Part shown: in pieces, positions 1 to 64,000 of the stretch
Position numbering within the stretch: position 1 is the stretch's first letter
How the letters are laid out: every line of letters starts with the position of its first letter
DNA from: Rhodothermales bacterium
GTDB taxonomy: Bacteria > Bacteroidota > Rhodothermia > Rhodothermales > Bin80
NCBI GenBank assembly: GCA_958296045.1
Contig: CATQHT010000003.1
Coordinates: 878,028-942,027 of the forward strand
DNA length: 64,000 bases
Direction of reading: 5' to 3'
The notes under the pieces: generated by a model
Seen by the model: only the letters and a program-made list of their open reading frames with translations
What the model was told of the DNA's origin: nothing
The model's database searches: none
Program-made: the position numbers and the translations under genes

Positions 1-700
1 GCCGGCTCGCACGCCATACGATCTGACGGGAGTCTGGAGAAAAGAAGGCTCCACCATCGTAGCCCAGCGTGTTGGTGAGCTGCAGAAGGGCGCCTGTGGC
101 CATCTCATAGCGCCAGAGCTCCAGGTCTCCAGATCGTGTAGACGTGAACACCACGTAACGGCCATCCGGCGACACGGTGGCTTCGGCATCGTACCCGGGC
201 CCGCTGATCAGCGCGCGCGGGTGGTCCACGGAGTCCGGCGACGCGACATAGATGTCAAACGACGCATAGATGGGCCACACGTAGGTGTTGCTCTGTGGAA
301 GCGGTGGCGGACACACGGAGGATGCTGCATGCGTGGACGCGTAAATCATGCGCCCGTCCGGCAGAAAGTACCCGCATGTGGTGCGCCCGCGGCCTGTGGA
401 AACCAGCTCTGGACCTGCCTGGCCATGGGCATCCATCACAAACTGCTGATCACACCCTTGCGGATTGATGCCTTGCCAGTCCGACTGGAAGATGAGCAGA
501 GCGTCATCGAAGCTCCAGTACGCTTCCGCGTTGTTGCCGCCGAAGGTGAGCTGACGCACGTTGCGCAGGTGCAGCTCACCGGTGAAGCGCAGCGAATCGG
601 ACGATGGATCATACCCAGCATCCGGCGCGGGCTGCACCCCCTCGCATGCGCTAAGCACCAATAGCAGCGCCACCTTCAGTATTGCAAACATCCTGGTCAT
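1..700 (-). CDS. TolB-like / PD40 beta-propeller lipoprotein (3' end runs off window)
   Basis: Manual translation from ATG at 700: MTRMFAILKVALLLVLSAC (lipobox)...RQLTFGGNNAEAYWS...GYDAEATVSPDGRYVVFTSTRSGDLELW...GYDGGAFFSPD; PD40-type repeats. Not in the ORF track because it is open at the window edge. Confidence 0.85.
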   Translation of the reverse strand, partial: MTRMFAILKVALLLVLSACEGVQPAPDAGYDPSSDSLRFTGELHLRNVRQLTFGGNNAEAYWSFDDALLIFQSDWQGINPQGCDQQFVMDAHGQAGPELVSTGRGRTTCGYFLPDGRMIYASTHAASSVCPPPLPQSNTYVWPIYASFDIYVASPDSVDHPRALISGPGYDAEATVSPDGRYVVFTSTRSGDLELWRYEMATGALLQLTNTLGYDGGAFFSPDSRQIVWRASR

Positions 701-833
701 TGCAGCTTGACCTGCTTGTTTTTGCGTGCGATCCCGATTCAACGGCATAGCGGGCAGGAGGTCACACGGCAGCTATCCCTGTGCACGCGCGTATAAGGTG
801 TCGACGCACTGTTCGACACTGGCCCGTGGTACC

Positions 834-1628
834 ATGCCCTTCGACTTTCCAAAAGATGTCTTGGCCCGAAGCCACCAGGTTCCGGTGCTGGTGGACTTCT
901 GGGCACCGTGGTGCGGCCCCTGCCGCGTCCTGGGTCCCATCCTGGACAAGGTTGCTGCCGATAACGGGGGAGCCTGGGAGCTCTGCAAAGTTAATACGGA
1001 CGAGCATCCAAGCATTTCGCAAGAATACGGCATCCGCGGCATTCCCGCGGTCAAGCTTTTTGTCGATGGCCGCGTCGCGGATGAGTTCACTGGGGCCCTT
1101 CCCGAGACCCAGGTGCGTGCATGGTTGCGCAAGGCGCTGCCTTCGCGCGTCGCCCTTGAGGTGCAGCAATCCGAAGAAGCCATCGTCGCGGGCCAAGGTG
1201 GCGCTGCAACGATAAAGGAGCTGGAAGGGGTCCTGACGGACGAACCGGGCCACAGTCGTGCAAGGATCAGGCTGGCGCAACTATTGGCCCTTTCGGATCT
1301 GACGCGCGCATTAACGCTGCTGAAGGGGACCGACCCCGAAGCGGACCTCTTGCAGGTCGTGGAGGCCATTCGGGCGCTTGACCGCTTTCAACCGGGCAAT
1401 CCGCTCCCAGACGGCCCGGGGCAAGGGCCCTTCGGGCGCGCCTGCGCGGCATTTGCCCATGGCGATGCGGACGGAGCAGCAAAGAGCATCATCGAATTGC
1501 TGCAGGCGGACCGGTACTACCACGATGATGCGGGCCGTAAGTTCGGCGTAGCCATATTCACCATCCTTGGCCCCGGGCACCCGGTGACGAAGGCGCACCG
1601 GCGCACCTTCGACATGTGGCTCTACTGA
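834..1628 (+). CDS. Thioredoxin-domain/TPR chaperedoxin (YbbN/CnoX-like)
   Basis: VLVDFWAPWCGPC thioredoxin motif, GIPAVK cis-Pro motif, helical C-terminal half; ATG at 834 chosen over upstream GTG. Confidence 0.88.
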   Translation: MPFDFPKDVLARSHQVPVLVDFWAPWCGPCRVLGPILDKVAADNGGAWELCKVNTDEHPSISQEYGIRGIPAVKLFVDGRVADEFTGALPETQVRAWLRKALPSRVALEVQQSEEAIVAGQGGAATIKELEGVLTDEPGHSRARIRLAQLLALSDLTRALTLLKGTDPEADLLQVVEAIRALDRFQPGNPLPDGPGQGPFGRACAAFAHGDADGAAKSIIELLQADRYYHDDAGRKFGVAIFTILGPGHPVTKAHRRTFDMWLY

Positions 1629-1673
1629 AGGCTGCGTACCACCCGCGTGCGGGTGGCCGGATGTACATCAGCG

Positions 1674-2798
1674 TCACGAAATCGCCCCGCCGCAGCTGCT
1701 GCCGGCCCCGGCAGTGCATCCGTAGCAGTGTCGTCCGGTACGGATAGTATGCTGACGCCATGCCTGAAGGTCAAAGTCCCCCACATGGGCGTTGCGCCCA
1801 TTCAGGTCCATAACCATGTCAAGCTGCTGATTGAAGTCACAATCATAGAGATAGCCGTCCCATGACACCGACAGCGTGCTGCGGCACATCAGCCCCGCGA
1901 TGGTTGCCGGGTTAAAGGCAGCCAACAGCCTGTCAAGGTAGGAGGTCACCTGGCCCGTCTCGAGCAGCCATTCCAGAAACCTTGACATCGGGATATTATT
2001 CAGCGTCAGCAGGCGATCAAAGCGCACGCTATGGTTGGACAGGAGCGCTGCCTTCCATTCGCGTTCCAGCGAGCTCTGCCGGCCGGACAGGTATGCACCC
2101 ACAGGGTTGGTCACCAGCGTCAGCACACGGCGCGGGTCACCAAACCCGTAGCCGGCCTCGTTGAGGCGCGTAAGCGCCAAGAGTGATTTGCGGTAAGCGC
2201 CGGTGCCCCGCTGGGCGTCGGTCTTCAGTTGCCGATAGTGCGGCAGGGAGCACACTACTTCGACGCCCCGCTCGGCAAACCACTGCGGCAGGTGCGTGAA
2301 CCGCCGTGCCAGAAGGATGGTAAGGTTACAGCGGTCCATGACGTGGATGCCGCGTGCCACACACTCTTCTATGAGGTATTCAAAATGCGGATTGAGCTCC
2401 GGCGCGCCGCCTGTCAGGTCCACCACGCGTGGGCGGGTACGAATGATAAGATCAAGGCAGGCTTCCGCTGTGGCCTGGTCCATATTCTCTTCTGTGCGGT
2501 CCGGCCCTGCATCCACGTGGCAATGCCTGCAGGTCATGTTGCAGAGCTTGCCCAGGTTGAGCTGCACCACCTCTAGCGTTTCGGGCCGCAGCGCTGGCCA
2601 GCCGGATGCGGCCAGGTCGCTGTCAAAGTGGCCTGTCCCGGTGGGGCCCCCGCGAGTCTCTGCAGCGTTGAGGACACGGAACTGCTCGCGCGGCTCCACC
2701 AGGGGCGTTCCTCGCCATGCCATCGACGAGGTGGCTCGCGGGCCATTCGCCGCGGGGGCAAGCGTATCCAGCGCGATAAAGTCGGTAGCAACCGTCAT
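1674..2798 (-). CDS. arsS: Arsenosugar biosynthesis radical SAM protein ArsS
   Basis: CNMTCRHC radical SAM motif, DLTGGAPE, C-terminal YDCDFNQ and HCYGCTAGAGSSCGG signature; adjacent to an AhpD-like gene and arsM. Confidence 0.9.
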   Translation of the reverse strand: MTVATDFIALDTLAPAANGPRATSSMAWRGTPLVEPREQFRVLNAAETRGGPTGTGHFDSDLAASGWPALRPETLEVVQLNLGKLCNMTCRHCHVDAGPDRTEENMDQATAEACLDLIIRTRPRVVDLTGGAPELNPHFEYLIEECVARGIHVMDRCNLTILLARRFTHLPQWFAERGVEVVCSLPHYRQLKTDAQRGTGAYRKSLLALTRLNEAGYGFGDPRRVLTLVTNPVGAYLSGRQSSLEREWKAALLSNHSVRFDRLLTLNNIPMSRFLEWLLETGQVTSYLDRLLAAFNPATIAGLMCRSTLSVSWDGYLYDCDFNQQLDMVMDLNGRNAHVGDFDLQAWRQHTIRTGRHCYGCTAGAGSSCGGAIS

Positions 2799-2803
2799 CA
2801 CAC

Positions 2804-3136
2804 CTACATAGAAAGGCGCTTGGCCTGATCGGCCATCTGGATGCCATGCACCAGTGAGGCGCCTCCGCGCAGGGCGCACGCCACGTGCACGGCTTCGGTC
2901 ATCTGCTCCAGGTCGGATCCGTGCTCGAGAGCGCTTGTGGTGTGCGCATCAATGCAGTACGGGCATTGCAGTGCGTGCGCCACCGCGAGCGCGATGAGCG
3001 CTTTCTCCCGTGCGGACAGCGCACCGTCTTCGAAGACCTTGTTGTAGTACGCAAAAAAGGCGTCCGCCAGCTCCTTGCCGCCCTCGCCTATCTCACCGAA
3101 GCGCGGCAGGTGGTTTCTGTGGTAATAGTGGTCCAT
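2804..3136 (-). CDS. AhpD/CMD-family peroxidase-like protein associated with arsS
   Basis: REKALIALAVAHALQCPYCIDAH CMD/AhpD motif; 5 bp upstream of arsS. Confidence 0.88.
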   Translation of the reverse strand: MDHYYHRNHLPRFGEIGEGGKELADAFFAYYNKVFEDGALSAREKALIALAVAHALQCPYCIDAHTTSALEHGSDLEQMTEAVHVACALRGGASLVHGIQMADQAKRLSM

Positions 3137-3153
3137 ACCCTCAACAGGTGCGT

Positions 3154-3216
3154 ATTATACCCGGGCGCTAACGGCTGTTCCGGCCACGGCCGCGGACCTG
3201 GTCCATCAGGACCAGG
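3154..3216 (-). promoter_or_regulatory. Putative internal promoter (-10 TATAAT) with an upstream 8-bp inverted repeat
   Basis: TATAAT on the minus strand at 3154-3159, just upstream of the AhpD-like ATG; perfect repeat CCTGGTCC-N4-GGACCAGG at 3197-3216. Confidence 0.4.
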
Positions 3217-3310
3217 CGTGGCAGCGCCTCCACGAGTGCAGCCTACAAGGTAACCACGCCACCGGCAGCCTGAGAGCCGTGCCGGAATCTGCATATCCCG
3301 TGCGACCTCA

Positions 3311-4129
3311 TTAAGCCAGAGCGCCCTGGGGCTTCACTCCGCGCACGGTGATGCTCAACGCGCCATCCGCCCCTGCAATCTCACGCTCGGTCATCACACG
3401 AACTTCCTCAAACCCCGCCTCAGCGATCAGGCGCAGGTACGCGTCTCGCAGCATGGCACCTGCTACGCAGCCGACATATGATACAACGCTTTGGCGCACT
3501 GCCTCTGGAAGCGCGCGGGCTAGCACGACGTCACTGATCGCGAAGTGGCCACCGGGGCGCAGCACGCGCCAGACTTCGTCAAAGGCCGCCTCCTTGCGCG
3601 GCACCAGGTTGAGCACACAGTTGCTGATAACGACATCTGCCGAAGCATCGGCCAGCGGCATCTGCTCGATATCTCCCAGCACGAAGTGCACGTTGTCGAA
3701 CCCCAGATTTGCTGCGTTCTGGCGGGCGTTGCGGACCATGGCGCCCGAGAAGTCTATACCGGTAACCTGCCCGCTGGGCCCGACAATCCTACGAGCCACG
3801 AATGCATCGAGACCCGCCCCGCTACCCAGATCCACGACCGCCTGCCCTTTGCGAAGCCCCGCGTGATCCACCGGGAGGCCGCAACCCAGTCCCAGATCTG
3901 CCTCCTCGACGTACCCCTCCACGCTGCTGTACGCATCGCCTATCATAGTGCAGCCGCAATGGTCATCGCCTGCCGCAATTCGCGAATATTTGTCGTGCAC
4001 CACATCCTTGATGTTCGCCTGTGCGGTTGCATCGGACCACGAGCTGCCACAGCAGGCTGGATCGCTTTCGCGCAGCGCTACAGGTGCCAATGGCTGCTGT
4101 GGGATTGCGCAACATTCTGCAAGGGGCAT
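3311..4129 (-). CDS. arsM: Arsenite S-adenosylmethionine methyltransferase
   Basis: LGLGCGLP, VVDLGSGAGLD SAM motif, ISNCVLNL, YVGCVAGA conserved cysteines; N-terminal CC pairs. Confidence 0.92.
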   Translation of the reverse strand: MPLAECCAIPQQPLAPVALRESDPACCGSSWSDATAQANIKDVVHDKYSRIAAGDDHCGCTMIGDAYSSVEGYVEEADLGLGCGLPVDHAGLRKGQAVVDLGSGAGLDAFVARRIVGPSGQVTGIDFSGAMVRNARQNAANLGFDNVHFVLGDIEQMPLADASADVVISNCVLNLVPRKEAAFDEVWRVLRPGGHFAISDVVLARALPEAVRQSVVSYVGCVAGAMLRDAYLRLIAEAGFEEVRVMTEREIAGADGALSITVRGVKPQGALA

Positions 4130-4414
4130 GGGGGCTGGGAATAGTCGGGTGCACGGAAGGCCAGTCTATACCCCGCCGCAACCGCAGGTTCCGTCTGTTT
4201 CAGACGCTGCGGCTCGCTGGCCCAGGCCGATGCCTGCTCTGCACAACACCCACGGAGACCCTACGCCCACTCCAGCCAGGTGCCGCATGTGCCGCGCGAG
4301 CCTTTCCGGGTCGTCTGTAGCCACTGCAACGCGCCCCGTCGTATAATGGGATGGGCCGCGAATAAGATGGGCCGCGGCTCAGCATCGTCCTACCCGTCTG
4401 GCCGAAACTTCACC

Positions 4415-5680
4415 ATGGAAAGGGCACTCAGCTCCCGGGACCACGCGATGCTTGAGGGCGAATGTGGGCCCGCAGCGCAGATGGCGATGCGCATCCTGGA
4501 GCGCATGCGACCCATTATGGGAGCGCAGTCGTTTCTCGACATCAGCGGCGCCCATATCGACAGCGCTCTCTACCAGGGCGAAGCTACGCTGGCCTACGCG
4601 GAGCACCTGGCGGACCTGGGCGCCCGCGTCCGCGTGCCGACTACGCTCAATGTCAGCGGCGTGGACGAGCACGGATGGCAGGCCTGGGCCGTGCCTCCAG
4701 ACTGGGCAGCAGGGGCCAGACGCCAGATGGTCGCGTATCGGTCGATGGGATGCAAACCGACGTGGACGTGCGCGCCCTACCAGGAGTCTCAACGACCCGC
4801 CTTCGGCGAACAGGTGGCCTGGGGGGAATCAAGCGCCGTCGTTTTTGCCAACTCCGTGCTGGGCGCGCGCACGGCACGGTACCCGGACCTCCTGGATATC
4901 TGCGCCGCGATCACCGGACGCGTCCCGGCAGCCGGACTCCACCTCAGGCGGCGCCGCGCAGGACAGGTACTCTTCACGCTGCGCCACGTACCCGTTGCGC
5001 TGCAGCAGGCGGATAGCTTCTTTGGCGTGCTGGGACACCTGATCGGCAAAGCGGTCGGCAACCGCATCCCTGTGATACAGGGACTGGAAGTGGCGCCCTC
5101 AGAGGATCAGCTAAAGGCGTTCGGTGCCGCGAGCGCATCTAGTGGAGCTGTGGCACTCTTTCATATGGTTGGTGTCACGCCGGAGGCCGAGACACTTGCA
5201 GCTGCCACCCAGCGACGGCCAGCAGAAGCCACCATCGACGTCACTATGGAGGCGCTGCGCGCCACCCGCTGTGAGCTCTCTTCTGCAGCGATCGGCCCCC
5301 TCGACATGGTGGTGCTGGGCAGCCCTCACTTTTCATTCGAGGAGTTTCGGAAGCTGGCTGCCCTTGTCAGTGGCCGCAAGCGGCATCCAGGTACGCAGCT
5401 GCTGGTGACCGCCAGCCGCGTAGTGAAAGCGCTGGCCGCGCGCGCCGGCTTTCTGTCCTCCTTGGAGGCCTTCGGAGGTAAAGTGACCGTCGACACATGC
5501 ATCCTGACCACACCTATGCTGCAGCCTTCGGTGAAGACGCTTATGACGAACTCCGCCAAGTACGCGTACTATGCGCCTGGCCTGCTCGGCACCGCCATCG
5601 TGTACGGTAGCTTGGAGGATTGCATCCGCTCAGCAGAACGAGGTGGCGTAGACAGAGACGACTCGCTGTGGCAGCCGTAA
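4415..5680 (+). CDS. Aconitase X catalytic subunit (DUF521)
   Basis: AHID, WTCAPY, AWGESSAVVFANSVLGART, GSPH and DTC motifs. Confidence 0.9.
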   Translation: MERALSSRDHAMLEGECGPAAQMAMRILERMRPIMGAQSFLDISGAHIDSALYQGEATLAYAEHLADLGARVRVPTTLNVSGVDEHGWQAWAVPPDWAAGARRQMVAYRSMGCKPTWTCAPYQESQRPAFGEQVAWGESSAVVFANSVLGARTARYPDLLDICAAITGRVPAAGLHLRRRRAGQVLFTLRHVPVALQQADSFFGVLGHLIGKAVGNRIPVIQGLEVAPSEDQLKAFGAASASSGAVALFHMVGVTPEAETLAAATQRRPAEATIDVTMEALRATRCELSSAAIGPLDMVVLGSPHFSFEEFRKLAALVSGRKRHPGTQLLVTASRVVKALAARAGFLSSLEAFGGKVTVDTCILTTPMLQPSVKTLMTNSAKYAYYAPGLLGTAIVYGSLEDCIRSAERGGVDRDDSLWQP

Positions 5681-6090
5681 TCGAAGGCCACCCCGTAGTG
5701 GCTGGAGAGGCAGCGGGCATGTCGCTGGTTTCGTCCGAGCCGCTCAGCTTCTGGGGCGGCTACGACCAGAATACGGGCACTATTATCGACCGACGCCATC
5801 CCCTGTCGGGTCGGGTAGCCAGTGGCAAGGTGCTCGCCATCGGTGGCACGCGCGGCTCCAGTACTACGACAGCGGTGCTGCTCGAAGCGGTACGCCGGGG
5901 CACTGCGCCGGTCGCCCTGCTGACAATCGGCACCGATGTCTTTCTGGCACTTGCTGCCATTGTGGCCGACGAGCTCTACCGGCGTAGCCTTCCAGTAGTC
6001 GCGCTTTCGGACCCCGACTTCGCGCGGTTAAGCAGCGGACAGCTCCTGAAGGTCGCCACCTCTGGGCGTATCATTATCGTGGATCCATGA
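5668..6090 (+). CDS. Aconitase X swivel subunit (DUF126)
   Basis: EPLSFWGGYD...HPLSG...RGSST motif; overlaps the catalytic subunit stop. Confidence 0.88.
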   Translation: MAAVIEGHPVVAGEAAGMSLVSSEPLSFWGGYDQNTGTIIDRRHPLSGRVASGKVLAIGGTRGSSTTTAVLLEAVRRGTAPVALLTIGTDVFLALAAIVADELYRRSLPVVALSDPDFARLSSGQLLKVATSGRIIIVDP

Positions 6091-6857
6091 TTGCGTGCCG
6101 GCTTCGTTGCGACGAGCACCTCGCGCTTGCCTGGAGGTCCCCGGCGACGCGCAACAGCAAACCCGGCGACCTGCAAGGCGCGCCGCACATGCCCAGCCGC
6201 CGAATATGTAGCCAGCCTCCCTCCCGGTACCAGCGCGGCATGCAGCTGCTGCAGAAAGCCCGGGGACCAGAGCTCTGGGTTGACCTTCGGACTAAACCCA
6301 TCCAGATATACCGCATCAAAGTGCTCTCGAGGCAACTGCTGCCGGCGTGCATCACCGATCAGGAGGGCCAGCCAGCAACCCGGCAGCACATCGCACTCAT
6401 ATCGCCCTAAAGAAACATTGTGCGGCAACCTGTGGCGGCGCCACCGAAGCCAGGCCCGGCTTACTGTGCGCACGTCATCGATCAAGCTGTAATCCAGAAG
6501 CTCCAGCGCGGGCGCGGCAGGCAGCCTCGACTCGAGGCCGGTATACGACAGCGTCACGCCGGCTTTGGCCACGGCTGCCGCCGTCACAAGAAAGTTCAGC
6601 CCTGATCCGAAACCGACCTCAAGCACCCGCAGGTGGCTTACCCCCGGAAGCTGCGGCGCCACCGCACCTGCATGAAACACGTACAAAGCCTCGGTAAACG
6701 CTCCATGCATTGATCGAAACGTCTGCCCATACTCGGCGCTGTACAACGTCTTGGATCCGTCGGCTGTGCGGCGCACTTGCGGCGCCTGCAATCGCGATGT
6801 CTTGCGCAAGGGATCAAGCCCTGCGGCGCCCTGTTGCACCTGCGTATTCTGACCCAT
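5976..6857 (-). CDS. mnmD: Stand-alone MnmC N-terminal (MnmD-like) tRNA mnm5s2U34 methyltransferase; start uncertain
   Basis: TADGSKTLYS, LEVGFGSGLN, VYLDGFSPKVNPELW, ATYSAAGHVRRAL, GPPGKRE motifs. Confidence 0.85.
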   Translation of the reverse strand: MGQNTQVQQGAAGLDPLRKTSRLQAPQVRRTADGSKTLYSAEYGQTFRSMHGAFTEALYVFHAGAVAPQLPGVSHLRVLEVGFGSGLNFLVTAAAVAKAGVTLSYTGLESRLPAAPALELLDYSLIDDVRTVSRAWLRWRRHRLPHNVSLGRYECDVLPGCWLALLIGDARRQQLPREHFDAVYLDGFSPKVNPELWSPGFLQQLHAALVPGGRLATYSAAGHVRRALQVAGFAVARRRGPPGKREVLVATKPARNHGSTIMIRPEVATFRSCPLLNRAKSGSESATTGRLRR

Positions 6858-6864
6858 GGTGTCG

Positions 6865-7542
6865 ATGCTGAGCCCAGCGATCGAGGATTACCTGAAGACG
6901 ATATATAAGCTTCAAGGTGAAGGTACGGTATCTACCACCAGTGTCGCACAGGCTATGAACGTCAGCCCAGCGTCGGTTACCAACATGGTCAAGAGGCTCG
7001 CGCGCCTTAAGATGGTCCGCCACAAGTCGTACCGAGGCGTCCGCCTGACCGAAGCTGGCGAAAAGATTGCGCTGGAAATCGTCCGCCACCACCGGCTCCT
7101 GGAAACATACCTGAAGCAGTTTCTGGGATACTCGTGGGCCGACATGCACGCGGAAGCGGAGCACCTGGAGCACCATATTTCGGAGGAATTTGAAAAAAAG
7201 ATCGATCAGCTCTTGGGCTATCCCACACACGATCCCCACGGACACCCCATCCCGACGGCCGACCTTACCATGGAGCAGCCCAAGGTGCGGCCGCTGTCTT
7301 CTGTGGAGGTTGGGTGCTGCGTCCGCGTCAGTTCAGTGGCCGACACCGATGCTGGCATGCTGGAATACCTGGAGTCCGTGGGTTTGATGCCGAACCAGAA
7401 GGTGACGATCGTGGCCAAAGCACCCTTTGAAGGTCCGATCACCCTCACGGTCAAAGGCGGAGAGCTTGTGCTTGGCAACTACGCGGCCACCCACGTCTAT
7501 GTAGACGCTGCCGAGTCAGAGGATCGTCTTGCCAAGAAGTGA
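6865..7542 (+). CDS. DtxR/MntR-family metal-dependent repressor with C-terminal FeoA domain
   Basis: EDYLKTIY, RHHRLLE, EAEHLEH, DPHGHPIP motifs; SH3/FeoA-like tail. Confidence 0.92.
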   Translation: MLSPAIEDYLKTIYKLQGEGTVSTTSVAQAMNVSPASVTNMVKRLARLKMVRHKSYRGVRLTEAGEKIALEIVRHHRLLETYLKQFLGYSWADMHAEAEHLEHHISEEFEKKIDQLLGYPTHDPHGHPIPTADLTMEQPKVRPLSSVEVGCCVRVSSVADTDAGMLEYLESVGLMPNQKVTIVAKAPFEGPITLTVKGGELVLGNYAATHVYVDAAESEDRLAKK

Positions 7543-8406
7543 GGCTAGAAGGTCCGCCGCCAGGGTAGCGGTACGATTCTGTATGTCGAGGATGGGGTTA
7601 ATTTCCACGACGTCGATTGACCCCAGGCGCCCGTCTTCCGCAATCAGCTCCATCAGCAGGTGGGCTTCGCGTGTATTGAGCCCGCCAGTGACAGGAGTAC
7701 CCACGCCTGGCGCATAATGAGGATCCAGGCTGTCCATATCGAGGCTGACGTGCAGCCGCGCCACATGGCTTAGGCGCTCCAGCGCCTCGCAGGCCACAGC
7801 GGCGATGCCACGCTCATCGATTTCGCGCATGGTGTAGATCCCCATTCGGCTTTCGCGTAGCTTGCGGCGTTCGGCAGCGTCGAGGTCTCGGACCGCAATA
7901 AGCACGACATTTTCCGGTTCCACTTTCGGGCCAAGGCGGCCTGCATTCACAAGCTCAGGAGCACCCCGACCAATCAGGATGGACAGCGGCATCCCATGTA
8001 TGTTGCCGCTGAGCGATATGTCAGGAGTGTTAAAGTCTGCGTGTGCATCAATCCACAGGAGACCGGCTGGGCAGTCGTGTGTGGCGCCGCCCACGCTGCC
8101 GACAGCGATGGAATGGTCTCCGCCCATAACCAAGGGCAGATAACCGTCCGAGATTACACTGGCCACCTGTCTGTACAGCAACTCGCACACCTCGCTAATA
8201 GGCCGAATGAAGTCCAGACCATGGTGCAACGCCAGCGTGTCCCGGACCGGGACGGTCATGTTACCGCAGTCCACTACTATGTAGTTGAGCTTCTGCAGCA
8301 TTTGAGTGAGCCCAGCATAGCGGATAGCGCTCGGCCCCACATCGACGCCACGCAGGCTCTGTCCTAAGTCCATTGGGACCCCGATTAGGTGAATGGTGCG
8401 CTGCAT
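7516..8406 (-). CDS. rocF: Arginase
   Basis: GGDHS, DAHADFN, SGNIHGMP, SLDMDSLDP..APGVGTP, VEINP. Confidence 0.95.
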   Translation of the reverse strand: MQRTIHLIGVPMDLGQSLRGVDVGPSAIRYAGLTQMLQKLNYIVVDCGNMTVPVRDTLALHHGLDFIRPISEVCELLYRQVASVISDGYLPLVMGGDHSIAVGSVGGATHDCPAGLLWIDAHADFNTPDISLSGNIHGMPLSILIGRGAPELVNAGRLGPKVEPENVVLIAVRDLDAAERRKLRESRMGIYTMREIDERGIAAVACEALERLSHVARLHVSLDMDSLDPHYAPGVGTPVTGGLNTREAHLLMELIAEDGRLGSIDVVEINPILDIQNRTATLAADLLASLLGKTIL

Positions 8407-8566
8407 ATTGGTATTAAACGTGGTGCGAATACGTCGATATTATCTTGCTGGCGCTGGTGCGCATCGCGACCCAGCCTCGGCGCGTGCCCGGTGCATGTGT
8501 ACCCAGGCGTCCGCGTTGCGGATCCGCAGGGGCGCCGGATTCGTATAGGCGGACTGTTTCCAAGAC

Positions 8567-10369
8567 GTGATGCGCCCGCTCGCCCGCACCCTTCATTATT
8601 TTGTTGACTATCAGCGTCTCTTTGTACCGGGCCTGCTATACACGGTAATCGGTGCAGGATTCACTATAGCGGTGCCTGTGGTGGTACGTCAGGCCGTGGA
8701 CAGCATTCCGCGTTTCGTCACGTTATTTCGCCAGTTCGAGGGTTCCGAGGTACAGGGGCAGCTGTTTGCGGACTTTTTCTGGGTGCTGTTATTGTTCGGT
8801 CTTGTGGTGGCTGGACTGAGCATTTTGAGCGGCTACTGCACCTTTCTGATGCGCCAGACCGTGGTGGTGGCTTCACGCCATATTGAGTTTGACCTTCGCA
8901 ACCGACTGTTCAGCCATCTGCAGACGTTGTCGCGCGACTTTTACCTGAAGAGCGCCACCGGCGACCTCATCACGCGGTGCACCAGCGATATTGAGCAGGT
9001 ACGGCGCTACATCGGTCCCGCCGTTATGTACATCACGCGCACCGTGGTGATCATTGTGGTGGCAATCGTTGCGATGTTCCTTATTTCGCCCACGCTGGCG
9101 CTGTACGCGCTGCTCCCGATGCCCTTTCTCACGGTGGCAGTTTTCTATGTTTCCAAGTACATCCATATCAGAAGTGAGCAGCTCCAGCGGCAGTATTCCA
9201 AGCTAACCAGCCGGGTGCACGAGGCACTGACCGGCATCAGAGTCCTCAAAGCCTACACGCGCGAAGAAGGGGAAGCCAAGGCTTTTGAAAAGGAGAGCGC
9301 CCTGTACAAGGAGCGCATGCTTGGCTTCGCGATCGTGGACGCGGCATTTCGTCCGCTGTTTGTCCTGGTGGTGGCGGTGTCGGAGATTTTGGTCGTCTGG
9401 ATCGGTGGCGGTCTGGTGGCCGAAGGTGCAATAACTATAGGCAACATCGCGGAGTACATCATCTATGTGGCGCTTATGACATGGCCTGCCGCCACCGTGG
9501 GCATGGTGGTAACCATGGTGCAGCGGGCTTCAGCGTCGATGGAGCGCATCACCGAGGTGCTCGACCAGGAGCCTGCCGTCTGCGACGGAGCGCAGACCAA
9601 CACCGGTATCCGCGCCATACGGGGTGCTGTCTCGTTTGAAGATGTGTCGTTTCGTTACGAGGGGGATGATGCCTGGGCACTCAGGCATGTGTCGTTTGAC
9701 ATCCCTGCAGGCAGTACGCTAGCGATTGTCGGCCGTACGGGTTCAGGTAAGACGACGCTAATTGAGCATGTTGTGCGCCTTCTGGACCCAACCCAGGGCA
9801 CCGTGCGCGTGGATGGCCACGACGTTCGCACCTTGCCACTTGGGATGTTGCGCGAGGCGGTGGGCTTCGTTCCGCAGGATGTGTTCTTGTTCAGCGACAC
9901 GGTAGGCGGCAACATTGCCTTTGGTCGTACGGGAGCAGCTCAGCCCGACATCGAAACGGCCGCGTATGAGGCCGAGCTTCTGGACAATGTACAGGACTTC
10001 CCCGCCGGCTTTGACACGCAGGTTGGCGAGCGTGGCGTCGCCCTGTCTGGGGGTCAGAAGCAGCGCACGACCATCGCTCGTTCGCTGATACGCGAGTCGC
10101 AGATCCTGATTTTGGATGATGCGCTCAGTAGTGTTGATTCGAAAACGGAGCACCGTATCCTCGGCCATCTGCGGCGGCGTTTTGGCAGGCAGACGCTGGT
10201 CATTGTCAGTCACCGCATCTCCACCGTTCAGGACGCAGACCTGATTCTGGTGCTAGAGCAGGGTCGCGTCACGCAGCGCGGCACGCACGAGTCACTGACC
10301 GCGGTTGATGGCCTGTATTCCAGGCTCTATCGTCGGCAGCAGCTGGAGGCGGAACTGGAGGCGTTATGA
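8567..10369 (+). CDS. ABC exporter half-transporter (TMD+NBD), subunit with degenerate Walker B
   Basis: Hydrophobic N-half; GRTGSGKT, LSGGQKQR, ILDDALS (Asp in place of the catalytic Glu). Confidence 0.93.
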   Translation: MMRPLARTLHYFVDYQRLFVPGLLYTVIGAGFTIAVPVVVRQAVDSIPRFVTLFRQFEGSEVQGQLFADFFWVLLLFGLVVAGLSILSGYCTFLMRQTVVVASRHIEFDLRNRLFSHLQTLSRDFYLKSATGDLITRCTSDIEQVRRYIGPAVMYITRTVVIIVVAIVAMFLISPTLALYALLPMPFLTVAVFYVSKYIHIRSEQLQRQYSKLTSRVHEALTGIRVLKAYTREEGEAKAFEKESALYKERMLGFAIVDAAFRPLFVLVVAVSEILVVWIGGGLVAEGAITIGNIAEYIIYVALMTWPAATVGMVVTMVQRASASMERITEVLDQEPAVCDGAQTNTGIRAIRGAVSFEDVSFRYEGDDAWALRHVSFDIPAGSTLAIVGRTGSGKTTLIEHVVRLLDPTQGTVRVDGHDVRTLPLGMLREAVGFVPQDVFLFSDTVGGNIAFGRTGAAQPDIETAAYEAELLDNVQDFPAGFDTQVGERGVALSGGQKQRTTIARSLIRESQILILDDALSSVDSKTEHRILGHLRRRFGRQTLVIVSHRISTVQDADLILVLEQGRVTQRGTHESLTAVDGLYSRLYRRQQLEAELEAL

Positions 10370-11310
10370 AGCTTGTTCCTCTTGGCACCAGTGCGGCTTC
10401 GCTGGCGCATGGACGCCACCCGGCCTCCCTGGCTTTGGTGAGGGAGGGGCAGATCCTTTTGTTCGACTGTGGGGACGGTACGCTTTCGCGGCTCATCAGC
10501 GCTACGCTCAATCACGGAAAGATCGCGGCCATCTTTATTTCGCACCTGCATGGCGACCATTATCTGGGCCTGTTCGGACTGCTTAATGCGATGTCGCGCA
10601 GGGATCGCAGCGCTCCGCTAGTAGTGGTAGCTCCAAAGCTCCTATCCCAGGTGATGGCACAATTGCCTGGGGTAAGAGCACGCGACTTAACTTTTCCTGT
10701 TGAGCTTGTTGCCACTGAGGAGGCCATAGCGCAGCCTGTTGTATACCAGACCCGGGCGTACAAGGTGGAGGCACGGCAAATGGACCACGGGACAGCTTTT
10801 GCGGTGGGGTATCGCTTGGAGGAGCATGTTCGCCCAGGCCGCCTTGACGTGGCTTCTGCGATGGAGCTGGGCATCACTGGCTTTAGAGACTTCTGGCGCC
10901 TGAAGAACGGTGAATCGGTCCATAACGCTGATGGCCGTCTAGTAACGCCCGATATGGTACTGGGCCCGCCCCCTCCTGTCCAGATCTTTGCGTATACGGG
11001 GGATACGCGCCCATGTAGAGGCGCCATCCAACTGGCCCAAGACGCTACGTTGTTCGTCCATGACGCTACGTTTGCTGATGAGCATCGGCGAAAGGCTGAA
11101 CTCACCGGGCATTCCACGGCGGTGCAGGCCGCAAAAGTCGCGCAAGAGGCGGGGGTCTCAAGGCTGCTGCTCACACATTTTAGCGCCCGATACAAAGATC
11201 TAGCACTACTGGTGAACCAAGCCCGGCAGGTATTTCCAGAGACAGAGGCGGCGCGGGAGCTTCATCCCGTCATTTTAGATGCCCGCCCAACCCCATTGCG
11301 GGTGGAGTGA
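10366..11310 (+). CDS. rnz: Ribonuclease Z
   Basis: LGTSA, FDCG, SHLHGDH, GPP exosite arm, YTGDTRP, HDATF, GHST, THFSARY. Confidence 0.9.
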   Translation: MKLVPLGTSAASLAHGRHPASLALVREGQILLFDCGDGTLSRLISATLNHGKIAAIFISHLHGDHYLGLFGLLNAMSRRDRSAPLVVVAPKLLSQVMAQLPGVRARDLTFPVELVATEEAIAQPVVYQTRAYKVEARQMDHGTAFAVGYRLEEHVRPGRLDVASAMELGITGFRDFWRLKNGESVHNADGRLVTPDMVLGPPPPVQIFAYTGDTRPCRGAIQLAQDATLFVHDATFADEHRRKAELTGHSTAVQAAKVAQEAGVSRLLLTHFSARYKDLALLVNQARQVFPETEAARELHPVILDARPTPLRVE

Positions 11311-13079
11311 TGGCAGATAAGAGGGGTTTGGACGGTCGCATCTTGCGTCGCATTGTAGGGTATCTCATGCCCTACAAGCACTGGGTGCTTCTGGCGTTCG
11401 TGTTGGTGATGGTGGCTGCTTTTGTGGGGCCGGTGCGGCCGAAGCTCGTGCAGCTTGCCATTGACGACTACATCGTTCCGAACGACCTCACAGGGATCCA
11501 CGTGATTATTCTGCTGCTGCTCGGTGCAGCAGTGGTCGAGGCAGTACTCGGATTCATCAATGCGTACTTCACGCAGTGGATTGGTCAGAGCGCCATCTAT
11601 GACGTGCGCGTACGTGTGTACCGCCACATTCAGCGCCAGCCGCTGGGCTTCTTTGACCGCACGCCGATCGGGCGACTGATTACGCGGACAACCAGCGATG
11701 TGGAGTCACTGAGCGATGTGCTTTCTGCCGGGGTTGTCCTGATTATGGGAGACCTGTTTCGGCTGGTCTTCATCACGGCCTTCATGTTTTCCTTAGACTG
11801 GGTGCTGGCGATCGTCACTTTGTGCGCGATGCCGTTCATGTTGTGGGTTACCAACTGGTTCAAGCGAAGTGTCCGCGCGGAGTATCGCCAGGTGCGCAAA
11901 CAGGTGGCCCGCCTCAACGCGTTCCTCCAGGAGCACATCACGGGGATGAAGATCGTGCAGCTCTTCGGCCGGGAAAAGGAGGAGATTAAGGCCTTTGTCA
12001 AGATCAACGACCATCACCGCAGCGCGCACCTCAAGACGGTGTTTTACCACTCGCTGTTCTGGCCAGCCGTGGACATCCTGGCCACCTCCACCATCGGACT
12101 TGTGCTTTGGGTTGGCGGGATCCGTGCACTGGCGGGCGGGCTGACTGTGGGCGTGCTTATCGCCTTTGTGCAGTACGCCCGCCAGTTTTTTCAGCCGATA
12201 CGTAACCTGTCCAACCAATTCAATACGCTGCAGTCGGCTATGGCGGGCGCCGAGCGCATCTTCGATGTTCTTGACCGCGACTATTCGCTTCGCGAGCCTT
12301 CGGGCCCCATCCCTGCCGACGTGATCGAGGGACACATAGAGTTTCGCGGCGTATGGTTCAGCTATTCTGAGGAGCCCGATTGGGTGCTCCGTGACGTGTC
12401 ATTCACGATCACTCCTGGGCAGACCGTGGCCATCGTCGGTGCGACTGGCAGCGGCAAGACCACCATCATAAGCCTGCTGTTACGTTTCTACGATATCCAA
12501 AAGGGTCAGATACTTTTGGACGGGCGCGACATCTGCACGTACAGGCTGGGCTATCTCCGTTGGCGTATCGGGCTAGTGCTGCAGGATGCTTTTCTGTTTT
12601 CAGGGTCTGTGGAAAGGAACATATCGTTGGGCCATCCAGATGTCACGCTGGATCAGGTACGTCGGGCGGCAGAGTCTATTGGTGCCAATGAGTTTATTGA
12701 GCGTTTGCCGGGGGGATACCAGCACGATGTGCATGAGCGTGGCAAGTCGTTGTCACATGGCCAGCGGCAGCTGCTTTCGTTTATCCGCGTGTTGGTATAT
12801 GATCCAGACTTATTGGTGCTGGACGAGGCGACATCCAGCGTGGATACCGAGACAGAGCACACGATTCAGCGCGCGCTGGGCAAGCTTTTGAAGAACCGAA
12901 CATCGCTCATTATTGCGCATCGTCTTTCCACGATCCGCCACGCTGACATGATTCTGGTGCTGCACAAGGGCAAGTTGCGCCAGCGCGGCACGCACGACGA
13001 GCTAATCGCCCAGGATGGTCTGTACCACACGTTATACGCCCTCCAATACAAGCACCAGGAGGTGGCAGCCGCTGCTTAG
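11307..13079 (+). CDS. ABC exporter half-transporter (TMD+NBD), partner subunit
   Basis: GATGSGKT, degenerate signature LSHGQRQ, VLDEATS, AHRLSTI. Confidence 0.93.
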   Translation: MMADKRGLDGRILRRIVGYLMPYKHWVLLAFVLVMVAAFVGPVRPKLVQLAIDDYIVPNDLTGIHVIILLLLGAAVVEAVLGFINAYFTQWIGQSAIYDVRVRVYRHIQRQPLGFFDRTPIGRLITRTTSDVESLSDVLSAGVVLIMGDLFRLVFITAFMFSLDWVLAIVTLCAMPFMLWVTNWFKRSVRAEYRQVRKQVARLNAFLQEHITGMKIVQLFGREKEEIKAFVKINDHHRSAHLKTVFYHSLFWPAVDILATSTIGLVLWVGGIRALAGGLTVGVLIAFVQYARQFFQPIRNLSNQFNTLQSAMAGAERIFDVLDRDYSLREPSGPIPADVIEGHIEFRGVWFSYSEEPDWVLRDVSFTITPGQTVAIVGATGSGKTTIISLLLRFYDIQKGQILLDGRDICTYRLGYLRWRIGLVLQDAFLFSGSVERNISLGHPDVTLDQVRRAAESIGANEFIERLPGGYQHDVHERGKSLSHGQRQLLSFIRVLVYDPDLLVLDEATSSVDTETEHTIQRALGKLLKNRTSLIIAHRLSTIRHADMILVLHKGKLRQRGTHDELIAQDGLYHTLYALQYKHQEVAAAA

Positions 13080-14309
13080 CGCGGCAGGTACGTCCTGCGA
13101 ACCGCCGGAGCTATCATCTTTGTTCTTGGGCTGCAGTGACTGGCGGAGGAATCAGATGGCGTTGGGAGAATACTCATGTCGCCGACGTAACTGCCACTGA
13201 GATCCAAGGCGATGCCGGATCGGAACGATACGGCGCATCAGCGTACGGGTCTCACCGTGGACGAGTCATCAGACCATCACGTGCATATCTCGATCCGTTG
13301 GCGACCTATGCCTCGTGGTTTGCCGGATCCTCAGTCTGGTCGTAGTCGAGACCATTGCGCTCTTGGATTCAACGGCACAGCCCGGTTTGGCACGGTTGCC
13401 GCAGGCAGACAATGCCCATGCATGCCCGAGAGGCAACTGATGCAAAAGCCGAATCCGTAGTTCAAGATCAGATGGGAGGACTAGTATTCGGCAGCTGCGT
13501 GTTGGGATACAGACTCGATTTCCTGCAGGCTGCCTTCCTTACCCTTATCGAAGCGGCGGGAATGCCTTCCGCGATACACGCGCCAGCCGTTTCAGGGCTT
13601 GCTGTGCGCCACGGACGGGCCAGCCACCGAGACTGACGGCCATGCCGGGCCAGAGACCTGGCCAGGGTCGCCATTCGCGAGTAGCCCGCATGCCACCGAG
13701 ATGCGGTTTGGGATCAGTGATTCCGAATTTGGGTTTTCGGTGGAGGAGAGGAATGGATCTGTTTTCGGTAGGCTACACGCACGCGGGTTGCAGAGGAGGC
13801 TGTCGAATGGTTCGAACGGGCAACAAGAAGCCACATTTGCGGCGCCATCTGTCCGCCCAATAGACTGCGACGGTCTTCCAGGAATCTAGAATCCCCGGTT
13901 CTCGTGTTCTTGACGTGCAATCCTTGAGGATCTGGAAGCGGAAGGCTCCAGCGGAGGCGGATGACAATACAACCTACCCCTCAACGCCACCCAAATTTGG
14001 AATCGCTGCTCTGGGACCCGTCGGCGGGCTTGATCCGAGGAGATGCCTTACTATATCGCCTTACGTATGCTTCGTACTCGCGAACAGCCAGCGGTTGCAT
14101 TGGGCGAATGGCCGGCGGCGGGTCTTGCAGCGGCATGCCCGCACGTTTCCCACTGGTGCTGAGCTCCACCAATTCGCTGCCTTCGGCCTCTGATCGGATG
14201 CTCCGAGGGATGGAACCTGGACTTCTGCCACATCGCGGCTTTGCCGTGACGCAACCGATCCGACCCAGAGCCGTAGTACAATTCGCTACTCGTTCAGGCG
14301 ATTGCTATT

Positions 14310-15659
14310 ATGAATAATGCGTATCGACAGGCTCCGGGATCGTCTGGAATCCGAAGCTCTGGGCTCGCGCTTCCTGCCGTATTGGGATGCTTCGTTATTG
14401 CGGCCTTCATTGCTGTTTCGTGCGGCCCTGCGCAAGCGCCACCGGACTCCGCTGTGATCGACACCACAGGCGTACAAATCGTGGCGGACAACCATGGGTT
14501 GAATTTTTCACAGCCCGAATCGATTATCGAAAGCGCCCGCGCACGGATCCTGACAAGCGATCCGCTAGGCAGTACAGCCCGGTGCACGCTGGGCGATTCG
14601 CCTGTTTTCCGAGTCGGCGATGACGAGACCGAAGAGGCGCAAATGTTTTCCAGGGTTCGGGGGATGGGCCGACTTACCGATGGATCGGTGGCGGTCGCCG
14701 AGCGGGCGAGCCGTGAGATACGCATCTTCGGGGGACACGGCCGATTTCTTCGCTCAATGGGCGGTCCGGGCGATGCTCCGGGGGAATTCCGCGATCCCTT
14801 CGTCCTCTGGGTACTTCCTGGCGACACTCTCTGGGTTGGCGATTATAGTCCCTATCGTTTCGTGGTATTCACCTCCGCGGGCGAGTTTGTACGCAATGTT
14901 GCGTTGGACCCGGTCTACGTGAATCCCTCGCACGCTGGAGGTGTGCTTGACAATGGAAGCTCTGTGAACGCATGGCAACAGCGCGCTCTCATTCGTGACT
15001 TCTCCGCTCCCGATACGCTAGTTGTAGAGATGCATGATCGGGACGGCCATCGGGTCAAGGAACTCTCCAGAATTGCTGGGCGCTCGTTTGGCCAAACTCG
15101 CGCGTCGGAACAATCAAACTTCTACTTCGGCAGGATCTTCGATTCCGACGGTTGGGCTGACGCGAGAGAACGCACTATCGCGCTGGCACACACCGCGACC
15201 CCCGAGGTCTACCTCTTTGACGAGACCTTCCGCCTCCGTTCGATCGTGCGTTGGCACGTTCCCGACCAAAGGGTGACCGCCGCCGATGTGCGGGCTTGGC
15301 GCAAGGAGTACATCGAGAGACAAAGCACAGCCGGCAGTACTTGGAGTGAGGAATTCGATAGTCCGCTGGTCAGCCGGGAACGTCCAGCAGCCGACCGGTT
15401 CCCGACATTCTCGAGCATACAGGTAGGACGAGACGGGCGCCTGTGGGTAAGACCGTACCGACGGCCGCGCGCGGAGCCTACCCGGTGGATGGGCTTTTCT
15501 CGCGATGGATCATTCCTTTGTCACCTTGAGCGCCTGCCGGAGGAGTCCAGCATCGATATATGGGAATTCGGGGCGGATTATGTGCTCGGGGTTTCCGTCA
15601 GCGTTAACGGGACTGATACGGTCGTAATGTACGCACTCACAACGCCTGGGGAGGCTTGA
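14310..15659 (+). CDS. Putative 6-bladed beta-propeller lipoprotein
   Basis: Hydrophobic signal ending in VSC; NHL-like repeats (GGPGDAPGEF, GDTLWVGD, VGRDGRLWV). Confidence 0.7.
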   Translation: MNNAYRQAPGSSGIRSSGLALPAVLGCFVIAAFIAVSCGPAQAPPDSAVIDTTGVQIVADNHGLNFSQPESIIESARARILTSDPLGSTARCTLGDSPVFRVGDDETEEAQMFSRVRGMGRLTDGSVAVAERASREIRIFGGHGRFLRSMGGPGDAPGEFRDPFVLWVLPGDTLWVGDYSPYRFVVFTSAGEFVRNVALDPVYVNPSHAGGVLDNGSSVNAWQQRALIRDFSAPDTLVVEMHDRDGHRVKELSRIAGRSFGQTRASEQSNFYFGRIFDSDGWADARERTIALAHTATPEVYLFDETFRLRSIVRWHVPDQRVTAADVRAWRKEYIERQSTAGSTWSEEFDSPLVSRERPAADRFPTFSSIQVGRDGRLWVRPYRRPRAEPTRWMGFSRDGSFLCHLERLPEESSIDIWEFGADYVLGVSVSVNGTDTVVMYALTTPGEA

Positions 15660-15953
15660 CCCATTTGTTATGCACTGCAGACCTGGGTAGCCGCTGCCGT
15701 TTACACAAACCGAGTGGCAGCATGTGCCGCATCGATACGGAGATTTCCGCATGCCGCCGATGCGGTGGCTATTGAGAGCAAGAGCGATCGCAGGCCCACC
15801 CAAGGTGTACTGAAATCATAACCAGTGGATATTGCCAATGGGACGCTCATCAGTGAGCGTCGAGAGGCCGTACAGCAAGAGTAGGAGTTATGAAGCGGCC
15901 TCGTCGCTACCACTTGTGCATCCGAGTCTGTTGCTTGGACGCGTCTAGGACCA

Positions 15954-17192
15954 TCACACCGGTTGCGCCGCATAAATCGTGAGCATTACTTCCGCATCGT
16001 CGAACACCCGAAACATTGGTCGCCGCCCAGAGAGCTCCAGACTCTCCTGCAATATGATGGGCACACCTTCCCCGCGTCCCTCCATCAGGAATTGACGGCC
16101 GATCTTCCCTGTTGGATCCTCGACCCGGCACTTGGCCAGCAGTGTCGTCAGCAGTTCATTGCGAGTTGATTGCCGAAACTCAATGGAATCAACCGTGACA
16201 GAGTTCGGTAGCGGGCCGGGCGAATAGAGTTCCAGCCGATCTGCGAACATCAACAGGCGAATCTTTGATCCGTGCACGGAATAGTCGCGATGCGCCACCG
16301 CGTTCACGATAGCCTCAAAGGCGGCACGCAGACTGAACTGCGGGATGTCCACGCGCCCGGGGGCCTTGCGAGCGGCCACCCTCATGTTGCGCCGAACAAA
16401 AGTCATCGCCTCTGCGACCTGCTCGTCCAATGATCCAGTGATATCTCGGGCATCTACCTGATAGTTTCCATCCTGGCGAGTTCCTTGATAGCATACTGCT
16501 TGAATAAATGCACCAGGGAGCCACCGCTGCGGACTCGAAGAGCACATCAGGATTCCGCCTACGGTTGCACGCGCTTCCCTTGACTCGTCGTTCGTGACGA
16601 GCTTCATTTTCTTGAACGTAACAAGGTCGGCAGCATCGGGCATTGAGAAGCAGCGCCGCCGATCCGGTTCGAGATCGACGAACGTCGTCCCAGGCACCGC
16701 CTGTTCCTCGAATCGGTACCGATGGGCCTGACTTCGCTGCTGACCGAGGCGCAGCAGGTAGTCGGTAGGGATCTGTCGCTTTGAACTGCCCTGCCTATGA
16801 AAGTAACCTCCGGGGCTTTTGTGAAGGTACAGGCCGCGCGGAACTTCGACCTTGAGGAGGGGCCGCAACTCACCCGCTGCATCAGGGAGCTCCACGCGGA
16901 TAGCATAGAACCGCAGCGGTGGTTCGATGCTATCGTTGCAAATTTCGGAAACGTACTGATCGACCAAGTCTAGTCGCTCGACCGGTATCCCGACGATGTC
17001 TCGCGTCCTATCATCAACGCCAAGCACCAGGACTCCACCTCGCGAATTGGCAAACGCCGCAAGTTCGTCTGCCAGCGTTTCGCGGCGTGGACCCCTTACT
17101 CTGTCTCCCTTGAATGACACATCCTTCAGCTCAAGCGAACTGTCTTCGCCCAGCTTTATCCTGCGTAGCAACTCCCCAGGGCTATCAGTCAT
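15954..17192 (-). CDS. Schlafen/AlbA_2 domain + HATPase_c_4 (RecG C-terminal-like) protein
   Basis: GEDSSLELK and AAFANSRGGVLVLGVDD (AlbA_2); EAIVNAVAHRDY, DRLELYSPG, RN, GEG (HATPase_c_4). No C-terminal wHTH. Confidence 0.88.
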   Translation of the reverse strand: MTDSPGELLRRIKLGEDSSLELKDVSFKGDRVRGPRRETLADELAAFANSRGGVLVLGVDDRTRDIVGIPVERLDLVDQYVSEICNDSIEPPLRFYAIRVELPDAAGELRPLLKVEVPRGLYLHKSPGGYFHRQGSSKRQIPTDYLLRLGQQRSQAHRYRFEEQAVPGTTFVDLEPDRRRCFSMPDAADLVTFKKMKLVTNDESREARATVGGILMCSSSPQRWLPGAFIQAVCYQGTRQDGNYQVDARDITGSLDEQVAEAMTFVRRNMRVAARKAPGRVDIPQFSLRAAFEAIVNAVAHRDYSVHGSKIRLLMFADRLELYSPGPLPNSVTVDSIEFRQSTRNELLTTLLAKCRVEDPTGKIGRQFLMEGRGEGVPIILQESLELSGRRPMFRVFDDAEVMLTIYAAQPV

Positions 17193-19932
17193 CCGATACC
17201 CCGGCGACTATGCGGCGATACCGCTCCTTGAAGGCATCCAGGCCTCCTTCCATAAGCGTGCAAATGCTTGCCCGTACGCCCTTTTTTAGAAGACTGCCTT
17301 CAGACTCTATCTTCGTATCGTTGTCCTTAGCAGCAAGCGCTACCACGAGCTCGGCATCGCCGTTGACGACAATGTTAGGGTTGTGCGTTACCACAATGAT
17401 CTGCCGGCGCTGTTTTTCTTTACGTATCTGATTGACGATCAGTTCGTGAACCAACCGGTTATCAAGGTCATCCTCGGGCTGATCCAGTACGAGGGGTTGC
17501 TTTCCGTATGAGAGCAGAAACGCCAAAAGCGCTGCGGTCTTCTGACCTGGCGATCCCGCACTGATGGGTCGAAGGTGCCTACCATCTCCGGTCGGACTGT
17601 ACTCGACTTTAAGGTGATCTTCGGGAAACCACATGTCGAGGCGATCAAACACTTCTGGCTGTAAATTGCCAAGGTGGTTCGCGAATCTACGGTCCACGGG
17701 ACTACAAGTGCCTTCACGAATGCGACGAACCTTTTCCGTAATGCCTGTAATCGCCGTTTCGACTGCTGCCGAGCCGCTCTGGTTCTCTTGAGCCTGTTTG
17801 AGCGCCTGCAGGAGACGATCAATGTCCCCCCTGAAGGTGTCGTCCTCTTTCTGGATCAGGCGACGGAAGTCAGCCTCGACGGTCTTTTGCTCTCCGTAGG
17901 GAACGATGTGCATACGCACATAGGGATTCCCTTGCAGTACGCCTTCCAGGAAGCGGCGGCGGATCCTGGTACGCTCCCTGCGGATATTCAATAGCTCACG
18001 CCGGCTGTCGTCTGCTTGGCACTTTAGCTTCACCACTTCCGTTTTCCGACTCTTCAAACGGTCCAAGTCCTGCTCGATGAGCTGCCGGCGTTGCACGAGC
18101 AACCCATAGTCGGACGGATCACTGATCCCTTCTTCTGCCAGCTGCTTGGAAAGAGATTCATACGCAGCTACAGCCTCGTTGGCCGCTTTTTTCCAAGCCG
18201 ACTTCTCGAGTTCTTTCTTCCACCGTGTTACCGTCTCGTCCGCTTCGTCTGCGACTTGTTCCAGCTGCTTACGGATTGCTCCAAGCCGGTCCCGAGCACG
18301 ATGTGCCTGTGTTAGGAGCTGCAAGTCCGCCTGAGACCCACCAAAGGTGTTAGCCTCGTCAAGAGCGTCTGGAACAATGTCCGCTGCCGTGGTCCGTATT
18401 CGCTTGCCCGCGTCGACCCATTGCTCCTCCCACATCCGAATTTCTCTCTGCTGGCGCCGGTTCTGCTGATAAGCTCGTAGGATATCTGCATGGCCACTCC
18501 TCTCGAAGACCGCCAGCTTCCTTTTCACATCGTCAAGTTCCCCCTTAAGCTTATTCTCATCCTGCAACTCGGCGCCGATCTGTCGAACCTTCACCCGTAT
18601 TGACAGAATGTTGTGTTCCTCCCGACTCCAGCGGCTTTTCAAAGGCTGCTGGTCCCCGTCCGACGCCTCGTCCACGATGCGAAGCAACTCGCCAGGTGTG
18701 GTCGCTGCGTGAAAGATCTGTTTCTGACTGTATATGCGAACAGGAAAACGCTGGACCACCTTACCAGGCGCCTGCGACCACACTCCGTTTGCCGTCTCTT
18801 CCTCGATGGCATCCAGTGCGCCCTTTGGGTCCCACTGTACCCGAAATCTCGCCCCATTCTTCAAATAGATCACGCGAAACTTCGTCCGTTCTGTTAGCAG
18901 CCCATTGCCGTCTGGAGGCTCATTGGAATACATTGCAAACTCCTTACGCAACTCCTCGGGCAACTCGCCATCGCGGCGCAAGGCAATCCGCAGAAACTCA
19001 ACCAGCGACGATTTTCCGGTGCCTCGTCCTCCGATAATGGCATTCAACCACGGGTTGAGGTCCACCTTGAATGGGCTTCCCTGACCCATGTACTTTGTGC
19101 CCGTCACCTCGATAGACTCCAGTACCGCCTCGGCATGTTGCTCGTTCGGCGAAGTGGGGTGGGTATCGGAGCGACGCACCGACAGGGAGCCATCCAGCAA
19201 AGCCAGCCGCAACCCCTCAATATCTGGAGGGTCGCCCATCTTAACCCAAGTGAAATGGCTTCCAGGATAACGTTGCCCCTCCTTGCCGGAACAATGGTGA
19301 GAATCGGAGCCGACAATCTCGGTCCAGCCCACCTTCATGTCGCGGTAGAGCTGCGGCTTTTCGCTTTGGGGGCACCGGATCTCCGTGGCAAATACCTGAT
19401 CGCAACGCAATGCCTCTTTCAATGTGTCGCCACTAGCCTCCGTGAGCAGGCCCTTTTCGCAGTCAGCGTGCGCTGGAATGGCTATACCACCCGAATTCAC
19501 AATCTGTTTGACCACCTTCCTGAAGGGCTCCCTTGTCTGTGTACTCGTCCCCTCAACAACTCCAACAGCACCAAGCAGACCGATTATATCTGACCTGGTT
19601 TTCTCACGGGAGAAAATAGCAAGCAGGTGCACGTTTCCATGCACAGCAATCTCGACCCCTGGAAACAAGTACAGAGGCCGGAATCCCGCAGGTCTTGCCA
19701 GCACCAATTTCTCTAGGTCCGCTTTAAGACGATCGATCCAGCCACCGCCGTTGTGGTCCGTAACCGCTACACAGTCAACTCCTGCACGCATGTAGCCGAG
19801 TAGCCAATCCCGCGGCGTACACTGCTGTTCTTCCTCTTGATTCGGTCCCTTCCCGTAGTCTGTTGATGCTGGGGTATGCGTGTGAAGGTCACACTTCCAC
19901 CATCGGGCTCCGTTCCAGCTCTGCAGCGACAT
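17185..19932 (-). CDS. PHP-domain + SMC/ABC-type ATPase (TrlF/Ppl-like, putative anti-phage)
   Basis: PHP motifs DLHTHTPAS, TDHN, GVE, HLL, PAH, GSDSH; Walker A IIGGRGTGKS; long coiled coil; SPGQK signature, LDQPEDDLD, VTHN. Confidence 0.88.
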   Translation of the reverse strand: MSLQSWNGARWWKCDLHTHTPASTDYGKGPNQEEEQQCTPRDWLLGYMRAGVDCVAVTDHNGGGWIDRLKADLEKLVLARPAGFRPLYLFPGVEIAVHGNVHLLAIFSREKTRSDIIGLLGAVGVVEGTSTQTREPFRKVVKQIVNSGGIAIPAHADCEKGLLTEASGDTLKEALRCDQVFATEIRCPQSEKPQLYRDMKVGWTEIVGSDSHHCSGKEGQRYPGSHFTWVKMGDPPDIEGLRLALLDGSLSVRRSDTHPTSPNEQHAEAVLESIEVTGTKYMGQGSPFKVDLNPWLNAIIGGRGTGKSSLVEFLRIALRRDGELPEELRKEFAMYSNEPPDGNGLLTERTKFRVIYLKNGARFRVQWDPKGALDAIEEETANGVWSQAPGKVVQRFPVRIYSQKQIFHAATTPGELLRIVDEASDGDQQPLKSRWSREEHNILSIRVKVRQIGAELQDENKLKGELDDVKRKLAVFERSGHADILRAYQQNRRQQREIRMWEEQWVDAGKRIRTTAADIVPDALDEANTFGGSQADLQLLTQAHRARDRLGAIRKQLEQVADEADETVTRWKKELEKSAWKKAANEAVAAYESLSKQLAEEGISDPSDYGLLVQRRQLIEQDLDRLKSRKTEVVKLKCQADDSRRELLNIRRERTRIRRRFLEGVLQGNPYVRMHIVPYGEQKTVEADFRRLIQKEDDTFRGDIDRLLQALKQAQENQSGSAAVETAITGITEKVRRIREGTCSPVDRRFANHLGNLQPEVFDRLDMWFPEDHLKVEYSPTGDGRHLRPISAGSPGQKTAALLAFLLSYGKQPLVLDQPEDDLDNRLVHELIVNQIRKEKQRRQIIVVTHNPNIVVNGDAELVVALAAKDNDTKIESEGSLLKKGVRASICTLMEGGLDAFKERYRRIVAGVSDD

Positions 19933-20039
19933 TACCTCAGCGTCTTGGATTGATCCTTTTGAAGGGGACGACATGGGGGTGGAGGGTCATATTGAGTGGA
20001 TGGTACGCCATTCCAAGGGGAATTGTGGCAGGACCAGGA

Positions 20040-20220
20040 GGGGGAGATTATCCGGTCTCCCTCAACGCAGCATCCTTTTTCCATGCCACTACCGGAACCT
20101 GATCCTGCATCTCCTGCGATATGCGGCGAAGAGATGGCATGCGCCGGCGGCCGGCGGTTGTATTTGCTGAAGCAATGCAACCTGATTATCGAGTTGCTGG
20201 GTCGCGAGTGGCCCGATCCT
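20040..20220 (+). mobile_element. Possible IS256-type transposase C-terminal relic
   Basis: Translation LFPCHYRNLILHLLRYAAKRWHAP loosely resembles the IS256 C-terminal FP...L..L.LR..AK.W..P pattern; highly degenerate. Confidence 0.25.
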
Positions 20221-20298
20221 CCGTTGCAATCCTTGGCGGCGTCTGGCAACGTCACATCAGCATTGCAGGGGGCCACAGAGGCCTGGTAGCAGCTCTTT

Positions 20299-21250
20299 CA
20301 GAATGCGCCTACAATAATGATTCACTTTTGGAATCGGCGTAAGATTGCATGGCGGGCTGGTTTGCACTTCGGATTGCGGGAGGTTCGCTCCTGAAGCCAG
20401 CGAGTCATGGCATTCAGAGTGTCCGTTTGGCTTGTTTATCCTGGCGGAATTGGGCGGTGTCGCGGCGGTGGGTGGTCACTTGGGAAGCGTTCGGGTTGAT
20501 CGTCGCAAGCCTTGTTGAGCACGACCAGACGGGCGTTTTGCACGGTCTCAGCGAGTTCGTAGGGTACCACATCGGGATACGCGAGCGCCAGACCGGTGTG
20601 GTGATATTCGCGATTTCACCATTGACAGAACCCGTTGGCCCATGCTTTGGCATCCTCGAGTGGTCCGAAGCGCCGCGGATAGGTTGGCCGGTACTTCATG
20701 GTCTTGAATTGTGCTTCTGGATACGGGTTGTCGTTGGAGGTGTACGGGCGTGTGAACGATCGTTCTTCGCGCAGATCGTTGAGCAGCTGCACGACAGGCG
20801 TCGATGTCATGGGACTTCCCCGATCGCTGTGGATCACCAGTTGATCGGGCCGTATGCCTTGGCGGTGGCAGGTGGTCTTGATCAAGGCGTGTGCCAGACG
20901 GAAGGACTCGCAGTCGGCGAGGGTCCATCCCACGACGAATCGGCTGAAGACGTCTATGATAGCGTAGAGCGCATAGTGGGTCCATCTGCGCGGTCCCTTG
21001 AGCGTGGTGATTTCCCACGACCCGAGCATGTAGCTGCGCGAAGGCCACAGCTCCGGGCTGCTCACCCCTGCGGGTTCAGGATCGGACCTTCAGAGTCGTG
21101 TGGGCGCTGGGCGCGCCTTACATCTGGCCCCATTGCCGCAGCAGCATTTACGCGCTCGTATGGGAAGGCCCTTGCAGCACTATCATAAGCGAACAAACCC
21201 GAGCCGGACAGCCACGGCCCCTGGCATCCACATTCGTGACCAGCAGCCAT
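20299..21250 (-). mobile_element. IS3-family integrase/transposase relic (frameshifted) with right end
   Basis: WEITTLKGPRRWTHYALYAIIDVFSRFVVGW, HSDRGSPM, SFTRPYTSNDNPYPEAQFKTMKYRP; multiple frameshifts; terminal sequence homologous to 53720-53783 and 58592-58700. Confidence 0.88.
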
Positions 21251-21420
21251 GGACAGGCATGGCCCACAAACTCAGGCAGGTCCCGATCTTCGATGGGGCG
21301 GCACCTTATGGCAGTGCGTCGGACGGGTCACCTTCAACAAGAGGCGCTGGGGTGCCGGTTGTTGCGTTCACTGCTCGCTCATCGTATCCTACCAGTATCT
21401 TGTAACTATCCCCTCCTGCT

Positions 21421-24129
21421 TTGATGCGTGCCTGGCCGCAATGTCTGCTGTTCCTTGTCGCCCTTATGCCCTTTGGCTGCATGCAGCCAGCCCCCGAGCC
21501 GAACCGGGCTGCCGAAGCAAAAGACCTGCTGCTGGATCTGGCCGATCTGCCCGACTACGAGCGCCATCTGGATCATGCCGCGTTGGCAGAAAGGCTCAGT
21601 GAAGAATTCTACTACATGGGAGTGTCCGTTTACCGGCGTGCCTGCTTCAGCTGCCACGGTAACATTGAGCAGCCGGGCTCTTTGCCGCAGTCACGGCAGT
21701 TCTGGACAGAGCCCTTTAAAGGGGGCAGCGATCCGTTCGCGATGTATCAGACGCTCACGCGTGGCCGCGGCCTGATGCCCCCGCAAGTGAGTCTGACGCC
21801 CCGAGAAAAGTATGCCGTAATCGGATTTATCCGCGAAGAGTTTTTGCGTGAACACAACCCGTCGCAGTACTTCAAGGTCTCCCGACGATGGCTCCGATCC
21901 TTGCCCATAGGCGATTCGCTAGGCCCGGCGCCCACCCGCCAGCGGCCCTGGAGAGCGATGGACTACGGCAGCTTCCTGATGCGCACGTACGAAGTCGCCG
22001 ACGCGGACGCCGGACCCAAAGGCATCACCAACCGCGGGCCAAGCCCCTTGCGCAACGAAGATTTTCGGGACCGGAACTTCGCATACAAGGGCATCGCGAT
22101 GCGTTTGGATGAAGGTCCGGGCGGTGTTGCCGCGGGCAACGCCTTCGTTCTGTTTGACCACGACCTCATGCGCGTGGCAGCCTTTTGGACCGGAGAAGGT
22201 TTCATCGACTGGGAAGATATTCTCCTCGATGACCAGCACAACGTGTTTCCGCGCATCGTGGGCGACCTGCAGTTCGAGAATCCTCCCGTTCCTGGATGGG
22301 CAGACCCCGAGACCGGGCAGTACAAAGATCCGCGGTTTCGCGCAGTGGACGGACGGCAGTTTGGTCCGCTGCCGCAACAATGGGCGCAGTATCGCGGCGT
22401 ATACCGGCATGAGCAACGCCTTGTAATCCGATATACCATAGGCCAAGCGTCCGTTCTGGAAACCTTTGATTTGCCCTCAGAACGGGTTCTACAGAGAACA
22501 GTGAATGTGAGCGGCGCAGGCGAATCGCTCGCGATGAGAGTCGCCCCAGAGAGTATGGCAGTGGCCATGCGCAGCGAAGGCGCCACCTTGGCGACTGAGG
22601 ATGGATTCCACGTCCTGCGTACCACGCCTGGATCCGCAGCGCGCGCATCACTCTGGATAAGCTCCTCCCGCCCAGAAATAGTGCAGGAGCTGGCAGACGG
22701 CAGCGGTGCACCAGAGGACCTGTCCAGGTATACCCGTGGCGGCCCGGCGCTGTATGACACGGTGCTGACAGCACCCGTGTATCCAGGCAGCGGAACCGGA
22801 TACGTGGTAGATGTCCTGACCCTTCCTCAGGATAACCCTTGGAAGAGCCGCATGCGGCCCACGGCCATTGACTTTATCGGTGGCGGCACCGAAGCAATCG
22901 TCACCACTATTGACGGCGAGGTGTGGCGCCTGGAAAACATCACCGCGCCTGACGGGCCGGTTCGCTGGTACCGCATTGCGACAGGGCTATTCCAGCCGCT
23001 TGGAGTCAAAGTGGTGGGCGACGACATCTTTGTAGGATGCCGCGACCAGATCGCCGTCTTGCGGGACCTGAACGGGGACGGAGAAACGGACTTCTATGAA
23101 GCCTTCAACAGCGACCACCAGGTCACTGAGCACTTTCATGAGTTTGCTATGGGCCTGCAGGCCGATGATGAAGGCAACCTATACTACGCCAAGAGCGCCC
23201 GGCACGCCCGTACCGCACTGGTGCCGCAGCATGGCACCCTAATCCGAGTCAGGAGCGACGGCGCACAATCCGAAATTATTGCCAACGGATTTCGTGCCGC
23301 CAACGGGGTACTAATCAATGATGACGGCTCATTCGTCGTCACAGATCAGGAGGGGCACTGGAACCCGATGAACCGCGTCAATTGGGTGGAGGAAGGAACA
23401 TTCTACGGCAACATGTTTGGCTACGGTGCCCCAGAAGACTCCACCGACGCGAGCATGGCGCCGCCACTGCTATGGATAGATCGCAAGTTCGACCGCTCGC
23501 CAGCGGAGTTGCTATGGGCAGAAAGTGATCGCTGGGGACCACTGGAGGGCAAGCTGTTGAGCTTCTCCTATGGCTTCGGTAAGATTTTCGTCGTTATGCC
23601 GCAGTTTTTCGAGGATGTGCAGCAGGCTGCCATCGTGGAGCTGCCGGTCCCGGAGTTTCCTACCGGCATCCAGCGCGGCCGCTTTAATCCGGCAGACGGC
23701 CAGCTCTATGTCGCAGGTATGTCAGCCTGGGCCACGAGCAAGATGGTCCAGGTTGGCGGCCTGTATCGCGTACGGTTCGCTGGAGGACCCGTGCACCTGC
23801 CCGTCGCCTTCGAAGCTGTCGAAACTGGAATACGCCTCACATTTGCAGCACGCCTAGAACCCGAAGCAGCGTCAGACGCGTCCCGCTACACGGTCACTAC
23901 ATGGGACCTGGAACGCACGCGCCGCTATGGCTCCGGCCGCTTTAACGTCCAAGAGCATGAAGTGAATGCAGTGGATGTGTCACCTGATGGCGACAGCGTC
24001 CTGCTGCACATCCCAAGCCTTGCGCCCGCCTGGGTCGCGACCATCACCTACTCCCTTCTTGATCCAGAGGGCGATGCAGTCAATGGCACGGTGCAGGGCA
24101 CCATCTACAAACTAGCACCGATGCCATAG
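21421..24129 (+). CDS. Cytochrome c / DUF6797-like beta-propeller lipoprotein (PVC-type dehydrogenase-like)
   Basis: Lipobox PFGC; CFSCH heme motif; ATGLFQPLG, DLNGDGETD, GFRAANG propeller motifs. Confidence 0.8.
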   Translation: MMRAWPQCLLFLVALMPFGCMQPAPEPNRAAEAKDLLLDLADLPDYERHLDHAALAERLSEEFYYMGVSVYRRACFSCHGNIEQPGSLPQSRQFWTEPFKGGSDPFAMYQTLTRGRGLMPPQVSLTPREKYAVIGFIREEFLREHNPSQYFKVSRRWLRSLPIGDSLGPAPTRQRPWRAMDYGSFLMRTYEVADADAGPKGITNRGPSPLRNEDFRDRNFAYKGIAMRLDEGPGGVAAGNAFVLFDHDLMRVAAFWTGEGFIDWEDILLDDQHNVFPRIVGDLQFENPPVPGWADPETGQYKDPRFRAVDGRQFGPLPQQWAQYRGVYRHEQRLVIRYTIGQASVLETFDLPSERVLQRTVNVSGAGESLAMRVAPESMAVAMRSEGATLATEDGFHVLRTTPGSAARASLWISSSRPEIVQELADGSGAPEDLSRYTRGGPALYDTVLTAPVYPGSGTGYVVDVLTLPQDNPWKSRMRPTAIDFIGGGTEAIVTTIDGEVWRLENITAPDGPVRWYRIATGLFQPLGVKVVGDDIFVGCRDQIAVLRDLNGDGETDFYEAFNSDHQVTEHFHEFAMGLQADDEGNLYYAKSARHARTALVPQHGTLIRVRSDGAQSEIIANGFRAANGVLINDDGSFVVTDQEGHWNPMNRVNWVEEGTFYGNMFGYGAPEDSTDASMAPPLLWIDRKFDRSPAELLWAESDRWGPLEGKLLSFSYGFGKIFVVMPQFFEDVQQAAIVELPVPEFPTGIQRGRFNPADGQLYVAGMSAWATSKMVQVGGLYRVRFAGGPVHLPVAFEAVETGIRLTFAARLEPEAASDASRYTVTTWDLERTRRYGSGRFNVQEHEVNAVDVSPDGDSVLLHIPSLAPAWVATITYSLLDPEGDAVNGTVQGTIYKLAPMP

Positions 24130-24265
24130 GCGGCGCTCCACCCCAGGTGACCCCGCGAAAAGGCACAGATTCCGTGCTGAGAGCTACGTTGGATAGTCGA
24201 GGGAAGGGGGACTTGAGCCAGTGTTCCTGCAAGTGATCTACGGCGCTGGAGCACGGTCCAATGCA

Positions 24266-26890
24266 TCACTCATCTTCATCGCGAGTGTTGCACCCTTTGT
24301 CGCCCGTAAAGCACTTATGCTCGCTATCACCGTTGGCGACCAGGAATGCCAACAGGTCCAGCACCTCATCGCCGTTGAGACGGTCAAGCAGCCGGGATGG
24401 CATAATTGAAACGGGGGACAACGTGCGGCGAACCACCTTAGCCTCCTGTACCGTCACCGCCTGGCTTGGATCATAGGGATTCTGATTCAATCTGATCACA
24501 CCATTTCCTACGCTTACAACGCGCCCGGTTACCATGTTGCCGTCGCTGAGCTCGAGTAACGTAGCTGCGAACCGGTCCGACACCGCGTCGCTCGGGGAGT
24601 CAATGGCCTCCAGAATCTCGTCGCGCCCAAAGCGTGTTCCCACCATGGTAAGGTCGGGGCCGACGCCGACGCCTATCGAGCCCAGCCGGTGGCAGGCACT
24701 GCAAAGCGCGGCGGCATACATCCGCTTACCGTGCGCAAAGTCCCGCGGCTCGTCAAAGCCATCCTCCAAAAGCTCCCAAAACTCCTGACGGTTCCAACTC
24801 TTACCAGGTCCTTCCGGTTGAGGCAGCGTCGCCAGAAAATCAGTTCTGTCGGAAAAAGCGTCGATCAGCCCCATCAAAGAGTCTCTCTCAGCTCCAACAA
24901 TGTTGGCCACAGCGTCGTCACGCATATCCTCAATAAACCCTACATAGCTGCGTCCGCCGCTCTTGCGCAATGCGTCGTAAAACCACTGAAGGTAGGAGCG
25001 ACGTTCCTCCAACGTCCATCCCGTCCGCACATGGCGCAAGTTCATCGCTACATCAATCTCTTGCGCACTAGGCATGTTGGCGCGCATGTCAGTGATCACT
25101 CCTCCGTACTCATCGCTGCGGCCAGCCACCGCGTCTTTCACAAGCAACGCAGCCTCCGGTCCACGCTCGCTTAGTGCCTCCAGGTGCGCGACCATCGTGC
25201 TAGTGATGCCCGGCGCCTGCAAGGCCACCAAGAGGCGCCCCCGCTCACGGTTCAGTAAGTCGTCGCCCTCTGGATAAGCGCTTACCAGCCTTCTCGTCAG
25301 ACGCTGCTTCAGGTCTCCTTCCGGCAGACCCCAGCGGGCTATCACCAGTCCGTAGGCACGTAGCAGATCCAGCTGCTGCGCACGAGAAAGACTGTGCTCT
25401 TCAATAAGCATCAGCTCCTCGAGCGCAGCCGGAAGATGCTCCTCGCCCCCAGATCGCGCCAAAGCGATGATCGCATACAAACGCCGCAACGGATCGGGTT
25501 CCCCCAGCGCCCGCGCTGCCCACGAGGATACCGGCTGATGCTCTATCGCGACGCGCGCCGCCCAACGAACAAAACGGTCCGCATGATCCAGATGCGGCCA
25601 AGCCTCCCGCAAGGCCTTAGGATCCTCGACTCCGTGCAATGACTCCAAGTTGCGCCGCAGTGTATGCTCCACGCTCATGCGGCGCGGCAGCGGCGAGTCC
25701 TTCCCCACATCCCGTTCGTACCATACTCGATACAGGAATGAATTCAGACGTCGCCCGCCCGTAGCAAAATACAAAGCTCCATCCGCTCCAATAACGCCGT
25801 CCGTCACCGGTAGCGGCACACCGGAAAGAAACTCCTCCGCCACTGCCTCATAGGTGCTGCCACTTGGACGCAAGGCGACCCAATAGATGGTACCGAAGCT
25901 CCAGTCAAATACGAACAGACCGCGCCGATACCGCATAGGAAAGTGGGCAGCGCCTGCTGCCACCACACCCGTCGGTGAACCCTGCCCAATGTCCACCGCG
26001 GCAGGCAGGTTGTCTGGATAATAGGCAGGCCATTTTCCAGAGCCGGTGCGCCACCCGAATTCGCTGCCGCTGGTGACATGCACCACGCGAATCGGTCGGT
26101 ACCAAGGCATGCCCAGATCCCATTCCATGTCAGAATCGAATGTGAAAAGGTCGCCCTCGGCATTGAATGCTAGGTCATAGGCGTTGCGATAGCCCACACT
26201 GAAAAGCTCTCGGTTCGCCCCATCTGGATCGGTTCGCAACACCCAGCCCCCTGGCGCCTGCCGGTCTGCCGCGTGTCCGCGCGGATCGCGCAAGACCGGC
26301 AGTAGCTGATCCTCCGCCCAGTTGCGTGGAACGCGAGAAGTGTGCACCTCAGGCAGCTCCGTATGATTGCCTGCAATGATGTACAGGCTGGCGCTGTCGG
26401 GTCCAAGGATTATGCTGTGAGGCCCGTGTTCGCCCGAGCCATCAAAGCCCATTAGTGAATCCACGCGGTCAAACTCGTCATCACCGTCCGTGTCGGTAAC
26501 TCTGAATAGCCCGCTGCCCCTACCCTCTTCGGCTTCCTCCCAATTGTTGACCACTACATACAGGCTGCCAAATGCCCAGAGCAGCCCCTGTGCACGTCCT
26601 ATATCCAGGTCTATACGCTCCACCTGCGTACGTCGAGGGTCAGACCCAAGAGGTGGAGGTACAACACGATACAGTGCACCAAACTGGTCGGAAGCAATCA
26701 GGCGCCCCTCGCCGTCCACCGCCAGTGCCACCCACGAGCTGCTGTCCGCGGCCATCGGGCTGTGGAGCACCTCATAGCGAAATCCGTCTGGCAAGGTGAG
26801 CTCCGCCGAAGGTGACTCATCGCCTTCCCTCTGGCAGGCGCTCAAGAGGAGCACCATACACCATGCCACCACAACATATTCATACCGCAT
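24266..26890 (-). CDS. PVC-type heme-binding beta-propeller/HEAT protein (putative membrane-bound dehydrogenase)
   Basis: Lipobox LSAC; GEHGPH, GYRNAYD, DSDMEWD, GSPTG; HEAT-like helices; CSACH...GPDLT...SIMP heme domain. Confidence 0.85.
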   Translation of the reverse strand: MRYEYVVVAWCMVLLLSACQREGDESPSAELTLPDGFRYEVLHSPMAADSSSWVALAVDGEGRLIASDQFGALYRVVPPPLGSDPRRTQVERIDLDIGRAQGLLWAFGSLYVVVNNWEEAEEGRGSGLFRVTDTDGDDEFDRVDSLMGFDGSGEHGPHSIILGPDSASLYIIAGNHTELPEVHTSRVPRNWAEDQLLPVLRDPRGHAADRQAPGGWVLRTDPDGANRELFSVGYRNAYDLAFNAEGDLFTFDSDMEWDLGMPWYRPIRVVHVTSGSEFGWRTGSGKWPAYYPDNLPAAVDIGQGSPTGVVAAGAAHFPMRYRRGLFVFDWSFGTIYWVALRPSGSTYEAVAEEFLSGVPLPVTDGVIGADGALYFATGGRRLNSFLYRVWYERDVGKDSPLPRRMSVEHTLRRNLESLHGVEDPKALREAWPHLDHADRFVRWAARVAIEHQPVSSWAARALGEPDPLRRLYAIIALARSGGEEHLPAALEELMLIEEHSLSRAQQLDLLRAYGLVIARWGLPEGDLKQRLTRRLVSAYPEGDDLLNRERGRLLVALQAPGITSTMVAHLEALSERGPEAALLVKDAVAGRSDEYGGVITDMRANMPSAQEIDVAMNLRHVRTGWTLEERRSYLQWFYDALRKSGGRSYVGFIEDMRDDAVANIVGAERDSLMGLIDAFSDRTDFLATLPQPEGPGKSWNRQEFWELLEDGFDEPRDFAHGKRMYAAALCSACHRLGSIGVGVGPDLTMVGTRFGRDEILEAIDSPSDAVSDRFAATLLELSDGNMVTGRVVSVGNGVIRLNQNPYDPSQAVTVQEAKVVRRTLSPVSIMPSRLLDRLNGDEVLDLLAFLVANGDSEHKCFTGDKGCNTRDEDE

Positions 26891-26968
26891 GCATATAAGG
26901 TGTTGTCCTTTTGACCCCGGCGCAAGTTAGTGATTTGCGCCATCCTTGCCCTTGCCATACCCCCCAAC

Positions 26969-28147
26969 ATGCTTTCGTGCCAACGTGACCTCTTCACGCT
27001 GCCGGATGATGCGCACTACATCAATTGCGCGTACATGTCCCCGCTCCTTAAGTCCGCAGAGCGTGCAGGAATAGCAGGCCTCCATCGTAAGCGCGTCCCC
27101 AGCGTGATTCGGCCAGCCATGTTTTTTGAGGAAAGCAGGCAGGCTCGCCAGCTTTTTGCTGCGCTTGTTGGGGTGCAGGCCAGCGATGTCGCGATCATTC
27201 CTTCAGCCTCATACGGAATCGCTACGGTTGCCCGCAACATCCAAGTCAAGCCGCATCAGAACATCGTGCTGCTGCATGAGCAGTTTCCGAGCAACGTGTA
27301 CGCATGGCGACGCTTGGCCCGTGAGCGCGGTGCGACCATCCGCACTATCGCACCACCGCCAGGGCTGGCGCGCGCCGCCGGGCTCAACGATCGCCTCCTC
27401 GCGGCCATTGACCATGATACCGCAGTCGTGGCGGTGGGCCCGGTTCACTGGGCTGACGGCACCTGCGTGGACCTGAAGGCGCTTAGCCAACGTGCCCGCC
27501 ATGTGGGCGCCGCCTTTGTTGTCGATGGGACCCAGTCCGTAGGCGCGATGCCAATGGATGCCGATGCTCTTGGCATCGATGCCTTGATTTGCGCAAGCTA
27601 CAAATGGATGCTCGGTCCGTATGGTATGGGGGCCATGTTCGTTGGCCCACGCTTCAGGCAAGGAATACCCTTGGAAGAGACGTGGCTGGCTCGGCAGGGG
27701 AGCGAAGACTTCAGCGCACTGGTCGCCTATGGCGACAAGTATCGCCCAGGCGCCGAACGGTATGATATGGGTGGACGAAGCAACTTCATTCTGCTTCCCA
27801 TGATGATTGAAGGGCTTAAACAGCTTTTAGCCTGGGATCAGTCCAGCATCCAGCGCTACTGTCGCCACCTTATGAAAGAAACGCTAGTGGAAGTCCGTTC
27901 ACTAGGGTACCAAGTCCTGGGCGGCACCAGCGCACACCTCTTCGGTCTGCGCGTGCCAGACCACGTCTTAAGGCCACGGCTGCAGCAGGCACTGGCGGAT
28001 CGCGGGGTTTCCGTATCGCTGCGTGGTAAAGCAATTCGGATCTCGCCGCATGTCTACAACAATGTGCAGGACGTGGAAGCGCTTCGCGACGCGCTCGAAG
28101 CGGCCGCGGCGCGAGCCACCGACCGCACCTACAGCGTATTGACCTGA
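26969..28147 (+). CDS. Aminotransferase class V (cysteine desulfurase/selenocysteine lyase-like)
   Basis: YINCAYMSP, QFPSN, DGTQSVG, ASYKWMLGPYG (PLP lysine), IRISPHVYN. Confidence 0.9.
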   Translation: MLSCQRDLFTLPDDAHYINCAYMSPLLKSAERAGIAGLHRKRVPSVIRPAMFFEESRQARQLFAALVGVQASDVAIIPSASYGIATVARNIQVKPHQNIVLLHEQFPSNVYAWRRLARERGATIRTIAPPPGLARAAGLNDRLLAAIDHDTAVVAVGPVHWADGTCVDLKALSQRARHVGAAFVVDGTQSVGAMPMDADALGIDALICASYKWMLGPYGMGAMFVGPRFRQGIPLEETWLARQGSEDFSALVAYGDKYRPGAERYDMGGRSNFILLPMMIEGLKQLLAWDQSSIQRYCRHLMKETLVEVRSLGYQVLGGTSAHLFGLRVPDHVLRPRLQQALADRGVSVSLRGKAIRISPHVYNNVQDVEALRDALEAAAARATDRTYSVLT

Positions 28148-28632
28148 CCGGCACTTTCTGAGAGCGCGAACAGCGATTCCAGAAAAGCATGTGCGTGCCT
28201 GTATACGCCTGGCTGTTCGCTTTCCCGGGGTCCTGCCACGTTGAGCGTCCGAATCCGGTGCCGCCGCAACCATCGAGCCACAGTCAGGAGTGCGTCATTT
28301 CGCTTTTGGTCCCAGTCGGCCTGCAGCAGCGGCTTGCCGAACTCCCGAGCCGCTTCTACGGTGGCTGCTGTGCCCACTGAGGTGGCCACGGTGCCCAGAA
28401 TCAGGGTACCGTCACTATCGCGCACATTCCACCGCGTCCGCAGCAAATACCGGGCTGAGGGTGTCTCTCGTAGCGGATAGGTGGCACTGATTGTGCCATC
28501 TTCTGCTCTGCGCTCGGCTGGACACCAGCCCCCGATCGGAAGCCCGCATGCCTGCGCTGCATCCAGCGCGGCCCGGTCCACTCCCGTCTGGCCACCGGAC
28601 ACCACGGCTACCGGGAACACGTCATGCCCCAT
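28129..28632 (-). CDS. Putative molybdenum carrier / YpsA-like SLOG protein
   Basis: SGGQTGVDRAALD, GGWCP..RRAEDG, RTRWNVRDSDGT, LNVAGPRES. Confidence 0.88.
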   Translation of the reverse strand: MGHDVFPVAVVSGGQTGVDRAALDAAQACGLPIGGWCPAERRAEDGTISATYPLRETPSARYLLRTRWNVRDSDGTLILGTVATSVGTAATVEAAREFGKPLLQADWDQKRNDALLTVARWLRRHRIRTLNVAGPRESEQPGVYRHAHAFLESLFALSESAGQVNTL

Positions 28633-28689
28633 TGCGCAATTCATTGGCTCGTCGAACATCGGCCCGGCGCACCAGTTGCAGGGTCCACC

Positions 28690-29316
28690 ATGATGACATC
28701 CAAGATAATCAGGCTCTGCCTGCTTACGGCTTTGTCGGCTCCGTTGACCGTACCGGCCGCTGCACAGGGGTTGGCGTGGCTACAAACGCTGGCCAGCGCG
28801 CAGGATGGCTTCCGTGCAGATTTCCGGTGCACCATATCCTCGCCTTACTGGGAAGAGGGCCAATCATTTAGCGGAAGTCTGCTTATGCAGGGCGATCGCT
28901 ACCGCGTAGATACCGGCGGCGAGATTATCATTGCGCACGGAGCGGACACGTATGTCTATAGACCCGTAGACAATCAGGTGCTTATCACCGGGCAGGACCC
29001 GGCGTTTTCGCCTGCCACCCTCCTGGGCGATTTTGACGAGCATTACCGGGTCACAGATACCGAAAGGGTTGTCGTCGGAGGCACCGGCTACCACCTGGTC
29101 CATCTTGCTCCACTTTCGCAGGCGTCTACCCTTGTGGAGGTAAAGCTCTGGATGCGAGCCGACGATGGCGCCGTCACACGCACTGTGTCTATGGATGTTA
29201 ATGAAACCACGATGGATATTGAGTTAACAGCAATAGATCTGCGCCCCCGCATTGGTCCAGACACGTTTGCGTTGTCCTTCCCGCAAAGTGTCGAGTTCAT
29301 TGACCTCCGCAACTGA
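28690..29316 (+). CDS. lolA: Outer-membrane lipoprotein carrier LolA
   Basis: Signal peptide; FRADF, G...RYRV, YVYRPVDNQV, SP..LL, C-terminal TF...P...E.IDLR typical of Bacteroidota-type LolA. Confidence 0.8.
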   Translation: MMTSKIIRLCLLTALSAPLTVPAAAQGLAWLQTLASAQDGFRADFRCTISSPYWEEGQSFSGSLLMQGDRYRVDTGGEIIIAHGADTYVYRPVDNQVLITGQDPAFSPATLLGDFDEHYRVTDTERVVVGGTGYHLVHLAPLSQASTLVEVKLWMRADDGAVTRTVSMDVNETTMDIELTAIDLRPRIGPDTFALSFPQSVEFIDLRN

Positions 29317-29344
29317 CAGCACGGCGGGAAGACGCTTGCGGCGC

Positions 29345-30352
29345 ATGGTCATGCGGGCCGGTCCGCTCGTCATTGCCGCCTTCCTTGTCTACCTCACGCT
29401 TCGGCGGACCGACTTGGCGGAAATCTCCAACGCCTTTGCCGGAGCCGACTATTGGTGGTGCATCCCACTTATCGCAGTCACCGTTGGCAGCCACTGGGTG
29501 CGCGCATGGCGCTGGCAGGCATTCCTTGAGGTGCTGCCGGAGGCCAAGCGGCCGCCCCGTGTCGCGATAGCCTTCGGCTCTGTCATTATCGGCTTCATGG
29601 TCAACTTCGTGCTGCCTAGGGTGGGCGAGTTTGTCCGGGCAGCCAAGGTCGCCCGCAGCGAGCGCCTTCCCTACGCTGGCGTCTTGGGCACGGTCGTAAC
29701 CGAGCGTGTGATTGACCTGCTTACCCTGGCGGCTGGATTAGCCATTTCTGTGCTTCTGCTTACCGGTGAACAGCGAACCAGCCTGAACGATTCAATGCTG
29801 ATGCCAGCCTATGAAAGGCTGGTATCACTCCCAGTGCCAGGCCTAGTGGCCGGAGTCTTGGCTGGTGCAACACTTATGTGGTGGATCACCACCCGCAGGC
29901 CTGTCAGGCGCTGGGCGTCCACACATCTGGCGTCGCGATGGGCCTCATTCGCGAAGGGATTGACCAGTGCCCACCGGTCCCGACGCAAAGTGCGGCTCGC
30001 CGTCAGCACAGTCATTATGTGGCTTATGTACACGCTTATGGCCTATATCCCACTGGAGATGTTTCACATTGCAGACGTATACAACCTCCGCCTGGTGGAC
30101 GGTCTGGTGATCATGTTTGTTGGCGTCCTTGGGGTGGTCGTACCCACTCCAGGTGGTGCCGGGTCATTTCACTATATCACCGTCCTGATGCTGACTACAT
30201 TCTATGGTGTACCCGACTCGCTGGCTGCCACCTACGCGGTGTTTGTGCATGGTGCACAGCTTGTCTTGTATCTCGCGCTTGGACTGTTGATGGTCGCCAT
30301 CCAGGACACCAGGATCGCCCAGCTACGCGCGGATATGCGACGAACCGGATGA
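29345..30352 (+). CDS. Lysylphosphatidylglycerol synthase TM / flippase-like membrane protein
   Basis: RAWRW, LPRVGEFVR, ERVID, PTPGGAG motifs; multiple TM segments. Confidence 0.88.
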   Translation: MVMRAGPLVIAAFLVYLTLRRTDLAEISNAFAGADYWWCIPLIAVTVGSHWVRAWRWQAFLEVLPEAKRPPRVAIAFGSVIIGFMVNFVLPRVGEFVRAAKVARSERLPYAGVLGTVVTERVIDLLTLAAGLAISVLLLTGEQRTSLNDSMLMPAYERLVSLPVPGLVAGVLAGATLMWWITTRRPVRRWASTHLASRWASFAKGLTSAHRSRRKVRLAVSTVIMWLMYTLMAYIPLEMFHIADVYNLRLVDGLVIMFVGVLGVVVPTPGGAGSFHYITVLMLTTFYGVPDSLAATYAVFVHGAQLVLYLALGLLMVAIQDTRIAQLRADMRRTG

Positions 30353-30521
30353 ATGCGAGGTCAGACTGGTGGGATAGATCTTAGGGGCACTGAATTTTTC
30401 CAGATATCCGTCCAGTAGTCCGGCTAATTGAGCGCATTTCAGCTGATTGGTGCCGCGGGGGTGGCTTAGCGCCATTTATTGGTTTCAGGCCGGGTACTGC
30501 AAGGTTGTGGGGAGCGGAACG

Positions 30522-31289
30522 CTAACGCTGGTCGCTGTGCTCATTAACCGGGCGGGTTGCGGCGAAAAGGATGATCGCCGCCGCCACCGACACGTTAAGC
30601 GAATCCACCTCCCCTGGCATCGGAATCGTCACCAGGCAATCGCACTCCGCCGTCACCTGACGACTTAGACCTTTTCCTTCGCTGCCTACCACTAGCGCGG
30701 TGGGCCGGTCCCAAGGAGCCGACCAGACTGAAACATCTCCTTTCGCGTCGCTTCCCGCCACATAGTAGCCTCGCTCCTTGAGCTGATACAAGGCGCTAGG
30801 CAGATCCTGTGTCCGGGCGATGCCGATGCGCATAGCAGTGCCTGCGCTGGCCTTGATAACCACGGCACTTATTGGCGCCATGTGCCGCGCTCCTACGATG
30901 ATGCCACACACTCCTGCCGCAACCGCGGTTCGTATCAAAGCCCCAAAGTTGCGAGGATCCTGAATGCCGTCTAGCACTAGAAGGCGCGGCTTCAGCACCT
31001 TCACCGCGTCCGGGCTGGCCGCGATGTGGTGAAGCATGCGGTCCATATCTTTGTACGCAAGCTCCGCACGGATTGCTACCACTCCCTGATGGGGCAGCCC
31101 ACGCGCCATGCGGTTTAGCCTGGAAAGAGGCACATCCTGTACCGGAACGTTCGCCTGGCGGGCTTTCCTGCGCAAAGGCGCCAGACTTCGCAGGCCCTGC
31201 TGCAGGAGCACCCTCGTAAACCGCTCCGGCTCCATAGCCAGCGCTTCACGCACCGGATGACGGCCGACCACACAAAGGGGAGCGCTCAC
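30522..31289 (-). CDS. rlmB: 23S rRNA G2251 2'-O-methyltransferase
   Basis: GRHPVREAL, HQGVVA, DPRNFGALIRT, GSEGKGL, SLNVSVA; GTG start overlaps the upstream stop. Confidence 0.93.
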   Translation of the reverse strand: MSAPLCVVGRHPVREALAMEPERFTRVLLQQGLRSLAPLRRKARQANVPVQDVPLSRLNRMARGLPHQGVVAIRAELAYKDMDRMLHHIAASPDAVKVLKPRLLVLDGIQDPRNFGALIRTAVAAGVCGIIVGARHMAPISAVVIKASAGTAMRIGIARTQDLPSALYQLKERGYYVAGSDAKGDVSVWSAPWDRPTALVVGSEGKGLSRQVTAECDCLVTIPMPGEVDSLNVSVAAAIILFAATRPVNEHSDQR

Positions 31290-32656
31290 AGGCTCTGGGC
31301 GTGCCAATCCAAGCGTTGCACAAGGTTCTCTGCCACCTCCTCCTGCTCCGGCCTCATAAGTACGCTCCGAAGGATACGTGCCCGGCGACTGTCGCACGCT
31401 ACCCAAGGATGTCTTCCCCGAAGAGCCGCATCGGACACCGACAGCACACTGAGATAGATGGGGTCGCGGTTCACCATGGCTGCCTCGAAAAGGAACTGCG
31501 ATCTGGCATCAATCTCGCTGGTCGTGCGCCCTCTTGGAAAGTACGTGACGATGTCGAGCGCCGGCTCCTGGTATACCTCCAGCCAGCGGGCACCCTCAAG
31601 CGCCACGCACCAGCGCCGCGTCGCCCGCAGACAGCCCGCCAGGATGGCCCCCAAGCCGCGATCTGCCTCCAGCGGAAGCACCTGAAGCGTCAGCCACAAG
31701 GCGGCGGCCGCCGCACCGGCTCGGGAACACTCCAGACTGATTTCGCCCAGATGCAGCTCGTCCGAAGTGAAGTACGTGTATGCCGAATCGTGCTTGTAGA
31801 CCTTCCCTACGATCGGATCTCTAAACAGGATGGCTCCGCACCCGTACGGCTGAAGCCCGTGCTTGTGTGGATCAACAACCACTGAATCCGCCTGCGCAAT
31901 AGCGCGGTAGTGCCGTGCAGCCTCTCCGCCGAGCATTCCATCCTGCTCCCTAGCCAACAGCGCATAGAATCCGCCATAGGCCGCATCAACGTGCACGCGC
32001 GTGCCATATCGCCGACAAAGAGGCACCGCGTCCGCAATTGGATCCACCGCGCCAAGCGCGGTAGTGCCCGGCGTTACCACAACCGTACCTACCTTGCCGG
32101 TCTTCAGCTGCGCCTCCAGCGCATCCATGTCCATGCGCCCTATGCGATCATTGGGGATCTTAACCAGCTCCATCCCGAGCACGTCCGCCATGCGGCCATG
32201 GTTGTAATGGGCCGCAGCACCCACAGCCACCGACATGCCCGGCTTGAAATGGCGCGCAACCCACAGCGCCTCGAGGTTAGCTACAGACCCACCACCGGTC
32301 AGATGCCCCAGCGTCTGTTGTGGAAAGCCAAACATGGCGGCCAGTTGGCGCACGACTTCTTTTTCCATCTCAGCGGTCGGAGGCCCGCCATCTAACGCAT
32401 GGTTGTTGGGATTAATAAGCATCGCCGCCGCATACCCGAGTGCCGCCACCGGATGCGGGGGCTTCAGCATCTGGCCCGCGTAGCTTGGATGGAAAAACGG
32501 ATAGTTACCATATAAGCGATGCATAAAGCGGTCAAAGGCGGCGCGCACCTCCTCCTCGGCTACCTGCAACGACGGATCCGTAACGAACGGGGACCATCGC
32601 CCCTCCCACTGTCGCACACACCGAGCCGCTTCGTGCAGCCACTCTCCGATGTCCAT
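31286..32656 (-). CDS. Group II PLP-dependent decarboxylase
   Basis: GGSVANLEALW, GTTALGAVD, HVDAAYGG, VVDPHK (PLP lysine). Confidence 0.9.
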   Translation of the reverse strand: MDIGEWLHEAARCVRQWEGRWSPFVTDPSLQVAEEEVRAAFDRFMHRLYGNYPFFHPSYAGQMLKPPHPVAALGYAAAMLINPNNHALDGGPPTAEMEKEVVRQLAAMFGFPQQTLGHLTGGGSVANLEALWVARHFKPGMSVAVGAAAHYNHGRMADVLGMELVKIPNDRIGRMDMDALEAQLKTGKVGTVVVTPGTTALGAVDPIADAVPLCRRYGTRVHVDAAYGGFYALLAREQDGMLGGEAARHYRAIAQADSVVVDPHKHGLQPYGCGAILFRDPIVGKVYKHDSAYTYFTSDELHLGEISLECSRAGAAAAALWLTLQVLPLEADRGLGAILAGCLRATRRWCVALEGARWLEVYQEPALDIVTYFPRGRTTSEIDARSQFLFEAAMVNRDPIYLSVLSVSDAALRGRHPWVACDSRRARILRSVLMRPEQEEVAENLVQRLDWHAQSL

Positions 32657-32660
32657 GCCG

Positions 32661-33578
32661 TCATGCCCCGCCTAACGCCGACGCCCTTCGCCGCGTGGTA
32701 CGCACCAACCCTACCAGACCCACAACGATTAGAAACACCGAAATGAGCATAGCCTGGGACACATCAAAGCCCACAAAATCGTTCCTGGCAGTGACGCGAA
32801 TCTGCTCTATAAGGAATCGCTCCATACCAAAAAAGATCAACGTCATCGACATGATCCAACCCCGCCGGAACGGGTGCTTGCGCAGGGCGAATAGGATGCC
32901 AAACAGCACAAGCGCCATGCCGAACTCGTATAGCGAGGTGGGATACACACCGGTTTCGGGCAGCGCGACGCCAAGGATGTTGTTGGGATAGGTTTCGCCC
33001 CAAAGCCAGACCGGCACAAAGGACGGACGCGCCGCCGGGTTCGACGCGATGCCCCAGTCGCCGTCTCCCGCTAGGTGGCACCCGATGCGTCCGATGCCAT
33101 AAGCGAGGAGCACGTTGGGGATGAGCGCATCGACAAACGTTATCAGATGGACACCCTTTTTGCGCACATACCATGCTATACCGATGCCTGCGACCAGCAG
33201 GCCGCCATAAAAGGTCAGCCCACCTTTCGAGAAAAGCATGCCAGCGGGGTCAGCCCGAAAGTCCGACATATTTTCCAGGATGTGGAAGAGCTTGGCCCCT
33301 GCGAGGCCGCCCACCACTGCGATGACCACCACGGTGCCCACCAGATAGGAGGGGCTAACGCGAACGGTCTTGCGCCGCCCCTTGCCCTGCGTTTTCTTGG
33401 CAAGCATCGGTACGCTGTTAAGCGCCTTGTCCTTATAGAGCCGGTCCAGCTCCATTCGTGACAGCCAGGCCGCGACAAGAAACGCCACGGCCATCATGAC
33501 ACCAAACGAGTAAATCGTCAGGGTTTCAGTACCCAGGACCTCAAACGGCAGCGGGATTTCCAGAAATCGCGGATACAT
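32661..33578 (-). CDS. lgt: Prolipoprotein diacylglyceryl transferase
   Basis: GLTFYGG, GRIGC, PTSLYE, RFLIE motifs. Confidence 0.92.
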   Translation of the reverse strand: MYPRFLEIPLPFEVLGTETLTIYSFGVMMAVAFLVAAWLSRMELDRLYKDKALNSVPMLAKKTQGKGRRKTVRVSPSYLVGTVVVIAVVGGLAGAKLFHILENMSDFRADPAGMLFSKGGLTFYGGLLVAGIGIAWYVRKKGVHLITFVDALIPNVLLAYGIGRIGCHLAGDGDWGIASNPAARPSFVPVWLWGETYPNNILGVALPETGVYPTSLYEFGMALVLFGILFALRKHPFRRGWIMSMTLIFFGMERFLIEQIRVTARNDFVGFDVSQAMLISVFLIVVGLVGLVRTTRRRASALGGA

Positions 33579-33581
33579 CTG

Positions 33582-34868
33582 TTATCGGAGATAGCTGAGC
33601 AGGTAGTCGGGCAGCGCATCGAAGGATACGAGTTGTTGCGTACCCTGCGCCATATCTTTAGCGGTAGCCTGCCCAGTGGCCACCTCGTTGTCCCCTACAA
33701 TCACGCAGCAGCGCGCCTTGAGGCGGTGAGCGGTCCGCAGCTGCGCCTTCATGGACCGCCAGCGGGGTCCCTGTATCACGCTGAGCCCTTTGCGCCTGAG
33801 CTGGTGGGCCAGCACGAATAGCACGGGCGCTGCGGCTTCGCCGAGGCCCAACAGGTAAGTGTCCACCACCCCGGCGGCAGGCCAAGGCTGCCCACCAGCC
33901 TCGAGCGCCAGAAGCAGCCGTTCCATGCCCGCGGCAAAGCCGACAGCAGGAACAGATCGGGAGCTTCCTATAGACTGCGACAACAGGTCGTATCGTCCTC
34001 CGCCAGCCAGAGCATTCTGGGCCCCCAGGCCAGCGCCTTCAATCTCGAAAGCGGTTCGTGTATAGTAGTCCAATCCACGTACCAGATGAGGGTCTTCGGT
34101 GTACGAGATGTTCACCTCGTCCAGTAGTGCCTTGACGGCCTCATAGTGCGCCCGGCTTTCGGAGTCCACGTAGTCGATCAGCCGAGGGGCCTCGCGTACC
34201 AGTGCGCGTTCCGCTTGGACTTTTGTATCCAGGATACGTAGCGGGTTTTTCTGTAGTCGCTGCTGGCTTGCCGATGTCAGCTTCGCTTCATACGGCGCAA
34301 AGTAGGCGCAAAGTGCCTCGATGTACCGGACCCGGCTGTCGGCATCACCCAGCGTGTTTATACGCAGCGTCGTACCCGTAAGGCCCAGCGCACCATAAAT
34401 CTCCAGTGCGCAGGAGATCACCTCCGCGTCTGCGCGCGGGTCGATCGCGCCCAAGATCTCCACGCCGAACTGGTGAAACTGGCGGTACCGCCCCTTCTGC
34501 GGCCGCTCCGCGCGAAAGCACGGCCCCATATAGAACAGTCGCTGCTCGCCCGGGTGCTGCTCCAAGTGATGCTGCAAATACGCGCGCATCACCGGGGCTG
34601 TCATTTCCGGGCGCAACACATAGTGCGTCCGTCCACGGATGAAGGCGAACATCTCCTTGGTCACGATGTCAGACGCCTCCCCGACGCCTCGCGCGATAAG
34701 CGACAACGGCTCGAGGACGGGCGTCCGGATCTCCTGAAATGCGAACCGCTGCATCATATCCCGAATCACGCCTTCGACATGCTGCCAAGCCTCAGACCGT
34801 CTGACCGCTCGCCTGCTGGTCGGCAGGATATCGTAGGTCCCTTCGATGGATCGGAACGTAGCTTTCAC
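33582..34868 (-). CDS. hisS: Histidine--tRNA ligase
   Basis: LRPEMTA, RAERPQKGRYRQFHQ, VRGLDYYT, GGGRYD, GMERL. Confidence 0.97.
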   Translation of the reverse strand: MKATFRSIEGTYDILPTSRRAVRRSEAWQHVEGVIRDMMQRFAFQEIRTPVLEPLSLIARGVGEASDIVTKEMFAFIRGRTHYVLRPEMTAPVMRAYLQHHLEQHPGEQRLFYMGPCFRAERPQKGRYRQFHQFGVEILGAIDPRADAEVISCALEIYGALGLTGTTLRINTLGDADSRVRYIEALCAYFAPYEAKLTSASQQRLQKNPLRILDTKVQAERALVREAPRLIDYVDSESRAHYEAVKALLDEVNISYTEDPHLVRGLDYYTRTAFEIEGAGLGAQNALAGGGRYDLLSQSIGSSRSVPAVGFAAGMERLLLALEAGGQPWPAAGVVDTYLLGLGEAAAPVLFVLAHQLRRKGLSVIQGPRWRSMKAQLRTAHRLKARCCVIVGDNEVATGQATAKDMAQGTQQLVSFDALPDYLLSYLR

Positions 34869-35170
34869 GACGTGCAGAGGGGTGGATGGGAGTCGTTTTC
34901 GCGCGACACGGCGTTTCTACGCACCGCAGTGCACTCGGGTCGGTTCGCCCTTAGGTAACACTCTGCAGCCGCCCCCTCACATGCCTGTGCCCACTGCAGG
35001 ACCCAGCCATGTGCGGGCACCATCTTATTAGGGTCTTATCAGGTTTGGCTCTTGTCTGGCTCCCATTGCTCAGCAGAACATGAGCGCACATTGGCCCTGA
35101 AACAGGTCCGCGCCCGCGCCGGGACACATCGCGGCCGCTGGAGACCGACATTGCGCCGCAATAGTGGTCC

Positions 35171-36211
35171 TTATTGATCGGCGCGCTGCAGCATCTGAAG
35201 GGCCGCCAGCATGTCGTCTGGCAGCGGACAGGTCACGTCAATAGCTTGGCCGGAGTGGGGATGCTCAAATCCCAGGCTGCCAGCATGCAGCGCTTGGCGA
35301 CCAAGCCTACTGAACACATGGCGGAACGTAGCTCTGCGGCGGCTGGTGGTCGGGCCCCGGCGAATCGCGCGTCCGCCATACGTCGGATCACCTAGAATCG
35401 GATGACCTATATGCTCTGCATGCACTCGAATCTGGTGCGTTCGACCTGTCTCTAGGCTGAATGCCATAAGCGCGACATGAGTGAGCGGCCGCTGCACCCG
35501 GTACCGCGTCGCTGCGCGCTTGCCGCGCGGCGCTGGTACTACGGCCATCTTCCGGCGGTCCTTTGGGCTGCGCCCGATTTGGGTCACCAGGCGACCCTCT
35601 GGCGGATTCGGGACGCCCCAGACAATGCCATTGTAAGTGCGGCGCGCCGTGCGCTGCGCAAACTGAAGCGCCAGTGCGCGATGAGTCACATCGTCTTTCG
35701 CTACCACCAAGAGCCCCGTGGTATCCTTGTCTAGACGATGTACAATGCCTGGACGGATACAGGTATGGTCATACAAGCTGCTCAGCCCGATCTCCTGATC
35801 CTTTGGCCGATGGTGAGCCGCCACAGACGGGCTTCCCGTATGATGCAGCAACGCATGCACGAGCGTGCCCGAATGGTGGCCAGTACCCGGATGCACTGGC
35901 ATCCCCGCCGGCTTGTTTACTACCAGCAGCCTGGAATCCTCATAAGGGATGGCAAGCGGAATAGGCTCCGGCTCCACCTCTGGCAACCTAGGCTTCGGTA
36001 CCGTCCACGCGATGCGATCACCCGCCGTTATGCGGACGGACGGACGGCGCACCTGTCGGTCATTGACCCGCACAGCGCCTAGTCGGATACTTTCCTGCAC
36101 CTTCGTGCGCGAAGCCGCTGGTAATGCAGCAGCTATGTACACATCAATGCGCTGCGGCGGTCCATCCTGCACAGTCAGCCTGATAACCCTGTCCTCTACG
36201 GGAGCGTTCAT
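35171..36211 (-). CDS. rluD: RluA-family (RluD-like) pseudouridine synthase
   Basis: S4 domain, VNKPAGM, HRLDKDTTG, TGRTHQIRVH, QALHA. Confidence 0.9.
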   Translation of the reverse strand: MNAPVEDRVIRLTVQDGPPQRIDVYIAAALPAASRTKVQESIRLGAVRVNDRQVRRPSVRITAGDRIAWTVPKPRLPEVEPEPIPLAIPYEDSRLLVVNKPAGMPVHPGTGHHSGTLVHALLHHTGSPSVAAHHRPKDQEIGLSSLYDHTCIRPGIVHRLDKDTTGLLVVAKDDVTHRALALQFAQRTARRTYNGIVWGVPNPPEGRLVTQIGRSPKDRRKMAVVPAPRGKRAATRYRVQRPLTHVALMAFSLETGRTHQIRVHAEHIGHPILGDPTYGGRAIRRGPTTSRRRATFRHVFSRLGRQALHAGSLGFEHPHSGQAIDVTCPLPDDMLAALQMLQRADQ

Positions 36212-37227
36212 CCCTGCGCCCTGGCCTCACGCTCCTGCCGGACGCGCTCCCAAAGCTCCCGCTTAAGACGCGTCAGCCCGAATCCCGTGACGCTGCTGAT
36301 CAGGTGCACGTCTTCGCCAGAGGGCAACGCCGCACGCGCCTCGTCCAGCCAAGAGCGGCGCTCATCTGGAGCCAATAGGTCCACCTTGCTGAAGGCCACC
36401 AAGCGGGGCTTGGCGACTAATGCCGGGTCAAACGTGCAGAGCTCATGCAGTAGTGCATCGTACTCCGCTCGGAGCTCAAACGAATTGACAGGAATCAGAA
36501 ACAGAAGCACCGCGTTGCGCTGAATATGCTTGAGAAAGCGCAGCCCGAGTCCCTTGCCCTGGCTGGCCCCAGCGATAATTCCCGGGATATCGGCAATAAC
36601 AAATGACCGATACCCTTCAACATTTACGACGCCAGGCATTGGTGCCAGCGTAGTGAATGGATAGTCCGCCACCTTGGGCCGCGCCGCGGATACAGAAGAC
36701 ACCAGCGTGCTCTTGCCCGCATTGGGCTGGCCCACCAGGCCGACATCCGCCAGCATTTTGAGCTCTAAGGTTACGTCTTTCTCCTCACCAGGCTCTCCGG
36801 GCTGCGCAAATTGCGGCGCCTGCCGGGTGGCGCGCTTGAAAAACGTGTTTCCTTTGCCGCCCTTGCCACCGCGCACTAGAACCAGCTCGTCCCCGGAATT
36901 CATCACTTCGCCCAGTGTCTCCGAACCTCCGGTTGCACGAACCACGGTGCCACACGGCACACGGAGCACTAGGTTCCGTCCGTCTTTGCCGCTGCGGTTA
37001 CTGCCCTCGCCAGGCTTGCCATGCGGCGCGAAATGGTGGCGATTGTAGCGCAGATCCAGAAGCGTATAAAGGTTGCGATCCGCGCGGATCAGCACGGAGC
37101 CGCCGCGCCCACCATCGCCGCCTGACGGTCCCCCCTTAGGAACGAATTTTTCGCGACGAAAAGCGACACAGCCTGATCCTCCAGACCCGCTTCGTACCTT
37201 AACGGTCACATAGTCGACAAATCGCAT
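36208..37227 (-). CDS. obgE: GTPase ObgE/CgtA
   Basis: FRREKFVPKGGPSGGDGG, GQPNAGKS, YPFTT, DIPG, SKVD. Confidence 0.97.
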   Translation of the reverse strand: MRFVDYVTVKVRSGSGGSGCVAFRREKFVPKGGPSGGDGGRGGSVLIRADRNLYTLLDLRYNRHHFAPHGKPGEGSNRSGKDGRNLVLRVPCGTVVRATGGSETLGEVMNSGDELVLVRGGKGGKGNTFFKRATRQAPQFAQPGEPGEEKDVTLELKMLADVGLVGQPNAGKSTLVSSVSAARPKVADYPFTTLAPMPGVVNVEGYRSFVIADIPGIIAGASQGKGLGLRFLKHIQRNAVLLFLIPVNSFELRAEYDALLHELCTFDPALVAKPRLVAFSKVDLLAPDERRSWLDEARAALPSGEDVHLISSVTGFGLTRLKRELWERVRQEREARAQG

Positions 37228-37238
37228 CCTTACACCCA

Positions 37239-37703
37239 ATGGCTGCGCCCCGCAGCAAAGTCACCATCTATACGGACGGTGGCTGTAAACCTAATCCGGG
37301 CCCTGGCGGCTGGGCCGCTCTGCTTATATACGGCAAACACGAACGCGTTCTGACCGGCGCTTCTCGCAGGACCACCAACAACAAGATGGAGCTGACCGCA
37401 GCACTGAAGGCGCTGCAGGCCCTCAAGTGGCCTTGCGCCGTGCAGCTGCACACCGACAGCACGTACCTGCGCAACGCGTTCGCCCAAGGCTGGTTGAAAA
37501 ATTGGCAGAAAAACGGCTGGATGACGGCCAGCCGGCTGCCTGTTCGCAACAAGGACCTCTGGTTAGAGCTGCTGAAAGAGTCTCAGCGCCACGAAGTCCG
37601 TTGGATCAAGGTGCGCGCGCATGCCAATAACGCGCGCAACAACAGGGTGGATGCCTTGGCTACCAAAGCGAGAAAGCACATGCTTGCCCAAGGTCGACGG
37701 TAA
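37239..37703 (+). CDS. rnhA: Ribonuclease HI
   Basis: IYTDG..NPGPGGW, TTNNKMEL, TDS, NKDLW, AH...N..VD. Confidence 0.96.
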   Translation: MAAPRSKVTIYTDGGCKPNPGPGGWAALLIYGKHERVLTGASRRTTNNKMELTAALKALQALKWPCAVQLHTDSTYLRNAFAQGWLKNWQKNGWMTASRLPVRNKDLWLELLKESQRHEVRWIKVRAHANNARNNRVDALATKARKHMLAQGRR

Positions 37704-37813
37704 CCCCCCACTTGAAACCCCAGGACCTGAGATTCCGTAATGCTGTTTGCTAATGGTATGCCTACACCTGGGCACACTGCATGCCATCTCCACTCACCTG
37801 AAATTCTCTGCTC

Positions 37814-40315
37814 ATGCTTCTGACCGCCCTTGTTTTGGGCGCGGTGCTGTCTGTTGACCCTGCATGCCCCGAGGATTGTGTCCTTACCGCGCAACCGACA
37901 TCTGGAAGCATCAGCGTCGACGGGTTCCTAGATGAGCCGGCGTGGGCCGCAGCAGCGGTAGCTACCGACTTTGTTCAGTACTCTCCAGACGAAGGCGCGC
38001 CAGCCACGCACACTACCCATGTGCGTGTGCTGTACGGGCAGTCCGCCTTGTATATCGGCATCGCCCTGCACGACAGCGAACCGGATCAGATTCGCCGGCC
38101 GCTGGGCCGGCGGGACGAATTCAATCAAGCGGATTGGTTTGTCGCCTCGATCGACTCATACCTCGACCGCAAGACCTCCTACAACTTTGCTATTAGCGCG
38201 GCCGGCGTTCAGGCTGACGGAATCTATGCGGGCCGCATGTTCGGAGGGGGCGGAGGAGGCTTCGGTTTTGATACCTCCTGGGACGCGGTCTGGCGCTCTC
38301 AGGTGCGCGTCACCGAGACGGGTTGGTATGCGGAACTCCGCATTCCCTATTCCATGCTGCGCTTTTCGGATGCACGTGTGCAGCGCTGGGGCATCAATTT
38401 CAAGCGCATCATCCCGCGCCTAAGCGAAGTCAGCGAGTGGGTGATGGTCCCGCGGGCCGAGCGCAGCAGCGGCACCGTCGCCCATTACGGCACCCTGGAA
38501 GGGATCGTCGACATCCGTGCCCGCCGCAATTTTCAGATCACCCCCTATACCGTGGTAAGCACTCGTACAGAGGAAGGTGACCTAGCAGGAAGCCGGCTGC
38601 GCAGCTCAACCGCAGAGGTCGGCGGCGACATGAAGGTCGGTCTGTCGACAAACATCACGCTGGACGCGACGGTCAATCCAGATTTCGGGCAGGTGGAAGC
38701 GGACCCGGCAGAGCTGAATCTGACAGCCTTCGAGACCTTCTTTCCCGAGCGGCGCCCCTTTTTCACCGAGGGTACGCAGATTTTCCGGTACAGCCTGGAC
38801 CGTGGCGGATCCCTGCTCTATACACGCCGCATCGGCGCCGACGCCCCTATCGTGGCCGCATCCAAGGTGTCCGGGCGGACTACAGGAGGCGCCAACTTCG
38901 GCTTCTTCGGAGCCGCCACCGGCAACGATTTCCGCCCTTCCAACTATTACGGCGTCGCACGGGGCCAGAAGCAGATCGGAGAGCTTTCCAACGTTGGCGG
39001 CATGGTGACCTACTTTGATAACGCTGCGGACCGACGAAGCTTGGCTGGAGGAATGGACTGGGACCTGCGTTTCAATGAGAACCGGTACAGCGTGGACGGC
39101 CAATTCAGTGCCACCCGACGCACCGTGGACGGTGACACCGAGTCCGGCTTTGCGCTGACGGCGGGATTTGACCGGCAGCGCTCCGTCTGGAACTACTCGG
39201 TCGGCCTTACCATCATCAGTGACCGGTACAACCCTAACGATCTGGGGCGCTTGCGCCAGAACAACCATACCAACCTGTTCGGGGGTGTTTCGCACCAAGT
39301 CAATGGCGGGCGGCCCGTAGGACCCTTTCAGCGGGGCAACTTCCGCCTTTATGCTGGCAGCGGCCTCTCTTACAGGGAAGGCATCTCCAACGGCACCGGC
39401 TTTTTCTTCAGCTCAGACTGGACCACACGCACATTTCAGGAGATTGAGATCGGCATCCGCAGTGACTATCTCTTCGGGGGCTACGATGTGACTGAGACGC
39501 GTGGGCTCGGACCTAGGGCACGGCCGCGAGAAATTTCCATTGATCTGGAGCTGACCACCGACACGCGGCACCGCTGGCTGCTACGTCCCCAGGCAGAGAC
39601 TGAGATCTATGGTGATGGCGGCTATGCATTGTCTGCCAGCCTCGAGGGTGAATGGACCGTGTCATCCCAGGTCAGCCTGTCGCTAAAGGTGGGCACCGGA
39701 CGCGAATTTGGCACCACCGAATGGGCTTCCAATGAGGCATTCGCCACGGTGGATGGCACTTGGATGATCGGAGAGGAATCCCGGAATTCCCCAGAAGATG
39801 TGGAACGCTGGGTACCGTTCGCAGTCAGCCCGGCCGTGGGCGCCCTGCTTCATGCCCGCGCTCCCTATGACGAGGAGGGACGTCACTACATCCCCGTTTT
39901 CGGGGAACGCAACACCCAGTCGGCGGACATCACACTGCGCGGCAACCTGACGTTAACCCCAACGTTGGGCATCCAGCTATACGGCCAGCTCTTTGCGGCG
40001 CGCGGCGCCAATCAGGCGTTTTCCCTGTTGCAGGACCGCGACACTTTGGTACCGGTGGAGAGTTTCCCCAAGCGATACGACTTCGCATTCAACAACTTTC
40101 AGACCAACACGGTGCTCCGATGGGAGTACCGACCAGGCTCGACCCTTTTCGCGGTATGGACACATTCGCGGCGCAGCAGCTCCGACGTGTCGCCGCTGGA
40201 TATTTCGACGCGCTCGCCCTATGACCAGGGCACCGTAGATCAGCTCCTGAACACGTTTGATGTGTTCCCCACCAACGTGCTGCTGATCAAGCTCAGCTAC
40301 AAGTTTCTGCGCTAA
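37814..40315 (+). CDS. CBM9-like + DUF5916 outer-membrane protein
   Basis: DGFLDEPAW, AELRIPY, NPDFGQVEAD, FFPERRPFF, WEYRPGS motifs. Confidence 0.87.
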   Translation: MLLTALVLGAVLSVDPACPEDCVLTAQPTSGSISVDGFLDEPAWAAAAVATDFVQYSPDEGAPATHTTHVRVLYGQSALYIGIALHDSEPDQIRRPLGRRDEFNQADWFVASIDSYLDRKTSYNFAISAAGVQADGIYAGRMFGGGGGGFGFDTSWDAVWRSQVRVTETGWYAELRIPYSMLRFSDARVQRWGINFKRIIPRLSEVSEWVMVPRAERSSGTVAHYGTLEGIVDIRARRNFQITPYTVVSTRTEEGDLAGSRLRSSTAEVGGDMKVGLSTNITLDATVNPDFGQVEADPAELNLTAFETFFPERRPFFTEGTQIFRYSLDRGGSLLYTRRIGADAPIVAASKVSGRTTGGANFGFFGAATGNDFRPSNYYGVARGQKQIGELSNVGGMVTYFDNAADRRSLAGGMDWDLRFNENRYSVDGQFSATRRTVDGDTESGFALTAGFDRQRSVWNYSVGLTIISDRYNPNDLGRLRQNNHTNLFGGVSHQVNGGRPVGPFQRGNFRLYAGSGLSYREGISNGTGFFFSSDWTTRTFQEIEIGIRSDYLFGGYDVTETRGLGPRARPREISIDLELTTDTRHRWLLRPQAETEIYGDGGYALSASLEGEWTVSSQVSLSLKVGTGREFGTTEWASNEAFATVDGTWMIGEESRNSPEDVERWVPFAVSPAVGALLHARAPYDEEGRHYIPVFGERNTQSADITLRGNLTLTPTLGIQLYGQLFAARGANQAFSLLQDRDTLVPVESFPKRYDFAFNNFQTNTVLRWEYRPGSTLFAVWTHSRRSSSDVSPLDISTRSPYDQGTVDQLLNTFDVFPTNVLLIKLSYKFLR

Positions 40316-40587
40316 CTTGCTGCTGCTATTTCCGGCACGCGGCGGACGGTCACCGCATAGTCTTCCATGACCGGGTTGGCCAGAAGCTTCTGGCAGGCCG
40401 CTTCGGCCGCGGCACGCGCTGCTTCTAGCGAAGGCTCGTGCAGCACCATCTCTACGACTTTGCCTACGCGCACCTCCTGCACGGTGCTAAACCCCAGGTT
40501 CGTGAGTGCTCGGTGCGCCGCCTTGCCTTGTGGATCCAGTATCGAGGGGCGGAGCGTAACCGTGATTCTGGCTTTGTAGCTGTGCAT
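40312..40587 (-). CDS. purS: Phosphoribosylformylglycinamidine synthase subunit PurS
   Basis: ILDPQG, VRVGK, LLANPVMEDY. Confidence 0.96.
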   Translation of the reverse strand: MHSYKARITVTLRPSILDPQGKAAHRALTNLGFSTVQEVRVGKVVEMVLHEPSLEAARAAAEAACQKLLANPVMEDYAVTVRRVPEIAAAS

Positions 40588-40879
40588 ATGTCGGGACGTT
40601 GATTCGAGCGTTGGCGCTCAGGTAGACGATTCTATGCTGTAGCAGTGTCAGGTGCTTTCCGTTAGCGTAGCCTGGGACCCCAGCAGGTACCAAGCTAATC
40701 CAGCAGATTGGGCCACAAGCCGGCGCGCTGCACCCCTGCGAAAGATATTGATCATAGCATCAAAATCACGATCGGCCGCTGTGCCGCAACACTCGCGAAT
40801 CGGCTCACCCTGCCCTTTAGTCAACTCAGGGCCTTAACAACGGCATTTGCATCGGTTAGCATGCCGATATTGATACGCA

Positions 40880-41310
40880 GCATCAGATTCTGTGCACGCC
40901 GAATAATTCGGTGCTGGCCTTGTTGGAGACGCTGGAGCAGCATCGTAACAAGTGCCGCCGTACTTTCGGCTCCCTCGTTCGTGAAGCATTACGATTCTAT
41001 GGTGCCCGAGCCCGTCAGCAGCGGGCGGGCTATATGAAGGCATTGCGGGCACTCGAGTCCGAGAACCGCATCGTTCTTCCGGCGCCGCAGCCTTCAGCGC
41101 AGACTAGGCGACCGCGGTTGTTGGATGAGGCCGCCGCAGTACTGGATCAAGGCCGCGGCGTCAGAGATCTGGCCGATCTCTCATGACCAACGCACACGAC
41201 CGCGCGATATGGCACACCCTGATGGATCAAGAGCATCCGCGGGGCACCACGACGTTTGCGCGCGCCCAACTGCGGTACTTGTTCCTGAGTGCACACGGAC
41301 TCTTAGGTGC
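40880..41310 (+). mobile_element. Relic of DUF4338-containing (IS4-like) transposase N-terminus
   Basis: Fragments FYGARARQQRAGYMKALRALE..RIVLPAP and RAIWHTLMDQEHPRG....AQLRYL..AHGLLGA; frameshifted and truncated. Confidence 0.65.
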
Positions 41311-41465
41311 AACCATTTGGAAGCAGCATGGTATACCCTTAGTGGCAATGGTACTGCGCCTTGATGCCGTCCGGGTCGGATGACCTGTGATGACAAGAAG
41401 TGATGCGCGGATTACCACGTTGCGACGGCTTACCACCTTTCGTATCAGAGCTGCCATACCCATCT

Positions 41466-41672
41466 ATGAACGCGGATAGCAAACCGGGGACATCTAACTC
41501 CAGTGAAAAACGTCACGCTGGGCGTGAGGCCGAGGCTGTCTTTACCAAGCCAGACCGTATCAACGAGAATTGGTTTGACTTGGTTCAGCAGGCGCGCAAA
41601 GCACGGGAGCAGGGAAACAAGATGCGTGCTCATCTTCGAGCAACTGGCAAGGGCGGCCGCATTGCCCCGTGA
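41466..41672 (+). CDS. Small hypothetical protein (68 aa), upstream partner of SDH protease copy 1
   Basis: MNADSKP...VFTKPDRINENWFDLVQQARKAREQGNKMRAH; homologous to the disrupted ORF at 58256-58499; TGA overlaps the protease GTG (GTGA). Confidence 0.65.
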   Translation: MNADSKPGTSNSSEKRHAGREAEAVFTKPDRINENWFDLVQQARKAREQGNKMRAHLRATGKGGRIAP

Positions 41673-42541
41673 GTCACATTCCCAAGAACTCGTAAGCAGA
41701 ATCTACTGGGAGAAGCCCGTTATTTGAAGCGACCAACTACGCTCGCTTTGTGCGGCAGAAGCAGATACGAGATTACCAGGACAAGTTCGACTGCCGTCTG
41801 ATAGTATTCATCGGCTCGATTCACTCCGCGGTAATTACGCCCTTCGAAGAGACCTTATACGAAGCTGATTCCACTCATGATCTGCACCTCATGCTTTGCA
41901 CGCTCGGTGGGGACCTGGAGACAGCTTTGAGACTTATACGACAGGCGCAGTCCCAATGCAAGAAACTCACGGTGATCGTACCTGACCAGGCCAAGAGTGC
42001 GGGAACACTGGTTACGCTGGGGGCACACCACATTCTGATGGGACCTACCAGCGATCTCGGGCCTATAGATCCACAGCTAAGAGTGGGGAATCCCTGGGTT
42101 GCCGCGCGTACTATAATGGACGCTGTTGAGGATGTGGAGGAGCGCATCTAGGAAAGCCCTGCGACTTTTCCCGTGTACGCTTCGATGCTCGGGCATGTTA
42201 CGGTGCTCCTTTTAAGCCAAGCACGCAGCGCCGTGGCCCAAGCCGACGATCTGTTGCGCAAGGCTGTTGCATGCGTGCCGGATCGAGGCTCCGATGCCAT
42301 AGATCAACTCGTAGCGAGGCTTAAAGGACCATTGATTAAGGACCACCAGAGCCACAACGCAACCATTTCAGCGATTGACGCCAAGGAATGCGGATTACCA
42401 GTGACATTGATGCCACCATCCGACGACCAGTGGAAGAAACTCTGGCTACTTTGGACGCGATACGTGTCATTGAGCCCAAACAGCATTTATAGCGCGCAGA
42501 TCTATGAGGGAGAGAAGGCTTCCTTTACTCACTTTCCATGA
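41669..42541 (+). pseudogene. SDH-family ClpP-fold serine protease, two in-frame stops
   Basis: One frame from GTG 41669, interrupted by TAA (41693-41695) and TAG (42149-42151); motifs TLGGD, DQAKSAGT, SDLGPIDPQ, SH. Confidence 0.85.
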
Positions 42542-42559
42542 CCGCATGCACGATTCCCA

Positions 42560-43285
42560 CCCGACGCGGTCGTGTAAGTCAGCCAAACGCGCTGACAGTC
42601 CAACCTCGTATGCCACCCATGATATGCGGTCCACGCCTGTCGCTGCCTTCTTCTTTAGCTGACAGGAGGCATGCCGCAGCGATTTCACCGTGACATGGTG
42701 CAGAAGCGTTGTGAGCTTCTCCTTGGGTTTCCGCTTAACAAATTGTCGCAACCGGTCCACTCCACGTTGCACCGCTACCCAATCCCGCGCTCAGACAGTG
42801 TTAGGGTTTTCCAGTTGCCCCTCAGGTGCAGGACTTGGTCTGGCAACCCCGCCGGGCGGCTACGCCCCTTGTTCGCTGCTTTCATAGCTACCATTGCTGC
42901 ATCAGATTACTCCATGTCGGTCATCTCCAGATACGGGGATAAACCCTTTCCTTTGCGACCCTGAGCGACTCCAGGGTGACACGGAGACCTCCCAGGTCCC
43001 GGCGTAGTACGTACGTGCGCGCCTGGGTTCTTGGACACCGCGGGATCCTCCTCCGCCTCACCATTAGCGGCGAAGAAGGTGTTGCCGTCAACCATGGGAA
43101 AAGCCTCGGCATCCCGGACTAGAGCTCTTTCGGTGCTCAATTGCCCTGCCCACACGCGCCTCTAACGACGCTTCGCCTGTGCCCTCGCGAGTACAGACGC
43201 CCGGCGAGAGGAGCTGTGTAGTTGGTTACTCTTTCACAACGGGGGACTTGCACTTCCTGTACTAACGCCAGTTAGCCTGGCGCAC
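42560..43285 (-). mobile_element. Truncated group II intron (5' ribozyme region + RT N-terminus, class E-like)
   Basis: Begins GTGCGCCAGGCTAACTGGCG at 43285 (canonical GUGYG); ~500 nt of noncoding sequence, then KLTTLLHHVT...LKKKAATGVD..SW..Y...L..RLADLHDRV; RT core and domains V/VI absent. Confidence 0.85.
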
Positions 43286-44135
43286 TCTCATCTTGCTGCC
43301 TTTCCTGAGCGGGCACCCAGTCCGTCGTAGATCGCCGCCTCCGAACCGCGTGGATGGCCCGCATAAGCGCGCGAATGATGCCCGTCAATAGATACGCGAC
43401 TAGACCGATCAGCAGGCCTAACTCTCGCAATACCAGAATCAAGACGATAGCGACGCAATAGCTGGCAGCCGCAAGTGGCCGCGCCGCCAAGTACGCTGCC
43501 GTTGGCTTGGGCGCACCCTCAAAAGGAAGTGTGGTCACCATGAGCGCCGAGAGGACAAGCACCAACGGAATCAGTACGCCGGCATCAAGCATCCCAGGAG
43601 CCAGAAGCCAGCTTTCGCCCATGGTACAAAGGACAAATGTGATAAGAAAAAAGGCCTGAACCGGCGCGGGTAATCCGCTGTAGTATTCTTGGCTTACGTC
43701 TTCAATTGCTAGGTTGTAGCGGGCAAGCCGCACCGCGGCGCATAGTACCGGCAAGGCGGACACTACCACACCCAGCACGCCGTACTCGCTCAGAGCAAAT
43801 GCATAGACTAGCAATGAAGGCGCCGCACCGAACGATACCACGTCACTAAGGGAATCAAGCTCCACACCGAACAGGCTCTGCCCTTGGGCGAGGCGGGCCA
43901 TCATGCCGTCCAAGAGATCGAAAAAGCCAGCGAGCACAATCAGGTAACAGGCATAGGCCAGTTGCCCTTCGTACACCTGAACGATGGCGACGAACCCGCA
44001 GAAAAGGTTCATCAGGGTGAATAATGACGGTACAGCCGCCCGTGGCAGCGGTCTGCCAGACCATCGAAAGCGGTTGGCCGCGGTCATCCTCTGTCGCAAT
44101 CGGGGCCTGCGCGAACGTGTCTCAGTTCGTCGCAT
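43272..44135 (-). CDS. pssA: CDP-diacylglycerol--serine O-phosphatidyltransferase
   Basis: PSLFTLMNLFCG, DLLDGMMAR, FGVELDSLSDVVSFG, RLARYN, GLPAP; follows psd. Confidence 0.94.
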   Translation of the reverse strand: MRRTETRSRRPRLRQRMTAANRFRWSGRPLPRAAVPSLFTLMNLFCGFVAIVQVYEGQLAYACYLIVLAGFFDLLDGMMARLAQGQSLFGVELDSLSDVVSFGAAPSLLVYAFALSEYGVLGVVVSALPVLCAAVRLARYNLAIEDVSQEYYSGLPAPVQAFFLITFVLCTMGESWLLAPGMLDAGVLIPLVLVLSALMVTTLPFEGAPKPTAAYLAARPLAAASYCVAIVLILVLRELGLLIGLVAYLLTGIIRALMRAIHAVRRRRSTTDWVPAQERQQDESAPG

Positions 44136-44800
44136 TAAGCTTCAGGCATGCGTCCCATCACCGATTCTCCTGCGCGCACGCGGTCACCCACCTTCACGGT
44201 TACCGAAAGCTCCAGAGGCACCAGCACATCCAGACGTGACCCGAATCGGATGATGCCGAACCGATCGCCAGCGTTTACGCTGTCACCGGCGCTGACATGG
44301 TACACTATGCGTCGGGCCAGAGTGCCCGCAATCTGCTTGAAAAGAATCTTCTGGCCCAACGGGTGGCGCACGCCAAACAGCGACTGCTCGTTGTGGCTGG
44401 AGGCTTTGGCTTGCCATGCCTGGCGGCGAGTACCTCGCTGGTAGTGCGCATATTCGATGACGCCAGCCGCGGGGATGCGGTTGACATGCACATTAAGAGG
44501 AGACAGGAAGATAGATACCCTACGTGCGGGACCCTTCAGAAAGTGAGGTTCCTCCTCCATCGTTACCGCCACCACACGGCCATCCGCTGGCGCTAAGAGC
44601 ACCGTATGGGCATCTGGAGGCACTTCGCGGTGCGGATCGCGAAAAAAGTACAGTGGAAAGATCCCCAAAAACAGAATGATCGCCGCGACAGCGGCTGTAC
44701 GCCCGCTAGGGGGAAGCGGCAGCACCGCTGCGGCCGTCACCGCCAGCGCCGCCAGGATCCAAGTCAGGCCGATCACCGGATAGCCCTCGCGCGCTATCAT
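44135..44800 (-). CDS. psd: Phosphatidylserine decarboxylase proenzyme
   Basis: FFRDP.R, APADG, IFLSPLNVHVNR, RFGS cleavage motif. Confidence 0.95.
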   Translation of the reverse strand: MIAREGYPVIGLTWILAALAVTAAAVLPLPPSGRTAAVAAIILFLGIFPLYFFRDPHREVPPDAHTVLLAPADGRVVAVTMEEEPHFLKGPARRVSIFLSPLNVHVNRIPAAGVIEYAHYQRGTRRQAWQAKASSHNEQSLFGVRHPLGQKILFKQIAGTLARRIVYHVSAGDSVNAGDRFGIIRFGSRLDVLVPLELSVTVKVGDRVRAGESVMGRMPEA

Positions 44801-44876
44801 CCGTCCTTAAAGATCAATGCCGGGAGCCTCGATCCGCCTCGTTAGTTTCCAGCTGCACAAGGTAAGAAAATTGCCC

Positions 44877-46181
44877 ATGCCCCGTGTCACGTTTCACACG
44901 CTGGGCTGCAAGCTCAACTTTGCAGAAACCAGTGGCATCCGCCGCCGATTCGCTAACCGCGGCTATGTCGTGGTCCCATTCGGCCATGTGGCAGATGTAG
45001 TCGTCATCAACACCTGCTCAGTGACGAGCGAGGCGGACCGCAAGTGTCGCCAGGTGATCCGGCGCGGGAGAAAGACCAGCCCAGAGGCTTGTCTCATCGT
45101 TACCGGCTGCTATGCGCAGCTGAGGCCTGAAGCAGTCGCCGCCATTGAGGGCGTTGATGTAGTCCTTGGCACTCGCGAGAAAGCCCGCCTCTTTGAGTTT
45201 GTCGACTCATTTGAGCGTCGTGACGAGGCCCAGGTCAACGTATCGTGCACCGACGACCTTCAGGACTTTGATCCGGCACTTCTCTCTTTTGAGCGTACGC
45301 GTGCCTTCTTGAAGGTCCAGGACGGGTGCGACTATTCCTGTGCGTTCTGCACGATCCCGCGTGCGCGCGGCGGAAGTCGCAGCGCGTCGCCGAACCAAGT
45401 CGTTGAGCAGGCTCGTGCCATTGCCGTACGAGGCATCCAGGAGATCGTACTGACAGGCGTGAACATAGGCCTCTACGGCCAGGGCCGCCATGACGGTGCC
45501 GGTGGCAATGGCACGCTGCTGAGGCTTCTCGAAGACCTTAGCCGGGTCGAGGGCATCGCACGCTTTCGGATTTCGTCCATCGAGCCGAACCTGTTGAGCG
45601 ACGATATCATCGACTTTGTGGGTCGCACACCGTCTTTCGTTCCGCATTTCCACCTTCCGCTCCAGAGCGGCGACGACACCATGCTGGGCATTATGCGCCG
45701 CCGCTACCGCCGGAGCGTGTATGTAAGCCGCGTAGAGCGGATCCGGCAGGCGATGCCCGACGCTGGGATTGGCGCGGACGTGATCGTCGGGCATCCAGGA
45801 GAATGCTCAGAGCGGTTTCAAACCACGGTCCGCTTCCTGCGAGACTTGCCGGTCACCTACCTGCACACTTTTACTTATTCGGAGCGCCCCGACACCGTGT
45901 CAGCCACGACCACACGCCACCGCTCAGTCCCGGTGCCTGAGCGTCGCGCGCGCAACCGCACCCTAAGGACGCTATCCGACCGGAAGCTGGCCGCCTTTGT
46001 GGATTCCCAGGTTGGGACGATACGCCCGGTGCTCTGGGAACGCGGCAGAAAGCGCGACCTGATGCGCGGATATACGGACAACTACATTCAGGTGCAGCGC
46101 CCCTTTGACGCGCAACGGGCTGGTCAAGTAGAGCATGTGCGGCTAAGACGCCGCGAAGGACTCACGGTCGTGGCTGGATAG
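44877..46181 (+). CDS. mtaB: tRNA t6A37 methylthiotransferase MtaB
   Basis: TLGCKLNFAE, INTCSVT, TGCYAQ, KVQDGCDYSCAFC, SSIEP. Confidence 0.93.
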   Translation: MPRVTFHTLGCKLNFAETSGIRRRFANRGYVVVPFGHVADVVVINTCSVTSEADRKCRQVIRRGRKTSPEACLIVTGCYAQLRPEAVAAIEGVDVVLGTREKARLFEFVDSFERRDEAQVNVSCTDDLQDFDPALLSFERTRAFLKVQDGCDYSCAFCTIPRARGGSRSASPNQVVEQARAIAVRGIQEIVLTGVNIGLYGQGRHDGAGGNGTLLRLLEDLSRVEGIARFRISSIEPNLLSDDIIDFVGRTPSFVPHFHLPLQSGDDTMLGIMRRRYRRSVYVSRVERIRQAMPDAGIGADVIVGHPGECSERFQTTVRFLRDLPVTYLHTFTYSERPDTVSATTTRHRSVPVPERRARNRTLRTLSDRKLAAFVDSQVGTIRPVLWERGRKRDLMRGYTDNYIQVQRPFDAQRAGQVEHVRLRRREGLTVVAG

Positions 46182-46183
46182 CG

Positions 46184-47572
46184 TCACGCTGCGCACGCTG
46201 CTTCCACATCCAGTACCGCCTTTGGTATCGGCGGTCCCAAAATGCACGACCCGGAAGGAGTAACCAGCACGTCGTCTTCGATCCGTACTCCCCCGAACGT
46301 GCGCCATCGCTCAACTTCCGCATAGTTGATGAAAGCCGCATGCCGCCGTTTTGCACGCCATTGATCGATGAGCGCCCCTATGAAATAGCATCCCGGTTCG
46401 ACCGTAATCACATGTCCTGCGCGGAGCGCACGTGCCAGGCGCAGGTACGCCAGCCCGAACTGGTCCGAACGCTTCACTGAGTCGCCATACCCCACTAGGT
46501 CCTCGCCCAAGCCTTCCATATCGTGCACATCCAATCCCATCATGTGACCTAACCCATGTGGAAAAAAGAGCGCATGAGCTCCCTGGGCCACCGCTTCATC
46601 GGTATCTCCGTGCATCAGACCCAGATCTTTGAGGTCAGCTGCAACAGAGCGCGCCGCCAACAGGTGCGCGTCAAGAAAACGGTACCCGGGTCGTAGTGCA
46701 CCTATGGCGGCCTCCTGAGCGCGCAGCACCAAAGAATAGATCGCTCGCTGGCGCGCCGAAAAGGTCCCGCTAACAGGAATGGTCCGAGTGATATCACTGG
46801 CATACTGCATCGGTGACGACGCACCGCTGTCGTGCACTACCAGATCGCCGTTCCGCAGGCGGTTGCCGTAATAGTGATTGTGGAGAATTTCGCCCCGCCT
46901 GGTGAGGATGCACGGGAATGCCAGCCGCCCGCCGCCGGCGATCGCAATGCCTTCTATGTGGCCCGCGATGTCGCGCTCCAAGGCACCCGTTGTTACCAGC
47001 CGCATCGCCGCCGTATGCATCGCATGTGATACCTGGAGCGCGGACTCAATCTGGCGAACCTCTCGCGACTCTTTGACAGATCGCTGCCGTACTATGGCAC
47101 GTATCAGCTTCGTTGACGCATGGTGCGGAGCCGAACCGGTACCCAGGCCTAGCAGCGACTCTACCCGCACCTGCGTGTTAACCCGGTACGGCGGCTCATA
47201 GTGTACCCGACGACCGGCTGCCTTCATGGTACGCAACGTCTCTTCCAGATCGCCAGACGGGCGAACCTCATGGGCCCCGACCCGATCTGCGAGCGCTGCC
47301 GCCTCTGGCTGGGGTCCGCTCCATATGACGTCGTCAACGCTCGGGCTGTCGGCAAAGAGGATGTGGCGTCCTTCGTCCGCATCAACCAGCGCTGCTAGGT
47401 CAGCGATAGGGTGTCCCCAGTAGTAAAGGAAGGAGCTGTCCTGCCTGAAAGGGTACCAGTTGTGTGGGTAATTCATGGGAGCATGGCGTGCACCCATAAA
47501 CAGGACCACGCCATTGCTGATAGTCCGAGACAGCTGGTCCCGGCGGTTGGCATACACGGAAGCGGAAAACAC
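46184..47572 (-). CDS. pepP: Xaa-Pro aminopeptidase (M24B)
   Basis: FRQDSSF, YASDITRT, HGLGH..GLDVHD, TVEPG, GVRIEDD. Confidence 0.92.
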   Translation of the reverse strand: MFSASVYANRRDQLSRTISNGVVLFMGARHAPMNYPHNWYPFRQDSSFLYYWGHPIADLAALVDADEGRHILFADSPSVDDVIWSGPQPEAAALADRVGAHEVRPSGDLEETLRTMKAAGRRVHYEPPYRVNTQVRVESLLGLGTGSAPHHASTKLIRAIVRQRSVKESREVRQIESALQVSHAMHTAAMRLVTTGALERDIAGHIEGIAIAGGGRLAFPCILTRRGEILHNHYYGNRLRNGDLVVHDSGASSPMQYASDITRTIPVSGTFSARQRAIYSLVLRAQEAAIGALRPGYRFLDAHLLAARSVAADLKDLGLMHGDTDEAVAQGAHALFFPHGLGHMMGLDVHDMEGLGEDLVGYGDSVKRSDQFGLAYLRLARALRAGHVITVEPGCYFIGALIDQWRAKRRHAAFINYAEVERWRTFGGVRIEDDVLVTPSGSCILGPPIPKAVLDVEAACAA

Positions 47573-47720
47573 AGGCAATAGAGTCTGGCAATATGCTGCG
47601 GCAATATACGACGGCACCTGCCGCATGCAGGCTGCACGCGACTGGCAATTCGACCATGCAAGGAACCTGACGTGCTGAACCGGGTAAACACAGTATCAGG
47701 CGTTATAGCGAGGTTGCTGT

Positions 47721-48194
47721 ATGAAATGCGTCCTCAAAGTCTTCTTGTTCGCGCTGTACGTTGCATTCATAGCGAGCGCGTGCGACGGTCCATCAACGCC
47801 CAAGCCCATCGATCCAGAAGTGGTCCCCAAGCCGCGATATGTGGCGGACGAGGATTACATCGAACTGGTTGATGGAATCAAGTACTACGACTTCAAGGTT
47901 GGCACCGGATCGGGTGCCAAAGCTGGTGACCATGTCGCGGTGCACTACCACGGCTGGCTTGCCGACAGCACCCTGATTGACAGTTCCTATCCGCGCGAGG
48001 AGCCGTTCGAGTTTCTTGTGGGCACAGGGACGGTCATCAGCGGATGGGACATTGGCATCCTTGGCATGAAGGAAGGCGGCGAACGGCAGCTGGTGATTCC
48101 GCCGAAGCATGCCTACGGCTCTACAGGTCGGCAGAACATCCCGCCTAATTCGACGCTGATCTTTGAGCTCGTGATGGTCCAGATCAACTTGTAG
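47721..48194 (+). CDS. FKBP-type peptidyl-prolyl isomerase lipoprotein
   Basis: Lipobox ASAC; VHYHG, DSS, VISGWD, IPP..AYG, IPPNSTLIFE. Confidence 0.93.
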   Translation: MKCVLKVFLFALYVAFIASACDGPSTPKPIDPEVVPKPRYVADEDYIELVDGIKYYDFKVGTGSGAKAGDHVAVHYHGWLADSTLIDSSYPREEPFEFLVGTGTVISGWDIGILGMKEGGERQLVIPPKHAYGSTGRQNIPPNSTLIFELVMVQINL

Positions 48195-48208
48195 GCATCA
48201 GGCCAACT

Positions 48209-51200
48209 TTAGGCGCCATCCCTGCTGCTTAGAGCGACGAAGTCCTCTGACAGGATCTCATCGAGCGTCTCGACCAAGCGGTCCGCGTCTTTGGTGTTAA
48301 ACACCAGCGGCGGCTTAATTTTGAGCACATTGCCCCAGGGGCCGTCCGTAGAGATCAGCACTCCCCGCTCCCGCATCCTGTTGGCCACGTAGGCGGCTTG
48401 GGCCTTAGCCGGCGTCCGCAGCGCTCGGTCGAGCACCAGCTCCACCCCCAGAAACAGTCCGCGGCCGCGCACATCACCCACTGCCGCATGCGCCTCCCCT
48501 AGTGCATGAAGGCGCGCCTTCAGGTGGTTACCGGTTCGGAACGCATGATCCTGGAGATTCTCGTCACGCAGTACATCTAGCACCGCCATGCCTACAGCGC
48601 AGGACACGGGATTACCTCCAAACGTGCTGAAAAACTCCATCCCGTTGTTGAATGAATCCGCGATCGCGCGCGTCGTCACCACGCCTGCGAGCGGATGTCC
48701 ATTCCCCATCGGCTTACCTAAGACGACGATGTCGGGCACCACATCCTGCGTCTGAAAACCCCAGAAGTGGGATCCTACCCGTCCGAACCCCACCTGCACC
48801 TCGTCCGCGATGCAGACACCACCCGCTTGGCGAACAAGTGTGTAGACCGCCTGCAGGTATCCCTCGGGAAACTCCACCTGACCTCCGCATCCGAGCAGCG
48901 ATTCGCAGATAAAAGCGCACAGCGGGTGCTCTAGACGATCTATGGCGTCGCGCACACTTTTAGCATATTGCAGCGCGGCTTGGCTCCCGCGGTACTTTCC
49001 CCGATACGGGTCTGGGGCCAGCGCCATCTGAACGTGGGGCGGCGCCCCTTCACCACCCGGACCGGCAAACTTATACGGACTAATTGCGATTAGCGAGGTC
49101 AGGTGACCGTGGTATGCGCCATCGAGGACTACCATGCCCGTGGCCAGGGTATGGGCACGCGCTAGGCGCAGCGCTAGGTCGTTGGCCTCGCTCCCGGAAT
49201 TGACAAAAAAACACACGGACAACGGATCCGGCATCGTGGCAACCAGCCGCTGGGCATACTGCACTAGCGATGCATGCAGGTAGCGCGTGTTGGTGTTCAG
49301 AACCAACTGCTGCCGCTGCGCGGCGCGCACCACCCGGGGGTGGCAATGTCCCACATGAGGCACGTTGTTGACGGCATCCAAGTAGGCGCGTCCTTCGGCA
49401 TCATACAGGTGCTGCGCCAGGCCTCGTACGATATGGAGCGGCTCGCGGTAGCTGACGCTGAGATTCGCGCCGACATGGTGTGCTCGCGAGCGCCTGACTT
49501 GCGCCGCTGTCCAACGCCTGGGCAACTCCCGAAAGTAATGCTCTGGAATCCTCAGAATTAGGTTAGGGTCTGGACAGATCGCCAGCCATACCGCGCGCTG
49601 ACTCGCTGGGGCTACGCCCAGGCAAACGTCGGTCGCTGCGTCATCAAAAAGGTCCGCAAACAACTGAAAATGCAGGTGCGGTATCCACCCTCCGTTTTCT
49701 TTGATAGTGCCGAGTGCACCGAAGGCCTGGCCCTTCAGGACTGGCATGCCCGGCACCAATGCGTCGACCGACTTGTGACTCAGATGCCCATAAAGGGTGT
49801 AAAAGGTGTCGCCTTCCGCCTCGTGGCGCAGTACGACAAGCCCGCCGAAGTCGAGCGGTAGGTTGCACTGGCGCGCGACATGCACGGTGCCCTCCATGGG
49901 CGCAAACACGGGGCTACCTGCGGCCTGAAACAGGTCGATGCCCAGATGAATGGTCCGGCGTTCGTTGTACTCGTTATGGGGGTGTCGAAACTGGTCGCTG
50001 CCATAGATCAGGCGCGCCTCATTGTAGCGTCCGACGCCAATGCTTGCTCCTTTGCGCTTTAGCTGGGCGAATAGAGCTTGCGACGCACTGACCGGATCCT
50101 GCGCGGGCGAGCCCAGCTCCGGGCTGGCCACACTGAAGTCAAGCACCAGTGGCACCTTGCGATTTGGAGCCTGCTGCACTACGGGCGCAAAGGTGCCCGC
50201 TTGCCGCTTGAGCCATCCGACCACGCGCGTAGAGGCGGGGCAGATGTCGAAGTTGCAGGCTTCGCGGAACCGGTACGTCGCTAAGGATCGAGATTCCGCG
50301 CTGAGGCGCGCAAGAAGCTGCCAGGCCGGTGCTTCAGAAATCTTCAGATACCGGTTGTCCGGCTGAGAGCGGCCGCGATATGCAGACACTAATACGCTGC
50401 TGCAGAGCCTAGCTAAGACTAGGTCATACAATTGCGCTATCTCTTCCTCGAGCAGCGGAAATGCTTGGTGATATCCACGAATGACATGGACCGCCGCACC
50501 CACAGGGTCCGCCTTGTTCATCATCACGTAGGTCGCCGCTATGGCGACTTCGCAGATCAATGATGTATGCACCATGTCACCGAAATCCACGATCCCGCTG
50601 ATGCGAGACTGGTACCCGGCCTGTTCTACTAGAATATTCTGATCATTGGCGTCGTTATGAATCACACCTCGGCGCATTGGCCAGAGGCGGGGCAGAACGG
50701 ACACTTCATAGTGATCCAGGCAGCGCGCCGCTAATGCTCTCCGCTCTGCTCCGGTCACAAACGGCACTAGGTCCTGAAGCTCAGGCGCCCGCAACAGGTC
50801 CCAGGGCAGGCTCCGCGAAGCGTGAGGATGGCGAAAGTCTGCCAGATCCCGATCGAGACTGCCAAGGACAGTGCCCAGTCCTTCAAGAAGGTGCGGCATG
50901 GCACTAGGCCGCACCTCGCCCAAGGGCCTGCCTTCGAGGAAGGAAATCATCCAGATACGATGGCAGGCTCCACGGGCCCGGTGTGCAACGACTACCGGCT
51001 GCCCATCAGTGGCCATCACGACGCGCGGACAGTCGCTACGGCGAGTGGCAAGGAACTGCAGCGCGGCTACCTGCAGATCCAGTTCCGCCATGTCCGTGCG
51101 CGCATTGGACACCTTGAGTACATAACAAGAGTCCTTGGTCTGAATCAGGAAGTTCTGATCCATGTAGGACGGAAGGACAGCCGCCACGCCCCGTATGCCA

Positions 51201-51292
51201 TACCAATCCGCGGCCAGCCTTGCGGCTTCCTCGGTGGTGAAGGCTGGCGGCTCTCCGCTCAGCGCTGCGCCAATAAAGGAGTCAGTCTTCAT
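48209..51292 (-). CDS. Phosphotransferase (hydroxylysine-kinase-like) - M23 peptidase - class III PLP phospho-lyase fusion
   Basis: HNDANDQN and DFGD kinase motifs; HLGID and PHLHFQ M23 motifs; [32 protein letters not shown] class III motifs. Confidence 0.9.
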
Positions 51293-52193
51293 CGTTCCAT
51301 GGCCGGAAGCATTGTGTCACTATGCTGTCCAATGAGGTACTCAGGACCTCCTGCAATGCAGCCAAAGGCGGTCGCACATGGCGCCATTCTGGATCACGGG
51401 TCCGGTACGCCATTATGGCCTTGAGCATGGGAATTACGGATTGCGCCTCCACGGCTGCCCGGATGCGGGTAATCCGGCGCAAGAGTTCTGCTGCGCGTCT
51501 TTCGTGCGCCTCCCGGTAGAGCGCCTGCACAAGGATACAGGTCACGTTGACGGTGGCACTGATGCATCCCGCGCCCCCTGCGCGGAGTACCGGGGGTAAC
51601 AGCGTTTCTGTGCCAGCAAAGAAGCGAAGCTCCGGCAATCGGTCCATCACATCCAACATGTGATTCAGGTTTCCGCTCGAGTCTTTCAATCCGGCGATGG
51701 CCTTCGGATAGGTCGACTTCAGGCATGCCACGAGCGCATGACTCAGTGGTACCGCGCTCATCTGAGGAAAATGGTAGAGGTAGATTCTAAGTCTGGCGTC
51801 CGCGACCGACTGTATCACCTGGTCGTACGCTGCATAAAGACCCTCATCGCCGGGGCGCTTATAATAGAAGGGAGGCAGCATGAGCACGGATGTGATGCCA
51901 CACTGGAGCGCATGCCGCGTAAGGGCTACCGTGTCAGGAATCGCCGCGCAGCCGGTCCCCACCATCATGCGCTCTGGGGGAAGCCCGGCCTCGAGCAGCT
52001 TTTCCAAGGTGTGTTGGCGCTCGGCCACGCTAAACGATGTGGCCTCCCCGGTGGTACCCATCAGGGCAACGCCGTCGCAGCCATGATTCAGCAGCCATCG
52101 GACATGCGCGGCGAAGCGATCTTCGTCAATGGACAGATCCGCGCGCAGCGGCGTCAGGCTGGCGGCATGAACACCGTCCGGTATTTCGCACAT
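51282..52193 (-). CDS. Dihydrodipicolinate synthase (DapA)-family aldolase/lyase
   Basis: GTTGE, PPFYY, YHFP, GLKDSSG (Schiff-base lysine); overlaps the downstream fusion gene by 11 bp. Confidence 0.9.
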   Translation of the reverse strand: MCEIPDGVHAASLTPLRADLSIDEDRFAAHVRWLLNHGCDGVALMGTTGEATSFSVAERQHTLEKLLEAGLPPERMMVGTGCAAIPDTVALTRHALQCGITSVLMLPPFYYKRPGDEGLYAAYDQVIQSVADARLRIYLYHFPQMSAVPLSHALVACLKSTYPKAIAGLKDSSGNLNHMLDVMDRLPELRFFAGTETLLPPVLRAGGAGCISATVNVTCILVQALYREAHERRAAELLRRITRIRAAVEAQSVIPMLKAIMAYRTRDPEWRHVRPPLAALQEVLSTSLDSIVTQCFRPWNDED

Positions 52194-52449
52194 CAGGGCA
52201 CCAGACCTAAAGAAGGGGGGTCTTTTTCTGCGCGCGGGTCGGACGCATCACATGGCACGAGGGGAACCGCCCCTGTCCGCCTCGCAGCGGAAAAGTACTG
52301 ATTCGGTCCGAAGTATTTCGCTCGCCTGCGTGCTCCGCAGCAGCTGAACGCGCTGGCGCCCCTGTGTGCCAGCAAATGATGCGACACTTTCTGGTCTTGA
52401 CCTAAGCAGGGCTTCGGTCAGCCGCGCGGCCGACTTTCCACTAAGCCAG

Positions 52450-53783
52450 TCACTACCTAATTATGACACCTGCTGACCCTCCTGGCAACACCCGTCTGGC
52501 CCATGCGCCGCCCACCGAAGTGGTGACGCGTCCCTCCCGTAGTCACTTTTCCAGAGCGTGCACGGAGCGCATCGTTTAGGAAGCGGATGCCTGTACGCGC
52601 CGCGGCCACTTCGGCGCACTTCTGCAACGCGAAGGGCTCTACAGTTCCGCGACTTCCCGCTGGCGAAAATAGCTCAACAAGAAGGCGCCAGTCATTACCC
52701 AAGCCAAGTGCAGCGTCCACGACGCTCAGACCCGGCGGCTAAAGGGCCTGGAGATTGCTCGACTACGGCGAAGACTGGCCAAAGCCATGGCCTCCTTGAT
52801 GCCCAAAACCCCGCTCACCGAAGTATTCTTGGACAGCGCGACCGTGCTGGAAGAACCGCCCTGATGCAAGACCTTGCCAACACGTCGGTCGGACTGAGCA
52901 TATCGCATGCCTGTCGGTAGCCGGGCGTGTCACGATCATGGTAATATCGCGCCATTATGCCCACACCCGCCTCCATGCCGCGCAAATTGTATGAGGGAGG
53001 CCGGCGCATATCAGAACCGGAGCAGGCGCACATGCGCAAGGTGTTAAGCTGCGAGCGCTTCTGCGATATGGTGCCACGTCACGTTTTTGCCTCCCTTCTG
53101 GACGAGGGACGCTACCTGTGCCATCGGCGAACGATTTACCAGATCCTATCCGAAGGCGACAGCACCCGCGAAAGACGCCGTCAGCGCTAGCATCCACGCT
53201 ATCGCAAGCCAGAACCGCTGGCTGCGCGCAGCAATACGCTGTGGTCCTGGGACAACACCAAACTCATAGGGACCGTACAAGTGGAGCCGCCGTGCACTCC
53301 AAGTCATCATAGATTTCTTCAGCCGATACGTCGTGGGATGGACCCTCGCCCGAAGGGACCCTCCATTTTGGTGCATACCTTGATCAAGATCACCTCCCAC
53401 CGCCAAGGCATACGACCCGGCCAACCGGTGATCCAAAGTAATCGGGGAAGTCCCATGACATCGAAGGTCGTCGCCCAGCTGCCCCACGATCTGCAAGTCG
53501 AACGATCGTTCACACGCCCGTACGCCTCCAACGGTATAATCCTAGGCAAGCTGAACGGTGAATCCGATCCAAGATGGACACCCAACCCGAACGCTTTGCA
53601 ACGGACCACCCACGGCCGAAATGCCGCCCAAATCCGCCTGGATTAACAATCCAAACGCAGGCCCTGACAGCCTGGAAACGGCGACATCAGGAGCGAACCT
53701 ATCGCAGTCCAAGGCGCAGTCCCACCCGAAATGCTACCGAACGCCGATTCCAAAAGGTGTGTCATAATCGTTGACACCTTCCG
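52450..53783 (+). mobile_element. IS3-family element relic (orfA + orfB, degenerate) with both ends
   Basis: orfA fragment EADACT..G.FGALLQREGLYSS; orfB fragments LLDEGRYLC..RTIY, WSWD, SNRGSPMTS, SFTRPYASN; left end ATTATGACAC near 52460 is inverted relative to right end GTGTCATAATCGTTGACACCTTCCG. Confidence 0.85.
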
Positions 53784-54058
53784 GCTCGCGGAAATATGTG
53801 CTCGGTTCAAGCTTCATAACTCGGGACTCTCGCCCGCTCTATTGTACCCATTAGCCTGGCGCACGTACAGAGCACCCTCGGACACCAAGGCCTTACCGCT
53901 ACCTCCCGATATGTGCATGCACGACCCCACGGCTCCATCGGAAACTATCAGGTACTCTGAAGACCGCGTCAGCCGGTCTCCCGACCCCGCCGCGCTGTCC
54001 GCTCCTTGGTTGGGACATTCGCCGCTGCAGAAGTTTCAAGCAGCTGGACGCCGTCCAA

Positions 54059-54271
54059 TCAGGTAGCATCCTTGGGTCGCCCACAAGCATGGCAATGACT
54101 GGGAGGCGTCGCCGGCAGTGGCGGCAACGTAATGTACTTCCGATCCGAAGTAGATTTCATGACCTGAATGTCCTTAACGATGGCTTCAGGATCGTAGTTG
54201 AACTTCGCTGCATACGCCTCGCGTCTTGCACGCAACTCAGCCAAAATCGGGTCCGCCGGTGGGTTTTTCAT
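54059..54271 (-). CDS. Small hypothetical protein, putative partner/antitoxin of the PIN gene
   Basis: DPILAELRARREAYAAKFNYDPEAIVKDIQ, the kind of small protein commonly found downstream of this PIN family; overlaps the PIN 3' end. Confidence 0.7.
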   Translation of the reverse strand: MKNPPADPILAELRARREAYAAKFNYDPEAIVKDIQVMKSTSDRKYITLPPLPATPPSHCHACGRPKDAT

Positions 54272-54746
54272 AGGGTACCTCCATTAATGCAGCCGGTGTG
54301 CAGATCACTGCCGGCCTGTGGTTCAATGCACGATATGCGCGATTAATCCTGGGAAGTTGCACCGGATTCGCAATATGCTTGAAATTCCACGTCACCAGGT
54401 AATTCGTACGATTGACCGCGGCGATGGCGATATGGGTCGCATCGGCGGCTGCCTTGCGTGGCAAAGCGCCTTGACTCAGCAATTCATCGACCAACGCTAT
54501 CACCGCTGCAGTGGTGTCGAGCACCATAACACTATTCAATACTGCCATGCGGGCGCGTACTCCATGCGCATTGCCCGCTCCGGCTTCATCCACTACCAAA
54601 TCCGATGCCACCAGGGTGTACTGCTGCGCCGCCATACGCCCCCAATCACGGGTGGCCTGCTGACGTCCCGCGACAACCAAGTCACGGGAAGGATGTGCCA
54701 CCAGATAGCTGACCACGCTGGTTTCCAGATACACAGAAGGCAGCAT
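54237..54746 (-). CDS. PIN-domain (VapC-like) protein
   Basis: VYLETSVVSYL, E, DATHIAIA, LVTWNFKHIAN, ICTP motifs. Confidence 0.88.
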   Translation of the reverse strand: MLPSVYLETSVVSYLVAHPSRDLVVAGRQQATRDWGRMAAQQYTLVASDLVVDEAGAGNAHGVRARMAVLNSVMVLDTTAAVIALVDELLSQGALPRKAAADATHIAIAAVNRTNYLVTWNFKHIANPVQLPRINRAYRALNHRPAVICTPAALMEVPYEKPTGGPDFG

Positions 54747-55583
54747 ACCGCGGGAATAAACGCCACGACAAAATACGGGAGACGCATCTTACAGCCCCAG
54801 ATCTTGCTCATGGATCCGTTCCTGGTGCACGAGGTAGTTCACCATATCCAGGATTCCGCTTTCAATGCCGCGCTCATGCGCCTCTCCTGTTACCTCGCTA
54901 TACTGATGCTCCGGTGTCCACCTCCAACACCGTGCCAACAGCCTGGTCGCGCTGCTGCTTCACCTGGTGCACATCGCATTGGTGTTCCTTCCGCGTTTGG
55001 GTTAGCGTCTCTTCGCCCAATCCAGAGTGGACCTGCGGGTGCCGTAAGTCGAGGCCACCGCATACATAGGCGAACCACGGCAGCGGGAAATGAGATGCAA
55101 CTTGGCTCGGGGACAATTCTGCAGACGACGTCTGCAGAATTGGCGGACGGCCAGACGCTCCAGACGCTGCCTGGAGGATTCGCTCAGGTGGATACACTTG
55201 GTAGAATAAACGTATCTGCCGATACTCTGGCGAGAAAACCCTCGACAAAATCGCTTCGTCAAATTTTCCGACAGCCTTTAAATGAGCATTGCCACCAGCA
55301 GGCCGCCGACGCCGTACAGCTCAGGAAGGCTTAGGGCAGTTTTCCGAGGGTCCGCGCCTGATCCAATCCAAGCGGCGGGAGTCAAACAGCGGGAATTCAG
55401 ACAAGATTTGGTCGAGGCCTTCGATGCTGCTGCCGGGCTGCCGGGATAGCTTCACAACCGAGACCTAGACGGCCCTCGACCACGCTTTGGATCGCTAATT
55501 CGACCGCAGCTCCTGGGGTGACTTGGGGATAGGACAGCGTCCTCTCTTCCGAAATCCAACCCCAAGTCAGTGGGGGCATGTCG

Positions 55584-56579
55584 TTAGACTTTGGCCGTGA
55601 ACATTCTCAACTCGTCCGATATGGGGAGCATGAAAGTTTCCGTTCGCGACGTTCCGAGAGTGGATACCGCGAACCGGTATTCCCGCTCGCCAGAGAACCT
55701 TGTCCTCTTCGTGAACCATGCCCGCGACGCCGGAGAGAGGTCGACGTAGTCCTCCTTCGATCTCACGACGCCGGATTGGTCCTCGTATACGACGGGGCCG
55801 TGGTAGACGTGGACGAACTTGTCTACTCAATGCTCACCTTCCCACAGGCTCGTTGAATATGAGCTTTGTCGATAGGCCCGTTCGTCTGGGTCGTCGAGCT
55901 TAACATGCTTGAACTTGTCGACACTGATCGCGAAATCGATGCCCAACTGCATTGCGAAATCTTCCAGATCCCGGATCGAAGTGATGGCTCCATAGTTGGG
56001 GAATCTCGCCCTCAGTCGCTGCGTGTCGGCGTCATTTGCAGGTGCAATTGACGTGCAGTAAATCCATGGTTCGCCGGGCCAAGAGGAGAGCCTCAACGAT
56101 ACCCTGGAAACGTGGGGGTAGGAGCCAGCCGTCCCCAAGGCAAGCTCCTGCTGCAACCAAGGCGTGCCGTCCTTCGTTAAGCAACCATCGTGCGGATCAA
56201 TGGATTCGTGATTGGGGCTCTCGCTTTTTCGATAGTAAGCTGGCGTTGCCAGCCGGAGTTCTCGCGCACGATATGGGGCAAAGCGCCGGTACGATAGCTT
56301 CACGAGGTTCTCAACCTGTGGCAGCGCGACCGAGCCGCCGTTGACTCTGTGAATGAGAACTAGGTAGCATTCCCTACGAAGGACGTTGTGGACCAAGATC
56401 ACCTGGGTGATAGGCAAAGGTTTCGCTTGCTTGATCCCGATGCTGGCTCTCACCTGTTGCTCAGCCTCAATGGCTTTCTGGTTCAGCAAGTCTGGTACGT
56501 CAGAGCCGCATCGGGTAAAGATCCAGTCTCCCTGGCGCCAGCTATAGCCTTCCTCGATGCGTCTATTGTTGCTCATCAT
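55584..56579 (-). pseudogene. DUF2971-like hypothetical protein with a single in-frame TGA
   Basis: ORFs 55827-56831 and 55584-55766 share a frame, separated by TGA at 55827-55829; motifs LRLATPAYYR, WIYCTS, HGPVVY, WFTKRTRFSGEREYRF. Confidence 0.6.
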
Positions 56580-56639
56580 CTGCAAATTTACGGGTTTCAA
56601 TGGGTGGTGACTTCGAATCAGCGCACGATCAAAATTCCA

Positions 56640-56756
56640 ACTGTGCGCATAAGAGTAGCGGATTGGTCTGCGCTTCGAATTGCGGGAGGTTCGGTCCTGG
56701 TGCCAACGCTTCACGGCGCTCCGGGTATGCGTTTGGCATGTTGATTCAGGCGGACA
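56640..56756 (-). mobile_element. Short relic of the IS3-family right-end region
   Basis: TTCGAATTGCGGGAGGTTCGGTCCTGGTGCC...TTGATTCAGGCGGA matches 20368-20450 and 58662-58742. Confidence 0.6.
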
Positions 56757-56769
56757 ATAGGAAGGCATT

Positions 56770-57010
56770 TGCCCATCACCGGCAAATCGCCCGGGCCCTT
56801 TCGGCCTTGTTTTACCCTGCAGCCGCACCACTTAAAGGAGCGTGGCCTGAACAAGCACACCAATGGTCTGGTACGGCAGCCCTTTCCGAAAGCAGCCAAC
56901 TTCCGCACGCCTACACCGGCAGCGGTAATGCGAATCCAGACGATATTGAACGATTGTCCACGTAATGGCTTGGCTTACCGCACATCGGCGGACGTCTCCT
57001 TTGGTGTATG
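56770..57010 (+). mobile_element. IS30-family transposase C-terminal relic
   Basis: PHHLKERGLNKHTNGLVRQPFPK...ILNDCPRNGLAYRTSADV matches the IS30 pattern ERG.NE.TNGL.RQ.FPK...LN.RPRK.L.YRTP. Confidence 0.8.
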
Positions 57011-57415
57011 GTAGACGGCAGCAGTCGCTGTTGATGTGTGCACAGGGTCTGACCTAGACCGTGAGCAGAAGCCATCGCACCCAGATCCGCTCCTCGCAGC
57101 AGTCCAGCGTACGTAGATGGACTGACTCTGGCGTGTTATCACCTGGACTTGTAAGCCACGATACCGTCGACAAACGGCATCATGCATGCGTGCGCGCAGA
57201 GGGAAGGGTACGCTTGCCCCGCTGACGCCGAAGCTCTTGGGGCCCCAAGCGCTGTTTCAGTCTGCTCGACGCCGTTCCATCTTTGATCGGGCTTCGCCCT
57301 CCCTTCAATGGAACGGCCCCCTTCCTGCTCTCTTCGCTAACCTCTGACCTCTGCCTCTATTTGCGAACACACTGACCTGATTGCATATGTTCCGCTTCGG
57401 AGTAAAATTGGGAAA

Positions 57416-58255
57416 TCAAGAATCAGGCTGCTGATTGCCAAAGACATGTGAGGCGGTCTGCCCTTCGTAGACACCGACCTGCCCCAACACCACGTACTTC
57501 ATATACAGGCGCCAAATTGCCTGCCATTGCTCGGACAAAGGGTCGGCTATTTCCACCGGCAGGCCAAACTTCTCCGCGTCCGCTGCGGAAATCACCGCAC
57601 TATGGCTCTTTGACCCTTTTATCAAGGTCTCCCTGAGGGCATCACACAGCTTTTCAATCGTCTCATTGCTGCGACACGACACCGACGCTAATGCCTCTTT
57701 GACCATGTCTTCGGTTCGGTCAATCTGGTCACGCGCCTGCTCCACCATCAGCGCGGTCACCGGCTCCAGCAGGGAGATATAAAACTGGAAGGCTTGGGGA
57801 TTCTGCCGGATGCCATTCTCCGCCCCATCAACGGCAGCGATGATAGCCCGGGCGGAGGCCAACGATCCATCGCGGAGTCGAAACTGAGGATCCACGGGAC
57901 CGAGATCACTAGTTGGCCCCATGTAGATTCGGTGAGCTCCCAACACGAGGAGCGTGCCCGCGCTCTTAGCTTGATCGGTTACAATGACCGTGAACCTTTG
58001 GCACCGGGCTTGGATCTGCCGAATAAGCCGAAGTGCGGTCTCACCGTCGCCGCCCTGTGTAACCAGTATCAGGTGGAGATCCTGGTCTGGACTGGCATCA
58101 AAGAGGGTCTCCTCGAGCAAAGATACGCTGTGCGGATAGAGCCTATCGGACATAACTACCAATCGGCAGTTATGCTCTTCCTGATACTCGCGGATCAGGG
58201 CTTGACGCTCGTAACGTAACAGCGTGGACGGCCTCGTAGAAAGGGCTGCGAGCAC
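57416..58255 (-). CDS. SDH-family ClpP-fold serine protease, copy 2 (+1 frameshift near native start; open from alternative GTG)
   Basis: TQGGD, DQAKSAGT, SDLGPVDPQ, SH motifs; the likely native start GTG 58259 reads VSARSPFYEAVHA and is one base out of frame with RYERQ. Confidence 0.85.
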   Translation of the reverse strand: MLAALSTRPSTLLRYERQALIREYQEEHNCRLVVMSDRLYPHSVSLLEETLFDASPDQDLHLILVTQGGDGETALRLIRQIQARCQRFTVIVTDQAKSAGTLLVLGAHRIYMGPTSDLGPVDPQFRLRDGSLASARAIIAAVDGAENGIRQNPQAFQFYISLLEPVTALMVEQARDQIDRTEDMVKEALASVSCRSNETIEKLCDALRETLIKGSKSHSAVISAADAEKFGLPVEIADPLSEQWQAIWRLYMKYVVLGQVGVYEGQTASHVFGNQQPDS

Positions 58256-58499
58256 TCACGGTCGTCGCGTAGGTGACTCCACTGTAATAGGAAACTTTGG
58301 ATGTTGAAAGACGATGGGCTTGTTCTTGCGCATCTTGCGGGCTAGGTCCCGTGCTTAGCGAGCGAGTGCGATCTGCTCACGCCAATCGGGGTCAAAGTCA
58401 GCTGGGGGCTGCAGCACGGGGGATCCCTTGGGATTTGGGGATGTCGTCTGAGCGTCGGGGTATTGCCCTTCCAAAGGGCGTGATTCAGCAATTTCGCAT
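58256..58499 (-). pseudogene. Small partner ORF of SDH protease copy 2, with in-frame TAA; start uncertain
   Basis: VLQPPADFDPDWREQIALAR*ARDLARKMRKNK; TAA at 58355-58357 aligns to Lys (AAA) in copy 1; ends with a GTGA overlap. Confidence 0.6.
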
Positions 58500-58591
58500 C
58501 TCCTCCGAGTCGTGGTCGGTATCTCAATGTACGATTCTCCTCGGACACAGCCGCGGATTGTCTGGATAGGCCGTACCTGGAGTCGAAACTG

Positions 58592-58960
58592 CGGAATGTG
58601 TCAGTAATTGTGACACACTCTTCGGAACCAGCGTACGGTGGCATTTCGGGTTGTTCTACGTTTCGGAATGCGAGAGGTTCGCTCCTGATGCCAGCGTGTC
58701 ATGGCTTTCGGGGTACGCAATGGGCGTGTTGATCCAGGCGGATTCGGGCGGCATCGCGGCGGCGGGTGGTTCGTTGACAAAGCGCTCGGGCTGATCGTCG
58801 TACGCCTTGCTGAGCTCGGTCTGTCGAGCCGTCTTTACAGTCTTGGCGACTCCGTAGGAAACTGCAGCGGGCTGCATGAGCGCCAGTTCAGATGTAGCAA
58901 CGTTCGTGATTATATCATTGAAAGAAGCGGTCAGCCCAGGCTCTGGCATCCTGGAATGAT
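58592..58960 (-). mobile_element. IS3-family relic: orfB C-terminus and right end
   Basis: LALMQPAAVSYG...RQTELSKAYDDQPERFVNEPP..AMPPESAWIN; terminal GTGTCACAATTACTGACACATTCCG. Confidence 0.8.
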
Positions 58961-58994
58961 CCGAAGCGCCGCGGGTAGTTGGCAGCCTGCCAGG

Positions 58995-59360
58995 CTCTTC
59001 GATTCGCTTCTTCCTCTTGACCACTTTGCCTAGTCGGTGAATGATTCCAGAGGACACAGCCAACCCTATCGACTGATCGAAACCCTCCTTGTCGCGGGTG
59101 CCTACCAGCCCATCCCCCGCTGTTGCAGGTTGTTGATAGCTGACTCGACCGCAGCATGCTGTGGGCGCGCCTTGACGAATGCGGGCTATGACACGAATGC
59201 TGTCGCCAAATCCTCGAAGGTATCGAGAGCCTCCGCCATCGCCGACTGCATCTCCCCCAGCATGTTGGCAGAGTTGACGGGGCTTGTTTTGGCGGTTCCC
59301 AAGAGTTTCCGCGGCAATATTGAGCGCGCAGGCACCGGGAATCAGCTCCCTGCCTCAATC
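58995..59360 (-). mobile_element. ISNCY/IS5-like transposase C-terminal relic
   Basis: Manual translation PAFVKARPQHAAVESAINNLQQRG....DKEGFDQSIGLAVSSGIIHRLG, with stops upstream. Confidence 0.7.
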
Positions 59361-59494
59361 TAAAGTGGTAAGCCATTGGAAGCGTACCACAGGCACGCTT
59401 GAATCCCGCGCGGTGGCCTTCCGCCATCGCAAGTAGAGACTTACTCCGGCTTACTACGCAGTCCATCCAGTCTGAGCACCGCACCGTGCCGCCG

Positions 59495-60631
59495 TCATGA
59501 TCCATGAGGCAGGTCGTGGAACGACTCCCCCGGGATCGGCGCTACGCGGCCCGCCTGCAGGCTGGCGCCCAGCACCATGGTCCGCGCCTCACACCCGAAC
59601 ACCTCGCGGTACCGCTCGGCCACCTCGATGCAAAGCCGTTCTACCGCCGAGGACGCGACTAGGTTGATCGTGCACCCCCCAAAGCCGCCGCCCGTCATCC
59701 GCGCGCCAAGAACGCCAGGCACCTCAAGCGCCGCGTCAACTAGGCAATCCAGCTCTGGACAACTGACCTGATACAGATCGCGCAGGCTCCGATGAGACTG
59801 TACCATCAGCCGGCCAAGAACCTCCCATTCGCACTTTTCCAAGGCTCGCGCAGCAGCAAGCACACGGACATTCTCTCGTACCACATGCGCCGCCCGCATC
59901 CAGTGCATTCCGCCCCCTAGATCCGGCAAATCGCTCTCGCTCGCATCACAGAGGTGACGTAGCTTTGGCCTGCTCTGTTGCAGGCATCTCAGCGCATCCG
60001 CACACTCCTGGCGCCGCTCATTGTAGCCGGTGGCCCCTAGTTTGCGCCTTACACCGCTGTCAATCAGCACAAATTCCACCTCGCCCAACTTCACCGGAAC
60101 ATGGTGCCATTTTAGCCTGCCACAATCAAGCAGCAACGCGTGGCCTGGGCGCGCCAAGAGACATGCCAACGGATCCATGATCCCGCACCTGACCTTCGCC
60201 CACTCATGCTCCACACGCTGCGCACGGAGCGCCATCCCCACAGGCGTCGAACATCCGCTGGCGATGGCATCTACCACCATCCCCGTAGCCACACACAAGG
60301 CGGCAGAACTGCTCAAGCCCGCACCTGACGGAATGTCCCCGCATATATGCAGTGACAATGGGCGCAGCCGCCTGCCCGCTCGCTCCATCTCCTGCAACAT
60401 GCCAGCCACATATGCCGACCACCTCCCATGAGGGGTCGCCTCTGGGCCGCCGCCTGGTAAGACGCTAGTTTCCTCCTGGTAATTCAGGGACAGTGCCCGA
60501 TGGTGCGCACCTACGCGACGACGCGCAGCCACTCCGATCGCGTATCCTGTCGCCATGGGCAGCGCATGCCCCCCATTATAGTCAGTATGCTCTCCAATAA
60601 GGTTGACGCGGCCTGGCGCCTGCACCAGCAT
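59495..60631 (-). CDS. galK: Galactokinase (start uncertain, may extend upstream)
   Basis: APGRVNLIGEHTDYN, PSGAGLSSSAA, CGIMD, YNERR, GARMTGGGFGG. Confidence 0.95.
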   Translation of the reverse strand: MLVQAPGRVNLIGEHTDYNGGHALPMATGYAIGVAARRRVGAHHRALSLNYQEETSVLPGGGPEATPHGRWSAYVAGMLQEMERAGRRLRPLSLHICGDIPSGAGLSSSAALCVATGMVVDAIASGCSTPVGMALRAQRVEHEWAKVRCGIMDPLACLLARPGHALLLDCGRLKWHHVPVKLGEVEFVLIDSGVRRKLGATGYNERRQECADALRCLQQSRPKLRHLCDASESDLPDLGGGMHWMRAAHVVRENVRVLAAARALEKCEWEVLGRLMVQSHRSLRDLYQVSCPELDCLVDAALEVPGVLGARMTGGGFGGCTINLVASSAVERLCIEVAERYREVFGCEARTMVLGASLQAGRVAPIPGESFHDLPHGS

Positions 60632-60783
60632 AATGTCGCCACGCGACTCAGCATCCCCCCTTGCCGATTCCAGCGCTCGTAACGCAGCCTCGCTGACATG
60701 AGGAACACTACAATTGAATGGCCATATCTCCTTCGAGCCGCTCGACCGTTGTAGATTGGGGGATCGCATCAGGACATGCAACA

Positions 60784-61986
60784 ATGGTCGGGACGCCTTT
60801 CTATTCGCGGCAACTGCGGTTGTGCCAGAGCATGCGATGGAAGCTGTGGTCTGGCTTCTACGCAGTCGACAGCTACCTGCTCGAGCATGATCTGGAGTAT
60901 TTTGCTCTGCGCAGCGCCGCAGGGCTGATCGATGTCAGCCCGCTCTGCAAATACCTGGTGCGCGGCCACGACAGCGCCGCGCTGCTGAGCCATATCATGG
61001 TGCGAAACATCGCGAAGCTGGGGGTGGGTCGCGTAGCCTACACCTGCTGGTGTGATGACGCTGGCAAGGTGATCGGCGACGGAACGGTCATGCGGCGAGA
61101 CGAGCATGAGTTTCTGGTAACCACCACCGACCCGTGTTTCAGCTGGCTTTGTCGCTTCTTATACGGGTACTCCGCCCGCGTGCATGATGTCACCGACGAC
61201 CTGGCGGCTCTGGCCTTGCAGGGACCTTACGCACGCGACATCCTTGTCTCTGTTTCAGGCACCGCCATTGGGGACATGCGCTACTTTGCTGCCCGCGACG
61301 TCTTAGTGGCTGGACGACCCATCTGGGTTTCGCGTACGGGATACACCGGTGACCTGGGATACGAGCTGTGGATCCCGCGCGCTGATGCCCTGGACGTATG
61401 GGATGCGCTGCTGACTGCTGGGCAATCGTATGCCCTGAGGCCAGCCGGCCTTATGGCGCTTGATATGTGCCGGATCGAAGCAGGCTACATCCTCAAACAT
61501 GTGGAATATCATAGCGCGCTGCACGCGCTTATCGAGGCCCGCAAGTCGTCGCCCTACGAGATCGGACTGGGCTGGACCGTGCAACTGGATCGATCACCAT
61601 TCGTCGGGCAAAGAGCGCTGCAGCTGGAAGCAAGGACCAGATCACCGTGGAGGCTTGCAGGGCTTGACATCGACTGGAGCGAAACGGAGGCGCTCTATCG
61701 GCGACACGGCCTGCCTCCAGCTCTCTCCACCGAGCCGTGGCGCACCTCCATTCCTGTGTACCGCGATCGCGCACGACAACACCAAGTCGGCTATGCCACA
61801 AGTGGGACCTGGTCTCCGCTGTTGAAGAAAAACATCGCACTCGCTACCCTTCGGACGAACTGCGCTGTACCCGGGACACGGCTCCAGATTGCGATGCAGG
61901 TGGAGCACGAGCGCCACGCCGTTACCGCCACGGTCCATTCGCCGCGTTTCTTCGACCCGGCACGCAAGACCAGCGTTGCGATATGA
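60784..61986 (+). CDS. GcvT-family aminomethyltransferase
   Basis: TPF, DVSPL, LALQGP, SRTGYTGDLGYELW, RIEAG, SGTWSP. Confidence 0.92.
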   Translation: MVGTPFYSRQLRLCQSMRWKLWSGFYAVDSYLLEHDLEYFALRSAAGLIDVSPLCKYLVRGHDSAALLSHIMVRNIAKLGVGRVAYTCWCDDAGKVIGDGTVMRRDEHEFLVTTTDPCFSWLCRFLYGYSARVHDVTDDLAALALQGPYARDILVSVSGTAIGDMRYFAARDVLVAGRPIWVSRTGYTGDLGYELWIPRADALDVWDALLTAGQSYALRPAGLMALDMCRIEAGYILKHVEYHSALHALIEARKSSPYEIGLGWTVQLDRSPFVGQRALQLEARTRSPWRLAGLDIDWSETEALYRRHGLPPALSTEPWRTSIPVYRDRARQHQVGYATSGTWSPLLKKNIALATLRTNCAVPGTRLQIAMQVEHERHAVTATVHSPRFFDPARKTSVAI

Positions 61987-63569
61987 GCTTTGGCCACCGG
62001 TACGATGTCATCGTCATAGGCGCGGGCCATAACGGGCTGATCTGCGCTGCGTACCTGGCAAAAGCCGGGCGACGCGTGCTCGTTCTCGAACGACGCCATG
62101 TGCTGGGAGGCGCTGCGGTGTCCGAAGAGCTGTACCCCGGATTTACGTTCTCTGTCGCTTCCTATGTCGTAAGCCTGTTTCGGCCGCACATTATCCGCGA
62201 CCTTGACTTGGCGCGTCACGGATATCACGTTATTCCGATGGACTGCGCCTTTCAGCCGCTTCCACAAGGCCGTGGCCTGGCGCGCTGGTCCGATCCAGAC
62301 CGAACACGCCGCGAGGTCGCACATTTCAGCCGCCATGACGCGGAGGTGTACCCCGAATTCAGCCTTGCTATGACGCGCATGGGCCTCCTTGCCAAAGCCG
62401 TCATTGACCGCGCACCTCCGGTGCTTGGCTCGCTGCGCCCGTCCAATGTCAGAGCTTGGGCGCGATTGGGCAGAGCATACAGGCATCTTGGTCCGCACCT
62501 GCAGCATGTGGCGCAGAAGCTTTTCACGATGAGTGCTGCGGACTTTTTAGATCTCTGGTTCGAGTCCCCCATCCTGAAGGGACCACTCGCCGCCAGCGGC
62601 ATCATCGGCACCTTCAAAGGTGTTCGCACGCCCGGCACTGCCTACGTTTTGCTTCACCACTACATGGGTGAGATCGATGGCGCGTTTCGCTCCTGGGGGT
62701 TTTCGCGTGGGGGTACCGGAGGCGTCAGTATGGCCTGCGCGCGCGCCGCCTGTGCCTATGGCGCCGAGATTCGCACGGAGGCTTCGGTTTCTAAGGTTCT
62801 GGTGCAAGGTGGACGCGCCAGAGGTGTGGTGCTCGACAACGGCGATGACTTCGAGGCAGAGGTGATCGTCTCCAACCTGGACCCTCGGCGCACCCTGGAG
62901 GGCCTCGTCGGTGCGCCGCACTTGCCTTCCCGCTTGACAGAGCAGCTGCGCCGCTACAAGTACGACGGCAGTTCAGGCAAGGTGAACCTTGCCCTTGATG
63001 GCGTTCCCACCTTCGCGTGCCGGCCCAGCGTGGGAGACCATATGCGCGGAGACATCGTTATCGCACCCGACGTAGACTACCTGGAGCGTGCGTATGACGA
63101 GGCTAAGTATGGTACGTGGTCTTCCCGCCCATTCATCAACGCTGTAATTCCGTCACTGACCGACCCATCTGTGGCACCTCCTGGCAAGCACATTCTCTCT
63201 TGCTTTGTACAGTACGCGCCCTACCATCTGAATCAAGGCACGTGGCAGGAAGAGCGAGACAGGTTCGGCGATGCAGTCGTCGACACACTCGCGTCCTACA
63301 TGCCAGATCTGAAGGACAGGATTCTCTTCCGCCAGGTGCTCACGCCCTGGGACATGGAGCAGCAGTTCGGGCTCACTGAGGGCAACATCTTTCATGGAGA
63401 GCTGAGTCTAGAACAGCTCTTTTTCCAGCGCCCAGTGCCGGGCATGGCGCACTATCGGACGCCCATCGCTAGCCTCTTCTTGTGCGGCTCCGGTACCCAT
63501 CCCGGTGGCGGCATCATGGGTGCCAGCGGCGAACTGGCGGCAAAGACGATCTTGGGTCACCCTACATGA
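61983..63569 (+). CDS. Phytoene desaturase-family (PYROXD2-like) FAD oxidoreductase
   Basis: IGAGHNGL, GGAAVSEE, GGTG, APPGKH, GNIFHGE, GSGTHPGGG; ATGA overlap with the GcvT gene. Confidence 0.92.
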   Translation: MSFGHRYDVIVIGAGHNGLICAAYLAKAGRRVLVLERRHVLGGAAVSEELYPGFTFSVASYVVSLFRPHIIRDLDLARHGYHVIPMDCAFQPLPQGRGLARWSDPDRTRREVAHFSRHDAEVYPEFSLAMTRMGLLAKAVIDRAPPVLGSLRPSNVRAWARLGRAYRHLGPHLQHVAQKLFTMSAADFLDLWFESPILKGPLAASGIIGTFKGVRTPGTAYVLLHHYMGEIDGAFRSWGFSRGGTGGVSMACARAACAYGAEIRTEASVSKVLVQGGRARGVVLDNGDDFEAEVIVSNLDPRRTLEGLVGAPHLPSRLTEQLRRYKYDGSSGKVNLALDGVPTFACRPSVGDHMRGDIVIAPDVDYLERAYDEAKYGTWSSRPFINAVIPSLTDPSVAPPGKHILSCFVQYAPYHLNQGTWQEERDRFGDAVVDTLASYMPDLKDRILFRQVLTPWDMEQQFGLTEGNIFHGELSLEQLFFQRPVPGMAHYRTPIASLFLCGSGTHPGGGIMGASGELAAKTILGHPT

Positions 63570-64000
63570 GCTCTCCCTGGGACACCATAGTGATTGGCGG
63601 TGGCCTAAGCGGCTTGAGCGCCGCTGTAACGCTTGCACGCGCCGATCAGCGTACGTTGCTCCTTGAGCAAAGAGCTGCAACTGGTGGGCTGGCCGCCCCG
63701 GGGCGTTTCGACACGGGTGCGGTGGCGCCACCCGTACGGCAGGATAATGGCATGCTGCCCTTAGGGCTGCTACGTCACCTTCGCCTTGCGAAACACGGGC
63801 TGACGGCAAAACACGCCGTACCCGCTTTGCATGTATTGCTCCAAGAAGGGGGCTGCATCACTGTCCGCTCCAATGCCTCTCAGACGGAGGCATCCATCGC
63901 ACGACACCACGCCGCCGACGCCAAAAACTACCGCCGCTACGCTGGTCTGGCACAGAAGGTGGCACCCGCGCTTGCCCGGCTGCTGCAGCATCCTGGGCCT
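63566..64000 (+). CDS. Second phytoene desaturase-family FAD oxidoreductase (partial)
   Basis: Manual translation MSSPWDTIVIGGGLSGLSAAVTLARA...LLLEQRAATGGLA; ATGA overlap; runs off the window. Confidence 0.8.
   Translation, partial: MSSPWDTIVIGGGLSGLSAAVTLARADQRTLLLEQRAATGGLAAPGRFDTGAVAPPVRQDNGMLPLGLLRHLRLAKHGLTAKHAVPALHVLLQEGGCITVRSNASQTEASIARHHAADAKNYRRYAGLAQKVAPALARLLQHPGP

Follow-up and report, generated by a model that had tools for sequence, protein, structure and literature searches.

A trlF-trlG-type gene pair in a Rhodothermales genome is a probable mobile defence cassette related to the temperature restriction locus of Photorhabdus

Ppl (Gao_Ppl / PplA) is a single-gene anti-phage system of Escherichia coli. 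The protein is described as an anti-phage ssDNA 3'-5' exonuclease that works as a single gene, attacks 3'-OH DNA ends and is restrained by bound NTPs (review PMC12904381; preprint 10.64898/2026.09.30.755081). Prokaryotic Schlafen proteins (pSlfn) act in defence, their Schlafen domains cleaving tRNA (PMC13056530), and in the Schlafen-GHKL 'Schlatpase' supradomain the GHKL part binds and hydrolyses ATP (preprint 10.64898/2026.05.29.728809). Seven pSlfn systems have been assayed in E. coli and protection came only from the DUF262 and Ig-like fusions (PMC13056530), which means that the histidine-kinase-type constructs that were made, and which may or may not have included TrlF, gave none. Neither PHP, Ppl nor TrlF is mentioned as a Schlafen partner in the main texts of PMC13056530 and 10.64898/2026.05.29.728809; in the supplementary tables of the former (those outside files 13–17) 'Gao_Ppl__PplA' appears 76 times among the pSlfn defence neighbours. 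Our literature search found no paper combining Ppl, Schlafen and phage.

In Photorhabdus laumondii the genes trlR-trlF-trlG make up the temperature restriction locus, TRL (Hapeshi et al. 2020, PMC7554251). According to that report, transcription of the operon goes up on a temperature up-shift, and the sole phenotype on record is an arrest of growth at 36 °C, from which trlG mutations or deletion of the operon release the cells. All mutations mapped in the suppressor screen were in trlG and none in the larger trlF; TrlG is described as the growth-arresting component, loss of its function restoring growth.

The window, that is, the whole 64-kb stretch of DNA that was analysed, contains a pair of genes of this kind, both on the minus strand. 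The upstream one is a trlF-like gene (17185..19974), an intact open reading frame for a protein of 929 aa (P0001) composed of a PHP phosphoesterase and an SMC/Rad50-like ABC ATPase; a second possible ATG at 19932, which the initial annotation took as the start, would give 915 aa. P0001 scores 602 bits with the NCBIfam model TrlF_fam_ATP (cut-off 350), and the E-value of 3e-180 places this match far above chance, while the score with the Ppl_antiphage model, 532 bits, is under the cut-off of 1000. The PADLOC model of Ppl, a check proposed along with the initial annotation, likewise matched P0001 (1.5e-133). In the AlphaFold2 model of the protein (pLDDT 88.2) residues 1–17 are disordered. The PHP domain (residues 24–268; 19171..19905) resembles the PHP phosphoesterase 2anu in a structure search (1.7e-7) and retains every metal ligand (H31, H33, D39, D73/H74, E108, H116, H169, D224 and H226); in our alignment the ten ligand positions are complete in 33 of 37 partnered TrlFs. 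The N-lobe of the ATPase (residues 283–437; 18664..19128) carries the Walker A motif GRGTGKS at 19009–19029, and is separated from the C-lobe by residues 442–780 (17635..18651), which the secondary structure of the model presents as a long insertion of coiled-coil helices that includes a small alpha/beta insert. Located in the C-lobe (residues 787–923; 17206..17616) are an SPGQK signature, the Walker B motif LVLDQPEDD, with Gln directly after Asp, and the H-loop THN; Pfam recognises AAA_21 at residues 789–869 as well as SMC_N. The Walker A Lys/Ser, the D-Q-P-E residues and the H-loop His are conserved in all 59 aligned TrlFs. Foldseek matched P0001 to heads with coiled coils of SMC, JetC, RecN, MukB and Rad50 (top match 5xei, 1e-12).

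The second gene (15954..17192) is trlG-like and encodes an intact 412-aa 'Schlatpase', i.e. a Schlafen (AlbA_2) domain followed by a GHKL ATPase (P0002). The AlbA_2 domain (residues 16–141; 16770..17147; Pfam SLFN_AlbA_2, 63 bits, cut-off 25.3) begins with the E16-x4-E21-x-K23 motif, EDSSLELK, at 17124–17147; D61 is also present. Across 39 compared sequences, E16, K23 and D61 are each conserved in 38 and E21 in 37. The GHKL ATP-binding domain (residues 288–405; 15978..16331) shows an N-box (E293/N297), HRDY at 301–304 and G374-x-G376, and its part from residue 308 to 405 matches Pfam HATPase_c_4 with 61 bits (cut-off 26). The AlphaFold2 model (pLDDT 88.6) matches 3lmm (2e-19), the N-domains of SLFN5, SLFN11, SLFN13 and SLFN14 and the tRNase domain of SAMD9, as well as histidine-kinase/PDK GHKL domains, and the AlbA_2 domain aligns with the catalytic region of chain 5yd0 (the SLFN13 N-domain). 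No wHTH follows, since the chain stops 7 residues past the GHKL domain. Schlafen-GHKL genes of the same genome that are unlinked to TrlF have 142–179 or more additional C-terminal residues.

The two genes meet in the sequence GGATGACTGATAG; the stop codon of the upstream gene and the start codon of the downstream one both lie within ATGACTGA (17185..17192), resulting in an 8-bp overlap and translational coupling. Both genes, their overlap, the complete PHP ligands and DQ Walker B of the first and the EDSSLELK motif and missing wHTH of the second had been pointed out in the initial annotation, and all of these features are borne out here. Its description of the surroundings as decayed DNA holds in part. 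There is indeed a dispersed repeat of ∼260–290 bp downstream of the pair (13715..14009; a flank marker outside the system), with more than 30 blastn matches genome-wide at 72–87% identity, and the upstream flank (20075..21056) consists of a short multi-copy repeat (20075–20245) and a decayed multi-copy element (20301–21056), its matches within the genome (blastn, tblastn) having broken frames; the reading frame 20548–21048 on the minus strand gave no match in a Pfam search. However, the open reading frame 14310–15659 is intact, and so are the ABC-exporter genes at 8567–13079. The neighbours in the window are transporters, cytochromes and a lipoprotein-like open reading frame, none being a defence gene. 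Contigs from the RNA library X4 are 100% identical to parts of both genes, which we regard as a weak hint only.

In order to assess how often the two genes occur together, a cross-phyla survey was made, in which 67 loci were fetched and 59 could be evaluated. A partner lies directly downstream of TrlF in 34 of these 59 loci, from phyla including Acidobacteriota, Actinomycetota, Chloroflexota, Desulfobacterota, Pseudomonadota, Spirochaetota and Bacillota and from one archaeon. The pair is real, translationally coupled and evolutionarily conserved, and its treatment as a coupled pair in the initial annotation is supported. Carriage of TrlF is patchy (12/200 genomes in a phylum-wide sample, 16/24 in the same taxonomic family), the partner being present for 13 of the 14 evaluable full-length TrlFs of the family and for three of ten in the phylum-wide sample. 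Seven short Schlafen-GHKL genes in relatives have no upstream trace of TrlF. These solo genes and the phylum-wide figure show an association that is common without being obligatory. Where both genes are present they diverge together (Mantel r = 0.87 for 37 pairs, with 0 of 2000 permutations as high; r = 0.79 inside the main clade). In a midpoint-rooted FastTree phylogeny without support values, true Ppl (locus L071, 1326 bits) is a partnerless twig inside a mostly partnered clade.

The genome itself holds six TrlF loci, four of them intact pairs and two relics, and in all six a Schlafen gene follows on the same strand. The intact pairs share 25–55% identity in TrlF and 30–71% in TrlG, their divergence being parallel, and the paralogous loci are surrounded by IS21, TnpB, ISL3 and group II intron genes. 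Elsewhere, the cassette is common on conjugative and mobilisable plasmids. The Burkholderia thailandensis p1 plasmid, for instance, carries TrlF with a partner 54% identical to P0002, adjoined by a relaxase and a PLD restriction enzyme, and further pairs reside on Yersinia ruckeri pYR3 and on Pseudomonas plasmids. Methylase, restriction, helicase-nuclease or other conflict domains or a transposase were found within 4 kb of 19–20 of the 34 partnered loci; at 14 of the 34 no defence neighbour was recognised.

The pair is thus co-inherited and co-diverging across phyla, with conserved catalytic and nucleotide-binding residues and in a variable, repeat- or defence-rich setting. Both families have published anti-phage members, Ppl on the one hand, as the initial annotation had stated, and prokaryotic Schlafens (PMC13056530) on the other. 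The cassette moves horizontally, and its most likely role is defence against phages or other invading DNA. With modest confidence, we consider the locus to be probably a TRL-type mobile defence cassette whose two effectors are expressed together, one an exonuclease acting on DNA ends and the other an RNase that arrests growth. TrlF would attack invading DNA at its exposed ends, and TrlG, translated from the shared mRNA, would cleave RNA and so halt translation, adding an abortive second layer. Since each protein has a nucleotide-binding switch of its own, the two may answer one cue, candidates for which are a collapse of the nucleotide pool or DNA ends. TrlG seems able to fire without TrlF, which argues against TrlF being a strict gate. 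If this is correct, the four divergent copies in the genome could be modules of differing specificity.

PARIS combines the ABC ATPase AriA with AriB, a TOPRIM tRNase. An obligate sensor-effector arrangement of that type, where TrlF as sensor or scaffold restrains or activates TrlG on DNA ends or a phage protein, TrlG is the sole lethal effector and neither works alone, would fit the tight 8-bp coupling, the kept gene order and the co-divergence, yet true Ppl functions alone (PMC12904381) and many TrlFs are partnerless, including close relatives at 45–46% identity in Hafnia, Pectobacterium and Klebsiella/Citrobacter plasmids. The TrlF-linked Schlafen-GHKL genes of this genome are without the C-terminal extension of the unlinked ones, and TrlF could replace the sensing part; intact TrlG nevertheless adjoins decayed TrlF at four sites, with one further truncated copy, and such orphans, like the TrlF-free short genes, speak against TrlF as a required restraint. 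At two solo TrlFs the place of the partner is taken by a different RNase-type gene, an abutting Abi_C gene (L119) and a HEPN gene (L123), which resembles effector swapping, and the AriA and LmuB models match the ABC C-lobe of P0001 weakly. In-frame TrlF-TrlG fusions also point this way (P0006 and P0028, 2 of the 32 members of their cluster, and P0019), but these are rare, never full-length, and may be assembly or gene-calling artefacts. A mere sensor is not what the PHP active site, kept in 33 of 37 partnered TrlFs, suggests. Moreover, were TrlF required for activation, trlF suppressors would be expected in the Photorhabdus screen, which repeatedly yielded trlG and never the larger trlF (PMC7554251). 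Gating of the Schlafen effector by the ATPase, as the initial annotation proposed, finds no support and has some evidence against it, and we judge strict gating clearly less likely than two co-expressed effectors.

That two autonomous single-gene defence systems simply share the same defence islands and do not interact in function is more improbable still. Order, strand and near-zero spacing are kept from phylum to phylum and, within this one genome, between copies as little as 25% identical, unlike in ordinary neighbours; locus E of this genome shows joint decay of both genes; and a co-divergence of r = 0.87 would be unexpected, though co-inheritance alone can give part of it. The solo Ppl-type genes and the seven solo short Schlafen-GHKL genes would nonetheless suit such independence, as would the separate nucleotide-binding regulatory domain in each protein and the general habit of defence genes to cluster. 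Least probable, in our view, is that the cassette has no part in immunity and acts, along the lines proposed for temperature restriction in Photorhabdus, as an addiction or growth-arrest module that responds to stress and either stabilises mobile DNA or adjusts growth. The basis for this (the trlG-dependent 36 °C arrest with temperature-induced transcription in PMC7554251, the frequent plasmid location and the IS elements around the copies in this genome) has to be set against the absence of a trlR-like regulator upstream of the pair and of any conserved small upstream open reading frame among partnered loci, the orphan TrlGs that speak against a toxin-antitoxin relation, the proven anti-phage members of both families, the abundance of restriction-modification genes in the neighbourhoods and the fact that a mis-triggered abortive-infection effector would likewise arrest growth on stress.

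The pair can be set beside several described systems. Like Mre11-Rad50 and SbcCD, TrlF joins a phosphoesterase nuclease to an SMC-like ATPase with a coiled coil, and Rad50, SMC, RecN and JetC heads were matched; its nuclease, however, is of the PHP and not the calcineurin-like type and is fused in a single chain, and the gene is patchy, multi-copy and mobile, unlike a core repair gene. PARIS is a mechanistic analogue only, sharing an ABC-type ATPase with a translation-arresting nuclease and the weak AriA matches on the C-lobe, whereas TrlF-TrlG has no TOPRIM effector, TrlF possesses a nuclease domain of its own, and the genetic and orphan-gene evidence speaks against gating. P0002 has the commonest pSlfn architecture, a Schlafen domain with a histidine-kinase-like ATPase and no HTH (34% of 5,930 proteins, PMC13056530), and shares the conserved E-x4-(E/D)-x-K and a fold resembling SLFN N-domains and GHKL kinases; the protective DUF262 and Ig-like fusions are of another architecture (PMC13056530). 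With Ppl, P0001 has in common the PHP exonuclease domain and the Rad50-like NTPase with a coiled coil, but it falls under the NCBI cut-off for Ppl, and Ppl stands alone, whereas P0001 has a downstream Schlafen-GHKL gene to which it is coupled in translation.

The closest likeness is to TRL of Photorhabdus. Both loci have a PHP-ATPase (TrlF, there called 'histidinol phosphatase') ahead of an AlbA_2 + HATPase_c_4 protein (TrlG), P0001 exceeds the cut-off of the NCBI TrlF model, and P0002 shares 29% identity (9e-43) with the TrlG homologue encoded in the TRL-like operon on Y. ruckeri pYR3, an operon cited in PMC7554251. The pair differs in lacking trlR and in belonging to a distant branch, P0001 being 24–40% identical to the TrlF of pYR3 (local alignments; the pYR3 proteins were used for comparison). 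P0002 also keeps E-x4-E-x-K, of which the second Glu is replaced by Gln in the TrlG homologue of pYR3, so the RNase chemistry is perhaps not universal in the family. The pairing, which the initial annotation did not know as a named system, is already known as the trlF-trlG core of the Photorhabdus locus (PMC7554251), and NCBI names the family TrlF; new here are the four intact pairs and two relics in one genome, the partnering frequencies, the co-divergence, the placement of Ppl on the unsupported tree, the intact TrlGs beside decayed TrlF and the solo genes.

The window carries two intact open reading frames on the minus strand, a trlF-like gene at 17185-19974(-), encoding a protein of 929 aa (P0001, TrlF), and a Schlafen-GHKL gene at 15954-17192(-), encoding a protein of 412 aa (P0002, TrlG). 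The stop of trlF and the start of trlG share an 8-bp overlap, ATGACTGA, and motifs of both protein families are present, confirming the gene pair as it was described in the initial annotation. Because residues 1-17 of TrlF are disordered in its AlphaFold2 model, translation may in fact begin at the ATG at 19932. On one side the pair is flanked by an operon for an ABC exporter and a metallo-beta-lactamase, and on the other by genes for large cytochrome-c proteins. Copies of different dispersed repeats flank the pair at 13715-14009 (more than 30 copies in the genome, 72–87% identity) and at 20075-20245, and the stretch 20301-21056 is taken up by a decayed multi-copy element whose frames are broken and which matches nothing in Pfam. 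An intact ORF at 14310-15659(+) codes for a 449-aa protein outside any Pfam family, whose N-terminus is signal- or lipoprotein-like and which has weak paralogues at other genomic sites. A circularly permuted SLOG-family protein (Pfam cpYpsA, 2e-56) is encoded at 28129-28659(-), ∼8 kb from the pair.

No tRNA genes were found in the window. A scan of 15500-20500 returned no promoter-like sites and seven terminator-like sites (4.6 ± 2.3 expected). Contigs from RNA library X4 match both genes, none spanning the junction; DNA carry-over is possible in this library, and stretches that its contigs leave uncovered carry no meaning. We found no counterpart of the ∼79-aa regulator gene trlR 5' of the window trlF. 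The sole same-strand ORF upstream of the pair (19932-20276) is of low complexity and lies within repeat DNA, and no conserved small upstream ORF was detected among the partnered loci, i.e. those with a trlG-like gene directly 3' of trlF, the largest ORF cluster covering four of them.

The window TrlF matches the TrlF family AAA-like ATPase model NF045780 over nearly its entire length (602 bits against a curated cut-off of 350; residues 21-922 on model positions 1-943). The PADLOC model of Ppl also matches (1.5e-133), but the score against the Ppl equivalog NF042955 is 532 bits, below the cut-off of 1000. Pfam recognises only the ABC/SMC parts. TrlF has every PHP ligand position, along with Walker A (GRGTGKS), the signature (SPGQK), Walker B (LVLDQPEDD, in which Asp is followed by Gln) and the H-loop. 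In the AlphaFold2 model (pLDDT 88.2, pTM 0.76) a PHP barrel (∼24-268) precedes an ABC head composed of residues 283-437 and 787-923, the two lobes of which are separated by a long helical insertion. According to Foldseek, the head resembles those of SMC, JetC, RecN, MukB and Rad50, and the N-terminal domain resembles 2anu, a PHP phosphoesterase; neither sequence nor fold searches of the PDB recovered a Ppl structure.

In TrlG, Pfam identifies SLFN_AlbA_2 at residues 16-141 (63.3 bits; gathering score 25.3) and HATPase_c_4 at residues 308-405 (61.4 bits; gathering score 26), and the protein ends seven residues past the latter domain. E16-x4-E21-x-K23 and a GVDD stretch align to the catalytic region of the SLFN13 N-domain chain 5yd0. 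The fold of the model (pLDDT 88.6) matches 3lmm, SLFN5/11/13/14 and the tRNase domain of SAMD9, as well as the GHKL folds of histidine kinases and PDKs. By analogy with the Schlafen family, TrlG would cleave tRNA or other RNA upon activation.

In the genome from which the window derives (4.78 Mb, 4 contigs), four TrlF genes pass the family cut-off and two more survive as remnants; a Schlafen gene follows each of the six on the same strand. The three intact paralogues outside the window are located at C2:366532-369321(-), C3:758453-761167(+) and C2:300551-303535(-) and score 464–600 bits against NF045780; the relics lie at C3:628428-628865(-) and C3:368011-368307(+). The copies are deeply diverged: between loci A and B the TrlF proteins are 55% and the TrlG proteins 71% identical, the corresponding values being 27% and 38% for A and D, 25% and 33% for A and C, and 27% and 30% for C and D. 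At locus E most of TrlF is gone and the Schlafen gene is split. At locus F, TrlG is intact, with 87% identity to its locus D counterpart, and sits beside a TrlF stump with stop codons; the dN/dS of 0.49 for this single pair of sequences suggests that the orphan TrlG is under relaxed constraint. Genes for IS21, TnpB, ISL3 and DDE transposases and a group II intron surround the paralogue loci, and in locus D an NOV_C protein precedes TrlF in the operon. Across this genome, Schlafen-GHKL proteins linked to TrlF extend 0–8 residues past the GHKL domain, compared with at least 142–179 in the unlinked ones.

The initial annotation had proposed that the two genes form a system, and they do co-occur across genomes. 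A pattern scan with one genome per species yielded 67 loci, the best of 239 relatives and a set biased towards the query clade, of which 59 could be evaluated (the match extends to the C-terminus of TrlF and is followed by 1.2 kb or more of sequence). A same-strand Schlafen-GHKL gene lies directly downstream in 34 of these 59 (L078 counted). Within the same taxonomic family TrlF is present in 16 of 24 genomes, with up to four copies (G001), and 13 of 14 evaluable full-length TrlFs have the partner. TrlF was found in none of 16 genomes from other families of the order and in 12 of 200 genomes of a phylum-wide sample, where three of the ten TrlFs fetched are partnered. TrlFs that lack the partner include a Bacteroidota-type clade as well as copies 45–46% identical to that of the window in Hafnia, in Pectobacterium and on plasmids of Klebsiella/Citrobacter, which neighbour restriction-modification genes and a recombinase. 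In the phylum sample, an Abi_C-domain protein (L119:2791-3861(+)) abuts a partnerless TrlF and is followed by HsdR, and a HEPN protein (L123:1209-1787(-)) takes the place of TrlG downstream of another; these two loci may reflect effector swapping, with a different RNase-type gene in the TrlG position.

Viewed from the partner, the short Schlafen-GHKL genes of relatives comprise 14 located behind an intact or split TrlF, four behind a TrlF remnant, seven with no upstream trace of TrlF and two at contig ends. Pairwise distances of TrlF and TrlG are correlated (r = 0.87 for 37 pairs, a value reached by none of 2000 permutations), also inside the main clade (r = 0.79). Given this distribution in both directions, the pair is old and inherited as a unit, yet neither gene is bound to the other. 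Among the longer relatives of TrlG, a few in-frame proteins joining the C-terminal half of TrlF to TrlG were found, together with deletion fusions; they are rare, accounting for two of 32 members of the best cluster, none is full-length, and the signal is weak. All 25 TrlFs scanned against both models pass the TrlF cut-off, and that for Ppl is passed by the Pantoea protein of locus L071 alone (1326 bits); this protein falls inside a mostly partnered clade in a midpoint-rooted FastTree phylogeny without support values.

Walker A, Walker B and H-loop residues are kept in all 59 TrlFs. Among the 39 partners, E16 is present in 38, E21 in 37, K23 in 38 and D61 in 38, and of the GHKL residues N297 in 38, G374 in 39 and G376 in 39. 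Since the active sites of TrlF and TrlG are conserved, both enzymes look active. The idea that the PHP site is dispensable once a partner is present was rejected, because all ten PHP ligand positions are retained in 33 of 37 partnered TrlFs (the exceptions being own paralogues C and D, L068 and L078). Paralogue C (L003:1453-4164) has lost the PHP HxH motif (Q..N), but its ATPase motifs are all preserved and its Schlafen partner is intact; this TrlF may be a natural nuclease-dead variant. Three 643-aa proteins (L104, L105 and L110, from relatives G021, G014 and G015, respectively) match only positions 293-944 of the TrlF model and represent PHP-less, ATPase-only TrlF relatives lacking a Schlafen partner. 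In an interface comparison of 32 partnered and nine solo TrlFs of the main clade, only three scattered positions differed (333, 640 and 866), giving no usable signal. Complex prediction for the TrlF PHP domain (24-274), N-lobe (280-445) and C-lobe (762-929) with TrlG 1-412, the coiled coil being omitted because of its size, yielded no verdict (score, 0.00; mark, 0.32) and carries no weight for or against a complex.

The neighbourhoods of 34 partnered loci were surveyed through 110 flanking ORFs. Methylase or restriction-type neighbours are found at 12 loci and helicase-NOV_C proteins at two more; other conflict-type domains occur at five (AAA_21 with DUF4276, a second Schlafen-GHKL, TPR-CHAT, a STAND-like ATPase and Fic), a transposase is the sole recognised neighbour at one, and 14 have no recognisable neighbours among these ORFs. 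NOV_C (DUF3883-like) or helicase-NOV_C proteins are encoded directly upstream of TrlF in own locus D (L089:8976-10307(-)), L029, L048 and L053, and DUF1156 or Eco57I-type methylases in other loci. These neighbours suggest that BREX-related or Hma-like operons often harbour the cassette. In an Acidimicrobiales locus, a second, longer Schlafen-GHKL gene (584 aa; L024:2162-3913(+)) lies directly upstream of the TrlF-TrlG pair.

Our interpretation rests on gene coupling, co-inheritance, conserved active sites, and mobile and defence-rich contexts, and draws on published work for the mechanism of Ppl, growth arrest dependent on TrlG, tRNase activity of Schlafens and ATP binding by GHKL domains. As the most likely mode of action we infer a two-layer cassette, in which TrlF would degrade exposed ends of invader DNA and TrlG would arrest translation, each with its own nucleotide switch and both perhaps responding to a shared cue. 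One rival is that the two genes merely travel together, to be weighed beside both the distance correlation and the occurrence of each gene alone. Another is a non-immune role in growth control or addiction, to be set beside the Photorhabdus growth phenotype (see below) and the defence-type neighbours. Obligate gating, i.e. strict control of TrlG by TrlF, would suit the coupling of the genes but is less likely, because the Photorhabdus study reports no suppressors in trlF (PMC7554251), TrlG outlasts the decay of TrlF, and both genes occur alone. Of the interpretation in the initial annotation, the conserved coupled pair of defence families is thus retained and the strict gating of the Schlafen by the ATPase loses ground.

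The two-layer cassette can be extended into a joint reading, a one-cue dual-effector immune module, which as a whole we offer only tentatively and consider rather doubtful. An infection cue, such as collapse of the nucleotide pool or exposure of DNA ends, would be read by nucleotide switches at the PHP/ABC sites of TrlF and the GHKL site of TrlG, and would trigger DNA-end degradation and tRNA cleavage in parallel, TrlG serving as an abortive backup should the phage evade or inhibit TrlF. On this view, an ancestral two-gene system would have been reduced to give single-gene Ppl, and selection would have maintained the four deeply diverged modules of this genome as variants that differ in specificity.

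In the literature, Ppl counts as a system of one gene and the Schlafen-GHKL proteins as effectors that act by themselves; most of the closest relatives of the window TrlF have both genes as one coupled, co-diverging unit. The pairing would tie a DNA-end-sensing nuclease to a Schlafen RNase, and offers a concrete reason for the possible failure of bacterial Schlafens of the histidine-kinase type when tested as single genes. It also provides a candidate account of the 'temperature restriction' of Photorhabdus, as an immune effector misfiring under heat stress, and the four diverged modules in one genome constitute a natural set for specificity tests. In the literature searched, we found no paper treating Ppl, Schlafen and phage together and no discussion of trlF with trlG beyond the Photorhabdus paper; a paper on tropone natural products contains both words. 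Neither PHP nor Schlafen nor Ppl is named in the main text of the PADLOC/Hma paper.

Among known systems, PARIS and Lamassu give partial matches only (LmuB, 4e-15 over TrlF residues 477-869; AriA, 1e-11 over 789-869), and their effectors, the TOPRIM protein AriB and LmuA/LmuC, were not found at the window locus. Ppl is described as a 3'-5' exonuclease acting on ssDNA with 3'-OH ends, which protects against phage, is inhibited when its PHP and NTPase domains bind NTPs, and is toxic in the absence of RecBCD (PMC12904381; 10.64898/2026.09.30.755081); it is a single-gene system, whereas the window TrlF has a coupled downstream partner. Prokaryotic Schlafens (pSlfns) are reported to defend against phages by tRNA cleavage; their commonest architecture is the Slfn-histidine-kinase (34%), and protection of E. 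coli is reported only for DUF262 and Ig-like fusions (PMC13056530). In its supplementary tables other than files 13-17, 'Gao_Ppl__PplA' appears 76 times among pSlfn defence neighbours. The Slfn-GHKL unit has been named 'Schlatpase', the GHKL part of which binds and hydrolyses ATP (10.64898/2026.05.29.728809), and the window TrlG agrees with it in AlbA_2 score, E-x4-(E/D)-x-K motif, and GHKL N-box Asn and Gly-rich lid.

The closest counterpart of the pair is the 'temperature restriction locus' (TRL) trlR-trlF-trlG of Photorhabdus laumondii, in which TrlG consists of AlbA_2 and HATPase_c_4, trlF is described as a 'histidinol phosphatase' gene, and growth at 36 °C is enabled by trlG mutations or deletion of the operon; TRL-like operons are reported from other genera, including that of Yersinia ruckeri plasmid pYR3 (PMC7554251). 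The window pair shares with TRL the order of trlF then trlG on one strand, without trlR, and its layout, a trlF homologue followed by a same-strand AlbA_2 and HATPase_c_4 gene, is that of pYR3. The TrlG homologue of pYR3 (L086:5989-7134) is 29% identical to that of the window (9e-43) and has the motif E-x4-Q-x-K, in which Gln replaces the second catalytic Glu, a residue that the window protein retains; the pYR3 TrlF has TNHN in place of TDHN. The gene pair is therefore already known and named, its components belong to known defence families, and it is not a new kind of system; what goes beyond print is how widespread and how old the pairing is, the position of Ppl, apparently nested inside the paired clade, and the unusual load in one genome of four diverged intact copies and two relics.

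What the first reader, a model, noticed from the sequence alone, without database searches (positions are those of the whole stretch)
41466..58499. Unannotated two-gene module (small basic ORF + ClpP-fold SDH protease) present twice in separate islands
Seen: copy 1 at 41466-42541 (+), copy 2 at 57416-58499 (-). The small ORFs align (VFTKPDRINENWFDLVQQARKAREQGNKMR vs VLQPPADFDPDWREQIALAR*ARDLARKMR). Both end in CCGTGA overlapping the protease GTG, and the protease N-termini align (RSPLFEATNYARFVRQKQIRDYQ vs RSPFYEAVHA-RYERQALIREYQ). The copies are well diverged, so the linkage and coupling are old and conserved. Both sit among IS relics. Inference: a mobile protease-plus-small-partner system (toxin-antitoxin, protease-activated defence, or inhibitor/substrate pair) that I do not recognise as described.
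Basis: partly seen in the sequence, partly recalled or inferred. Interest (0 to 1): 0.78.

Follow-up and report, generated by a model that had tools for sequence, protein, structure and literature searches.

The report
Dead copies of protease-partner gene pair
The window holds two decayed copies of a two-gene cassette, a tiny basic protein followed by a ClpP-like serine protease, which is intact, always paired and widespread in other bacteria but has no known function.

Summary
Both copies exist, and a third, IS-split copy lies elsewhere in the genome. All three are pseudogenes. Copy 1 has in-frame TAA and TAG in the protease. Copy 2 has ATT in place of ATG, a TAA in the small ORF and a 1-nt frameshift in the protease.

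Elsewhere the pair is a real operon. All 80 fetched loci, from at least seven phyla by record title, carry a homologue of the small ORF before the protease. In 79 it lies directly upstream. A six-frame control of 12,829 ORFs gave one other match, in L055, where a transposase gene lies between. Both genes are under purifying selection.

The small protein (about 60-90 aa) matches no Pfam family. Its model is a disordered head, one helix and an extended tail. The protease is a PF01972 enzyme with a ClpP fold. No third gene is conserved, and the pair is patchy among relatives.

Distant full-length homologues are the fifth gene of plasmid ubiquitin-like (Bub-type) operons.

My best reading is a conflict or addiction cassette with the small protein as the protease's regulator. 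This is untested: the complex prediction never ran.

The parts
41466..41672 (+). Copy 1, small-partner ORF (68 aa from ATG 41466; 90 aa if GTG 41400 is used). Open, with the core WFDLVQQARKAREQGNKMR.
   Evidence: ORF. As a phmmer query it hits upstream ORFs of L026, L073, L034 and L037 at E 2e-6 to 9e-6. The family profile scores it at E 1e-11.
41669..42541 (+). Copy 1, ClpP-fold SDH-type serine protease pseudogene. GTG 41669 overlaps the small ORF's TGA. In-frame TAA at 41693-41695 and TAG at 42149-42151. The AKSAGT serine motif is kept.
   Evidence: Sequence and ORFs. PF01972 at 40.6 bits against a cutoff of 31.3. 50% identity to the intact L009 protease over residues 9-272, with one stop inside the match.
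42564..43285 (-). Truncated 5' part of a group II intron that abuts copy 1. It is a multi-copy repeat in the genome.
   Evidence: Rfam RF02005 at 43026-43250 (-), 147.4 bits. At least 15 genomic copies at about 89% identity.
57416..58259 (-). Copy 2, protease pseudogene. The family start GTG is at 58259. A 1-nt frameshift near 58218 separates the N-terminal motif VSARSPFYEAVHA from the 279-aa open frame 57416-58255.
   Evidence: The family N-terminus is in A1. 72% identity to L009 over residues 20-283. PF01972 at 39 bits. X1 contigs match the window across the frameshift site.
58256..58492 (-). Copy 2, small-partner pseudogene. ATT at 58492-58490 stands where ATG is expected. In-frame TAA at 58357-58355. 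TGA at 58258-58256 overlaps the protease GTG.
   Evidence: 50% identity to the L009 small protein over 68 residues (E 9e-23). A contig of run X2 reads ATG and CAA at these two sites.
56749..57412 (.). Multi-copy repeat directly downstream of copy 2 (at least 10 near-full-length genomic copies at about 76-80% identity).
   Evidence: blastn of the window against the genome.
58591..59185 (.). Two adjoining multi-copy repeat families directly upstream of copy 2.
   Evidence: blastn of the window against the genome. ORFs inside match no Pfam or NCBIfam family.

Best explanation
Shown. The window carries two decayed copies, and the genome a third, of a widespread two-gene operon that stands on its own. 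Gene 1 encodes a basic protein of about 60-90 aa. Its model has a disordered N-terminal half, one helix (core DPDW-RERIE-AK-ARE--RKAR) and a short extended tail (GKP--F). Gene 2 is translationally coupled to it and encodes a protein of about 280 aa with a ClpP fold of the SDH type (PF01972). It keeps the AKSA(G/A)T serine and has a family-specific N-terminus, RSPLYEA-HAARYERQ-LIR-YQ.

Inferred. The pair works as a conflict or addiction cassette. The small, largely unfolded protein is the protease's cognate regulator, an antitoxin-like inhibitor or bait that docks through its helix and tail. When the partner is lost, displaced or degraded, for instance on phage attack or loss of the cassette, the protease is free to cut cellular or invader proteins.

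In this genome nothing works any more. Every copy has been disabled by nonsense mutations, a lost start codon, a frameshift or IS insertion.
For: Linkage. A small-ORF homologue lies directly upstream in 79 of 80 loci and 1.5 kb upstream in L055, behind a Mutator-type transposase gene. The profile hit no other ORF among 12,829 six-frame ORFs of the same loci. It also lies upstream in 3 of 3 viral contigs that include upstream DNA.

Coupling. By a nearest-start rule, 24 of 80 junctions overlap by 4 nt (NTGA) and 5 of 80 by 8 nt. L009 has AAGGAG before the small ORF's ATG.

Both are real genes. dN/dS is 0.07-0.33 for the small ORF and 0.02-0.16 for the protease in the pairs with dS above 0.1, apart from the protease of L039/L073 at 0.91. 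78 of 80 protease frames are open, and 80 of 80 keep AKSAGT or AKSAAT.

The partner has no fold of its own. The AF2 model has mean pLDDT 71 and a single helix at residues 37-55. No Pfam family appears at E<=1e-5 in the 12 small proteins, and none recurs among 58 at E<=1. An exhaustive profile search found 463 representative clusters. The 150 best are 49-182 aa, so none is fused to another domain.

Protease. Model pLDDT is 90.4. Best Foldseek matches are ClpP structures, with target TM 0.6-0.67.

Accessory character. No third conserved gene. Found in 2 of 24 other family genomes. The tree mixes phyla. 19 of 87 neighbours carry mobile or defence-type Pfam families, and 13 of 87 match PADLOC models.

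Conflict link. Full-length homologues (hhalign 99.9%, E 6e-32) close Bub-type ubiquitin-like operons on 5 of 5 plasmids inspected. Other SDH subfamilies also pair with small ORFs in prophages.

Repeated protease loss. The window strain has a frameshift. The X2 strain has a different nonsense codon at 58204 while its small ORF is open.
Against: No physical or functional test was done. Binding, inhibition, toxicity and phage defence are all inferred.

Neither protein matches any PADLOC model.

About 20 of the 87 neighbours are ordinary metabolic genes and 48 have no family. I had no background rate for comparison, so enrichment in defence islands is not shown.

The small protein has no recognisable DNA-binding domain, unlike most type II antitoxins.

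Only 4 of 2.9 million viral contigs carry the pair.

Decay of all copies here, and the two independent protease lesions, fit plain neutral decay in a genome full of repeats as well as they fit selection against a toxic protease. The dN/dS of 0.59 between copies 2 and 3 was barely told apart from a shifted-frame control at 0.54.
Confidence: 0.4

Rival explanations
1. Substrate or pro-peptide pair. The small protein is the protease's dedicated substrate. The protease trims its tail or releases its helix, and the processed peptide is the active product (a signal, effector or tag).
For: The closest solved relative by sequence is 1510-N, the NfeD protease (3bpp, E 3.3e-6). Entry 3viv is titled a stomatin-specific protease with a substrate peptide. 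That its substrate is encoded beside it is my recollection.

In the Bub-type plasmid operons that hold the homologous protease, the ubiquitin-like proteins end in INPG plus 1-3 extra residues. They have no JAB peptidase gene among the annotated genes, so some peptidase must expose the glycine.

The small protein's conserved part is C-terminal and ends in an extended tail with an almost constant GKP--F.
Against: The Bub preprint assigns peptidase activity to BubE/DUF6527, which is present in those operons (passages of 10.1101/2024.11.21.623953).

The small protein is not a beta-grasp domain.

No E1, E2 or other enzyme that could use a processed peptide is conserved nearby.
Confidence: 0.25
2. 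An ordinary regulated protease outside any conflict. The small protein is an adaptor or chaperone for a niche housekeeping protease, and the mobile neighbourhoods are incidental.
For: About 20 of the 87 neighbours are metabolic genes. There is no PADLOC match. The protease is strongly conserved, at 56-73% identity across phyla.
Against: The pair is patchy among close relatives: 2 of 24 other family genomes and none in 16 other families of the order. The tree mixes phyla. There are multiple diverged copies in one genome. It sits often beside transposases, integrases and restriction genes. Its homologue lies in Bub-type operons on plasmids.
Confidence: 0.2
3. The small ORF is not a gene. Its resemblance between the copies is chance or a conserved leader or regulatory region of the protease gene.
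For: It is short and rich in basic residues, and the first 30-40 residues are not conserved.
Against: Protein-level profile matches occur in the right frame in all 80 loci and nowhere else among 12,829 ORFs. dN/dS is 0.07-0.33. L009 has a Shine-Dalgarno sequence. Independent gene callers predict it as a protein of 54-88 aa.
Confidence: 0.01

Closest known systems
FS_HP_SDH_sah anti-phage system (DefenseFinder name; attributed from memory to Fillol-Salom et al., Cell 2022, which is not held)
   Same: A two-gene unit of a hypothetical protein plus an SDH_sah (PF01972) ClpP-like serine protease, carried by mobile elements. The name is used in PMC13532340; I saw one passage. I saw similar pairs directly. 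A 71-aa ORF overlaps the start of a 331-aa SDH-type protease in a Klebsiella phage. A 59-aa ORF overlaps the end of a 331-aa 'serine protease' in an E. coli phage-plasmid.
   Different: The proteases share only the catalytic core with ours: 40% identity over residues 64-131, and 31% over residues 22-129. By eye the Klebsiella phage's small partner shows no likeness to ours; I ran no comparison. Ours has its own N-terminal motif and C-terminal helical domain, and it is rare in viral contigs. I could not obtain that system's models or sequences, so membership is untested.
Bub (6E/DUF6527) bacterial ubiquitination-like operons (Ye, Gong, Chambers, Corbett; bioRxiv 10.1101/2024.11.21.623953; abstract and passages read)
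   Same: Full-length homologues of our protease share the N-terminal motif, AKSAGT, DPQ and the C-terminal KSH motif (hhalign 99.9%, 36% identity over 258 columns). On all 5 plasmids inspected they follow a Bub-type gene set. In the three fully annotated loci the order is multiubiquitin, E2, ThiF-type E1, DUF6527, protease. In Phenylobacterium and the two Methylocystis plasmids the protease gene overlaps DUF6527 by 4 nt. The Rhizobium and Microbacterium tables are partial.
   Different: None of the 87 scanned neighbours in the small-ORF clade is an E1, E2, ubiquitin-like or DUF6527 protein. The five Bub-type loci have no small-ORF homologue. Both Bub preprints show 0 occurrences of 'Clp' in their main text. 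Their supplementary tables were not seen.
Type II toxin-antitoxin modules
   Same: A small upstream gene overlaps a larger downstream gene by 4 nt. The upstream product is largely disordered. The distribution is patchy and mobile, with several diverged and decaying copies per genome.
   Different: No DNA-binding fold is seen in the small protein. I recall no ClpP-fold protease among established toxins. Toxicity is untested.
NfeD (1510-N) protease of Pyrococcus horikoshii with stomatin
   Same: Closest solved relative by sequence (3bpp, E 3.3e-6 over 86 profile positions). It is a ClpP-fold serine protease whose substrate is, from memory, encoded beside it.
   Different: Ours shows no membrane segment on inspection of the sequences, and no stomatin neighbour. 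Only the core matches.

Membership tests
Pfam PF01972 SDH_protease (ClpP-like SDH-type serine proteinase) | Score above Pfam's gathering cutoff | tested here: met
   Copy 2 scores 39 bits and the first half of copy 1 scores 40.6 bits, against a cutoff of 31.3.
Pfam PF01972 SDH_protease (ClpP-like SDH-type serine proteinase) | ClpP/crotonase-type fold with the nucleophile serine in a G/A-x-S-A-G/A motif | tested here: met
   The AF2 model of the intact relative L009 has pLDDT 90.4. Its best Foldseek hits are ClpP chains with target TM 0.6-0.67. AKSAGT or AKSAAT is present in 80 of 80 loci and in both window copies. The partner residues of the triad were not located in the model.
NCBIfam NF047768 Clp_like_SDH (equivalog) | Score above the curated cutoff of 250 bits | tested here: not met
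   64 bits. This is a separate subfamily.
FS_HP_SDH_sah defence system | An SDH_sah-domain protease next to the system's hypothetical protein | tested here: inconclusive
   The protease domain is present. DefenseFinder's models and the original sequences are not on hand, and the paper is not held. The PADLOC library gave no hit.
FS_HP_SDH_sah defence system | Protection against phage | not testable with these tools
   Needs a phage challenge of cells that carry an intact pair.
Type II toxin-antitoxin | Small upstream gene coupled to a larger downstream gene | tested here: met
   CCGTGA in both window copies. A 4-nt overlap in 24 of 80 loci.
Type II toxin-antitoxin | Antitoxin with a DNA-binding domain; toxin harmful when alone | tested here: inconclusive
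   The model shows one helix and no known fold, and no Pfam family matches. Toxicity cannot be tested here.
Bub (6E/DUF6527) operon | Adjacent ubiquitin-like, E2, E1 and DUF6527 genes | tested here: not met
   No such Pfam family at E<=1e-5 among the 87 nearest neighbours scanned in the 80 loci, and no conserved third gene. Only the protease is homologous to a component of the plasmid operons.
NfeD-stomatin pair | Membrane-bound NfeD protease with a neighbouring stomatin gene | tested here: not met
   No stomatin-family neighbour. PF25145 NfeD1b_N scores 24.5 bits against a cutoff of 40.

The most novel reading that the evidence does not exclude
This protease family is a shared output or processing peptidase of bacterial ubiquitin-like (Bub-type) immune operons. 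In the two-gene cassette, a 40-residue helix-plus-tail protein replaces the whole ubiquitin-like, E1, E2 and DUF6527 machinery as the protease's switch. That would make it a minimal protease-based immune or addiction system of a kind not yet described, spread over at least seven phyla.
Probability: 0.15. Interest if true: 0.8.

Novelty: new variant of a known kind. Interest (0 to 1): 0.55.

Why it matters
For this window alone it matters little. These are three dead genes among IS debris in what the run labels suggest is a sponge-associated bacterium.

The family behind them is a better lead. It is a strictly paired, horizontally moving operon: at least 1010 protease homologues and 463 representative clusters of the partner. 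It has no Pfam family for the partner, no PADLOC match, and no description in the papers my searches reached.

Its protease has an unremarked sister group that is the fifth gene of Bub-type ubiquitin-like operons on plasmids.

If the pair proves to be a protease-based toxin-antitoxin or defence system, it would add a ClpP-fold effector to that repertoire. It would also offer a handle on what Bub operons do, which the Bub preprint leaves open: in the passage I read, no phage protection had yet been found.

Tried and rejected

PADLOC on both proteins found nothing. The ESM Atlas on the L009 partner gave a best score of 0.76, below any useful level. The search of earlier findings by sequence and by place found nothing.

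The small-ORF profile found nothing beside two other SDH proteases of the same genome (L006 and L007), nor in the five Bub-type plasmid loci.

Literature. The searches found no paper on such a pair. Fillol-Salom 2022 is not held.

I considered stop-codon recoding to explain the in-frame TAA and TAG, and dropped it without a test. Copy 2 also has a frameshift and a lost start, and copy 3 is split by insertions, which no recoding would mend.

I considered calling the neighbourhoods 'defence islands' and did not. I had no background rate, and I scanned only 87 of the 152 candidate neighbour ORFs listed. These were picked by hand, mostly the longer ones.

The dN/dS of copy 2 against copy 3 (0.59) is no clear sign of relaxed selection, because a shifted-frame control gave 0.54.

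RNA-library contigs: X8 covers 58195-58345, which does not show transcription. Stretches with no cover in X1, X2 and X5 say nothing.

Full report
**What is in the window**

Copy 1 is on the + strand. An open small ORF (ATG 41466 or GTG 41400, to TGA 41670-41672) overlaps, as CCGTGA, the GTG (41669) of a protease frame that ends at 42541. That frame is broken by TAA at 41693-41695 and TAG at 42149-42151.

Copy 2 is on the - strand and has the same CCGTGA junction (TGA 58258-58256, GTG 58259). Its small ORF has ATT (58492-58490) where copy 3 and the relative L009 have ATG, and an in-frame TAA at 58357-58355. Its protease has an open 279-aa frame (57416-58255). The family's N-terminus (VSARSPFYEAVHA) lies in another frame, so a 1-nt frameshift sits near 58218.

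A whole-genome search found a third copy at C3:1902350-1908158. It is cut into four pieces by two insertions. One insertion carries an IS4/Tn5-type transposase gene. This copy also has several stops, but its small ORF and its N-terminal protease segment are open.

The two window copies are far apart. The proteases are 53% and 38% identical over two 133-aa segments, and DNA similarity is almost gone. On a family tree, copy 2 groups with the Rhodothermales and Longimicrobiales loci L009, L010, L012 and L016. Copy 1 sits on a long branch elsewhere.

**Surroundings**

Island 1 lies between purS (40312-40587) and a CDP-alcohol phosphatidyltransferase gene (43272-44135). Island 2 lies between a DHDPS-family gene (51282-52193) and a galactokinase gene (59495-60784).

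Copy 1 abuts a truncated group II intron at 42564-43285 (Rfam RF02005, 147 bits; at least 15 copies in the genome). Copy 2 is bracketed by multi-copy repeats at 56749-57412 and 58591-59185.

**Is the pair real elsewhere?**

The protease has at least 1010 homologues at E<=1e-5. The 119 best besides the window's own are 250-354 aa long (most 270-300) and 56-73% identical.

A scan of one genome per species found 180 relatives. The best 80 loci were kept. Their record titles name Rhodothermales, Gemmatimonadota, Gamma- and Alphaproteobacteria, Chloroflexota, Acidobacteriota, Spirochaetia and Actinomycetota.

I translated the 700 nt upstream of each locus and iterated a profile from copy 3's small ORF.
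- 82 of 83 sources matched (80 loci plus the 3 own copies). L055 did not.
- Run against every ORF of at least 25 aa in six frames of the whole loci (12,829 ORFs), the profile hit only the ORFs directly upstream of the protease, and one ORF in L055 lying 1.5 kb upstream. A Mutator-family transposase gene lies between that ORF and the protease.
- So 80 of 80 loci have the partner.
- By a nearest-start rule, which is a heuristic, 24 of 80 junctions overlap by 4 nt and 5 of 80 by 8 nt.
- L009 has AAGGAG before the small ORF's ATG.

Selection was tested on 15 locus pairs.
- For the small ORF, 13 pairs had dS above 0.1, and their dN/dS was 0.07-0.33.
- For the protease, 13 pairs had dS above 0.1. 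Twelve gave dN/dS of 0.02-0.16. The thirteenth, L039/L073, gave 0.91, and L073 is broken.
- 78 of 80 protease frames are open (L048 and L073 are not).
- All 80 keep AKSAGT (70 loci) or AKSAAT (10 loci).

Gene callers do predict the partner, as 'hypothetical' proteins of 54-88 aa with no Pfam domain. An exhaustive profile search found 463 representative clusters at E<=0.001 and 106 at E<=1e-10. The 150 best are 49-182 aa long, with the motif near the C-terminus and no fusions.

**What the proteins look like**

Protease. It matches PF01972 above the cutoff but falls below the NCBIfam equivalog cutoff, 64 bits against 250. The model of L009 has pLDDT 90.4 and a ClpP core (Foldseek target TM 0.6-0.67). 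It adds an N-terminal helix pair and a helical C-terminal domain. The closest solved sequence is the NfeD protease 1510-N (E 3.3e-6).

Partner. No Pfam family matches. The model has mean pLDDT 71, with residues 1-36 disordered, one helix at 37-55 and an extended tail. W37 and R55 are nearly invariant and A44 is invariant.

**Context**

No third gene is conserved: the next cluster is shared by 10 of 80 loci.

I scanned 87 nearest neighbours, hand-picked from the 152 candidates.
- 19 carry mobile or defence-type Pfam families. These include transposases, integrases, a resolvase, SNF2 and ResIII helicases, DNA methylases, Mrr, McrBC, SIR2, an M78 peptidase, TerB and RadC.
- About 20 are metabolic, and 48 have no family.
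- 13 of 87 match PADLOC models, and some of those matches are generic.

Among 40 relatives searched, 2 of 24 genomes of the same family hold the pair, and none in the 16 other families of the order does. Only 4 viral contigs hold it, and the partner lies upstream in 3 of the 3 that include upstream DNA.

**Leads to function**

(a) Plasmid homologues. These are 30-35% identical over the full length, with the same N-terminal motif. On 5 of 5 plasmids inspected they follow a Bub-type gene set: Phenylobacterium, two Methylocystis, Rhizobium and Microbacterium.
- In the three fully annotated loci (Phenylobacterium and both Methylocystis) the order is multiubiquitin, E2, ThiF-type E1, DUF6527, then the protease, whose gene overlaps DUF6527 by 4 nt.
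- The Rhizobium table lists no E2 or DUF6527. In Microbacterium the genes are fragmented.
- These are Bub-type ubiquitin-like conjugation operons (10.1101/2024.11.21.623953; abstract and passages read).
- Their ubiquitin-like proteins end in INPG plus 1-3 residues.
- Neither Bub preprint mentions a Clp-type protease in its main text. Their supplements were not seen.
- These loci have no small-partner homologue.

I saw that name in one passage of PMC13532340. I also saw other SDH proteases with overlapping small ORFs in a Klebsiella phage and an E. coli phage-plasmid. Those share only the catalytic core with ours.

**Are the lesions real?**

X1 contigs match the window exactly across the frameshift site and the ATT codon. 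X1 may be the source sample.

A 3063-nt contig of another sample and study (X2) covers 57774-58700 and differs by 12 letters and 1 gap. It reads ATG at 58490 and CAA at 58357, and it lacks the extra base at 58218. It also has TAA for the invariant Gln of RYERQ at 58204, and it leaves the window's sequence at 57774, inside the protease.

So two strains carry different protease-killing lesions, and the partner is still open in one of them.

**Reading**

The architecture, the unfolded partner, the patchy and mobile distribution, and the homologues inside conflict-type operons point most plausibly to a conflict or addiction cassette, with the partner as the protease's regulator. I give that 0.4. 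A substrate or pro-peptide relation gets 0.25, and a non-conflict role 0.2.

No step of the mechanism is shown. The one computational test within reach, the complex prediction, never entered the queue (see Tried and rejected).

Noticed in passing
L098 2899-3834, L099 2932-3831, L102 3435-4328, L100 3456-4352, L101 3393-4338: On five plasmids a ClpP-fold protease homologous to this family follows a Bub-type gene set. In the three fully annotated loci the order is multiubiquitin, E2, ThiF-type E1, DUF6527, protease; the Rhizobium and Microbacterium tables are partial. In Phenylobacterium and the two Methylocystis plasmids it overlaps DUF6527 by 4 nt. In Microbacterium it is annotated as three fragments. 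The main text of both Bub preprints has 0 occurrences of 'Clp'. The ubiquitin-like proteins there end in INPG plus 1-3 residues.
   Followed up: partly
G000 C1:637762-639904 (L007 1060-3202, - strand): Another PF01972 protease frame (258 aa open) lies directly downstream of an AAA_15/AAA_21 ATPase frame. This looks like a different protease-ATPase pair of defence type.
   Followed up: no
G000 C1:542105-543082 (L006 1222-2199): An intact 326-aa SDH-type protease of a third subfamily (PF01972, 70.6 bits), 29% identical to copy 2. The small-partner profile matched nothing beside it.
   Followed up: partly
window 42564-43285: A truncated 5' part of a group II intron, present in at least 15 copies at about 89% identity. 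The genome is crowded with this and several other repeat families.
   Followed up: partly
G000 C3:1902350-1908158: A third copy of the cassette, split by two insertions of about 1.9 and 2.7 kb. One insertion holds an IS4/Tn5-type transposase gene (L005:19-1293).
   Followed up: partly
G002 C1:1325405-1328140 (L093, L095): The closest relative's genome holds one intact pair (L089) and a second protease copy split by about 2 kb, with a small-partner ORF upstream of the split copy. So multiple and decaying copies are not peculiar to this genome.
   Followed up: partly
window 57774-58700, in run X2: A near-identical allele in another sample has an open small ORF and no frameshift. It carries a different nonsense codon in the protease (58204), and its contig leaves the window's sequence at 57774.
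   Followed up: yes
L103 3480-3659 and L104 2194-2409: Other SDH-type proteases in an E. coli phage-plasmid and a Klebsiella phage also have small overlapping ORFs, 59 aa downstream and 71 aa upstream respectively. By eye the upstream one shows no likeness to the partner studied here.
   Followed up: partly
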